Source: Schmidtea polychroa (taxonomy: Eukaryota). Taken from it: a stretch of DNA of 64,000 bases. The translations under genes were made by a program, and so were the position numbers. Location of the stretch: NCBI GenBank assembly GCA_044892525.1, contig CM097885.1, positions 26,786,001 to 26,850,000 on the forward strand, given 5' to 3'. The notes under the pieces were generated by a model that searched no databases, had not been told where the DNA came from, and saw only the letters and a list, made by a program, of their open reading frames with translations. This document shows, one piece after another, positions 1 through 64,000 of the stretch; positions within the stretch are counted from its first letter, which is position 1; the number at the start of each line of letters is the position of its first letter.

Positions 1-644
1 TTTATGATTCAAGAAATTTCAAGAAATTATGTTTAAGGAGAATGAAAACTTGTATGTCACAATAAAGATTCAAGGATTCAAAGTGGACCAAAACAATATT
101 TATTCTCCAATACGGAGATTACAACGTGCAAGACATGCTCTTGGTTTTTAATAGATTTTTTAATCAATAAATTTTTAATCAGTTATCTGTTATTGATTTA
201 AAAATAAAATAATAATAATAATTAATAATAATAATATTTAAATAAATTGAAAGATAATAGGATAGAAAAAAAATTAACAAAGACAGCGGCAATACAGTTG
301 GAAGTTTAATAAAGAAAGATGCAATTCAGATGCAATATTAAAGTCATTCAATAATTGTTTTTAAAAAATAATATTAATAGTAGTAAGTTTGTTTATTAAT
401 AATAATATTTTGAAATAATAATAATAATGAGTCATAAAAATTAGGGGGGTAAATGTCTTGTTTTAACTTAGAAAATTTTTTTCACCTGACATGATGGGTT
501 TGAACCGATGTAGAACAAAGTCCATGAGTCATACACAGACATGATACACCCACGTGAAACCTGACTCACCCTCTACACGATGAGTCATCACTGGAAAGTG
601 ATGAGTCATAGTTCTTTGTGCCAGCGGGCTCACATCTACCTACT
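1..644 (-). mobile_element. Terminus of a Polinton/Maverick (element A), extends off the window start
   Basis: Ends ...CATCTACCTACT at 644 (revcomp AGTAGGTAGATG, like the AGTAGATG termini of the other elements); several ATGAGTCAT motifs as in the other TIRs; 8-151 is homologous to the 19443-19853 ORF of the complete Polinton. Confidence 0.75.
8..151 (+). CDS. 3' end of a conserved Polinton accessory ORF (homolog of 19443-19853), partial
   Basis: Translates FQEIMFKENENLYVTIKIQGFKVDQNNIYSPIRRLQRARHALGF*, aligning with FDEISFKENENWYITIAIQGYKVDNNDVYSPIWKIMSARL. Confidence 0.75.
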   Translation, partial: FKKFQEIMFKENENLYVTIKIQGFKVDQNNIYSPIRRLQRARHALGF

Positions 645-666
645 TAGTGTCAATCTCAAATCGCCA

Positions 667-903
667 TTAGCTTCTCCTTTTATAATTAAAAATAATTTGG
701 AGATACATCTTAATATCTCCTTCACATTTAATTCTCATCACGCGTAGTTTTCCGTCTTCTCCAGGTGTCCTTTCGATTACCCTCCCCATTGGCCACTTTC
801 CATTCTCATTCTTTTTGTCTAATAGCCACACTGTTGACCCTGCCTGAACATCATCTTCTAAGTCAATCAGAATACAATTGATATTCCAAGAATGGTATTT
901 CAA
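667..903 (-). pseudogene. BEL/Pao LTR retrotransposon pol C-terminal (DUF5641-like) fragment
   Basis: GSTVWLLD...GKWPMGRVIERTPGEDGKLRVMRIK matches the W-x-x-G-R-V...PG-x-DG-x-x-R motif at the end of BEL/Pao integrase. Confidence 0.8.
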
Positions 904-2029
904 AAGGCCAAATTTCGAGATATGATGTAGATCAAAACCCTTTAAATTATGAAAGATAACAGGAAATTTATGTCTAATTTACCTTGACAGATTGCAATCT
1001 TTGCAAGCTTCACCAAGAAATAAACCGATAACTGAACTAACTAAAAATTTATTTCTCAAAAAAATGATCTGCTGTTTTCAAATTCTATTTGTTGAGTGTC
1101 GGGAATTATCATTTTCTGACAATTTTTATAAAAGTATGGTGTCACTATATACTTCAGCGCTGGTAATACCACCTACTAAAATTACTTGCGGAGGAAGGCT
1201 AAGTGACTTGACTGAGGACTTGAAGTATTACGGTTAAAGGTAATCTGCCCTACATAAAATATATGGCACATGGGGAATATTTTTGGTTTATAATTTATCA
1301 ATTTGGGCTTATCATTTGAAATAGTCGAATTTAGTTGGCAATAAGAAGTTTCCGAATTGGATACCCACTAGATAAGATTACCTCCAGGACCGTTGAATTA
1401 TATACCGATCAAAAAAGATTTAAGTTACCTTTTTTTAAACTTTTTATTCGCGTGGTTGCATAGTCCAGTTCATCTTCACTTTCCTCATAGCACCTGCTTT
1501 ATTATTGCCGTATAAATAACTTATTTTCTCTACCCTCTTGTCATATTTATTAGTGTAATTTTTGAGTTCTTAAAACTATAAAGTTGTCCTTATTCTAAAT
1601 GGCTGTACTGTAAAAATCATTTTTCAGAATTTTTCAGTCTTCTAATTTAAAGCAGTATCGTCAACATACTGCTTTTTTTCGAGTTATGCTAGCTTATCAA
1701 GAATTGGATTCAGTTTTATATCTTCTGTCATTCAACCCATTACAGTTCCTTCAGAGATGTCGTATTGTTATGTTTACTTTCGAAACTCCACTCCTTAATT
1801 TAACAATAATGTCACGGCTTTTCTGTGACAACATCATAAATACTATAATTAAGCACTATTCAAAATATATGCAGTACATTACAAAACTTTCCCCTTGAAT
1901 ACTGGAGCTTTTGTTTACAAATAAAAAATATATTTTACATTAATATTTTCAACTGTACTTTGTTTTGTTGTTCGGTTGTTTTCTTTTGCAATGTGAAGTG
2001 AGTTAATAGAACTTTCAAAAAAAATTTAT

Positions 2030-4432
2030 TAGGGTTACCAGATTTTCACCAAGACAAACCGGGACAATAAAAATTTATTCAAAAACTTTAAAAATTCATT
2101 GTAACAAAAAGACTTAATATATAATATTAATTGAAAAACGTCAATAAAATAAATAAAACTTAAAATTAATAATACAAAAATAAAGGAACTAAGTATTTCT
2201 AATTCAAAAATGGAAATACAAAAGCGTGGAAATACATTATTAAAACACTCCTAATCATATTTACGGCTTGATCTTGCCTCCTTTAACAAATTTGTATTTT
2301 TTAAATATTCATGCATTTTGTAACAATGAAATGTAAAATTAACGACGCATTTAAATATTGCTTCAACAGTAACCGATTTCTTTCGTCCGACCATTGAATT
2401 TCCATTAGGGAAAATATGCGCTCCATATTCGCATTATGGCCAGGAATACAAAATAAATATTCACATATTTTAAAAATATCGATATATTGTTCTGCAAATT
2501 CAGTTTCCATTTTCGACAAAATAAAACTCCATTTTTTGGAGGTTAATTTCTGCGTCCATTCATTTCCTTCTCTATTTTTTTCTTCTGACATTATGGTTGA
2601 AACGGTTTGAATTTGGCTGAATAGGAACGTATCATTTAAAATTTTATATTTTTCTTTTAGGTAGTTAAAAGTTTCTAATACTTTCCTATTCTGGCTTTTC
2701 TTTTAAATTCATCCATGAAAACACCGAATACTTTTTAATAGCGTGATACATTTGCTTAAATAAGTAACAAATGTTTCATAAAATTGAATTATGTCATAAT
2801 GAAACTGCTTAATTTTCACCATACTCGCTAAACCAGATTCTTCATTTTTTCTTAAAATTGTCCTAACACTTGCTGGTAAAAATTTTGAATGACTTTTTTT
2901 TTCTACAATTTGTACAGTTCTAAAACATCTAAAATTTCAATAACTGACATACAACATCCATCATTTTTAAAATTTGATTATTAACTGAGCTAGCTTGTCT
3001 ATGTGCAAACCAAAGATATGCCTCACTTAGAGAATTGTTAAAAAATTCTAGTATGGATTTTGGTGGTTTCTCTTCGGGTTCTGATATGAAAAACGATTTT
3101 AAGGCTTCACATATTTTTAAAATTCTTTCTATTGCCGGCCAATTGGAAAGCCATCTTGTTTTTGAATAAGAAAGCACTGCTTGGTATTACAATTTAACGA
3201 ATTCACAAAATTCTTTTAAACGTTCAGTTCTACCAGTATATATTGAAAAATAGTTGAATATTTTGTAAACGATTGAGTCAATATCACAAGATAATTGACC
3301 AGTAGATGTTTGCATAGTATTGTTTAAAATATGTGCATGACAACCTATACCTTCAATATCGGAACCTAATTGGTTCTTTTATTTTGTGAAAAGATTGTTT
3401 CTTCTTATCTTGCTACACCACCAAAATTGACATTAGCATTGTCTCCACAAAATTCTACACATTTTTTTAAATTCACTTTGTGATCTTTCAAAATTTGGAT
3501 ACAAAAATTTGAAATAATTTCTGAAGTTTCACCTTTTAAATTCTCCAATTTTAAAAGTTTCCTATTAGTTCCAAATTTTTTAAAATATTGAACAACTAGT
3601 GGGAACATTTTTTCCGCTTTGTGGTTATTGGCATCCGCACTAATAATTCATTCTTTGATAATTGATAATTCATTCAAAATTAATTCTGATGTATGTGGGG
3701 CAAGAACTTTTGTCATTAATTTTGTTATTTTTGTTCTACCAGCTGAATACTTTGCAGGTAATGTTGAATCACTAAATAGCTTAGGTATTAATTTGTTAAC
3801 ACAATCCGTTGAAATAAAAGCCTGGTGATGTTTTACAACATGGTATGCAAAACATAATTCGATAGCAATTATCGTGCCTTCATCGGTATTATCACGTTTT
3901 ACAAAAAATGTTTTTCCAAGGTTTTTTACACATGACTGAAGATGCAACTGCAGATTTGTGTTTCTGGCTATTGATATGATCTTTAATATCAGAAAAACCA
4001 CTGATACTAAAATTCGAATTACAATGCTTGCAAAACGCTTCTATTTCATTTTTGCCTTTTTTAATAAAAGCAAATTGCTCTTTATATTTTTCTAGAAATT
4101 GACACTTTCGTTTTGGCATTTTAAATTAGGGTAGCTATATAAAAAATTTAAATAATAAACCAAGTATAAATAAAAAAATCAATAAACTCACATATTTTTA
4201 AATAATTTAATAGCTTTAAATATTGTAAACAAAAACTAACTTTCCCACGACGGCCACAGATTAAGTTAAACAAAAACAACTTAACCATCTGTCATTCATA
4301 ACAAAAACAAACTACCCAACAGGAAAATTTTCATATTAAAAAATAGAAAAGTGTGATAAATAAACTAAACTTTAGAGGCAGTTGTCCTCCAAAATTTTAA
4401 ATTTTGTTTGAAATATTGCAATGCAAAAAAAC
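2030..4432 (-). mobile_element. Degenerate hAT DNA transposon (frameshifted transposase ~2301-4119), one end missing
   Basis: Terminal TAGGGTTACCAGA at 2030; ORF pieces with BED-like C-x2-C...H-x4-H, CGDNANVNFGG, GC..H, KTRWLS, and C-terminal CIPGHNANMERIFS dimerisation motif. Confidence 0.85.
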
Positions 4433-5989
4433 ATTGACATTGCAAAATTAGACAATTGTTATATTTAATTAACAACGAAAGTATTTTACAATAGTTCCCC
4501 CCATTCTAGTTGGTATGCGTGCGATTAGAATTTTTAATTCAAAAAGAAATGTTCCCATTTACACACATTTACAAATTTAAAATCTCCTAACCACTGATCA
4601 TTATGTTTGGAATAGATCATTTGCAATCTATTTAGAAATTACCAAAAATTGTACGGTCAATTACTAGACCCTTCGAATAAACCCCCGTCTTTTAATAGAT
4701 TAATTTAAATTCAAAAAAATATAACACTAAAAATATAAAGGCAGAAGAATGTAGTTTGAAGTTAAATTACAAATATTACTACTAATAATTTTAACGATGG
4801 AAAAAATGTCTAAGAACCCTTTTTGCACCTGCGAAATTACTAAATCTTGTATCGATTTGCACCCAAGTTCAGTTTAGTTCAGGAATTACTTGCAATTACT
4901 AATGTGTGTGGATAACACGCTCGTATGGAGACGTCTTCTAGTTGATGTGTACGTGCGGGAAATCTCTTATCCAGGTAATGTTTGATGATTCCTCCGATCA
5001 AATCGATTCAGGTAATCAGGAAACTGGTGTGTAGGTAATGTTTCATATAAATCTCTCCTCAACCCCGTCCTCAATTTATTTATGCCTATGTCTGAAGATG
5101 TTCGACCCATAACTTAGTTGGTACCATTAGAATGTGTGGTCTATCAGAGTGTAGTTAAAAATGCATGATCACTAAATCTGTTGCTAGTCGTACTACGTTT
5201 TCTACTCTAAAACTGTTAACGTCGCAATCAATTTGCTAAATGTTCTCAAAAATTATAAAGTAAAACAACGTAAGACTACTAATGCAAAATTTCTATTTAG
5301 AACATTAAATATCATCATCGTCCGAATCTTCCATCGGAGACCTGTTTGCGTTTCTTAGGTGGCTGATCGTAGTTCCATCCAACCGCCGGAGGGATTTCAA
5401 TTTCTCGATCACGGAGTTCGGCTAGATCGTTGATCCAATCCTCATAGTAGACGCAGAGGACCTGCTAACTTCGTACCGCGCCTGCATGCGGGCTTCTCGG
5501 GCCGAATTCATTGTCGGCTCTCTCTTCAATACGACCATGGGCCGCTCATCTGCTGTCTCATCGTTGGTAATGTTGGTTTCATCCGGAAGCCGTGATTCCA
5601 TGAGTGGATCTTCGTCCACAACCATTCTCGTTGAGGAATGGTAATCCTTGCTCGCATGGTGGGGGCAGTCATACGTTCCATTTGGGACTCCCTGTACCGG
5701 CTTCCTCATGATGTGCCGGCTTCGTCATCGAATATCATCGGCTCCGTTTTCCATTGACTGAATCTAGACTGAACTAAAATTCACTCAGTCAGTAATCAGC
5801 TTATATATCCTTAGATTCTTACCATCGATGTGTCCATGCATGCCTAAATCGGTCATCGATTTCATCTGTACTGTATTAGTGTATAGTTTGTAGGTGTTTG
5901 CAGATGCGAATATGTGCCATGAATACCTAGTTATCTTTCAACATATGCGCTAAGTCGTACTACGTTTTCTACTCTAAAACTGTTAAACA

Positions 5990-6510
5990 AACGCAAGGAG
6001 TATTACAAGAAATTGACTCAAACATACAGAGAAACATAAAAATACAAAAAACAAGCTCGAATAAAGTCGAAAAAATGTAGAAAGCCAAATTCTAGACAAA
6101 ATTCCAGAACAATCCATAAAAATGGCGAAATCCATCATGGAAGTCATGAAAATCAACAAAAGTTAATAAAAATAAATAAATTAGTTTAAAAATTAAAATT
6201 CAAGAAAAAAAATTAAGAAAAAACGATGCTAAAATAAAAATTAACTTTAATTTAATATGGAATGTTCTGGAAATGCACAAATCTATTATGGAGGCAAATC
6301 TAACAAAAATTAATTAAAAATTAAAAATAAAAACAAAAATTATGGCACTAAAATTGCCATTAAAATTATTAAAATCAAGAATAGAATATTCTAGAATTAA
6401 AAATAATTCTAGTTTGTTTTACGGTATCAACGCACACATACGTATTCACACACAAAAATAAGTATATATACCGCCACATTTTCGTCACAATTCATCTCTT
6501 TATGCCAAAT
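5990..6510 (+). repeat. Copy of a dispersed LTR-like repeat family (5'-truncated)
   Basis: Shares blocks (AATATGGAATGTTCTGGAAATG, GTATATATACCGCCACATT) with 15110-15798(-) and 48350-49060(+). Confidence 0.75.
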
Positions 6511-7934
6511 TTTGTTTTTGTCTAAACCATACCTATTGATTTTAAATTTGAAAGTATGGATGTTCGTTTATTATGTATATGATATTCTAATATATTTATT
6601 TATATATGATTTATTCTCCACAAGGGTGACTTAGGTAGTAGTGGTCGTATTCTGACACGCGAACTAAGCCAGTCTTGTGTCTTCTTTAAAATCAACATCG
6701 TCATTGAGTAAACAGCCATTGACATCTGCAGGCCACTACCTGGCACGCATTTATTTATATTTACACGTTTCGGGGTCGTCGGAGGTCATACCGACTCACT
6801 GGTATATGCCACTGGGTTCGTCGATAAATACCCTCTGGTACGGCGGAGTTCTTAGAACTCGTTATGTTATTATTTATATCTCGGTAGTATATTGCTCGGT
6901 AGTATATTTATTTATATCTCGGTAGTATATATATAACACAAAGGCTTGACATAGTGGACACAGTGTTTCCATGAAAGCAAGAAATTTTTTGTAATCAACC
7001 TTTGTTACATGAATAATTCACATATTAATCTCCACATTAAAAATCCACATCAACACATCACCCTAGGATACTATAAACAGTAAAGCTCCAGGCTCAGATT
7101 GAATACAATTCTTAATTCTATTAAAAAAATATAGTCGGCTATACCTTAATTACAGAACACCTCAATTAGTTCTCTGAATCCCCATTGCGTGCATGCATTT
7201 CGAAGTAGAAATCTGAATTTGAAATGAACCTTGAACGAGCTATCAAGCACTATAGAATGGGAAGAGAATCTGAATAAAAATCGTTACTTTCCAACATTCA
7301 GAAATGATAATTTACTAGAAAGACAATAATGTTAGTAACATTCGGTAAAAATTTCGAAATGCATGCACGCAACTCTGGATCCATAATCTACAATTTATTC
7401 AAATTCATTCATCTAATGTCAATCAAATTTATTTTCTTCTTTCACATAATTAATAAAACTTATTATTTGAAATTTTATGTAATAAACCTCTTTTCCACCC
7501 ATACATTCAAAAGCGAGTTATAAGTCCATGTTTTATCTAAATTATAAACCCTAATTTCCATAGCTACCCTCTTTACGATATATTAGTCCAACCATACCTT
7601 AAACTCAAATTTTCCCACCTACTGGTTTGATTGGACAATTATATATTCACAGATTATACTTTTGACGATCGTTTGTATATAATTTATAATTATAATTGTT
7701 ATTTTTCCCCTAACTTATAATTAAAAGGATATCTCAAAAACATTTCTGTTGATTCCCCAAATTGCTTATACAATAACAAATATATTAATATATACTATTT
7801 CTATCCTTTAATTGGAATACAAATTTATAAATTTCAACTTTTATGATTGATCCCTAAGAATTATAGTTAGTAATAATCGCGATAAAAAAACTTATAATTT
7901 TAAATTTTACTAATCCCCCCTCCCCTTATAATTC

Positions 7935-7936
7935 TA

Positions 7937-8022
<86 letters not shown>
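7935..8022. repeat. (TA)n microsatellite
   Basis: Directly visible TA run. Confidence 0.95.
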
Positions 8023-8026
<4 letters not shown>

Positions 8027-8300
8027 AAAAATTTTCGTAATCACTTTTTTAAACATTTGCATAAAAATTTTTGTAATACTTATTATGTTATTAAATTATT
8101 AAATTATGATGATATAAAGAATATGATGAAAATGATGATATGAAGAATATGATGAAAATGATGATATGAAGAATATGATATGAAGAAAATGATGATATGA
8201 CGAAAATTATGAAATTATTATGCAAATGTTAAAAAGTGATTACGAAACTATAGTTATAAAATATTACTTGTAGTTTGCAATGTGCATCTACAATAGTTAA

Positions 8301-8563
<263 letters not shown>

Positions 8564-8726
8564 TTTATTCTACATTCTCTTTATAATAATATACCAAATT
8601 ATATTAATTGTTAATAATTAATCCGTTTTATAATTATTATATAATAAAAGCGGATTAACTACTAACAATTGGTAATAAATATTTAGAAAAATATTCAAAT
8701 AATATTTAAGGATTTATCATTATTAG

Positions 8727-11700
8727 GTAAATTATATCCACGATACTGCCAGGCTTCTGGACATTCAAAATCTTGTCATAAGACAATGAAAAAATATTAT
8801 GCCCATAAATTCTATGGACTCAAATACTATTTATGTCCATCATGTCAGACTTCCCAACATATAAAATATTCTGAATTTTACAAAACCCATAGTAACCATC
8901 TTAATCGGTTTTTTATAAAGAAACTTACCCTCTTTAAAAGGATAAATAAAAATGTAAATAAAAATGTAAATAAAACTGTAAATAATAATGCGATTAGCGC
9001 AGAACACAAAAATGTAAATAGAAATGTAAATAAAAATGTAAATAATGATGCGATTAGCGCAGAACATAAAAATGTAAATAAAAATGTAAATAAAACTGTA
9101 AATAATAATGCGATTAGCGCAGAACATAAAAATGTAAATAGAAATGTAAATAAAAATGTAAATAATGATGCGATTAGCGCAGAACATAAAAATGTAAATA
9201 AAAATGTAAATAAAAATGTAAATAAAACTGTAAATAATTATGCGATTAGCGCAGAACATAAAAATGTAAATAATGATGCGATTAGCGCAGAACATATAAT
9301 TAAAAATGTAAATAATAATCTAAATAAAAATATGAATATCAAAAATGTAAATAATAAACGGCCTGCTGTTATTCAAGATTCTTGTATACCATCTAAAGTT
9401 ATTAAAGTTAATGGTGGTGATGAAATAAATATCCAAATTAATAATCAAATAAATAAGCAAAAAGGTAGGTCAATACACGGTTCAGTAGATATAGATGGGG
9501 AACCAGAAATAGAAATAGATTTTAAGGGGGCTAGAAAAAATCTAAGGTTTGACGTTGAGAAAAACGACTTAGTTCAAATATCGTTAACATCGAAAATTAT
9601 AGAAAAGTTAATAGCCGAAATAAAAGGAATGGGGCCGGTTAAAATACAATTCACTGTTCTCATACAATTTGAGAAAGATGGCGAAATCCGAGATAATTTT
9701 TTCTCCAATAACGCCGAAGTTTTTTCCAATAATTTTCTATTAGAGGGCATCACTAAGTTAAATAATAAAATTGAAAAGTTCACCTATTTAGGAAGCGGAT
9801 GGCGGGTTGTTATGATAAAAGAAATAGATTTTATAATAAATAAATATAAATGTATAAATAGATTAGCTGGCCATAGTTACATCCCAACCCCAGCGGCTTT
9901 AAAGTCTAAAAAAGCAATTGTAAATATACAAAACACTGTTGATGTGTTTTATCTATAGTATTCTAGCCCTCTTAAAGCGTGATGTTATACACAGCAATAG
10001 GCACCGTGTTACTGCTTATGAGAGTTATTTAAACGAGATCAATTTTGACCTTATTAGTGATTGCCCGATGAAATTATGTGATATACCTAAATTTGAACGC
10101 AAAAACAGTGAACTGAACTTGGCTATTAATGTTTTAACTTATCGGAATAAACCAGCTAAGCCTATTGAACATCAAGATATAAATTATATTCCCCATAACC
10201 CACATCTAGATATTATTCACCGCTCTAAGGTTATAGGCGGTGAACCCATATATTTATTATTATTAGAAGACGGTAGTAATTTTCATTACACCGCAGTCTT
10301 TGATCTTCAAAAACTTATGAATTGTCATCGTAATAATTCCTGTGATATACAAATTTGCGTAAAATTGTGTCCCCATTGCCTTAATGGCTTTAGATATAAT
10401 AAGATATTTAATATACATGTAGATTTATGTAGTAAGAACCAAATAGGTACTACATTGTATACCCTACCTAAAGACAAAAATTTAATTTTCAAAGATTTTT
10501 CAAAAAGAATAACCCCGCCATTCGTGATATATGCCGATTTTGAGGCAATCTTGCCTGAAGACATCACCCACCATCAAAAACATATGCCAATAACAGCAGG
10601 CATATTATTTATTAATAATTATAATAATACCAGATTTTATTATGAGTTTGTTGGGGATGATTGTGTGTTGTCTTTCTTGCGTAAGGTGGAGGAAATTGCG
10701 GTCAAAATTGTCCTGCCATATTACGAAATTAATGGGAAAAAGCCCATGCAAACCTTGTCTTTCACTAAAGAACGTGTCTTTCGAGAATCCAGAACCTGTT
10801 ATCTATGTAAAAAATTCATTAAAGATAGAGTTAGGGACCAATGCCACTTCTCAGGCAAGTATCTTGGTGCTGCCTGTAGGAACTGTAATGTTTCGCGACG
10901 AATTCAGAAACAGTTACCGGTTGTCTTTCACAATTTGAGGGGGTATGATTTACATCATATTTTGAAGTATGGTCTGAATAATTTTCCTTCTTGGGAATTA
11001 AATATTATTCCGACCACTACTGAGAAATTCATCTCTCTCATCGCGTACATTAACAAATTGCCTGTTCGTTTTATTGACAGCATGCAGTTTGTTAATTCAT
11101 CTTTAGCAAAAGCAGTTAAGACTCTTTCCGATCTGCCTTTAACTTCTTCTGTTTTTGATGGCGCAATTGTTCGAGCCAAAGGTGTCTTTCCATATGACTT
11201 CGCTACATCGCTTGAGGTTCTGGAATCGACTCTTGAACTACCTCCTATCTGGGATTCTGTGTCTAATGATGAGTATGCATTAGCCCAAGTTATTTGGACT
11301 CAACAAAATTGCAACAACATGTTAGATTACATGTTAACTTACCTTAAATTAGACGTGTTTCTCCTCGCAGATTATTTTACACAATTCCGTGTAAAGGCCA
11401 TTGCATACAATGGTCTGGAGCCTCTTAATTTCTATGGCATTCCCGGTATGTCATGGGCCTCAGCGCTTATGACATTAACGGAACCCATTGAACTTCTGCA
11501 GGACATGGAAATGTTTAATTTCTATGAAAGATGGATACGTGGTGGGTTAAAATTTGTTAACAAACATTATGTTGTAAGTTCTGAAGACACAGAACTCTTG
11601 TATATTGACATAAATAACTTGTATGGTTGGGCCTTAAGCCAAAAGCTTCCGTATGCTGACTTTGAATTGGTGTATAATGATCTTGATTCTGTCTTGAATG

Positions 11701-12990
11701 AATGTATGAATGAGGATATTGAAAATCTTCCATATGGGTATACAATGGAAGTGGATATTGATATCCCTCAGTGTGTGCATGATTTTTTGAATGATTTTCC
11801 GATTGCTCTGGAAAAAATGTGCCCGCCAGATTCGAAAGTTGAGAAGCTGATGCTCACGCATTGGCCGAAGAAGAACCATGTTCTTCATTGGCGACTTCTC
11901 AAGTTGTATATAGAATTGGGGGCTGTAATTAAAAATGTACATAGGGCAATTAAATTTAAGCATGCACCCATTTTTAAAGATTATATATTGACTAATACTA
12001 ATTTGCGCTCAAATTCTACATGCGAGCTGCATAGAGATTTATATAAATTATTTAATAATAGTCTGTATGGGAAATCCGTGGAAAATCTTAAAAAACGGAT
12101 GAATTTGAGGCTATGTAATTCAGCTGAAAAGATGATTGTATTAGCTTCAAAGCCGACTTTCAAGAAATCAATCAAAATTGATGATGACTTGATTGTTGCA
12201 CATCTAAATAATGATTCTATATGTTAAGACAGGCCTAGCTACATTGGCCAATCTGTGCTAGACCTGTCTAAACTGAGGATGTACCAGTTACAGTATATAG
12301 AATTGGCAAAATATCGTTTAGAGTTTAACTGTGATATAAATATCGTTGCCAGCGACACCGACTCCTTTTTCTTAGAGATAAAGCACTGTAAGCTTGACAC
12401 TCTTTTGCCGGCAATGATTCGTGATAATCTTCTAGATACTAGTAATTATGATTTTGCTCATCCTTTCTATTCAAAGAGTTTGGATTCTGTGATAGGGAAA
12501 TTTAAGGACGAAAGTAAAGGGCTTGGTTATAAGGAGTGGGTGTTCTTGCGCCCTAAGTGTTATAGTTTGTTAGGAGATAAGGCAACACTTAGGGCTAAGA
12601 GAGTTCAGCTTGGTAATACTGAGATAGGGCACCAGTCTTATTTAGACTGCTACAACAACAGCGTAGTATATACGGTGCCACAAACTAGAATAGGGACGCG
12701 TAACCACCAGCTCTTTACTTTTAAGAACAGTAAAATAGCCTTGTCTGGCATATGGGCATTATTTAGGATTTGACGAAACTGATGATGGTCAGATATTTTC
12801 TGAAGTAGGACCACTTTTTGGTGGCTTGAGTCCAGACTTTAACGACGACTCAGATCCGGATAATCCTGGTCAGATATTCGAAGAGATTGGCTCACTTTTT
12901 GGTGGCTTGAGCCCCGATTTTGAAGAGGAATCAGACATTTTCATTCGAGAAATCGGCATCGATATTGACGATGTTATTTTATCAGACTAA
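8727..12990 (+). pseudogene. polB: Protein-primed family B DNA polymerase (pPolB), copy 1, disrupted
   Basis: Exo I YADFE, FHNLRGYD, FIDS, motif A YIDINNLYG, motif B KLFNNSLYGK, motif C DTDS, LRPKCY; EndoVII-like C2-D(H/Q)CH...C2N; N-terminal OTU-like Cys (CFIYS) and His (FHY). Frameshift ~9940, stop 12225-12227, 44-bp deletion at ~12745 relative to copy 2. Confidence 0.95.
8945..9300 (+). repeat. In-frame ~60-bp tandem repeat in the PolB N-terminal region
   Basis: Repeated NVNKNVNKTVNNNAISAEHK units. Confidence 0.9.
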
Positions 12991-13186
12991 TTTGTGTTTT
13001 AATTAAATTTTTAAAAAATAGTCTTTATATTGTTTTATATCGTATATTGAAAACTTGTTATAGTTTTCAAGGTTAACTTTTGTAAGAATTTTTATAATAA
13101 TATATTTTTATTGTGTGATAGTGTTGCAGTGGGCACGCAACATTATTTATCGGTTGTTAGTATTTTATTAAAAGATTCCAACGAAA

Positions 13187-13229
<43 letters not shown>

Positions 13230-13239
13230 TCTTTAGAAA

Positions 13240-14180
13240 TAATAATGTTAATAATAAGATATATAGCTCATATGAAAGGTTTTGAATCGGGCTTTAAAAT
13301 GAGCTATCGTTTACTATATTTCGTTGGCGGGAACTCTGTTAATTTAAATTTTAAAATATGACCTTGAAAAAAAATTTGACCTTGAGAAAACAAATGACCT
13401 TGAAAATGGTCTTGGGAAAATGTTAATAACTTTGTCGATATTAAAGATGGTGATGACCACTATAGCTCATTCGAAAGGTCTTGCACTAGGCTTTAAAATA
13501 AGCTATCGAACGATGAAATAAAATGATGAGAACGATAACTTTTGGCAGGCCAAATAGTAGGTCACCGCTAGAACAAAGACTTTAGGAATAATAATGTTAT
13601 TAATAAGATATATGGCTCACACGAAAGGTCTTGAATTGGGCTTTAAAATGAGCTATCGTTGAATAATTTTCGTTGGCGGGAACTCTGTAAATTTAAATTT
13701 TAAAATTTGACCTTGAAAAAATAATATTTTTAAAAATAATAAAATAGTCAAATGACCTTGAAAATGGTCTTGGGAAAATGTTAATAACTTTGTCGATATT
13801 AAAGATGGTGATGACCACTATAGCTCATTCGAAAGGTCTTGCACTAGGCTTTAAAATAAGCTATCGGCGATGAAATAAAATGATGAGAACGATAACTTTT
13901 GGCAGGCCAAATAGTAGGTCACCGCTGAAACAAAGACATTATTTTTTAAAAAAATAATATTTTTAAAAAATAATAATATGACCTTGAATGAGTCATACGA
14001 CCTTGAAGAGTCACTGGATGAGTCATGGTCTTTCTTTCAATGACCTTGATGGGTCATATGTCTTTGTTTAAAATTTGACCTTGAAAATTTTTTTTTAATT
14101 TTTTGGACCGGTGGGGGGGGGGGGTAAAAATGTCTTTGTTCCAGCGGTGACCTGTTCTAGCGGTGACCAATCCATCTACT
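13240..14180. repeat. Right terminal repeat region of element B
   Basis: Two ~350-bp direct units (~13243 and ~13591), multiple TGACCTTGA and ATGAGTCAT motifs, G-run ~14114-14124. Confidence 0.8.
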
Positions 14181-15109
14181 AACGTAAATTTAATATATGT
14201 TATGACAGGTTAATTTAAGTTAGTTATATGCGAATTCGAGGGGGGGATTATTTATAAAAATTTCTAATTTATACTTTTAGAAGTAGTAGGAATTTGTAGT
14301 TCATAGTTTATAGTTTATATTTTATAAGTTGATAATTTATATTTTAGGAATTCATAGTTTATAATTTATAGTTTATATTTTTATAAGTTGACAATTTATA
14401 GTTTAGAAACGAAATTTATTTCTGCTTCATACATTTATAACTAATTATAATTTAGATTTTAATAAAATAAAGTTTATAGTTTATAATTCACACTTTTATG
14501 AAATGAAATTTATAATTTGTACTTTATATTTTATAACTAATTATAAATTATATTTTTATAAAATCAAGATTATAATTGGTACTCTACAGCGGATGTTCGT
14601 TTATATTATGTATTTTTAGGAGATCAGCTTTATAATTCGTACCTTTGTATCTACAAAAGTTAGTAATTTTTCGAAGCGAAGAGTAAAACTTATACCTTTA
14701 TACCCATGAAGGATTATACATTATAAGTTCGTGACTAGTTCAGACCTATAATTTCTGCTTTAGATTTATAATCAGTTTATAGTTTATATCTTATTGTATA
14801 TTATAAATTTATAATTTATGTTTTGCTAGTTTAAAATTGACGCATATATAGTTAGTTTATAATTTATACTTTAGATTTATAATTTATGTTTTATAGTCAA
14901 CATAAATTTGGAATTCATAGGTAACTATTCTAGCTTTATACTTTATAAGTTCTAATTTACAGTCTTACATTCAACACAAAAAGTAAAAATAAGAGTTTGC
15001 ATAAATTGTAATCGAATACATATTATCATTAAACATAAGGACATTATACAATAAAAAAAGCTTACTATCGAGTGCTATATCTTCAAATAAATAGGTTAAA
15101 AAAAAGTGA

Positions 15110-15798
15110 AATTTGGCATAGAGTTATATTTGTGACTAAAATGTGGCGGTATATATACCTATTTTTGTGTGTGCAAATACGTATGTGTGCGTTGATGCAG
15201 TAAAACAAACTCGAATTCTTGTTAATTCTAGAATATTCTATTTTACCTTTTTAAGGATTTTAATGGCAATTTAAGTGCCATAATTTTTATTTTTTGTTAA
15301 ATTTGCCTCCAAGATGGATTTGGGCATTTCCAGAACATTCCATATTAAATTAAAGTTAATTTTTATTTTAATGTTGTTTTTTCTGAATTCTATTTCTGGA
15401 TTTTTATTTTTACAATTAATTTATTTATTTTCATTAACTTTAGTTGATTTTCATGGTTTGCATGATGGATTTCGCCATTTTTATGAATTGTTCTGGAATT
15501 TTATCTAGAATTTAGCATTTCTACTATCTTTCGACTTTATTCAAGTCTGTTTTTTTGCATTTTTATGTTTCTTTGTTATGTTTGAGTCAATTTTCTTCTA
15601 ATATATCTTGCATTTGTTAGATTTTTTTTTAATTTCCATGTTTTTATTTTTTGTTAGTTTCTCCTAACTATTATTGTTTATTTGGTGCTTTATGTTTGCT
15701 ATTTAACTAAACTTATTGCTAGGTGTGCATGTTGTGTACCACCACATTTTGTCACATTTACGAGTTTTGTGGGTCTAGATATCAGTTCTAGCCCAACA
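15110..15798 (-). repeat. LTR-like dispersed repeat beginning TGTTGGGCTAGAAC
   Basis: Reverse complement aligns with 48350-49060 and 5990-6510; TG start. Confidence 0.75.
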
Positions 15799-16809
15799 TG
15801 ATGCTTATAGCTTAAACCGTAACAGGAAAAAAGTCCATTTTAAATTTTATATTAATTTTCTCGACGAATTTCAAAGATTTATAGCTCATTCGATTCACAA
15901 CAACCCACTCTACAGATGAATTTTATAAATGAACCATAAATTATAAATCGTAATTTTGAATCCTAAATTCATATTTAAAAATTTACGAGCTACAAAGTTA
16001 AATATTAAAAACAATAAAAAATTATTACACCTTTTTGATTTTGATTAAAGTTTTATACAGTTTGTTGGTAAGAATTGCATAAAATAGAATAGTAATAATT
16101 CTACAAATTATTGTCCAGATTTTATATTATTTATGTGGATTTTAATGGCAAAATTATTTCAAAAAATGTAAGTTATTTTTAATTTTGAAATTTATTAAAT
16201 AATTATAAATAATGAATTTTAGCAATAATTTTAACAAACATTATCTTAAAAATTGGCATATCTTTCTTAGATAGTGTATTTTATCGATTGTTTGCATGTT
16301 TGATTTATTATAGAAATTTTTTTCTTTGTGATTTTTAAAAAAGGGGAGATTTAAACAAGTAATTGATTTTATATTTAAATCTGTCATAATTTTTAATAAA
16401 ATTTTCCTTAAATTTACTGAATTCAAATTCTATTTGAGAAAAATTTTTTTCGAGGTTTATTTTATTCTTTTCATTTATAATATTAAAATTTTCATCATAA
16501 ATATATTCTTTTTCAATATTTAAATTATTAAACTTTATAATTATTATTAGATTTAGAATTATTATAATTTTCACCATATTTGAAAGTCGTCTTCATTAAT
16601 GTCTTCATATTATTCATTAATCGATCTTTATAGGAAGCTTTTTCAAAAGGTCTGTTTCTATTAGAGAGATGGTAGTTTTCAGTATAGTTTTTATGGTCTT
16701 CAGTACGTGGATAAAGAAAATGATTTTCAGAGTTCAAGGTATTTTTGACTTGGGTTTAGGTTATGCATATGAGATTCAGTTAGGTTGGATTTATTTTTAT
16801 TTATTTCTA

Positions 16810-17493
16810 AGTATATGGTTTGGGCACCGGGAAAACAGGACTCCGCGAGCACAGTACCCCCCCCCCCGGCAGGAACAATTTAAAAAAAAATTTTTTTTTT
16901 CAAGGTCAACTTGAGAACAAATACAATGAGTCATCCGATGACTCATCACTCGTCTAGAACAAAGACAATGACTCATCCGATGACTCATAATAAATTATTA
17001 TTATTTTTCAAAAATATTATTAACTGTGCTCGCGGAGTCCTACTTTTCGTGACCCCAAAACATAGTCTGAAACTTAATATATTTTAAAAATTTATAGTTC
17101 ATTTTGAAGCCCAGACGGAGATCTATCTTTTGAACCATAAAAATAATTTTTATCATTAATAATAAAAAAGTTATTAAGGTTTTGGTCAGAGTCATTTTAG
17201 TCATTTTAAGGTAAATTATTATTATTTTTCAAAAATATTATTAACTGTGCTCGCGGAGTCCTACTTTTCGTCAGCCCAAAACTTAGTCTAAATCTCAAAT
17301 TATTTTAACAATTTATAGTTCGTTTTGAAGCCCAGACGGAGATCTATCTTTTGAGCCATAGAAATAATTTTTATCATTAGTAGTATAAAAGTTATTAATT
17401 TTTTAGTCAGACACTAATTTATAGCAAATTTATAGCAAATTTTATGAAGAAATTTGCGGGTGATTTATCATTCACCCAATCAGGTAAGACTTA
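16810..17493. repeat. Left TIR of element C
   Basis: Reverse complement of ~31377-32490; carries two subterminal units with ACTGTGCTCGCGGAGTCCTACTTTTCGT. Confidence 0.92.
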
Positions 17494-17494
17494 A

Positions 17495-17599
<105 letters not shown>

Positions 17600-17740
17600 G
17601 GGTATTGCTCGCAAGGGTACTGCCCCGAGTTTATCCGACAAAATATTTTCTCCCCCTATGGGTAATGCTTAAAAGGGTATTGCTCACGCTCAACAACTCA
17701 CAAGGGTATTATTAAACAAATCAACAAAACATACATTTAT

Positions 17741-18241
17741 TTAAACAAAAAAATAATGTAAAATTAACAAAGGTAAACCTAATATTGATGTACTACTATT
17801 CGCAGCATTATTGTTTGAAATTGGTAACGTTGAATTGATTTTCAGATATTCTATTGATCCTTTGATTGTTTGAATTTCTCTTAATAATAATTCAATCTTT
17901 TCTAACAAATAATCATGCTTCTTATCAATAATTTTCATATTCTTCTTATTTTCAACAATAGAGTTATTGAAAACTTCAATATGATCAATCAATTTAATTT
18001 TTATATTTTGTATATATGCAAATGATAGTTCATAACTGTTTTCTAAATTCTCCAATCTTTGAGATATTCTTTTTCCTGGATGCTTTGACCATTTTGGTTT
18101 ATCGAGGATATATAAAATATCCATCAACTTGGCTGTATTCGGACAAACACATATTGATTTATTAAAAGACTCCACTGTTATTGTTGTATTGTGTGAGCAC
18201 ACACTCGTTATAATAATTAGCAATATGAATATAGTTTTCAT
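17741..18241 (-). CDS. Predicted secreted/GPI-anchored coiled-coil glycoprotein (166 aa)
   Basis: N-terminal hydrophobic signal MKTIFILLIIITSVCS, CxC, heptad-like middle, five N-x-S/T sequons, small-residue spacer then hydrophobic C-terminus ILGLPLLILHYFFV. Confidence 0.75.
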   Translation of the reverse strand: MKTIFILLIIITSVCSHNTTITVESFNKSICVCPNTAKLMDILYILDKPKWSKHPGKRISQRLENLENSYELSFAYIQNIKIKLIDHIEVFNNSIVENKKNMKIIDKKHDYLLEKIELLLREIQTIKGSIEYLKINSTLPISNNNAANSSTSILGLPLLILHYFFV

Positions 18242-18346
18242 GGTGTATCAAATCAAAACCTTTCTTTTACATTTATAGTCTATCAACCAATCAAAATCAT
18301 ACGGTATTAGTATAAATAAAACATCATATTTTAAATTATTGTAGAA

Positions 18347-18861
18347 ATGTCTCATTTTATGGAAAATCTTTTAAGCGAACTTATCAACAAGAAGATTATG
18401 GAAAGCCTCAGTTTCCTGGTCGATCGGACCGAAAAGATTATAGAAGGAAATCATATTGATTATGAAGATATGCTCAATTGCGATTGCCTCGAAACGAAAA
18501 AATTCTATTTTCATAGGATTTTTAACTGTCTATGCGATGATGAGATGAAGTGGACCCGAATACTAGTAGGGTTCGCTTATATGAAGATCATAATCGAAAG
18601 AAGTTTATGGGACTCTGAACATTATTATCAGTGGTCTCAAGAAGTAATACTTTTATAATCTATATTTTATTAATATATATTTTCTAGATAATCAAGTCAA
18701 AGTTTCAACCATGGATTGAAGCCAATGGAGGATGGGGCGTACTGAATCAACTCGCCAGAAATGCGAAGGAAATAGATGAACAGAAAATGAAATTTAAAAA
18801 CTATATAAAACTTGCAACAGGTGTTGCTATTTTGTATGCATTATCGAGATTTTTTAAATAA
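18347..18861 (+). CDS. Bcl-2 family protein, two exons (18347-18643, 18688-18861), 156 aa
   Basis: BH1-like DDEMKWTRILVGFAY; after a 44-nt phase-0 GT-AG intron, BH2 PWIEANGGW and tail anchor LATGVAILYALSRFFK*. Confidence 0.88.
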
Positions 18862-18938
18862 AAATTAATATAGTTATTTTGTTTCGTTTTTAAATAAAAT
18901 TTTAAATAAATTTACAAACACTAACTAACTAAGATTTA

Positions 18939-19250
18939 TTAATTAACACATTCGCAGTCGTCATCTCCGCATTTCATTATATTTTCAACGACATGATCAA
19001 TACAATCATTCGTAATATTATCTTTAGATTCATCTTTAGGTTCCTCTATAGGTTCATCTATAGGTTCATATATTTCCTCATCAATTTCTTGAGTATCAGT
19101 TTCTTGAGTTTCTTCTTCCTGATCATCAAATCCTGAATCTTGACTCTCAACTACCCAGCCGATATTTAATGCATTTGTAACAGATAATATGTCCTCAATT
19201 TTCACACCAGCTATTTCTGCTAACTTTTCCAACAAAAAGTTGATTACAAA
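18939..19250 (-). CDS. Acidic Polinton accessory protein, last exon (start exon uncertain)
   Basis: Open frame after a TTTAG acceptor at ~19253; D/E-rich centre; C-terminal CGDDDCEC. Confidence 0.5.
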   Translation of the reverse strand, partial: FVINFLLEKLAEIAGVKIEDILSVTNALNIGWVVESQDSGFDDQEEETQETDTQEIDEEIYEPIDEPIEEPKDESKDNITNDCIDHVVENIMKCGDDDCECVN

Positions 19251-19442
19251 TTCTAAATAATAAATAATTCGGTAATTAATTAATCATGTTATTCTTTTTC
19301 GGCAGTCATTTTCATCACTTTAAAACTATATTATAAGTTTGTTTATAGATTTTCTTTGTTAAATTTGCATGTCATTTGCATTTATGTTGCAATTAATAAA
19401 GAGAAAAAACAAATCTGACTAATACATTTATTAAATATAACA

Positions 19443-19853
19443 TTAAAATATTTGTGAAAGTCTAGCAGACATAATTTTCCAAATAGGAGAATATACATCA
19501 TTATTATCAACTTTATATCCCTGGATTGCAATTGTTATATACCAATTTTCATTTTCTTTGAAACTGATTTCATCAAAAGCATCATAAAATCTTGCATATC
19601 TATTGTTGAACCATGCATGTTGATTACACGATAGATTCGAATCTATCCGTTTAAAAACATCATCAATAGTTTTGACATCAATCATTGAAAGCGTGCCGGA
19701 TAAGAATTGAAATTTAGTTGGAATTATCTTGACTGGTGCAACCAATTTCATATTGATTTCTTCTTTCAAAAAATACATTTTGTAGTTGTGGAACATTTGA
19801 ACTGGTTGTACCATTTCTTTAGGTTTTTCGGTGCTTGAAATTTTCTTTGTCAT
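19443..19853 (-). CDS. Conserved Polinton accessory protein (136 aa), possibly OB-fold ssDNA-binding
   Basis: Intact ORF with upstream TATA and CCAAT; homolog at 8-151; the SSB guess rests only on the C-terminal I-x-G...W-K pattern. Confidence 0.7.
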   Translation of the reverse strand: MTKKISSTEKPKEMVQPVQMFHNYKMYFLKEEINMKLVAPVKIIPTKFQFLSGTLSMIDVKTIDDVFKRIDSNLSCNQHAWFNNRYARFYDAFDEISFKENENWYITIAIQGYKVDNNDVYSPIWKIMSARLSQIF

Positions 19854-20053
19854 CGTGAATAATGAATAAATTTAAATGTTACAGGGTTTTTATACCTTTG
19901 ACTCATGCCTATCAACCAATCAGATTATAGGATGTCTTTGTTTAAATTGCATTCAAAATGCATTGATGTTGCATTGTCACATGTTTTGTTATATGTTCTA
20001 TTTACAGATTTATTATTAATGTGTTTCATTATTATTAATGTTTTTACTATTAT

Positions 20054-20086
<33 letters not shown>

Positions 20087-20171
20087 TATTAATATTATTA
20101 CTATTATCAAATATATAAAATATTAAAAACTAAATAACGAAAACTAAATAACATTTATTTGTTAAAAACAT

Positions 20172-20429
20172 TCAAAATGCATTCTTGATATGGTGGAAAT
20201 CCCGAAGAGTTTTAACCAAAACCCATTCTACATATCGCTGATATCTAGCTTTGCAGAAGGAACATCTATTGTAACATAAATATTCTGGATCCATATGTTT
20301 AATTGTTCGATTTATCTTCACATCCCACATAAATTGATGGAAAATCTCGACCATCCTTATCCCCGTCGCATTGAACACCAAATCGGGGATTAATTCTAAC
20401 ATTAATGCTAACATTATTAAATCATTTAT
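20172..20429 (-). CDS. Small hypothetical protein with C-x3-C-x2-C motif
   Basis: Intact ATG-initiated frame divergent from the ATPase; YLCYNRCSFCKARY. Confidence 0.5.
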   Translation of the reverse strand: MNDLIMLALMLELIPDLVFNATGIRMVEIFHQFMWDVKINRTIKHMDPEYLCYNRCSFCKARYQRYVEWVLVKTLRDFHHIKNAF

Positions 20430-20521
20430 GAAAATTTGTCTTTATATACAAATTGAGCACGAGTTCATTAAATCATTGAATATAAACAAATACATATATA
20501 TATATTTATAAAATTTTTGAA

Positions 20522-21148
20522 ATGGAATTAAGAAATGATGCAGTATACCAAATCGTTGGTCCGAGTGGTAGTGGAAAAACATTATTTGTTTGTAAATTAC
20601 TAAAATCAAATTTATTCAAATCAAAATTCAACAGGATTTATTTGCATAGGGGTGCTGATGAACAACATGGATTAACTCAATCAAGTTTCTGTAAATTAAA
20701 AAACATGAAAATAGTAAAGGGATTCGATAAAAACTGGTCCAGCCGATTAAAGAAAGGTGATGTCATTAATATCGATGATCTGTATCAAGAAGCTAATAAA
20801 GAAAAAGATTTTAATAATTTATTTACAAAGATCAGCAGACATATCGGTGTAACAGTTATTTTCATAACACAAAATCTATTTCATCAAGGCGGCGCACATC
20901 GAACACGTAATTTAAATGTACAATATTTAGTTATTTTCAAGAATCCTAGAGATGCAACAGTGATTGATTTTCTTGCACGTCAAGCATACCCTAACAATCG
21001 TAATTTTCTTATCAGTGCATTTCAAGATGCTACAAAAATACCTCATGGATATATATTTCTTGATTTCACGCAACAATGTCCCGATGATTTACGAGTAAAA
21101 ACCGATATTTTCAACCCAAAAGGTGCCATGGTTTATAAACAAAGTTGA
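20522..21148 (+). CDS. A32/FtsK-like genome-packaging ATPase
   Basis: Walker A GPSGSGKT, Walker B VINIDD, SRH...FITQNLF, FKNPRD motifs typical of Polinton ATPases. Confidence 0.93.
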   Translation: MELRNDAVYQIVGPSGSGKTLFVCKLLKSNLFKSKFNRIYLHRGADEQHGLTQSSFCKLKNMKIVKGFDKNWSSRLKKGDVINIDDLYQEANKEKDFNNLFTKISRHIGVTVIFITQNLFHQGGAHRTRNLNVQYLVIFKNPRDATVIDFLARQAYPNNRNFLISAFQDATKIPHGYIFLDFTQQCPDDLRVKTDIFNPKGAMVYKQS

Positions 21149-21166
21149 AAAAATCTATGAATAATA

Positions 21167-21694
21167 ATGTTTCTAAAAGCAAGGGTGAAAAATATTAGGA
21201 AATTAAGAAAAAGTATTAGAAAGAGTACTAAAGTTCCAAAAGTTCCACCAACAACTAGTTATACACCATCTAAAAAACTTGTAACTGAAAATTTCTCTGC
21301 AATGAATCTTATTTCGAAAAATCCTAAACCTAAACGTAAAACCCGTAAAACCAGTAAAACCAGTAAAAAAGTAGTTAAAAATCATCGCAGTTTTCCATTT
21401 TTTAATGCATTGTTAAAGGCCCCGAGTATGAAAAGAATGAATATATTGCAATCATTCCCAAATTTCGTTGTCGATGATTTACTCAATATTATACTTAAAG
21501 TAGTCAAAGGCAAAATTAAAATCAGTAAATCAAAAAAGCATTTATTGAGCAAACATAGGAAACCATTGTTATCTTTAGTAAATAATAAAAATCGTAAGCA
21601 AATGAGGAAAATTATATATAAACAACAAGGTGGATTTATTGGTGCATTGATACCTCTGGCATTATCATTATTAGGTGGAGTTACACAGTCATAA
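21167..21694 (+). CDS. Basic virion core-like protein with GG cleavage motif and amphipathic tail
   Basis: K/R-rich; ends KQQGGFIGALIPLALSLLGG, a pattern typical of Polinton core proteins processed by adenain-type proteases. Confidence 0.75.
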   Translation: MFLKARVKNIRKLRKSIRKSTKVPKVPPTTSYTPSKKLVTENFSAMNLISKNPKPKRKTRKTSKTSKKVVKNHRSFPFFNALLKAPSMKRMNILQSFPNFVVDDLLNIILKVVKGKIKISKSKKHLLSKHRKPLLSLVNNKNRKQMRKIIYKQQGGFIGALIPLALSLLGGVTQS

Positions 21695-21697
21695 ACA

Positions 21698-21925
21698 ATG
21701 GGTGCTAATCCTTCATTGCCCGACATTAAATTTAATTTTAAATCTTCTTGTTGTAATGGAGAAGATTTGGACGAACCCAGAAGACGAAGCCGGTTTCGGT
21801 GGAGTGGCAATATTAAAGAAAAGAGTTCCGAATTCGAAAAAAGAAACCCAGAAGTGGTTATCAGATCAGCTTGCGTACAGTTTGAACAAACCAATGCGGA
21901 AAAGATTTCCAACAAGAGCGTATAA
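21698..21925 (+). CDS. Candidate overprinted myristoylated small protein (75 aa)
   Basis: AAACAATGG start just after the previous stop; MGANPS fits MGxxxS; CC at residues 18-19; overlaps the integrase start in another frame. Confidence 0.45.
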   Translation: MGANPSLPDIKFNFKSSCCNGEDLDEPRRRSRFRWSGNIKEKSSEFEKRNPEVVIRSACVQFEQTNAEKISNKSV

Positions 21926-22143
21926 AACATTTGGTATTGACGATTTATGGCAAATGGATTTGATGGAGATGATACCTTATTCGAAAATTAACAATGGGAA
22001 TAAATATATTTTAACATGTATTAATGTATACAGCAGGTTTGCACGAGCAATACCAGTCAAGGCAAAATCCGCAGAAGAAATGTCCAAGGCAATTAATATT
22101 TTATTTAAAGATGGACATCCTAATAACTTGCAAACAGATTTAG

Positions 22144-22175
<32 letters not shown>

Positions 22176-22815
22176 ATTATTATTTTAGGTAAAGAATTCT
22201 ACAATAGCAAAGTTAAGCAAATCCTCGATAAACTGAAAATAAATCACTACTCGGTACATTCTCAATACAAAGCTGCCCATGTTGAAAGATTTAATCGAAC
22301 ATTGAGATAGATTAAAGAAATTGTTCGTGCATCAAGGTAATAAAAAATGGGTAAATGCTTTACCGAAAATAATAACAAGTTATAATCATTCATCACATCG
22401 AGGACTGAATGGATTGAGACCGGTTGATATTACATCAAAAACATCATTGACTTCTAAGAAATCTGTAAAAATTGCAAAACCTAAATATAAAGTCGGTGAC
22501 CATGTTAGAATTAGTAAAATTAGTGCATCACCATTTATTAAAAATTTTGATACAAATTGGAGTGATGAAGTTTTTGTAATTTCAAAAATAAATACTAAAC
22601 AGAATCCTGTAATGTATGTCATCAAAGACAATGATAATAATATTGTACAAGGGAAATTTTATGAGCAGGAATTACAAGTCATTCCTTCCCCAAAAGTATT
22701 TAGAATTCAAAAATTATTGAAAACTAAAAAGGTCGGTAAGGATAAACAATACTATGTCAAATGGTATGGTTATCAAAACCCGTCATGGATATCAGCAAAA
22801 GACCTAGTAAAGTGA
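21756..22815 (+). pseudogene. Retroviral-like (rve) integrase with C-terminal chromodomain; one intron (22144-22188), frameshift ~22306
   Basis: WQMDL, LQTDLG|KEF after splicing, AHVERFNRTL; chromodomain YYVKWYGY...SWI; apparent 2-nt loss at TTGAGATAG. Confidence 0.92.
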
Positions 22816-23811
22816 ATTTTTATACTATTTTACCAAGCAACAGTTGCCCATTAATTCATCCAGACAATCAAGCCAGTAAATTTATGGTCAATCTCCAGAA
22901 TCCGATTTCTTTAAATGGTGACTGGGAAGTTGCACTGCAAGATTTTACATTCGTGTACAACACATTCCCATTTTATAGTCAATGTAAGATTGATTTCAGA
23001 AGAAATATTGTGAAAACATATAGCGGTATCTTTGTTATCAGTAATTATGATAAAACATCATATTCCGAATCAAATATTAGATTCGCATTGCTATATGTTT
23101 TAAAAGGATGGATTAAATATTAGTTGTGATTTTAAACCATTTACAATAACATTCGAAACTATTGAAGATGCCAAACGAATGGGTTGCAATAAGTTGAAAA
23201 ATATTGTTACGGAGACCGAGTATTTATTACGTTTTAATCTATTTGAAGCAAACAGTGTAATGAAAGAAGAAATAAAAATATCTGTATCGTATAATGATGA
23301 AGTTGAAGAATCATTTACCTTTGCTGATGAATTATATTTTGATAAACTTGATGATTTACTTAAATATTTAAAGTTCAATTGTTCACACATATTTAAAAAT
23401 TTGGAAATTGTGAAAGATTTGATGTTTACCTTCAGTTTGAATGAGGATATTTGCGAAGTTACATTTGATAAAAATTTGGCAAATTCACTTGGATTAGATA
23501 GGCAAAAATATCGAGAAAAATCGACTGGTATACGCAAACCAAGAATACTAGAACATCATCAACAAATGTTCATATATACTAGCATTATCGAACCCATAAT
23601 TGTTGGTGATTCCAGTGTTCCTCTTTTGAAATCGGTATGGATTGGAAAATATGAACTTGATGAAGTTGTCAATATAAATATCGATAATCCCATGTATTTA
23701 CCAATAGCAAGTTCATGTATAAACAATATAGAAATAAATATTCGTGATGATAGTGGAAAACTTATAAACTTTCCAAAAGGTTCAAACTCATTTGACATTA
23801 CATTTTCGTAA
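22812..23811 (+). pseudogene. Minor capsid (penton-like) protein, frameshifted
   Basis: FYTILPSNS...DNQASKF...LNGDWEVAL N-terminus and IYTSIIEP.IVGD..VPLL...YLP...IEINIRDDSG C-terminus; frame break ~23080-23125. Confidence 0.85.
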
Positions 23812-23816
23812 AATAA

Positions 23817-24191
23817 ATGGCTAATTCTGATATTATTAGTATGTATAGTGGTAGCCAATCTGGCGGTGAATTACCATATTTTATTGGTAAACAGTACGGA
23901 TCAGGATGGTTGAGAACTATTGGTAGATTTGCCCTGCCTATTCTTAAACGTATTGGTAGTTTTGGTATGAAAACTGCAAAAGATGTTATTATGAATGAAC
24001 AGAAAATATTACCATCTCTAAAAACAAATGCTTTAGCAGAATTAGGGAAAGTTTTACCAGGGGTTGCAGGTATGTTTCAAAAACCTCCAGCTCCAGCTCC
24101 AGCTCCAGCTCCAGCTCCAAAACGTAAAAGACATGGAATATCACGTATAAACAAACGAATGAAAGGACATGGAACTATATTTGCAAAATGA
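23817..24191 (+). CDS. Conserved Polinton core/membrane-active-like protein
   Basis: QSGGELPYF.G.QYGSGW...RFALPILKR motif, lying between minor and major capsid genes. Confidence 0.75.
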   Translation: MANSDIISMYSGSQSGGELPYFIGKQYGSGWLRTIGRFALPILKRIGSFGMKTAKDVIMNEQKILPSLKTNALAELGKVLPGVAGMFQKPPAPAPAPAPAPKRKRHGISRINKRMKGHGTIFAK

Positions 24192-25407
24192 TTTGTGGTA
24201 AATCTGAATTATGTATATTTGATAGACCGTCGCCCCAGGCTGTAATAGAATTTGGGGCATTTGAGGAAGTTTTTCCTATGAATTCAATTACCGATAGTAG
24301 AAATGATATCGAGTTTTATATTAATGGTTCACAAACTGAATATTTAGATTTGAACGATACTTTATTGACTGTTCAGATTAAGGTTGTAGATAAAGATAGA
24401 AAAGTTTTGGATGCCAATGCAGATGTAATACCGAACAATTTCCTGTTTCATACTCTTTTTAAAGATGCAGTGTTGGGATTTAATAATATCAAGATTGAGG
24501 GCGGAAATAATACATTCATTCACAAGGCATTAATAGAAACTATTTTAAATTACAATTCCGATACTAAAAATACATGTCTTACTCCTATGGGTTATGGCAG
24601 TGATGATGAAAGAAAAAATTGGGTAAAAGGCTCAAAGGTTTTCACCATGTGCTCATCACTACAACTTGATTTAATGGATCAACCGAAATATTTACTACCA
24701 GGAGTTAATGTACATATTAGACTGAAAAGGTCTGATTCTGCATTATCTCTTACTAGTGCAACTACTACACCAATATGTCAATTAGTTGATGCAAAATTAT
24801 TGGTGAGAAGAGTTCGAGTAGACCCCTCAGTATTAGCAGGTCATCAATTGGGTCTTAATTCAAAACATGCAATTTATCCATTAAAACAAAGGAAATTGTA
24901 CAATTTGCTATTGCTAAAGGTGCTTCATCATTCTATAAAGAACAAATATTTGGTGACAGAAGAATGGCTAATTTTATTCTGATAACATTTCAAAGTGAAG
25001 CACAATATAATGGATCATATACTGCGTCCAGCTAAATTTTCAAAAACTTTGGTGTTACATCATTGACTTTGTCGAAAAATACTGATTATAGAGAAACATA
25101 TATTCAAGATTTCGAGAATGACAATTACTGTGCGACATATATGCAGAGTATTGTTCGAAATCTGGGTTATTTAGATAAAAATTTGAATTGCGGAATAACT
25201 CTAGAGGATTTTAAAAGCAAATACCCATTTTTTACATTTGTTTTAGCCCCTGATTTTGATTTAAATCAAAGTCAATTACCTCAAAATGGAAATTTACGAC
25301 TGGATATAAAGTTTGCAAAAACTATTACTGAACCAGTACATGTTATAATATATGGAGTATTTGAAAATGAAGTTCAAATTACTGCAAATAGAACTGTGTT
25401 GGTATAA
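24188..25407 (+). pseudogene. Major capsid protein (double jelly-roll), frameshift ~24885 and stop ~25033
   Basis: KSELCIF..P..Q, IEFYI.G...YLDL, QPKYLLPGV..I.L.R, C-terminal GNLRLDIKFA...IIYGVFEN..I...R.V. Confidence 0.88.
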
Positions 25408-25434
25408 ATGTATATTGAAACACAAAAAGTTGTC

Positions 25435-25820
25435 ATGGAGTAAGTTGTTTTTTTATACTCTGGATTTATTTAAGTAGTTCTGTTCAGGTACTGAGAATTG
25501 GAAAACAGTTATTGGGAAATGAATTTGTTGGAGTTTTTCCTCTTGATAAAATTCCATATTTGAGCAATAATCAAGCAATAATCGTCAATACTCAATCGTC
25601 TCATCTTGGTGGAGAACATTGGATAGCAATATATATGAAACCTGGTAATATATTCGTGTTCGATCCTATGGGTTTTTATTACCCGGCTTTGTTGATATCA
25701 AAACTACAAACAATGGGGAAACCTATTGTGTATAATAAAACTATGTTTCAAAATCCCTTGACCCAAACATGTGGTCAACACTGTTTGGCGTGGTTGTTGT
25801 ACAAAAAGTTTCATGTTTAA
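25435..25820 (+). CDS. Adenain-like cysteine protease, probably with a short 5' intron (25440 to 25474 or 25477)
   Basis: FVGVFP, IVNT...GEHW, FDPMG, QNPLTQTCGQHC; ATG GA|GTAAGT donor joined to an AG acceptor gives MDSVQVLRIGKQLLG. Confidence 0.88.
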
Positions 25821-26190
25821 TAAATGTTTAGTGTATGCTTTGTTGTTGTTATTTAATAAGAAAGACTTTTATTATTTGTTATTTAATAAGAAAGACTTTT
25901 ATTATTATTTAATAAGAAAGACTTTAATTTTATTGTTATTATTAACTTATTAATTATTTTTAATTAACTTATTACTTATCATAAAGCCATCACATGCTCC
26001 GTGCATGCACAGTGCATGTTAACAAAGAACTGACTAATAAAGACAGTCACATGGAAACAGTGTGATTAACAAGGCACGTGTAGATGCAATGTGATTGGCT
26101 AAGAGAGTAAAATATTTAAGTTTCTATGTATGTGTACCGAAATCTTATTAAATTCGTCACAATTAATTTAAAATTTTTACAAAATTCAAA

Positions 26191-26901
26191 ATGGAAGGAC
26201 AAGAAAATAATATTCTGAGATGTATGATGGCTGGCAGCAATGGTAAAATATTATTATTTTATTTATTTTTATATTTATTTTATAGATGATTTGTGGTACG
26301 AAGTTACTGAAAATGAAGATGGATTTATTTTAAATTGTACGTATGGTAATTTTATTTTTATTTATTAATATTATTATTATTATTTAGACGTTATAATGGT
26401 GAGCGATGATGAAGATCCTATAATTATTAGCGACAATGACGATACAATAAAAATTATTAGCGACAATGACGATACAATAGTCATTAGTGAGGATGATGAT
26501 GATGTATCAAGTAATTTTTTATTATTATTGTATTAAATTAAAAACCTTTTTTAGGACATAGTCAAATGATTCCTAATCATATCGACAATGAGTTTTTCAT
26601 CGAACATGCGATGATAGAAAATACTCGTAAGTTTTTATTATTTTTATAATTAATTTTTAAAAATGATTTAGAAGCTTCAAATGTTTTGAATGATGCCCCT
26701 ATTCGGTATGCCCTCTCTGAGGATGATGCTCCAATTTATGCTGCAACTATTGATGAAACAATGCTAATTGATGCCCCCACTGCTATTGGAGAGGAAGCAG
26801 ATTATGCCTCTACTTTTATTGGAGATGCCCCTATTAGGGAGGTCTTTGGAAATATCCTCTCTGAGGACGAAACAGACTCTGATTCAGAGTCTAAATGTTA
26901 G
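26191..26901 (+). CDS. Five-exon acidic protein with tandem SIM-like motifs (178 aa)
   Basis: Exons 26191-26242, 26286-26345, 26388-26510, 26555-26626, 26672-26901; GT-AG introns of 43, 42, 44 and 45 nt, all phase 1; the joined 537 nt has no internal stop. Confidence 0.82.
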
Positions 26902-27106
26902 TTTTTTTTTTTCATGAATAATATTTTTTTATTAATCATAATTATTTATAAATTATTTATAAACTTAAATTATAACTTTCTTTAAATTATTTTAAAAAAT
27001 GCTGTAAATTTGTAATTGACGATTTAAATTTATATGAAGAAAATTTATATGAAGAAAATTTATATGAACAGATGATGAAAATTTATTAGAAAATGATGAT
27101 AAGGAT

Positions 27107-27244
27107 TCTAAATAAGGATTCTATATGTTTAGACAGGCCTAGCTACATTGGCCAATCTGTGCTAGACCTGTCTAAACTGAGGATGTACCAGTTACAGTAT
27201 ATAGAATTGGCAAAATATAGAAATGAATTTAACTGTGATATAAA
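27107..27244 (+). repeat. Duplicated internal PolB fragment upstream of PolB copy 2
   Basis: Near-identical to ~30293-30430 but has TTA (Leu) at 27129-27131 where both long copies have TAA. Confidence 0.9.
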
Positions 27245-27345
27245 ATGTCTCGCAGAACAGATGATGAAAATTTATATGAAATGATGATGAAAATGTAGAA
27301 GAAAATTTTGAAATATTCTTGAGAAAGTTATAATTTAAGTTTAGA

Positions 27346-27488
<143 letters not shown>

Positions 27489-27677
27489 CTTTAAATTTCC
27501 ATGTCTTTGATCTAACTGCTAATAATATTTCCTTTATTAATAATTGTTAATAGTTATTCAGTTTTATAATTATTGTCTAATAAAAACCTGAATAACTACT
27601 AACAATTGTTAATAAAGATATTAAACATTCTATATTACAACAATATTTAGATAATTATTAAATAAATTTATTAATAG

Positions 27678-30600
27678 GCCAATTATATCCTCGGTATTGC
27701 ATGTCTTCGACTGGGCATACTAAAGTATGTCACAAAAACATGAAAAAATACTATGGGCTAGAAAAAATCTAAGGTTTGACGTGGAGAAAGACGCCTTAGT
27801 ACAGATAGCAATAACACCAAAAATTATTCAAAAACTAGTATCAGAAATGAACGGTATGGGGCCCATTAAAATTCAGTTCACGGTTCTCATACAATTTGAG
27901 AAAGATGGCGAAATCCGAGATAATTTTTTCTCCAATAACGCCAAAGTTTTTTCAGAAAACTTTTTAATCAATGGCATCACTAAATTAAATAATAAGATAG
28001 AAAAATTCACATATTTAGGTAGCGGATGGCGGGTTGTTAAAATAAAAGAAATTGACTTCATAATAAATAAGTATAAGATTATGAATAGGTTAGTTGGACA
28101 TAGTTATATCCCCACCCCGACAGCGTTAAAGTCTAAATACGCAATTGTCAATATCCAGAACACAGATGATGATATGTGTTTTATATATAGTGTTCTAGCC
28201 CTCTTAAAGCGTGATGTTATACGCAGAAATAAGCATCGAGTTAGTGCTTACCAAAATTATTTGGATGAAATTAATTTTGACCCCATTAGTGATTGCTAGA
28301 TGAGATTAAGTAACATACCTAAATTCGAACGCAAAAACCGTGAACTGAACTTAGCTATTAACGTTTTAATATATAGAAATAAACCAGCGAAACCTATCAA
28401 CAATGAAGATTATATCAACAATGAAGATTATATCCCTCATCATCCCCAGTTAGATATTATTCACCGATCTAAGGTTATAGGTGGTAAACCCATATATTTA
28501 TTATTATTAGAAGACGGTGATAATTTTCATTACACCGCAGTTTTTGATCTTCAAAAACTTATGAATTCACACCCAAATAGCTCCTGTCACCTTTGGATTC
28601 GCGTCAAATGGTGCCCACATTGTCTTAATGGCTTCAGACATAGGAGCGCTTATGATATCCATGTATCCATGTATCTATGCCGTAAGAATCAAATAGGTTC
28701 TACTTTATATACATTACCGAAAGAGAAAAATTTAATATTCTCAAACTATGCAAAAACAGTAACCCCGCCATTCGTGATATATGCCGATTTTGAGGCGATT
28801 TTACCTGAGGATATCACCCACCATCAAAAACACATGCCAATAACAGCAGGCATGTTACTAATTAACAATTATAACAAAACTAGACCTGCTATCTTTGTAA
28901 AAAATTTATTAGAGATAGAGTTAGGGACCATTGTCACTTCACAGGTAAGTATCTTGGTGCTGCCTGTAGGAAATGTAATGTGTCTCGCAGAATTCAGAGA
29001 CAGTTACCTGTTGTATTTCACAATTTGATGGGGTATGACCTCCATCATATCTTGAAGTATGGTTTGAATAATTTTCCTTCTTGGGAATTGAATATTATTC
29101 CAACCACTACGGAAAAATTTATCTCTCTCATCGCGTACATTAACAAACTGCCTGTTCGTTTTATTGACAGTATGCAGTTTGTTAATTCATCACTTGCAAA
29201 AGCTGTTAAGACTCTTTCCTATCTGCCTTTAACTTCTTCTGTTTTTGATGGCGCAATTGTTCGAGCCAAAGGTATCTTCCCTTATGACTTCGCTACATCT
29301 CTTGAGGTCCTGGAATCAACTCTTGAATTGCCTCCTATTTGGGATTCTGTGTCTAATGATGAATATGAATTAGCCCAAGTTATTTGGACTCAACAAAATT
29401 GCAACAATATGTTAGACTATATGTTAACATACCTTAAACTTGATGTGTTTCTCCTCGCAGATTATTTTACACAATTCCGTGAAAAGGCCATTGCATACAA
29501 TGGTCTTGAGCCTCTAAATTTTTATGGTATTCCCGGTATGTCATGGGCCTCAGCGCTTATGACATTAAAGGAACCCATTGAACTTTTGCAGGACATGGAA
29601 ATGTTTAATTTCTATGAAGGAGGGATACGGGGTGGGTTAACATTTGTTAACAAACATTATGTTGTAAGTTCTGAAGACACAGAACTCTTGTATATAGATA
29701 TAAACAACTTGTATGGTTGGGCCTTAAGCCAAAATCTTCCGTATGGTGATTTTGAATGGGTGTATGATGACCTTGATTCTGTCTTGTATGAATGTATGAA
29801 TGCTGATATTGATAACCTTCCATATGGCTATACTATGGAGGTTGATATCGATATCCCTGATTGCTTGCATGATTTTTTGAATGATTTTCCGATTGCTCCG
29901 GAAAAAATGTGCCCGCCAGATTCAAAAGTTGAGAAGCTGATGCTTACGCATTGGCCGAAGAAGAACCATGTTCTTCATTGGCGACTTCTCAAGTTGTATA
30001 TTGAATTGGGGGCTTTAATTAAAAATGTACATAGGGCAATTAAATTTAAGCATGCACCTATTTTTAAAGATTACATATCGACTAATACTAATTTGCGCTC
30101 AAATTCTACATGCGAGCTGCATAGAGATTTATATAAATTATTTAATAATAGTCTGTATGGGAAATCCGTGGAAAACCTTAAAAAACGGATGAATTTGAGG
30201 CTATGCAATTCAGCTGAAAAGATGATTGTATATGCCTCAAAACCTACATTCAGAAAATCTATCAGAATTGATGATGATCTGATTGCAGCTCATCTAAATA
30301 AGGATTCTATATGTTAAGACAGGCCTAGCTACATTGGCCAATCTGTGCTAGACCTGTCTAAACTGAGGATGTACCAGTTACAGTATATAGAATTGGCAAA
30401 ATATAGAAATGAATTTAACTGTGATATAAATATCGTTGCCGGCGACACCGACTCCTTTTTCTTAGAGATAAAGCACTGTAAGCTTGACACTCTTTTGCCG
30501 GCAATGATTCGTGATAATCTTCTAGACACTAGTAATTATGATCCTGCTCATCCTTTGTATTCAAAGAGTTTGGATTCTGTGATAGGGAAATTTAAGGATG

Positions 30601-31048
30601 AAAGTAAAGGGCTTGGTTATAAGGAGTGGGTGTTCTTGCGCCCTAAGTGTTATAGTTTGTTAGGAGATAAGGCAACACTTAGGGCTAAGGGAGTTCAGCT
30701 TGGTAATACTGAGATAGGGCACCAGTCTTATTTAGACTGCTACAACAACAGCGTAGTATATACGGTGCCACAAACGAGAATAGGTACTAGAAACCATCAG
30801 CTCTTTACTTTCAAGAATAGGAAGATAGCCTTGTCGAACAACGATGACAAGAGACTATGGGTGGGGCCTAATACCAGTCTGGCATATGGACATTATTTAG
30901 GATTTGAGGAAACTGATGCTGGCCAGGTATTTACTCATGAAGAGATTGGACCGCTTTTTGGTGGAGAAAGCCCATCTTTCCATGATCAGGACAGTCCATA
31001 AATAATGATGATGTTACTGACATTGATGATGTCATTTTATCGGACTAA
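27678..31048 (+). pseudogene. polB: pPolB copy 2 (element C), disrupted
   Basis: Same motifs as copy 1; ~730-bp N-terminal deletion at ~27756, stop 28297-28299, ~160-bp deletion at ~28882, stop 30315-30317; retains DDKR. Confidence 0.95.
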
Positions 31049-31376
31049 TGTGATATATTAATATATCTTTTAAAAAAAAATATGTTTTTATTGATTTGTA
31101 TTCTTTTATAATGTATATATTTTATTGAAAACTCGTTATAGTTTTCACAATTCTTTCTATGTTTAAACATTATATTTTCATATAAAATTATCGAAAATGT
31201 TTCAGCATAGAAAGGATATTATTGGTAAAAATTTTTATTTTTGAAAACTTGTAATGTTTTCATTTTTATATAATTTGTAACAGAAAATAATTTGTAACAG
31301 TAGTTTGCAGTCAGCATGCAACTACATCTCTTACCTGATTGGGTGAATGATAAATCACCCGCAAATTTCTTCATAT

Positions 31377-32490
31377 AATTAAAGTCTTACCTGATTGGGT
31401 GAATGATAAATCACCCGCAAATTTCTTCATAAAATTTGCTATAAATTTGCTATAAATTAGTGTCTGACTAAAAAATTAATAACTTTTATACTACTAATGA
31501 TAAAAATTATTTCTATGGCTCAAAAGATTGATCTCCGTTTGGGCTTCAAAATGAACTATAAATTGTTAAAATAATTTGAGATTTAGACTAAGGTTTGGGC
31601 TGACGAAAAGTAGGACTCCGCGAGCACAGTTAATAATATTTTTGAAAAATAATAATAATTTTTTCATCAATCAGTGTCTGACTAAAAAATTAATAACTTT
31701 TATACTACTAATGATAAAAATTATTTCTATGGCTCAAAAGATTTGTCTTCGTCTGGGCTTCAAAATGAACTATAAATTGTTAAAATAATTTGAGATTTAG
31801 ACTAAGTTTTGGGCTGACGAAAAGTAGGACTCCGCGAGCACAGTTAATAATATTTTTGAAAAATAATAATAATTTTTTCATCAATCAGTGTCTGACTAAA
31901 AAATTAATAACTTTTATACTACTAATGATAAAAATTATTTCTATGGCTCAAAAGATTTGTCTTCGTCTGGGCTTCAAAATGAACTATAAATTGTTAAAAT
32001 AATTTGAGATTTAGACTAAGTTTTGGGCTGACGAAAAGTAGGACTCCGCGAGCACAGTTAATAATATTTTTGAAAAATAATAATAATTTACCTTAAAATG
32101 ACTAAAATGACTCTGACCAAAACCTTAATAACTTTTTTATTATTAATGATAAAAATTATTTTTATGGTTCAAAAGATAGATCTCCGTCTGGGCTTCAAAA
32201 TGAACTATAAATTTTTAAAATATTTTAAGTTTCAGACTATGTTTTGAGGTCACGAAAAGTAGGACTCCGCGAGCACAGTTAATAATATTTTTGAAAAATA
32301 ATAATAATTTATTATGAGTCATCGGATGAGTCATTGTCTTTGTTCTAGACGAGTGATGAGTCATCGGATGACTCATTGTCTTTGTTCTCAAGTTGACCTT
32401 GAAAAAAAATTTTTTTTAATTTTTCCTGCCGGGGGGGGGGGGGTACTGTGCTCGCGGAGTCCTGTTTTCCCGGTGCCCAAACCATCTACT
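31377..32490. repeat. Right TIR of element C with four subterminal units (214-bp period)
   Basis: ACGAAAAGTAGGACTCCGCGAGCACAGT at ~31603, 31817, 32031 and 32252. Confidence 0.92.
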
Positions 32491-35400
32491 TTTCTAGTAT
32501 TTGATATCTTTCTCAGGCTGCCTATTAATATTACAATTACGATAGTATTCTCTACTCGTATCATGCTTATCGAAACAATTTTTTTTCTCAATATTATTCC
32601 ATCCATCTCATTTAATTTAAGAATGCTATTGAGTGCTATTGAATGTTATATTTTCAGACATTTTTTACATCGTGAATTTAAAAAAATATAATATATTATA
32701 TTATATCATATAATTTATTGGTTTTTTTAATATTAGTGTTTTTAATAAATGAAACGCGGTGTTGAAAACGAAAATATAGTTGGTACACACAAATACCCTT
32801 TACTAAACTTTTTTGAATTTCGAGAATCACTTCATCAAACCTATGATTGGTTTCTCAGCAGATATACAAAAAGAGCATGATCTTCTAAAAGTTGTTGGGC
32901 TGAGAGGTAAGACAAAAATAAAATATGAAATCACATAAACAGGTAAAAAGTAAAAGACAATATGAAACGATAAAAAGTACCACCAAAATCGAAAAAACAA
33001 CTTAAAAATAAATATAAAATAAGTATATTAATTTAATAAAATATATGATAGATAAAACAGAATTAAAACAATAAATTAAAAGAATCAAAAACATTAAATA
33101 CCGATAAAAGAAGAAAAAACAACACTAAATATATACAGTTAATAGAAAGGATTTAGAAAAATTAATATAATCAGTAGCTCATGTCACAATTTTTTTAAGG
33201 TGTCTCGTTCCCACTACTGCCTAATTCCAATAAATAAATATAAGAAAAACGCGAATCAACGACAGGTAGTCCAACTGACCGTATCCATGAGTTTTCTGTT
33301 GTCTCATTGACGCTGCAAAGATGTAGCTAATCAACCCACCTGATCGATAGACAGACTAGATGGTTCGGCTAATCGCAATAAGTGAAAATTCACAATATCT
33401 GCTAATGATACATGTAGAGTCGACTGAACTCACAACAATCCGATTGAGAATTTTTCTCAGAGTTAAAACAGTCTGAGGGAATTTTTCGGGGAATAGTTCA
33501 CCTTATATAATCTCTCTAAATCGTTTGAGTGGTTGAGATTGTGTAGTTCGTGTAAATAGTTTGTGAATAGTTACGATGATGTAATATCTTCAAATGATTT
33601 AGGGGTGGTTGTGATTGTATAATTTAGTTAAAGGTTTGCGAATAGGTAAAAATTATATAACTTATTTAAACGTTTCGTAAATGATTGAATTATGGGATTC
33701 ATTTAAATGATTTGATTATATAATTTATTTGAATATTTTTAAAGATGATTGAATTGCATAATTAATTTAAATATTTTAAGAATGGTAAATTAGATGAATT
33801 ATTTAAATATTTTATGCATGATCAATCCTATAATTCGTTTAAACATTTCCTAAACTGGCAAATTAAAATATCGACCTTGATAAAAATGATTTTGTTTTGG
33901 TTAATGAGCCTACGAGCTAGCATCATCAACAATGCGAGATCCATCCGGTGCGAATGTATGGGGAATTCATTTTCTTTGTCTGTTATCAACGATCATGAAA
34001 AACGATGAGATATTATAGAACTTTACATATAATTTTGTTGCATAAATTTACCATCCCTACTTGTTCACTTTAGAAATGTCAAAGAACCCAACAGCTGCGA
34101 CACCTCTTCGGCCATGCTTCTCGTCATGCTTCTCGTGCGCTGACAAGAATTCAATAATCAAGACCCTACAAACCCAAATCGGTTTGCTAAAGAAAGTTGA
34201 TCACCTAGAAGGAACGTATTTCACGCCCGCACAAATAAAGGGAATGCGGATGAAGTTGTCGCGAACCGAGCACTGTCGCGATAGTCTGATTGAAGAGAGC
34301 CGGTCGTTGCGACTGCTGGTCAAGGAGCAAACAAGGTCTACGTGCAGGCAACGATCACGAAAAAGATCGCCTCTATACCAATTTCGGAAGAAGACGTCTT
34401 TCCGGGTCATCACCAGCCAGCGAACCCAATTCAATCAGAAGATAAAGTCTGTAGGAGTTGCGTGAACGATATCTCCCACGATATCTGACGTTCGCATCAC
34501 TGGTGTTAGCCAAGCGTACCCTTAAATCCGGTCCCTTCTCCGGTACTAAAGAAGACTCTTAAGCGCCGCCAACCAACGCGGGCCGAACGGAATAAAAAAC
34601 AAAAGTTGCTTCAAGCTGGGCGAGAAACGAAACTAGTAGCCGAAGCCATACAGATGCATCAACAGGTGCCAACCGAAATAACAGCGTTATCGCAGTTTCC
34701 GTTCCGTCTAATTCCGTCATCCAGTACTGACAGGGAAGAGAATGCGAGACTTCTTCGACCTCGACACGATTTTCGCAGAAGCTTCCCCATCGACTTTGTG
34801 ATAATACGTATGAAATCTGAACTCCTGATGTCGAACGAATGAACTAACTGTTACAGAATTTTCTTCGCTTAAGTCCGTTGTATTGCAGTGACCTATGAGG
34901 CGTACTTCTGTGTTATGTGGTAGTCTATGCTATTAAATGTGTTTATTCGAATAAATGTTGAGTTACGCAGAGGTGGTTGTTCTGTTTTCCCGAAGTTTTT
35001 CTGTAGTGTTTTTAAACCGGGTAAGAGTGTGATGATGAATGTGTAATAAATAACGAAGCCAAATAAACTTGATCGATACTTCGAATAATGAACAAGACGT
35101 AATTCCTTCTATCTTCCGTCAGGATGAAGGAGTAGTCCTAAGGCAGGGTCTCACCTTCTTCATCTTATTCCGTCAATATGGCACAGCACCAACATAACGC
35201 AAATCAAAGGTGTCATGGTGATAAAATCGTCATGTGGGTTCTTGATTAACAGTCGACTAATGGTGTATGTTTGTTTTTTTTTGATTTGACCGTCATCCCC
35301 TGGTAACGAGTGAACGTTTGTTGACCTAGTCGACTACCCAACAAAGTTGATAAGCCGTTACATGGTGGACCAAGAAATCTGCAATCGGCTAAGTTTCATC

Positions 35401-35928
35401 TGTATTAACTTAAAATATATCTAATATTATATATATATTATAACAATACAATATAATAGCGCAAATGCATTATTAGCGAAGGCAATGTAATACAAATCCA
35501 TGGCTATTATCGGTTAATAACTGTAAAAATATAGTAACTGTTAACAATTTAGTATTTATATTAAAGTATTTTAAATTTTAATGGTATATAGTGTATGTGG
35601 GAAAATGGCACTCACCAACTAAACCATAACTGGAAAAAAGTTCTTTCTTAATTTACCTATTAGTCTTCTCGACGGATTTCAAAGATGTATAACTCATTCG
35701 ATTCACAAAAGCCAAATCCACAGAGGAATTTTAAAAATGAAATTGAATAGGAAGACTGTATTAACCATTAAATATATTTTGGTAAAAAAAACCATTTCAA
35801 AAATGTTTCGAAACAAAAAGTACTTGAATTGAACAAAGATGGAGGCACTGGTTTGAAGACATCAAAAATACGAATAGACGACATTAATAGACTAAATCAT
35901 CATAAAACGATTATTATTATTATAAAAT

Positions 35929-37401
35929 TAGGATTGCCAGACGTCCCGGTTTTGAGATCATTGTCCCGGTGTCCCGAAAGAGGTCTTCAGGACGCTCAAT
36001 TGTCCCGGTTTTTTTGCATTGCAATATTTCAAACAAAATTTAAAATTTTGGAGGACAACTGCCTCCAAAGTTTAGTTTATTTATCACACTTTTCTATTTT
36101 TTAATATGAAAATTTTCCTGTTGGGTAGTTTGTTTTTGTTATGAATGACAGATGGTTAAGTTGTTTTTGTTTAACTTAATCTGTGGCCGTCGTGGGAAAG
36201 TTAGTTTTTTGTTTACAATATTTAAAGCTATTAAATTATTTAAAAATATGTGAGTTAATTGATTTTTATATTTATTATTTAAATTTTTTATATAGTTACC
36301 CTAATTTAAAAAAAACAAAAAGTGTCAATTTCTACAAAATTATAAAGAGCAATTTGCTTTTATTAAAAAAGGCAAAAATGAAATAGAAGCGTTTCGCAAG
36401 CATTGTAATTCGAATTTTAGTATCAGTGATTTGTCTGATATTAAAGATCATATCAATAGCCAGAAACACAAATATGCAGTTGCATCTTCGAGCATGTGTA
36501 AAAAACCTTTGAAAAACATTTTTTGTAAAACGTGATAGTGATTCAAAATTTTTACCAGCAAGTGTTAGGACAATTTTAAGAAAAAATGAAGAACATGGTT
36601 TAGCAAGTATGGTGAAAATTAAGCAGTTTCATTATGACATAATTCAATTTTATGAAACATTTGTTACTTATTTAAGCAAATGTATCACGCTATTAAAAAG
36701 TATTCGGTGTTTTCATGGATGAATTTAAAAGAAAAGCCAGAATAGGAAAGTATTAGAAACTTTTAACTATCTAAAAGAAAAATATAAAGTTTTAAATGAT
36801 ACGTTCCTATTCAGCCAAATTCAAACCGTTTCAACCATAATGTCAGAAGAAAAAAATAGAGAAGGAAATGAATGGACGCAGAAATTAACCTCCGAAAAAT
36901 GGAGTTTTATTTTGTCGAAAATGGAAACTGAATTTGCAGAACAATATATCGATATTTTTAAAATATGTGAATATTTATTTTGTATTCCTGGCCATAATGC
37001 GAATGTGGAGCGCATATTTTCCCTAATGGAAATTCAATGGTCGGACGAAAGAAATCGGTTACTGTTGAAGCAATATTTAAATGCGTCGTTAATTTTACAT
37101 TTCATTGTTACAAAATGCATGAATATTTAAAAAATACAAATTTGTTAAAGGAGGCAAGATCAAGCCGTAAATATGATTAGGAGTGTTTTAATAATGTATT
37201 TCCACGCTTTTGTATTTCCATTTTTGAATTAGAAATACTTAGTTCCTTTATTTTTGTATTATTAATTTTAAGTTTTATTTATTTTATTGACGTTTTTCAA
37301 TTAATATTATATATTAAGTCTTTTTGTTACAATGAATTTTTTATGTTTTTGAATAAATTTTTATTGTCCCGGTTTGTCTTGGTGAAAATCTGGCAACCCT
37401 A
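35929..37401 (+). mobile_element. Internally deleted hAT transposon, inverted copy of 2030-4432
   Basis: TIRs TAGGATTGCCAGA / TCTGGCAACCCTA; ~1-kb deletion junction at ~36537; near-identical C-terminal ORF 36840-37130; TSD only approximate. Confidence 0.88.
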
Positions 37402-39780
37402 ATAAAAATTTTTTGAAAGTTCTATTAACTCACCTCACATTGCAAAAGAAAACAACCGAACAACAAAACAAAGTACAGTTGAAAATATTAATGTATAATA
37501 TATTTTTAATTTTTATATATTAACTTTCTCCAGTCGTAATCATCAGCGTTGGGGGTTTCGGGTTACCTCGAACTACCTTATTAGTATTCGCTTCACTAAC
37601 TATAGCATAAGTACCACAACCTCAAAGTAAAGCCAAGCTGTTCGCACCGAATTCAACGGTCCTGGAGGATAATTTTATCTAGTGGGTATCCAATTCGGAA
37701 ACTTCTTATTGCCAACTAAATTCGACTATTTCAAATGATAAGCCCAAATTGATAAATTACAAACCAAAAATATTCCCCATGTGTTATATATTTTATGAAG
37801 GGCAGATTACCTTAGCTAATTTCCCCAGATACCAATTAATTAAGAAAAACTGTTTATTCTTTTTTACCCCAGTTGTTTAACTTTTCAATCTATTTAATTA
37901 TTATTTCATATATATTATTTAACTTTTAAAATAAAGTAAAACAAGATCAGGAAGGCCACAGATCTTCACCACTGAATCCCAGTAAGGGAAGACGAGGCGT
38001 AATACTTCAAGTCCTCACTCAAGTCACTTACCCTTCTCCGCAAGTAATTTTAGTAGGTGGTATTACCAGCGCTGAAGTATATAGTGACAAATATTTTCCT
38101 ATTAGATGTTTTAGCTTCAACTTCCGCTTCTATTCGATCCAATTTTTTGTCTGTGGATATTGATGAAGGTAAATTAAATTATTATTACTATTCAAAATAT
38201 TATTATATATTCAGAAAACAATCAAATTATTATGCATTATTCAAATATGATTCCAAGTATGAAAACACATTTAATGAACAATGCCATTCAAAACCCAAAT
38301 ATGCCCAGTATTTCGACAAATGCCAACCAAAAATTATCAAACAAGTCTCGCAGGAAGAACAAAAAAGAAAAATGTAAGTGTTTTACAATTGAAATATGTG
38401 ATCGGATAATTTATTTAATAACTACGATATATTTTTTTTTCAAGTAATCTATATTTTAGATTTTATTAGGTTTTTATAAAAAAAATAAAAATAATTATCG
38501 ATTTATTTTTTAATTATTTTATTTGGAAAAATTTACAATTTAATAATATTTTTGAAAATAAATTTAATAATAGTTATCAACTGATTAACTTAAAAAATTT
38601 TATTTCATAATTTTAAAAATATAATTTATTAGTTGTCATTAAAGATATTATTATAAATAAAGATGAAAAATATTTGTAAACCTAATATTTTACACAGGTC
38701 AACTATACCCCGATTGTTGTCAAAGGACAGATCATGGGCCTGGTTGTCACGATGCTATGGATAATTATTATAGTAAAACTTACTATAATAAAAAATATTA
38801 CACATGTCCCATATGCATGACACTAAACTTAAACGAATATATTGATTTTTATAATCAATATAAAAATCATTTGTTCTATTTTAAAAGCAATAAAAAAGAA
38901 ATTTTTTCAACATTAATAAAAACATTTAATGAAACAGTTAATTCCGATCAAGAAATTATAACAAATTCTGAGGAAACTGAAATTATTGCACCAGAACCTA
39001 TAGTAATTACTGAGGTTATAACAATTTCTGATGACGATGAAAATGTTCAAGATGGAGCTGAAGATCATGAGGAAGACCGTGAAGATGGAGCTGAAGATGG
39101 GCCAGAAGATGGTGGAGAAGATCGTGAGGAAGACCATGGAGAAGATGGTGAAAGGCAAATTATATTTCATTAAAAATAACAATCATGTATACAATTAATG
39201 TATAGCAAACAGGCATAGTTGAATTTTCTGGGTTCTTTCATGACTCGTAATAAATATCAAGTGATCGAAGATGATTTGAATCGGTCACAGAGTAATAAAA
39301 TTAAACATTGAAAGATATAATATGAAAAGGCATTGAATTATCAGTTCCTATTTTACTTGCATTGAGAAATGCTTTAAACAAACTCGGTCACGCAAAAATT
39401 CAATTTGGAGTTAATATGAAATTTATTAAAGATGGGGGCACAAAAACTGCGTGGATTTCAAATAAAGCAACGGAATATTCATAAACATTCCTTGAGCAAA
39501 GTATTAAAAAATTATACGAAAAAATAAATGTTCGAACTGTTGAGGGAAGCAGTTGGACTGTGAACAAAGTGTTAGAAATAATTTTCACTGTCACAAAATA
39601 TCATCCAATAAGTAGGCTAAGCGGACATAGCTACTTGAAGACACCAGATACTTTAGCTAATAAACATGATATAGTTAATATTAAAAATACAGATAATTTA
39701 TGCTTTCTTTATAGCATACTTTGTATTAAAAATTTGGATGTAATTGGAACAAATAGGCAACGAGTTGAGAATTATGCAAA

Positions 39781-42700
39781 TGCTGCGCCTTGGGTCGGGT
39801 CATCAACTACTGTGATTATCTATGGATACCTATGGATGAAAGAAGTTTTAATGATGCATATCTAGTTAATGGTTGTTTCACTAAACATTTCTCTTTTAAT
39901 CATTATTAATTATTCTACTTTTATCTCGTTTCCTCATTATTTCAAATTTATTTTATTTATATTTTTGATTTTATCATTGTCAAAGCTCCGACTTCTCTCC
40001 TCACAACTTCACAAAAATAATAAAATTCGACAAGAAATAAGCACATTGCATCCATATCAATCAATATAATCCCGACTGAGTCCCCAAAAATCATGCTGGG
40101 CCTTGGGTCGGGTCATAAGACATTCTCAACTACTGTGATTATCGATCTTATGGCGTTCACATCGCCTAAAAAATGTACTCGTCTATTGGTGATATTTTGC
40201 ATAACAATGCAACTCCAATCGTCGCGAACTCGATTTTCTGGGCGAGAAATCCCTACTATGATTCGGATTTGTGGTCTCTCAAATCGGAGGTGTCACTCGG
40301 TGTGAATCTAACTAGCTCAACGTGGTTTTGACTCGAACTTCTGAGTTCATTTGCGTTAAATCAAATTTAAGTTTCAAACTTTTTAGAATGAAAAATTAGT
40401 TCATTTACAGTTGCATGATATTAATTTGCAATTTAGCACAAATTGGTTTTTCCATAAAACTATAATTATAATTAACTTTCCGCAATTTATTTATTCGTCC
40501 TAAAATCGTCTCCTCGTGAACATTTTTAGTGAGTAATTGTCATTTTCAGGTTCCTTGCATGACGTTACTTGTGCAATAAGTTTCTAATTCCAAGTTGCAT
40601 TTAAAACAATTATGATATTTCGACTACGCTTAAAGTTCCTTTTATCATATTCTTGATCGATTTATCTAATATTACATGATTTATTCAAAATGATGATCTT
40701 CGGTGAACGTAGTATTTTTCGCTTTATTTAGCATTCCTACGGTTCTCATATGACACTAGCATCCTAGAAGTAAAGATTGAACTTTCTGCGAATGGACGAA
40801 ATCGGCGCTATACATGATTTTCAGACGATTCTAACGGAGAAAGGTGAAAATCGAGAACTATGGATTTCTGGAGTAACACACGATGAACGATAATTCGGTC
40901 ACTTTAGTCATTGCGAAGGCTCTCGAACTACGTTTTAAAGATTCATTCTGATCTTAGTCCAAATATCTTTTACCATATTGTTCTGAGTATTATTTCCGTC
41001 CCTGTGGTGACAGATCAGTGAGGAAACCCCCACAATGACCCGATTCCAGCCACTGCGCTGCTGATGTATCATCCGACCTTCTTGCAAGAGGAACAACTAG
41101 TGTCCCTCGGGCTGTGGCCAGCTGAACCTCAGCTTCGCGGAATGCATTAAAATTTCATAAAACTTTATCATATTTAAATACCGAAAAATCATAAGCATTT
41201 TTGATAACATAAAAATTTATCTAATTCATAAAAACTTTAAATTAATCGTATGGCGAGCAAGGAAAAACACTTAAAAAACTATTTAATTTAAGTAAATTTA
41301 CATTTACAATCATATCCAAACTATTTAACTTAAGAAAGTCTCTACTTCATAGATCATTCATATAAAATACAACAAAAATTTTACTTAGTTCTCAACAATT
41401 GTTTCTTCTTTGCGAATGAAAAATAGATCTCCGAGTGATTTGTTGCTTTGAAAAAATGGTAAACAAAATGTTAATTTACGTTAGTCCTTGAAATGCTGAG
41501 TAAATTCTTAAAAAATAGTTGGTTAACACTACGAATACTAATGTGTGAATGTAGACTTACCTTAAAACATAGTTGGTTAACACTGAAAATTTTATTTCAG
41601 TGTCTCCCTTATATACTTAATTTTGTGTTTGTGCGGACCAATCAAAGTTGAGCGCTGTGTAATTCTTTATTTTAATTCGATTTCTTTGTTTTTCGTTGGT
41701 TTTCTTAGTGTTTCTTTATTTTTCATTTATTTTCTTGTTTATTATTTAATTTTATATTATTTTACTATTTTTCCGGTTTTCTTATCTTAATTATTTTTTG
41801 TTTTAATTCTCTCTAGTCCAGGGCTTTTCAAACTGGGGTCCGTGAGCGATTTTATGAGGGTCCGTATCGATTTTAAATATTCTTAAACAAATAATAAGAT
41901 GCACACTATTGATTCAATTTTTGTGTATGTCTGTGTTATTTAATGATTTTTATTGCATTTAATATTAAAACATTTTACGTCTCTCAACATCGAAAATTGT
42001 GTAGTTTATATGTGGTGTTTTGCATTTATACTTTTGGAATCAAATATAAATTATCTGAAATAAAAATTTATGTGTTTGTATTTTAAATATACTTAAATAT
42101 CATTTGTTTTGTTATTGTCCTTATGTATTAATGATTATACTGAAATTTTAAAACTAAATGCAAATTTTCGTTTTAATACATCATTGGTAAAACTGATCTT
42201 TTTGGTTGTGTGTTGCCTCGGAGTATCCGATATTATCTGATATGGCTGTCAAAGTTTTGCTGCCATTTTCAACGACATATTTGTGTGAAATTGGTTTTTC
42301 AACCCTTACGAATATTAAAACCAGTTATAGATCAACACTTGTTGTTGAAAATGACATAAGAGTATGTTTATCAAAAATAGCACCTAGAATTGATAATTTG
42401 TGCAAAAACAAACAATCCCACCCTTCCCATTGACATTATTTTCATAATTAGAATTAATTTGCATGTAAATACATGAAATTTATTTTATTAAACGTATTTA
42501 GTTAATGTTCTATAATAATTTCTTTTTAATAAATTTAATTTTATAAAAATATTAATAATTATATATCAGGTTTTACAAACAAAATGGTAATTTTTTAGTA
42601 AAATGGTCCGTAAACTAAGCGTAATAAAAATTATGGGTCCCTTGTTTAAAAAAATTGAAAAGCCCTGCTCTAGTCAATTTGTTATTATTTATTCCTAATG

Positions 42701-42813
42701 TTGATTTGTCTTGGTTTTTAATTTATTTTCTAATTTATTTTTGATTTTTATATTATTTCTTAGTGTTTTTCTCTTTCAATTTTTGCTTATATTGATTTCT
42801 TTTAAGCCCAACA
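39781..42813 (-). mobile_element. LTR-like (TG...CA) non-coding insertion in PolB of element D
   Basis: Ends TGCTGCGCC / GCCCAACA; near-TSD CAAA/CATA; removing it restores ENYAYYMDQ in PolB. Confidence 0.65.
41819..42667 (+). mobile_element. Non-autonomous hAT (Buster/Charlie-type) element
   Basis: TIR CAGGGCTTTTCAA / TTGAAAAGCCCTG, exact 8-bp TSD CTCTAGTC with central TA; 42206-42433 encodes LLPFSTTYLCEIGFS...QSHPSH. Confidence 0.93.
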
Positions 42814-44325
42814 CATATTATATGGATCAACCGCTGTATGACGAGGAAGATTTTCCTATGCAGTCATCTAACATAAGGAAACTCGAGCGAATTAATCCAG
42901 GGCTGACAATCAATGTTTTCAGTTACAATTGCACAAATGTTTTGAACATCGATGAAAATGATGAGGAAACCGTTTTTAAACATCCGAATTTGGATATAAT
43001 ACATCGAACTAAAGTAGAGGGCGTCGCACCGATCTATTTGCTAATGTTGGAAGGTGAAAAGTTTCATTATACTGCTGTTACTAATCTGCAGTGTTTAATG
43101 AATTGCCATGAGAGCGAAGATTGCCCAGTTCGGATTCAGTCCAAATGGTGCGAAACATGTCTGAATGGATTTAGAAAAGATATGGCTTTTGAAAAACACA
43201 AAGCAATTTGCAGCAAAAATATGCTCGGTACTACAATGTACACGATGCCTCAAAATAAAGATTTGGTATTTAGTGATTGGTCCAAAACAATCACTTCACC
43301 ATGTTATTTACGCCGATTTCGAGGCGATCGTACCCGATGATGAAAGACATCATCAAATTCATTTACCAATAACAGCGGGGCTGTTGTTGATAAATAATTT
43401 CACTGGTTACATTCATCATGTCACAAGGGTACTAGTCATCCTTATTATTATTGTTATTATTATTATTAATTTACTCCTATGGCGCAGGAGTAGAAGCTGT
43501 CTTATGAGTCTGAGTAGAGATAGCAACTATAGATAAGAACTCGTATAAATAGTTTGAAATTTCTCCATTTCAATTAGTTATTTTCAAGTAAGAGTATATT
43601 TTTTATTTTTGTTTAAATTAATATATTAATTTCAGATAATGTACTCTAATTTATCAATGAATGATTTGGAACGAGGAGGACTCAAAAGTCAATGCTTCTA
43701 TATATATGAAGTAATGTTCCCCGAACTGAGAAACATTATGAAAAATATGAAGAAATTAGAAAATTATATTGAAAAAACGAAAATAAAGCGATTTATTTTG
43801 TTCGATGGAAGACTGCTCTATACCGATGCAAAATGACATACTTCCAAAAACAGAGAAGACTTGGTGGCTGATGGCATTCAAATCACCATCAGGTTTATAA
43901 TTTTGAAACGGGAATGTATGAATTTAGGTGCCAAGCGTAGATTAATGAAATTTTACAGCAAATACCTGCATTTCTGTTGAAATAAAGCATTTTTTGGTTG
44001 TTAGTATATGCAAACTACGTAAAAACAATACCGATATTGCGGTTATGTCAAGAAGAATGATATCAGTGCTATATCTATAGGTAGTTTTTAGTGGTAATAA
44101 AGGTGTCTCGTTAAATCCTTTATTATAGAGATCAGAAGTAAATTTAGGAAAATACTAAATTTTGGTAAAAAAATGTATGCATTGAATGGAAAACATGAAT
44201 TTAAGAATTTTTCGAACGGAGACATTACTTTACATTTTTTAACTAATTTTAAAGTTACTATTATTTTGGTATTTAATTATTCATTAGTAAAAATACAAAT
44301 ACCCAGTTGTCCCAAGACAAACTTT

Positions 44326-45641
44326 GGTAAAACTGTATTTTAGCGTTTTTTATTATTTCGTTATTTTAATCATGTATTTTAGCGTTTTTAATTATTGCGG
44401 CCTGCCTAGGTGTTTAATCGATGCAAATTTCGATTTTAAACTGTTATCAATTTAAAACTTTTAAACCGTCAACATGGCCGGTCGACCGCGCAATATGCGA
44501 ATTAATATAGTTAATCCCGCACGTATTATTCCAACTGTCAACATTGAAGTTGAGCAATGGCGAATGATCAGTCTGTCTGTCGAAATCCAAACCGTAGAAA
44601 CAACAATTGAATGGCTGGCGGAAAGACGTCTACTGAAGAATGGTATTCAATGTCCAACATGTAATGTCGATTGTTGCCTGGCCACGTACACTCAAGGCAT
44701 TGACGGTTTTCGTTGGGCATGTCCACAATGTCTCTTCCGGAAAAGTATCCGTGTTGATTCCTTTTTTACAGGGAGCCATCTACCACTAAGCCAAATAATA
44801 TCAATCATATACTGTTTCGCATGTGACTATCCACAGGATCTAACTCAACATGAAACCGGAGTCTCGCAAGATCATACCATGGTTGATTGGTTTAACTTCT
44901 TGCGTGAGGGCATGGGCGGTATATGCAGCTGAATGCATCGGAGATTGGTGGATTCGACATAAATGGAGATACAATAGTCGTCGAAATAGACAGAGTAAAT
45001 ATTTTCATAGAAAATACCACAGAGGAACTTGGCGGGATGGTCACTGGGTTTATGGTGGCGTTCAGAGAATCGGTGGAAAATGTTTCCTGATAGAAGTACC
45101 AGACAGATCCGCAGCAACCCTGGAACCACTAATACTTCAGCACATATTACCAGGGACACATATTATGAGCGATGGTTGGGCCGCGTACAGAGGCATCTCA
45201 GGATTATCCCATGGCATTTACATGCATTCCGTTGTTGTGCACGACCAACATTTCGTCGATCCAAACGATTCTGATGTGCACACCCAAGTGATAGAAAATC
45301 TATGGATGCGGGCAAAACGGAAACTTAAACGACAATTTGGCACAAGTTCTGCGCTCTTCAGTTCATACCTTCGTGAGTTTGAATTTCGCAGTGAAACCAG
45401 AGGACATCCAGTGTTTGCACACATTTTATGCGTTTTGGCCGAAATCTACGTTATTTGACGTTTAATCTACATTTCAGTAATATGAACATTTCGCAGTGAA
45501 ACCAGAGGACATTTTGTGTGTTTGTGTTTTAATCTACATAAATTTGTAATCTAAACATGTATTTGGCTTTCAATAATAAAAAACGTTATTTTTTTTGAAA
45601 ACAAAAAAATTTAATAAAAAACGCTATAATACAGTTTTACC
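44326..45641 (+). mobile_element. Merlin (IS1595/ISXO2-like) DNA transposon with frameshifted transposase 44474-45458
   Basis: 30-bp TIR GGTAAAACTGTATTTTAGCGTTTTTTATTA, exact 8-bp TSD CAAACTTT; zinc ribbon plus SDGWAAY and HTQVIENLW. Confidence 0.93.
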
Positions 45642-47363
45642 CAAACTTTATTGGTGGCTCAAATGGGATCAACAATTTTTCATTCATAAACATATTATTA
45701 AGACATAATAAAAGGTAGATGAATATGTTGAAATCGGATATATACCCCTTAGATCTCAACTCGTATATTCAAAATTTTGAAAAAATTGAATCCGACTTTT
45801 AATTAAAGTGAATCATGCATGATTAATTAAAGTGTTTCTATTTACATGAGTTTCTTTTTACATAAGTCACAAGCATACTTTTCAGTTTGGAGCCAAATAG
45901 AAAAAATATTGGGAAAATTCCGATACGTTGTTATGATCATCATGAAGCCATATCGAAATAAATTACACGCATTATTTAAAAATGATTGGTACTCAAGTCC
46001 AGACTTATCTATCCATCAAAATAAAATAAATGCAATTGGTAATTTTAAAAATGAATGAAATATATCATAAATCAATTTAAAAAATACTAACGTGAACATT
46101 CGAATAAGTGATCCATATTAACCAGATATGAATACATTGGATGTATCTATTTTTCTATATAGAATATCCTGATTGAAAGAAATCTGATGAGTAAAATATA
46201 TTGCTGTTTCAACGACAATCGTATGAATCATATTGAAAAAAATGTATAAAAAATTGAATCACTGAAGTTAATGCTAAAAAGCTTAGAAAATTATATATCA
46301 AATTGATTATTTAGTAAAACAAATTATATTATAATTTGTAAATTAAATTTAACTTAGTTGTATATTTATATTATTTTTTCATTAAATTATTTGAAAATTC
46401 GAAATTTTTGTTAAACAATTTTTTTGCTGAATAGTATTTGTTGAAATTTTATTTTCGGAAAAAGCTTTAAAGTTTTAAAGAAAAATATTTTTTCAAAAAC
46501 TTAATACCGAAATTAATTTGGTAAAAAATTTTTAAAAAAATTCCATAAATGAGCTCCAACCATTTTTCATAATGTGCTTTTATTATGAAACCAAAAATTC
46601 AATAAAAAATAACATGCATTGATGAATGACAGTGGCGTTGCTAGGCGGGTGCGACCCATCTCAGAAGGGTGACACCAAATGAAAAATTGCAAATTTTTAC
46701 AGAGCAGACGTTGCTCGATCCAGTCGTATTTTATAAGCGGATAATCGATCATAGACTATGATTCATAGTTAAATAAATACATGACTAAAAGGCAGAATTT
46801 GGTCCAGGGGCCACCATGTAGTTTGCAGAGCACCTGGGGCTCATTTTAATGAGATTCAGATGTGGTCGGATCAAATTTTAGAGTTATTTACAAACGCGAT
46901 AATTAATGAGGTAGAATAGATCAATAGACTTAGAGGCGTTTCCATGGGCCAAGGGCTTCATGCGCACGAGGTGCCATCTTTGGCTAGACGCTTGGAATGA
47001 CGTAGTATGACATAGATGTGTAAACTGTTACATACTCGTTTTTTATCAAAACAATAAATTTTGTGAAACTTGTAATTTATATCACTAGCCTGCATAAAAA
47101 AAGTTAGACCTGGACGTAATTTTTATAACAGATGAACATCGAAGAAAGAATTACACTCATATCTTTTATTTCTTTTTTTTCTTACTTCTTTTTTTTACTT
47201 TCTTTCTGAGAAGTAAGAAAAAAGAAATAAAAGAAAGATAGAAATGTATGTTCGGGAGAAAGAATGCTAAATTTCAGGAGATTGACAAGGACTATGTTAA
47301 AGTCGAAAATTTTTTCATCAAATACATTATTCGCAGCAAAAGGTTTAAATTATCACTTTATTG

Positions 47364-47456
<93 letters not shown>

Positions 47457-47510
47457 CATTTTATTGTTTTAAAAAATAAATGCTGCTACCAAGAAATCAT
47501 CATTTTATAC

Positions 47511-47559
<49 letters not shown>

Positions 47560-47693
47560 ATTATTATATACAAAATTTTAACGTAATTAAAAGTTGTACA
47601 TATTTAATTAGAAATTCTGAAGAATTTTTCAATTTCTATTAAAACTTTTTTCTTAATTATTTCGGTATAGATCCACTGGAATTTGTCGACTTC

Positions 47694-48349
47694 ATGGTAG
47701 ATTATTATAAGTATGCGACAGCCTATGGATGGATCCAATCGATAATGGTGCAAAGATTATCACTATATCTGAAAGAAGCAGCCAGAGAAGCGTGGCAAAA
47801 AATTGATAAGAGATTAGTAGCAAATGACTGGACAAAGCTGAAAGACACACTAACCGCGAAACTAATCGGAAGGGGTATGAAACGGATAATGCTGCAGAAA
47901 TTCTATAACCGCGTACAAAAGCCAGAGGAATCGGTAAGTAAGTTTGCTTATCATTTATCAACTCTTGCAGAGAAAGCATTCAAAGTGAAACCAGAACAGG
48001 CTGAGATGGCCAAGCAGGTAAAAGAATTATTGCAGGATCAATTGAAAGAAATTAAAAAGGCTTTATGTTATGTTGATTTTAATGACTTTGATGAATTGAT
48101 TAAAAAACTCTGAAAATTGAGCTAAATTTTAAAAGCTCACCGTCGAAATCAGAGTTGTTTGTAGTCATCTCAGGTGCATGCGAAAGATCAATAACTCCAG
48201 TTAAGAGCAATCAGTTTCAAAAGGCAAGTAGTTCATAACCAAAATTTAGCTCAAATTTTGAGTTTAACAGATATTCAAATAGATGGAAAAGAAGGTCGTA
48301 TCCAATGTAGTCATTGCTAAAGGATTGGACACTGTGGTAACCAATGTTG
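47694..48349 (+). pseudogene. Ty3/Gypsy-like gag remnant
   Basis: YGW...LYLKEAAREAW...W..LK..L...RVQKPEESVSKFA and a degenerate CCHC knuckle (CSHC*RIGHCGNQC) at ~48306-48347. Confidence 0.75.
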
Positions 48350-49060
48350 TGTTGGGCTAGAACTTAATTTTAGACCCAAAATTTTGCAAAAGTGACGAAA
48401 TGTGGTGGCAAATAACACTCATACCTAGCACTAAGTTTATTTAAATAGAAAATATGCAACATCAAATAAACAATAATAATTAAAAGTAAAAATAACAAAA
48501 AATAAAACATCTAAACTAAAAAATAAAAGAAGACACGATGCAAGAAGTACCACATGAAAACTGACTCAAAAATAACAGAAAAGTACAAAGTACAAAAACA
48601 AACTCGAATGAAGTCGAAAACTGTAGGAAATCTAAAATAAAAGAAAATTCTAGACAAAAACCCAGAACACTCCATAAAAATCGCGAAATCCACCATGGAT
48701 ACCATTCAAAATAATAAAAGTTAATGAAAATAAATAATTTAGTTTAAAAAATAAAACTCAAATAAAACGATTCTAAAATAAAAATTAAAATAAAGTTAAT
48801 ATGGAATGTTCTGGAAATGTCCAAATCCATCATGGAGGCAAAATTGATAAAAAATAATCCAAAAATAAAATTTTAAAAATAAAAACAAAAATTATGGCAC
48901 AAAAACGCCATTGAAATCGTTAAAAATCAAAAATAGAATGTTCTAGAATTAAAAAGAACTCGAGTTTGTTTTACTGCATTAATGCACACACACGTACTTG
49001 CACACAGAAAATAGGTATATATACCGCCACATTCTCGTCACAAGTTGCAGTTTTATGCCA
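48350..49060 (+). repeat. LTR-like dispersed repeat beginning TGTTGGGCTAGAAC
   Basis: Same family as 15110-15798 and 5990-6510. Confidence 0.75.
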
Positions 49061-50414
49061 AAAAATTTTGAATTTTTAGACTAATCCGTATCTACTTGGA
49101 AAATATTAAGGACCTATTGATTATTTGTTAATTTTATCATTTTATTCATTTATCTCTTTGATAATTCATTGAGTTTATGATTTTGTTTTTTCTTTAACTT
49201 AAATTGAATAAAGGTGACCATGATTGCTTGCGTCCACAATAATGTACACGATCATCGCCAGGTTTGTATTTAATTGCCAATTTGCTTACCAATTATAGTG
49301 CGGAACCCGTGCTCACTTTTTGCTGGCACTCACCCTCTTGACACACTACCAACGTTGTTCACTCAACGGGTGTTGAGTGGTACAAAAAACCATTGTATAC
49401 TGGGTTACGCTGGAAACAGCACGAATAGGTAAAATGTTTGATTAGCTGTAACCCACTAGTTGGTTTAAAAATAGAGTACAGAGAAGCCCAATTCCGATTC
49501 AGTGTGATAATTGCCAAAGAATGAGACATGACAGCAATCAATGCTGGTCCAAAAATAACGTACAATGTAGTCCAAGGCAAATGTGGCCCGATTGGTTAAA
49601 AGGAAATGGTGGGGAAAGTTTTACTAAAACGAATATCAAAGAACTAATGATAATTTACACTGGTATAATTTCGGAAGAAAAGGGAATGTGTCACGAAATT
49701 GTTTTGCCAGATCAAGATCAACATCACCATCACCGCAGAGAGATAAAGTAAATCTACAAGGATAAATTCAGTGCCATTAATGCAAAGGTTATGGACACAA
49801 GGCCAGATCATGTCCAAGATAAATGAATAAATTTCAAAGGCCAATATTAAAGAAGTCAATTCGTTTTCAAAGTGACAAGCCGCAGACGGATAATGTAACT
49901 TTTGTTCAACCAGATAATTTTAATGAAAGAATTGAAAGCGAGGTGAGAGAAATGGGTCGACGTTTGGATCGATTGATGTCAAAGTTTGAATCAGAAGTGG
50001 ACTACGATAATCACATGATGTATGAGTCGCAAGAAGACCTGAATGAAAAAGAGTCGAAAAGGAAAGTTATAAAAGATGATTAAGAAAGTGAAAAAGCAAC
50101 ATTGATAATGACAAAAATTGGAAATTATGAAATAGAGTCGGCTAAAATAATTAAATCGTTAAGAGAATTCAGTCAAATATCTTTGAATGTGAGAAAGATA
50201 AAAGGTGTAATTATCTTGTGCGTTTACTATTATAATATGAATCCAAAGTATAAAAACGAAATCAAGGAATTAATGAAAATATTTGGAAAAACTTTGAGAG
50301 AGAAAACAGGGTTAGATTTCATTTTTGTGGAAGTAGTAAATGAGATTGATAAAAGTGTTATCATTCTGTTATCATTGTGAGGTAAATGATTGTGTAAGTG
50401 ATTTAAAGATTAAA

Positions 50415-50900
50415 TTAAAAGAGAAGCGATAAAGGAGGTATGATAGATTTGAGATTATAGACGTTCATCTTGAACATCAAATGAAAATTTGCAGCCCTTG
50501 ATATGCGCCTCTTTGTTCGGGAATCAATCACTCGATCCCACAGCTCAATGGTCATACGCCATAGCAAGTAGCAATTTTTATGGATTTTACATTTTTCATG
50601 TTCGGTTACACGATCATACATCTTTGTACCCCTTTTCAGGTTTCCATCCTTCAGCTTTTGATAGAATAGATTTTTGACTCTCAGGAAAATCACAAATCAG
50701 TCGACATGGTACTCAGTAGAAAGATTGAGCAGTCTTGCTAAAAACAAACCAATCTCTATCGATAAAACAAACAGCCTTCATTTTCTTTTTAAGTAAAATT
50801 TTATGCCATCTTTATCAATTGGAAGATTTTCAAAAACCATTGAATCCATCGAAAATCCTTTAACATCAGAATCAACGGAAAAACCGTTGATTTACCATCC
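50415..50900 (-). pseudogene. hAT transposase N-terminal TTF-type zinc-finger remnant
   Basis: RDWFVFSK...FY*VPCRL and DRVTEHEKCKIHKNCYLLW. Confidence 0.6.
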
Positions 50901-51355
50901 GAAATGAAGTTTTTCTGTTACGATTAAAAATTTCAGTGCACCTCTCCCGGCCCCTCTCTTCGGCCCTCAGTACAGCAAAACCAACACAAATTTAGGCTCA
51001 CCATCTTTACACTCGATATTTAACTAATAATTAAACTCATCCACACACGAACAAAATCACACCCAGATTTTCTAAAACGTGGATTCAGGATTTTCATTCT
51101 TAAAATAATTTAATTTATTATTACACTAAAACATTAAATATATAGAATCTTATTTATTGCGCTTCTGTCTATCATCAGATTTTTAAAAATTTATAATCAA
51201 TAAATTATATTAAAAAGATCTATAAAGAAACTGAATATGAAAATACGAACAAACTACTCCATTTATTAGATAAAAATAAATAATTTCAAAAATAAAATTT
51301 TCATCTCAAGTAAATTTAAATTTTTTAAATAAAACTATAAATAAAAAACGAAAGT

Positions 51356-52279
51356 TTATTGTGGAACAAGAGCATATTGCTCAAAATTTTCACATGAATT
51401 ATAATTGGCAATATCTAGAGCAACCACACAACTTTCCATAACAACTTGCTCAGGATCTGAAAGGAAGTCTTTTAAAACCTTCTGGCATTGTTCGTTTCCT
51501 ATTGATCCCAAAGCTTCGGCGCTTTCGTGTCTTACCATTCCCATTTCATTTACATTTGCAACACTTGCTGATAATGCTTCAACTGACAATGGATTTGCTA
51601 ATTGCCCTAAAACGAAAGCTACTTCATGTCTAAATAATGCACTTGGCGCATAATTCAATCCATCACAGATTATCCGCAATGCTTCAATTGCATTACTTGA
51701 AGTTGAATGGGCTATTCGTCTGAGACTAAATAACGCCCGATATTTTTCAAAAATGTCATGATCTTCATCAAGTAGAATTTTTTCCAGAGTAGAAATATTG
51801 AATTGGTTAATTGGATATTCGGGAGCTGGATCGATTGTATCAAAATTATTTGGAAATACATCCGTTTTGTTTTCAATAAGGAATAGGATTCTTTTATATC
51901 CAATGTAACAAGTTTCGGCAACTTCTTTATTATCACAATGACTGTACTTTTTCAAAATATCAAGGAAATCGTGACAACCAATTGCTGCTAATGCTTCACC
52001 CGCTTCATGTCTTACTATGGGTTCTTGATCTAAATCTTCAAGGACATTTATCAAAACTTTACTAGCATATGAATTAGCTTTTTGGCCAAGGCAATATGCA
52101 AGTTCGTGCTTCAATAACTCAGATTTACTAGAAAAGGCTTCCGCAATAAGATCTATTGCTAAATCTTCTCTGGCATGTTTAAGACCCCATAAAGCACGAA
52201 ATCTTTCAACTAATGGTTTCTCGGGATTGCTTAAAATATCTCCCCATGATCTTAGTTCTGATTCACTAACTGACATCAT
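51356..52279 (-). CDS. DOHH: Deoxyhypusine hydroxylase (307 aa, uninterrupted CDS)
   Basis: HEAT-repeat protein with four HE motifs: LLKHELAYCLGQ, IVRHEAGEALAAIG, LFRHEVAFVLGQ, MVRHESAEALGSIG. Confidence 0.96.
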   Translation of the reverse strand: MMSVSESELRSWGDILSNPEKPLVERFRALWGLKHAREDLAIDLIAEAFSSKSELLKHELAYCLGQKANSYASKVLINVLEDLDQEPIVRHEAGEALAAIGCHDFLDILKKYSHCDNKEVAETCYIGYKRILFLIENKTDVFPNNFDTIDPAPEYPINQFNISTLEKILLDEDHDIFEKYRALFSLRRIAHSTSSNAIEALRIICDGLNYAPSALFRHEVAFVLGQLANPLSVEALSASVANVNEMGMVRHESAEALGSIGNEQCQKVLKDFLSDPEQVVMESCVVALDIANYNSCENFEQYALVPQ

Positions 52280-52904
52280 CTATATTATTAAAATTAAATT
52301 AAATTAATCTTAATATCTAAATAAATAACCTGTAAAAATTTAGAAATAAAAACTATACTAATTTAGGATTATTTAAACAAACATATATTGAAATATTACA
52401 AATTCGTAAAGCCCAAAAATATGATAACTTTTATACATTAAAAAAAGTGAATAAGAGATTAGATTTTTTATTTTAACCTATTAAATTTAGCTTTCAAAAA
52501 ATTTTGTCAAATCCATTTTTATAACATGTAAATAACTTTTAAAAAATTTTTAAATATAAAATAAATGAAAACAATAAAAACTCATTTGATTTTAATTTTA
52601 TTGGTAATCTAAAAAATATTTACTTAAATTAATTTTATTTAAAAAATATAATACGTTTTATGTTTTTATGTTTTTATTTTATTTTGTTTTTAATTTTAAA
52701 TTTATTTTACCAATATTATCGGTTAAGTTTTTAAATGTTATTTAAGTTAATATTAAATTTAGACAGTTTTAAATAAAAAATTTTACATATTGAGATTTTC
52801 ATTATTATTAAAAAAATATTTTCCTAAATTAATTTTATTTAAAAAATATAATTCGTTTTTATGTTTTTACGTATATTGAGAAATTTATATTAAATAAATT
52901 GTAG

Positions 52905-54430
52905 GGCGAATCAACTGATTCCAATTATTCAATTTCGTCAACTGGATTACCAGTATTAGAAAATCTTTGTACTTTTAAAGAGCGTTCTTGTAGTCGTCTC
53001 TGCATTATTGATTCACCATTTTGTGCATTACATACTCTTGGACATTCAGAACTTCCATATATTCAGTGTGCTGCACAAAGTGATTCATTCCAATGCAAAA
53101 ATGTCGTTCATAAAATGCAGCGAACAAAGTACAATAGAATGTATCATAGAATTTATTTGACTTTGTCGAAGGTATTGTTCATATCATGAAACTGTGAAAT
53201 TAAAAAATTCTCTGCCTCGAAATTATGATACATCCGAAATTCGAAAAGGTTTCAATAATGAAATTAAAATTCCGAATAAAAATGATGAACCGCGAACGCT
53301 CATTGAAAGTCTATACCGAAGTAAAGAAAATGATGCATATTATGACAACTTTTCATCGGATGGAGAAAGTGTAGATTCCGAAGGAAGTGAAGATTTATTA
53401 AAGTATTTAATTCTGATTTTTATAAAACATCTAATTCAACTAATCAGACATACCGGACAATTCACCACCGAGGAATTATTGAATCAAGCTTTAAATAGAT
53501 GGAGAAAATATTTAAGTTTGTGTACAGAAGCGCTTGGAGAGTTACGATATGAAATGATTGAAAGTCATAAAGACATGTGTAGCACATCTGTAGACACCGA
53601 TACCCAGCTTAGTGTTACCAGTATGCTTTTAGTTTTACCATTATAAAATATTCTGATAGCATAATATATTAAAAAATAATATTAATAATAATTTAAAAGA
53701 TTTGTGATTGGTTGAATTTTATTGGTGGATAAAAATAGAATTTGCGTTTTGATTTGCTATAATAAATTCGTTTATTTTCCTGATATTAATCGATTTATTT
53801 CGTCCTTTATCATGAGTAGATTCTCCTCGATACCAAGCCGAATTGAAGGCGTATAAAAAATTCTTGAAAATCCCAAAACAGGTATATGGATGCTGGGAAA
53901 TTCAATGATATCTAATCGATAGATTTTTCTCAGGAAACAATTCATGCCAACGATGCCATGATGTTGAAATTCATGACAACATATAAGGAAATGAAACCGA
54001 ATGGTTCCTGTCAATTCACAATCGGGAAATCCGGATCGGCCAAAGACCGGTGCAACGAGGTAGCGATTCCCTGTTCCAATTACTGCCTGAATCACTTAAT
54101 GATGAAAAGTGAAACAAAAGCTAAATCAAATTTCGACAAATTACCAAATCAGGCATATAAAATTCTCATTGGAATTTGTTAATGGGATTATTTTTCTATT
54201 CCAGGTGTTGTTTAAACGGTGCGGAGGGGGACCGGACCGGGATTGCGGTGAGATTGTCGTTAAATGGAATCCGGAATCGCGATGCGCCATTCACACCGGG
54301 TTTGAGGACGCCATTTTCGATCCGATAATCAATGACCACAACAAGCAGTTACTGCACAACGCTGAGATGAGCATTTCCGAGGAATTCCAAACCAAACCGG
54401 AACATCAGGCCTCTGAATATACCAATAAAT
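52905..54430 (+). CDS. KANSL2: KAT8 regulatory NSL complex subunit 2-like, multi-exon (first exon not located)
   Basis: Two C3HC3H-type regions (CTFKERSCSR...FCALH...YIQC...YCSYH; C...CNEVAIPCSNYCLNH...QVLFKRC...CAIH) and HTGQFTTEE; introns e.g. 53129-53171 and 53403-53447. Head-to-head with DOHH. Confidence 0.8.
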
Positions 54431-54544
54431 AATATTTTTTACTTTTATATGGAATCGGAGGGATTTTTATTTTTGTTGAGTTGGTATTATTATTCGGTAG
54501 GTTATAATCGATTTCCACGCGTTCTCGATTGGCATAATAATTTA

Positions 54545-55686
54545 ACACAATGTATGTTATTTGTACCGACACGATATGTGCTATTGGTACCGTTTCGATA
54601 TATGTTATTTGTACTGGCACGATATATGTTATTTGTACCGGCACGATATATGTTATTTGTACCGGCACGATATATGTTATTGGTACCGACACGATATATG
54701 TTATTTGTACCGGCACGATATATGTTATTTGTACCGACACAATATATGTTATTGGTACCGACACGATATATGTTATTTGTACCGGCACGATATATGTTAT
54801 TTGTACCGACACAATATATGTTATTGGTATCCGCACGATATATGTTATTGGTACCGACACAATATATGCTATTGGTATCCGCACAATATATGTTATTGGT
54901 ACCGACACAATATATGTTATTGGTACCGACACGATATATGTTATTTGTACCGGCACGATATATGTTATTTGTACCGACACAATATATGTTATTGGTATCC
55001 GCACGATATATGTTATTGGTACCGACACAATATATGCTATTGGTATCCGCACAATATATGTTATTGGTACCGACACAATATATGTTATTGGTACCGACAC
55101 GATATGTTATTGGTACCGACACAATATATGTTATTTGTACAGACACAATATATGTTATTTGTATCCGCACAATATATGTTATTGGTTCCGACACGATATG
55201 TTATTGGTACCGACACAATATATGTTATTTGTACCGACACAATATATGTTATTGGTACCGACACGATATGTTATTGGTACCGACACAATATATGTTATTT
55301 GTACCGACACAATATATGTTATTGGTATCCGCACGATATATGTTATTGGTACCGACACAATATATGTTATTGGTATCCGCACGATATATGTTATTTGTAC
55401 CGACACAATGTATGTTATTGGTACCGACACGATATATGTTAGTGGTACCGACACAATATATGTTATTGGTACCGACACAATATATGTTATTGGTATCCGC
55501 ACGATATATGTTATTGGTACCGACACGATATATGTTATTGGTACCGACACAACATATGTTATTGGTAGCGTTTCGATATATGTTATTTGTACCGACACAA
55601 TGTATGTTATTGGTAACGACACGATATGTTATTGGTACTGACCCCATATATGTTATTTGTAACGACACGATATATGCTATTGGTAC
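54545..55686. repeat. 24-bp minisatellite, ~47 units
   Basis: Unit GTACCGACACGATATATGTTATTG with variants and occasional 22-bp units. Confidence 0.95.
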
Positions 55687-57887
55687 ACCTAATTCCGAAA
55701 GTTAAAAGTTTCTATAATCTATAAAAAATCGATAAAATTATAATATAGGAACACACAAACTTACCTGTGTGCAAAAATTTAATGTTCCGAAAGTTAAAAG
55801 TTTTATTAAAGGAATTGAGTAAGTGACAAAAAAATAATTTTACATACAAACATAGCACACAATATAAAATACACGCAAAATTAATACAGAGTTTTATTCC
55901 GAAAGTTAAAAGTAATTGACATATTGTTAACATATCATTATTTTTAATATATTAAAATTCATCGCTGAAGAAATTTTGGATTTTCAAACGGACAACTCTA
56001 CTTTGAGTTTTCGTGAAAAGGACGACAAAACATCTTAAGATCTATTTATTAAATATTTTTGAAGTTAATATTTCTTTAGATTTTAGATATTTCTCTGGAA
56101 ACACTACCTTTTTGCGAAGGTGAAGAATTGACAATGTAAGAATTTTTTCATTAAATTACAAATAATTAAAATATTTTACAGTATATCAGATATTTCTTGT
56201 CAAGCGACTTTGTGTGAAGGTAGTATTTCTAATACTTATCTGAACCATAATTTACTTTAATTCAAAAAATTTACCATGCTTTTTTAGTCTAGACCCTCTT
56301 TTTGTATTGAAAATCCCAGGACCAAGGAGATCCACCTTAATTTACTTGGAAAATCCCATGCTTTTTAGTGATAATTGAAAGTTGTATTGAAAATCCCAGG
56401 ACCATCGAGACCCCCTCATTATAGTCAGAGAAATCCTGGCTTCTCTTCTATAAAGCCCCTTTATTTGTATTGAAAAAAATATGAGTGGCTTCCTGCAACA
56501 ATAGCCTCTTATCTATAGGCCCTTTCTTTGTATTGAAAAAGATATGAGTGGCTTCCTGCAACAATTACATAATCAAAAAAGCAAAAAAACGAGTTCCAAC
56601 AATATTTTACCCCCTCCCCCGGGGGGTAATTGTTGCAGGGAGCCACTAACTACCTACTAGCATTGAAGTAGGATCTATTACTTCGATATAAATTCCGTTA
56701 AGTCAACAGTGATATGGCATAATTTTTAAGTAATTATTATGTTATAAAATATATTCGCAAGAAATACCTGTGTAGTTTCAGAGTTCAAATACCCTACCAA
56801 TTTTGAATATTGTTCAAAAATCTCGGAGCACACAGTTTGGGAAACACTGGCTTATATACTATTTTGTCAAATTATTCAACAATTGATTAAACCTATTTTT
56901 TGATCAATTTATTGTTTTAAATTTTATTTTTTTGGTTTTATTTTTTTGTTTTAATTATTTGTTTTTTACTTTAATTTTTCTCTTTTTCCTATTTCTCTGA
57001 TTGGTTGATTTATCGCCTTTTTTTCATCAATTTTACTCCTTGAGTAAGATAATATTTTCTCCTAATTTGCGTTTCTTTTTGGCGGTTTCTTTTGTGTTTT
57101 AGGAGTTACTATATGTTACATGTGCAACTGCTTGTATTTATTATTTTATTATTTTTTTTTACTTATTATTTATGCCCAATAATCTTTATTTTTTTCGAAT
57201 AATCTATGTCTCTTGCCTGGTGATTTCTTTGTTTTGCTTTATACAATGCATATCAATGCCAGCTGCTTGCTCTGTTAATTATGTTTTTATTTTTCAATTA
57301 CTTTTTTTGTTCTTGATTAAACGTATGATGTCGTTAATTTTATTCGGTTTATTTTTCTTAATTTATTTTATCCGTTTGATCCAGATACTTAATCCATCTT
57401 GATCTATTCCAACAACTGGATCAATCCTATCACATCATTCATAGCATTAAACTTATCATCAATCAATAAGGACCTCATGCTCAGCGTTTCTAATCAAAAA
57501 ACATTTCGAAAACTGCACAATCCCATAAAGCAAGAATTAATAATAAATTTTCCAAGCGTAATATTCTATAATTCTCCCGAGTTGTTCACACTGTGGTCAA
57601 TTTAAGGATTTTTGAAAAGATTTTTATATAAATTTCATATAAAAATTTACATTTAATATCTTTTGAAATTCAAATAATAAAAATAAATATAATCTCAATA
57701 ATTTGAATCTAATTTCAATATTACTTCATAATTATCATAAAGCAACAAATTTAAATTCTTTTACTGGACTAATTAAATCATTTTATATTTGACAATTATA
57801 TAAAGCCAATTGTATTGAATTTAAAATAGGCAAGTTTTTTTCAAAATTTTTAACTAGATAATCTTTTCACATTTTCAAAATTTAAAA

Positions 57888-58522
57888 ATGTCAACAGATA
57901 AAACTGACGAAGTTGTCAAAGAATCAGCTAACGATAAAGTGGAATTAAAAAAAGAAATTAATCTTCTAAATGGAATTGGAATTATTGTTGGATCAATTAT
58001 CGGGTCGGGTATTTTTGTTAGTCCAACTGAAGTTTTTATTAAATCTGGAAGTCCTGGATCTGCATTAATAATCTGGTTTTTATGTGGAATATTCTCCCTC
58101 ATTGGAGCTTATTGTTATATGGAATTGGGCACGATGATCACTAGATCGGGTGGAGATTACGCCTATGTGCTCGATGCATTTGGACCTTTCATAGCGTTTT
58201 TAAGATTATGGGTAGACGTGATTGTTGCGAGACCAGTTTCCCAGGCAATTATTGCACTGGTTTTCGCTGAATACACTCTCGAAGCTCTCTACATAGGATG
58301 TGTTTCGCCAATCATGGCTAAAAGATTTTTAGCTGCAGGTTGCATAGGTATAAATGCGTAACATCTATGGCTAAGATTTTTAGAGACTAAATTTAGGAAT
58401 ATTAACATTTATAAATTGCTATTCTGTTCGTTGGTCAACATTAGTGCAAGATATTTTATCATACGCGAAAGTATTTGCATTGTTGATCATTATTATGACA
58501 GGCATTGTCAGATTGGCTCAAG
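57888..58522 (+). CDS. SLC7 L-type amino acid transporter light chain, exons 1-2 (57888-58347, 58397-58522); remainder not seen in window
   Basis: [51 protein letters not shown]; 49-nt GT-AG intron; donor at 58523. Confidence 0.92.
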
Positions 58523-59607
58523 GTAAATCGTTTTATATTTACATTTTTGCCATTCCCCTTATAGTACAATTTTATATTTTAATATTTCTTTTCAAACAAT
58601 TACATATTTTACATCGCCTTATAAAATACGATGGCCTGATGATTCAATTCTGTCTCTTATTACAGTAGATCGGTGAAATGGGACATTATACATAACGGTC
58701 TGTACATTCTCAATATTTTCTGAATGTCATTTATCAATTATTTCATTGATAAAAACTAAAAATGTTTCGGTATACAATGATTTAATAATTTTAAAATAAA
58801 AATAATTTCAATAATGTTTGGTACCCAATTTTTATTGGTAGCCAAGAATAATCAAGTTGTTATAAATTATAGATGTAAGGATTTAATAATACAAGGATTT
58901 AATAATTTTAATATACACTACTAGACTTTAACATATAAAAATATAACTTTTATTGGTAAAACAAGTTTTACCAATAAAAGAAAAATTGAAAAATATTGTG
59001 TGAATTAATTATTTTTTTTATTTGTAATCTTGATTTCTTGAAGAATAAAAAAATTTATGAAATATTAAAACTGCTCTGAGAGGACAGTGGTATTTGTTTT
59101 TTTTCCTCTGACCTCTCAACAGTTTTTTTTGATCCGGATCATTTTTTTATTTATCAATTTCAACCTCTTTCGTTTATCGAATCTCTTCCAATATACAAGC
59201 TGGCCAGACTCATACATCAGAATCAATTCGATAATAGCAGCACGCCTTATTATTCGCTTCTCGCTCGAATATGATTTCATCGGCGTTTTAAGCGTGCTGC
59301 TCGAAAGTACAAATGAATTCGATAGCGAATCCAAAAGAGGTCCGAAAACAACCAAAAAAATATTTTGAAATAAATGTGCACATTATGGAATCGATCCGGG
59401 ATGTGTTCGAAAGACTACTGGCGATAATTACCGGTTCGCCACCACACCCCGTTTCAATAATTTTTTTTTCATATTTATATTTAAAAATTAATTAATTAAT
59501 AAAAAAATAAAATATACAAGATGTATTTCCTAAGATACCCAAACTATATATTTTTTTAATATTTATTTTCAATATTATTTTCAAATTTTTAATATTATTT
59601 TATGTTG

Positions 59608-59690
59608 AAAAAAAACTAATTTCAGTTGGGATTTGAACCACAATTTATTTGAACCATTGTGCCAGTCTATTCCCACTGAGCCAGCTATCT
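59608..59690 (-). ncRNA. tRNA-like RNA polymerase III unit (A box, B box, oligo-T)
   Basis: Minus strand TGGCTCAGTGG ... GGTTCAAATCC ... TTTTTTTT; no convincing cloverleaf. Confidence 0.4.
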
Positions 59691-59879
59691 TGTTTTTAAA
59701 ATTTCTTTCCCATTAAACATAGAAAATTAAATATTCTACTTAAAAACTAAAAGTAGTAGAATATTATGAAAATAATATTTATAAAAACTATAATCGTATA
59801 CTCCATAATGTTTTCATAGAATTACTTTGTAATAGAGTGATAGATGATAAAGTATTATTTTATGGAGACAAGAATACAA

Positions 59880-60495
59880 AAAGTTAATTAAAATTAACAA
59901 CAATTGAATTACATATACTTGAATGGACATTAAATCCTCACGCTGAAATTAAATTACTTGAAAGATTAAATTCCAACAAATCTATAAATGTTAATTATTT
60001 AAATAGAATTTGTAGTGTATTTGACATGAGAGAAGGTAGCAAATTTAGCATATCGACCAAGATATATTTTAATTAGATTCAAAGAAATAGACCCATCTTT
60101 TCAAAACAAATAACTTGTTTATTCAAAAAATTGGAGATGATAATTTAAAATCAATTCAAATTCAATTGAATAATAGTTATTATCCAGTAAATAGAATGGA
60201 GTTTAATATAGAAAACAATGGAAATATATTCCCATATATAAATTATATTCAAACATACCAAGACTTCAAAATAAAACCACAATTAAGTTTAGAAGATTTC
60301 AAAAATTTGTATTCTATATTCTGTATAAATGTTTCAGATCAAGATGATAAATTAGCTATAAATAATGTTGATGTTACTCTTCATATAACAAAGGATTCTA
60401 ATTTTAAAGCAAAAATATATACATTAATTCTTGAAGAAAAGAAAATAGAAATGAAGTTATATGGTGGAAATCATATTCTTGTCACGCTTATCTAA
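59880..60495 (+). pseudogene. Major capsid protein C-terminal fragment (element E)
   Basis: IQIQLNNSYYP...LSLEDFKNLYSIFCINVSDQ pattern of Polinton capsid C-termini; frameshifted. Confidence 0.65.
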
Positions 60496-61116
60496 TTTAT
60501 AAAAGATGAAACAATTGGAGTTGTTTATAATTGAATTTTTATCCAAGGCATAATAAGTTTGAGAGATGTAAATCACATTACAATTATTATGACGTCCTCG
60601 AGTAAAATAACTTTTTTGAATTTCTTGATTTTTCATATTTACAACATCATCAAATATAACTAGATTCTTTTTATCTTTGGAAAGAAAATCACAATGTACT
60701 ACATCTTCAGGTTTGTTGGAAAATAAAACTTGTATTGATTCATCACTAATATAATCATTTTTATTAATAATATGTGACTCGGAAATCTCTTCCTTATACC
60801 AGTCAACCATATCACATGGATGATATACTTCTTTAGGACATCTATATTGATTTTTAAAAATATCAATCATTCCTTTTTTAGTTAATTTATTTTCAAATCC
60901 ATATTTCAAAAGTTGTAATTCTGGTTGGTTTATAGTTGTAGAATAAAATATTAAATTATTATAATCTAAAAAACCATCCTCAAGTAACATTTTCAAAAGA
61001 AGTACATTCTTTCCACACCCTGAAGATCCAACAATTAACAATCTAAAATTATCAAGAAAAATTTTATTATTAAATTTACTTTTGTGTCTTGTTAAAATCG
61101 GTTTCTAACTAGCCAT
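60457..61116 (-). pseudogene. Packaging ATPase (element E)
   Basis: GSSGCGKN Walker A, LVIFDD Walker B, YFTRGRHNNCNVIYISQ; stop at codon 4 and 3' truncation. Confidence 0.88.
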
Positions 61117-61131
61117 TTTTAATAATAAAAA

Positions 61132-61685
61132 ATGACGACTGAAGAATCTCTAAAAGAATTAATAAATTCAGACAAAAATAAATCTGTAGTAATTGATGGC
61201 AAGAAATATTTTGTTACAAAAGACATCAAGGAGGAAGTTCGCGAGAAAATTAGAGAAGGTGGGATTTTACCCTTGGCTGCTTTAATACCAGCAATCATTG
61301 CAGGTTTAGAGCTGGTGCTGCTGGAATAGCTAGAGGGATTGCAACTACAATTCTAAAATCTAAAGAAGCTCAAAAAACTGAATTAGAAAAACAAAAATTA
61401 CAACAGGAAATAAATCAAATAAAAGGTTCCAAGCTTGGAACAGGTTTATACCTTGATCCTTACAAAGGTAGAGGTTTGAATGATTTTCTCAAAAATCAAA
61501 TTTCATCATCTGATTTATCCTCAAAAGATAAAGATAGTTTAAAAAAAATATGCAAGTCTTTGAAAAATGGTTGTATTTGTAAATCAAAACATGGTAAAGG
61601 TTTATATTTGAAACCTTTTTCAATCATAAACCTGTTTATGACTGAAAACTTGGAAAGAACTTTATTAGTAAAGTTTCTTTACTAA
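61132..61685 (+). pseudogene. Core-like protein with EGG-ILPL motif (element E), frameshifted
   Basis: REGGILPLAALIPAIIAG, then G.GLYL.P repeats (GTGLYLDPY, GKGLYLKPF). Confidence 0.6.
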
Positions 61686-61717
61686 TAAAGGAACATGTAA
61701 CATAAAATGGTATAAAA

Positions 61718-63084
61718 ATGGTATATAAAATGGTTAATGAAGAAAGATTAGCTCTTTTAAAAAAATTACATGTTGATCAAGACAAGTATAACAAAAAAGA
61801 TTTAAGTCAGCATACTGAATCCATAATTTTAAATGAATTAATGATGGAACAACAACAACCAATTCTTAAAGCTTTGAAAGAATTAAAACCCTCTTTATCC
61901 AACCACCCAAGAGAATTAGAACCCATATTTTTAAAACCCAAAGAATTAGAATCACTTAAAGATTTAGAATTTTGGGATATGGAACCAATTGAACAAGATG
62001 AACAAGCTATTAGTTCAATAGAAATTAATAGAGATATGAAACCATACATTATTGACAACACAGAACCTAATAAAAATTTGACTGTACAAACAATTAAACT
62101 AACTTTTTCTATTGAGAATGGATTTCAATTTATCACAATTAATAAAAAAAAATTTCTATTGTATGATAATAATTGTGAACCATATATTCGTTCTAAAAAT
62201 AGTTTTGAAGACCAACGTATAAATATAAAATACACAAAAGATTTGGATGAATTAATTAAAGCAGGGGTTTCAAACTCGGTTTATACAGAGGGCCACATTT
62301 ACTATAATTGCACATCATGTGGGCCGCATAATATATTTTTCTGATACACATATTTCTGATATATATATATATATATATTTCGTATCCTGTTTTTCTGTAC
62401 CACCGGACACTCTTTGTTTACTTTTCTTTGCTTTAAAAACATGATTATATGCTAAAGAATTATAATAATTATCCATGTGTAAAACATGATATTTGTTTGC
62501 ATAATGTTTTAACATTCTAGTTATCATGTTATTCAATGTTTCTTTTTCTCCACAAATTTGAAAATCAAGCAAATAGGATGATTCAGAATCGCACAAAGAA
62601 TAAAATTTTAAGACAAATTTGTTTGGTTTATCTCTACAATACACGCTATTTGGAGTTCTTCCTTTAAATTTTATTTTTAAGTTTTGTTTTGTTTTTTTGT
62701 ACTGATATATCAAGTGGGCCGCAAGTTTGACATATCTGAATTAAAGGATATTCTTCAGATGATAAAAATAAAATTAAAATATATTTAGATTTAATAAAAA
62801 TGGTGGGAGGTAGATCAAATGCAAAACATATACAGACTTTAAAGAATTATATAAATCAAAATGAAATGGGCTATATTGTTAAAGAAGGAAAAGGAACTTT
62901 TATTACTAAAACAAGTTTTACTAATAAAAGAAATTTTATTAATCTTTTTATTCAACTAAGAAAATTATTAGCAGCAAAGAAAGCAGGTCATTATAATTTG
63001 AATGGTGATATTTTAAACATGCCTAAAAAATTATTAAAACATGGAATAATTTCACAAGATAAATTTAATAAATATACTCGTTAA
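61718..63084 (+). pseudogene. Conserved Polinton hypothetical gene interrupted by a MITE
   Basis: ORF 61718 is cut at 62262; C-terminal LRKLLAAKKAGH...LLKHGIIS resembles a motif common in Polinton ORFs. Confidence 0.5.
62262..62738. mobile_element. hAT (Buster/Charlie-type) MITE containing a piggyBac transposase fragment
   Basis: Ends CAGGGGTTTCAAACT / AGTTTGACATATCTG, exact 8-bp TSD AATTAAAG; internal minus-strand FKGR...KPNKF..K...LCDSES.Y...MDNYYNS. Confidence 0.85.
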
Positions 63085-63127
63085 TAAATGATTATATTTA
63101 ATAATATACACTTTAAGTTTTGAAGTT

Positions 63128-63604
63128 ATGAGAGTAAAAGAATTCAAATCTGAAAAACTTCATTTAGAAGATTTATTAAAACATAAAAAAATTAAAAGTA
63201 GATGGAATAGAGCCGATACTTGTTTAAAGATTGCTGGTTCTTCTTTGGGATTTGCAACAACAATATTAACAATTATATTATCTGCAACTTTACCAGTTTT
63301 AACACTTGTACCAATAATTCTTGGGAGTATTTCAGCTGGAGATTTATTCTTGACTGAAGTTGTTTCTGTATCATGCACTGCAAAAAAGAAAAGTTTATAT
63401 CGTGAAGTATGTTCAACAATAGATATTGGAATTGCAAAATTATTTTTATTTCAATTAAAAGCCTTGGAAGATGATGAAATTTTAAAATTCAATAAAATAA
63501 TTGAAGAGATAAAAGATGAAATTATCAAATTAAAAAATGCAAATCAAATATCCCGAGGATATTCAAAAAAAGATAATCGAGAGAAATGGTTAAAAAATAA
63601 TTAA
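63128..63604 (+). CDS. Two-transmembrane Polinton protein (element E)
   Basis: Hydrophobic hairpin LGFATTILTIILSATLPVLTLVPIILG followed by a helical KALEDDEI tail. Confidence 0.55.
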   Translation: MRVKEFKSEKLHLEDLLKHKKIKSRWNRADTCLKIAGSSLGFATTILTIILSATLPVLTLVPIILGSISAGDLFLTEVVSVSCTAKKKSLYREVCSTIDIGIAKLFLFQLKALEDDEILKFNKIIEEIKDEIIKLKNANQISRGYSKKDNREKWLKNN

Positions 63605-63626
63605 AACTTTTATATTTTATATATAT

Positions 63627-64000
63627 CTAATAATATCTAATTTTAATTTTACTCATTTCAACATCTGTTATATTAACCCTATATTTCCTATTATATTTTT
63701 TTAATTTTTTAATGTGTGGAATTATATCACTTCCAAATGGAATTGTATGAATTCCATCAGATAAAACATACCTTTTATCATCATAATTATCCAGCGAGGT
63801 TTTTAAAGATTCCTGTAGAAAGATGTCATGTTTAATAGATTTAATTTGATGAACTCTTACTATTTGTTTCTCAGAATTTGGTTTTAAGACATCAACATAA
63901 TCTTGATGTTTAATTGGTTTGGTTACACATTTTTGAATTCCTTTATTTTTATTTTCTTGTATCATTGGAACATTTGAGTTACTTGCCTCCATTAAAAGAG
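63627..64000 (-). pseudogene. polB: pPolB C-terminal fragment (element E)
   Basis: KGI.K.V...I.HQDY..VL...IKS.KH......K.SL..YDDKRY...DGI.T.PFG. Confidence 0.85.

Follow-up and report, generated by a model that had tools for sequence, protein, structure and literature searches.

In the 64,000-nucleotide stretch of Schmidtea polychroa DNA analysed here (the window), five short exons carrying a tandem array of four SIM-like units very probably encode a spliced 177-codon N-terminal leader of pPolB, the polymerase of a Polinton/Maverick element. The "five-exon protein" that the original prediction had placed at these exons as a gene of its own is probably not the main product, because its stop codon lies within a donor-like site.

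The probable leader exons lie in a Polinton/Maverick element

The element that holds these exons is a Polinton/Maverick of 15,681 bp (16810-32490, no strand assigned), bounded by TIRs of about 625 bp at 96% identity, AGT...ACT ends and a perfect 6-bp TSD, TTTCTA, at 16804-16809 and 32491-32496. Pfam matches were obtained for a Pox_A32 ATPase, an rve/chromo integrase, a Peptidase_C5 protease and a DNA_pol_B_2 polymerase, the rve match (E 2e-6) falling below the curated cut-off of rve. Relatives were collected through an alignment of the protease, which led to 11 metagenome loci, only some of which reach pPolB; an ATPase alignment gave two distant loci. Orthologues of the core genes are present in the locus L008, and the ORFs at the usual major and minor capsid positions are 39-61% identical to L008 ORFs, with no Pfam capsid match. 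The copy at 16810-32490 is dead, its integrase, capsid and polymerase frames being broken.

The leader exons sit between the protease and pPolB of this element. Their upstream neighbour is the adenain-type protease (25473-25820, + strand, Peptidase_C5 E 2e-6), which has an AATAAA at its stop. Downstream lies the pPolB body (27678-31048, + strand, DNA_pol_B_2 E 7e-29), which begins at 27678 with a zinc-motif exon that has no ATG of its own and continues with TP-like, OTU-like and catalytic regions. The TP and OTU labels are putative assignments from position, and Pfam gave no match over the TP-labelled region. The body is orthologous to the pPolB of L003 and L008, and it is broken by a deletion near 27755, by stops at 28297-28299 and 30315-30317, and by frame changes near 28.9 and 31.0 kb.

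Five exons are separated by four short predicted introns

The leader exons are found on the + strand at 26191-26242 (exon 1, which has the ATG), 26286-26345 (exon 2), 26388-26510 (exon 3, which carries the SIM-like array), 26555-26626 (exon 4) and 26672-26896 (exon 5, acidic, with no fold predicted, ending in T before a donor-like site). Between them lie four phase-1 introns of 43, 42, 44 and 45 nt (26243-26285, 26346-26387, 26511-26554 and 26627-26671, all +), with GT..AG ends and a GC content of 5-11% versus 28-42% in the exons. After splicing the frame stays open until TAG at 26899-26901, and this open frame was kept in none of 20,000 shuffles of the exon letters. Unspliced readings were rejected, as they meet a stop 7-15 codons beyond each of exons 1-4; an alternative upstream donor at 26341 closes the frame, as judged by eye. 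A scan for such short introns found 17 distinct acceptors in the whole window, four of them inside these 430 bases. An AT-rich integrase intron of 45 nt (22144-22188, +) served as a control: its excision restores an integrase motif that is uninterrupted in L008, which indicates that such introns are real in this element.

The five-exon splice model is sound as a set of predicted joints, and the exons, GT-AG introns and open frame originally described at 26191-26901 were all confirmed. When contigs of four sequencing runs were compared with 21600-27150, no joint at introns 1-4 appeared among the 15 joints listed. Summed depth over 25878-26993 was far below that of the core genes in the four runs, contig depth being a measure that cannot rank genes, and a base difference at 26790 common to all four runs is synonymous. 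Upstream of exon 1, a weak promoter-like region (25960-26190, +) has three CANNTG boxes, one CCAAT and 31% GC.

A probable join of the leader to the zinc-motif exon of pPolB

At 26897 a donor-like GTTAGT, which departs from the usual consensus by one base, contains the TAG at 26899-26901, and GC drops there from 39% to 10%. The proposed intron 5 that would start at this donor (26897-27677, +) has 781 nt, 17 times the length of introns 1-4; it contains an AAT microsatellite and has 13% GC outside a pasted 138-nt piece. The last base of exon 5 is T (phase 1) and the first two of the pPolB exon are GC, which together would give a Cys codon at the position of the first zinc-motif Cys in L003, L004 and L008, three loci that encode the zinc motif directly after their own ATG. 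Only one of the five exon ends yields this Cys, and none of the three pPolB copies in the window has an in-frame ATG before the zinc-motif exon. Among the 34 T|GT sites in 25821-27640, the longest preceding open frame is found at 26897 (82 codons, 39% GC); 27677 ranks first in AT content among the 27 AG sites scanned and is one of two that yield Cys. Element D, which also has a pPolB in the window, contains an equivalent intron of 324 nt (38374-38697, +) with a canonical donor after T, and the same Cys codon is formed.

Micro-exons within 26902-27640 were rejected, the long open frames there being microsatellite or pasted pPolB piece. No AATAAA occurs in 26447-27578, which is weak evidence, since only one of the four further gene ends compared carries this signal at the stop. 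In its make-up, the DNA preceding 26191 weakly resembles that ahead of pPolB in L003 and L004, and the DNA preceding 27678 does not. In both loci, AT-rich introns of 41-50 nt occur in the pPolB N-terminus, located after the zinc motif. Retention of intron 5 may also yield a minor short isoform. Leaders of this kind are easily mis-called as separate small genes.

Two side observations concern these introns. In element D, 38100-38373 holds two phase-1 leader exons, the leader being cut upstream by other repeats, and one of them has a faint S-x-M-I-P stretch in common with leader exon 4 (tblastn E 2.2). The 138-nt piece inside proposed intron 5 (27107-27244) comes from the element's own pPolB, being 99% like 30293-30430, and is flanked by an imperfect inverted repeat.

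Exon 3 encodes four SIM-like units

As originally described, exon 3 encodes the peptide DVIMVSDDED-PIIISDNDD-TIKIISDNDD-TIVISEDDDD. Its four SIM-like units lie at 26390-26416, 26417-26443, 26444-26473 and 26474-26500 (+), with Ser at residues 43, 52, 62 and 71. The four-unit peptide spans 26387-26503, and the units are spaced 9-10 residues apart. A SIM is defined in PMC12751080 as a core of four residues, at least three of them V/I/L-type, together with an acidic and phosphorylatable flank; our relaxed pattern consisted of three of four core residues V/I/L/M, then S/T, then at least two acidic residues of three. The reading of the units as a phospho-SIM consensus holds as a likeness at the sequence level: the relaxed pattern is matched by all four, but the strict core, hydrophobic at its first and last positions, by only two. 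Each of the four Ser is also a CK2-type site (S-x-x-D/E) and thus a putative site of phosphorylation.

Shuffling reproduced four relaxed motifs once in 50,000 trials with the whole protein and never in 50,000 trials with exon 3. With the duplicate unit dropped, the three remaining motifs were reached in 3 of 50,000, and a single motif is already produced by 14% of whole-protein shuffles (14-18% across shuffles). The array supplies 4 of the 10 pattern matches in 127,996 six-frame codons. Chance SIMs are described as arising easily in acidic disordered regions (PMC12751080).

An exact 28-nt repeat is common to units 2 and 3, so the four units are not independent. Judged by its sequence, the array is one chance-level motif amplified by tandem duplication, and the weight therefore falls on how the copies diverged. 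Over eight codons of the three distinct units, 8 of 11 changes fall at codon position 3 and none at position 2, in a test that is biased in favour because the units were aligned by the motif; the three at position 1 are conservative exchanges between Ile and Val or Asp and Asn. When equally many changes were made at random, both diverged units retained the motif in 425 of 100,000 trials. The divergence of the units favours selection at the protein level, that is, coding constraint.

The DIDDVILSD tails that the original prediction had set beside the array are present at 12961-12987 and 31019-31045 but fit neither SIM pattern, and both differ in frame from the polymerase ORF piece before them. 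As an observation in its own right, this acidic-hydrophobic C-terminal nonapeptide is kept in both pPolB copies, the surrounding DNA being only about 71% alike.

The predicted tail is acidic and nearly free of lysine

Lys makes up only 2 of the 178 residues of the tail, compared with 4-10% of residues in six further ORFs of this element; the tail also has 26% Asp+Glu, a net charge of about -40 and three W/F/Y-x-x-L/I/V matches. Its sequence has no SUMO acceptor consensus and no basic NLS-like motif; LxCxE, CR1 and CxxC motifs are absent, and the leader has 3 Cys. Pfam gave no match on the exon pieces, with no RING or other E3 domain, and a single-sequence structure model of exon 5 reached a pTM of 0.10. 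Four Asp-Ala-Pro-(Ile/Thr) units at 26692-26835 (+) differ synonymously. Over the same interval, one contig of run X3 has 29 bases in place of 74, an in-frame change of net 45 bases and a weak observation with a short side; by eye, this variant still keeps one Asp-Ala-Pro unit.

Relatives of the leader and of the array

When the five exons were searched with tblastn against the 11 protease-anchored relatives at E 0.5, no match was obtained, and the array is absent from them. The exon 4-5 read-through matched none of 909 candidates, and the exon 2-3 read-through gave only two weak matches among 1.84 billion representatives, one to a low-complexity repeat of a bivalve and one to a bacterial-type protein that is unrelated. 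The Atlas search with exons 3 and 5 was blank, as was the search of viral contigs with the protease, exon 5 and the motif pattern; the PDB search gave a single match at E 4.3. The sensitivity of these searches is low because the queries were exon pieces and not the spliced whole. The original prediction had looked to homologous Polinton ORFs for conservation of the motifs; none was seen for the array, no leader homologue having been found.

A similar sequence had also been pointed out at the N-terminus of the element D polymerase. A single SIM-like motif does lie in the pPolB linker there (39000-39041, +), but with a shuffle P of 0.09-0.15 it is near chance and not significant alone. With a looser pattern, four of six other pPolB N-termini (those of D, L003, L004 and L013) have a single SIM-like motif, at a shuffle P of 0.06-0.22 each and with L003 and L004 being kin. 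The same pattern gave no motif in the pPolB N-terminus of L008 or of copy 1, whose leader is missing. These single motifs are suggestive only. A second L013 motif was dropped because its core probably lies within an intron acceptor.

Possible roles of the array

The best explanation, to which we give nearly an even chance, is that the exons equip the polymerase/terminal-protein precursor with a multivalent, lineage-specific tail for docking to SUMO. The exons would yield an acidic, unfolded, nearly lysine-free tail that is spliced via intron 5 to the zinc-motif exon, one SIM-like nonapeptide of exon 3 having presumably been amplified to four copies. Given the leader, the chance that the phosphorylated array would bind several SUMO moieties at once appears slightly better than even. 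The predicted order of polinton pPolB is TP-vOTU-exonuclease-palm, with a cut between TP and vOTU that leaves TP on the 5' ends (PMC11071308); with this predicted cut, the tail would remain on the TP fragment fixed to the genome 5' ends. The tail may thus act in cis, bringing the replicating element to nuclear sites rich in SUMO and docking it there, or, as an alternative outcome in cis, it may screen the element ends from SUMO-dependent repair and silencing factors. SUMO-SIM contacts are reported to recruit SetDB1/Wde in Piwi silencing in Drosophila (10.1101/533091) and SIMC1-SMC5/6 to viral episomes (PMC12751080), and adenovirus reshapes SUMO on repair factors via E4orf3 (PMC7552057). We consider it rather unlikely that, as a four-SIM phospho-regulated array on the genome-end-bound part of the polymerase, the tail would equip each free genome with a multivalent SUMO-chain reader, to which retention of intron 5 could add a soluble competitor.

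A generic acidic low-complexity spacer, or a DNA-mimicking tail that damps DNA binding by TP/polymerase, on the same pPolB leader is a less probable rival, in which slippage, together with a coding sequence rich in Ile and Asp codons in an AT-rich genome, would have produced the SIM likeness incidentally. The pPolB N-terminal linkers vary wildly (copy 1 has Asn/Lys/Val repeats, D an acidic linker and L008 a Ser/Pro one), a single motif turns up in 14-18% of shuffles, units 2-3 are a recent duplication and no homologue was found, all of which fit a spacer. However, none of the 11 changes is at the second position, the core has remained hydrophobic and its Ser is fixed, an order that would not have to be preserved in a spacer; the CK2-type character of all four Ser also speaks against it. 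The stand-alone decoy of the original prediction is unsupported, the exons being better read as the spliced pPolB N-terminus. It is improbable that a separate protein of 178 residues (or an intron-5-retained main isoform) acts in trans by sequestering SUMO chains and thereby lifts silencing, since it would leave pPolB without a start codon or the conserved first Cys, and its final codon and stop fall exactly on a donor whose phase is the one required, as is also the case in element D; the lack of AATAAA in 26447-27578 (weak) and of a basic NLS-like motif points the same way. Yet the frame closes cleanly at 26899-26901, and the slot upstream of PolB is that of the small motif-rich "Oncoid" genes in adintoviruses (PMC8502044). 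Nematode Mavericks are also reported to have intron-bearing cargo (10.1101/2022.07.12.499685), Piwi-guided silencing in Drosophila needs SUMO-SIM contacts (10.1101/533091), and a stable decoy would be well served by the low Lys content (2 of 178 residues).

The tail might instead bind another partner, serving as an acidic activation domain for early genes, binding Atg8 via LIR-like sites or being recognised by a reader of the Asp-Ala-Pro repeats, which seems to us highly improbable. LIRs and most acidic activators use an aromatic residue; the exon 3 cores have none, and LxCxE, CxxC and CR1 are absent. In favour of such a partner are the 26% Asp+Glu, the charge of about -40, the three W/F/Y-x-x-L/I/V matches and the four Asp-Ala-Pro units, and the SIM and LIR binding modes are described as related (PMC12751080).

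Comparison with known systems

As in Polinton/adintovirus pPolB (PMC11071308), a long N-terminal extension precedes the catalytic part here in one polypeptide. Unlike there, the proposed leader consists of five phase-1 exons with an acidic SIM-like array before the zinc motif. Intact vertebrate Mavericks are reported to be intronless (PMC8097293), and dinoflagellate elements to have introner insertions (PMC11957031).

In RNF4, four adjacent SIMs lead to a preference for SUMO chains (PMC12751080). The array resembles it, as far as sequence alone can tell, in its four close hydrophobic cores and acidic flanks within a putatively disordered N-terminus, and differs from it in having no RING or other ligase part and in its origin by recent tandem duplication. 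Membership of the SUMO-targeted ubiquitin ligases was rejected, no RING or other E3 domain being found. Only one of the seven SIM-like sequences of HSV-1 ICP0, SLS-4 (IVISDS), is described as clearly functional and is likened to the SIMs of Daxx and HCMV IE2 (PMC3174244). Unit 4 (IVISE) nearly matches SLS-4, and units 2-3 (IISD) have the core, Ser and acidic run. Unlike the array, the SIM-like sequences of ICP0 are dispersed through its ORF, and ICP0 acts through a RING ligase (PMC3174244). Of the two tandem-SIM models proposed originally, RNF4 is therefore the fitting one.

The leader shares with the adintovirus Oncoids a place upstream of PolB, richness in motifs and many CK2-type sites (PMC8502044). 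It was rejected as an Oncoid, as it is without LxCxE, CR1 and CxxC and is probably fused to pPolB; SUMO and splicing are unmentioned in the main text of PMC8502044. Mobile elements that engage the SUMO or silencing machinery include Ginger1 and Mutator transposases, which carry Ulp1 domains (PMC2836005), and VANC21, a transposon-borne, sequence-specific demethylation factor with anti-silencing activity (PMC8616336). In this respect the proposed tail is alike, and Ulp1 is also fused to a replication/transposition enzyme; unlike the Ulp1 protease and VANC21, exon 3 is a motif array without a catalytic part. In the open-licence literature we found no report of SIMs in a Polinton protein, and adintovirus supplementary maps could hold similar leaders. 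The pPolB N-termini of animal Polintons are largely unannotated, and the topic they touch is how such elements cope with host silencing and DNA-end surveillance. The SIM array points to a fast-changing spliced leader as a possible host-conflict surface; if SUMO binding fails, what remains is a low-complexity leader of an ordinary kind, in an element that is dead.

Other genes of the element and its relatives

In the left arm of the element, a Bcl-2-like ORF at 18335-18658 (+) has a Pfam Bcl-2 match at E 0.034, and with its low-confidence model Bcl-2 family chains rank first, none at E 0.001; Bcl-2 homologues are already known from adintoviruses (PMC8502044). An ORF at 17741-18247 (-), with a signal-peptide-like start, CxC, a coiled coil and a hydrophobic end, is a possible surface protein, for which Pfam gave only coiled-coil noise. 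Acidic ORFs with a C-terminal CxC adjoin a common conserved gene at 18939-19283 (-) in the window and at 1978-2418 (+) in L008; the latter has a single SIM-like VIYISDSDS (shuffle P 0.31) and the former none.

A ubiquitin-conjugating E2 gene (222-722, -, UQ_con E 2e-12) lies at the left end of L008, a near-complete related Polinton, and may belong to that element. A small TBP gene is found at 2393-2869 of L008 (Pfam TBP E 5e-18) and, by eye, downstream of the protease in L010; no TBP ORF was seen in the window's element. A conserved ORF of about 155 residues with a nuclease-like start lies just after the protease in 7 of the 11 loci (L003, L004, L005, L007, L008, L009 and L010) and is missing between the protease and the leader in the window's element.

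Elsewhere in the window there are a near-identical inverted pair at 1916-4439 and 36001-37813, which we take to be a hAT-like transposase region, a putative IS1595-like transposase at 44465-45458 and a 24-nt minisatellite at 54400-55700.
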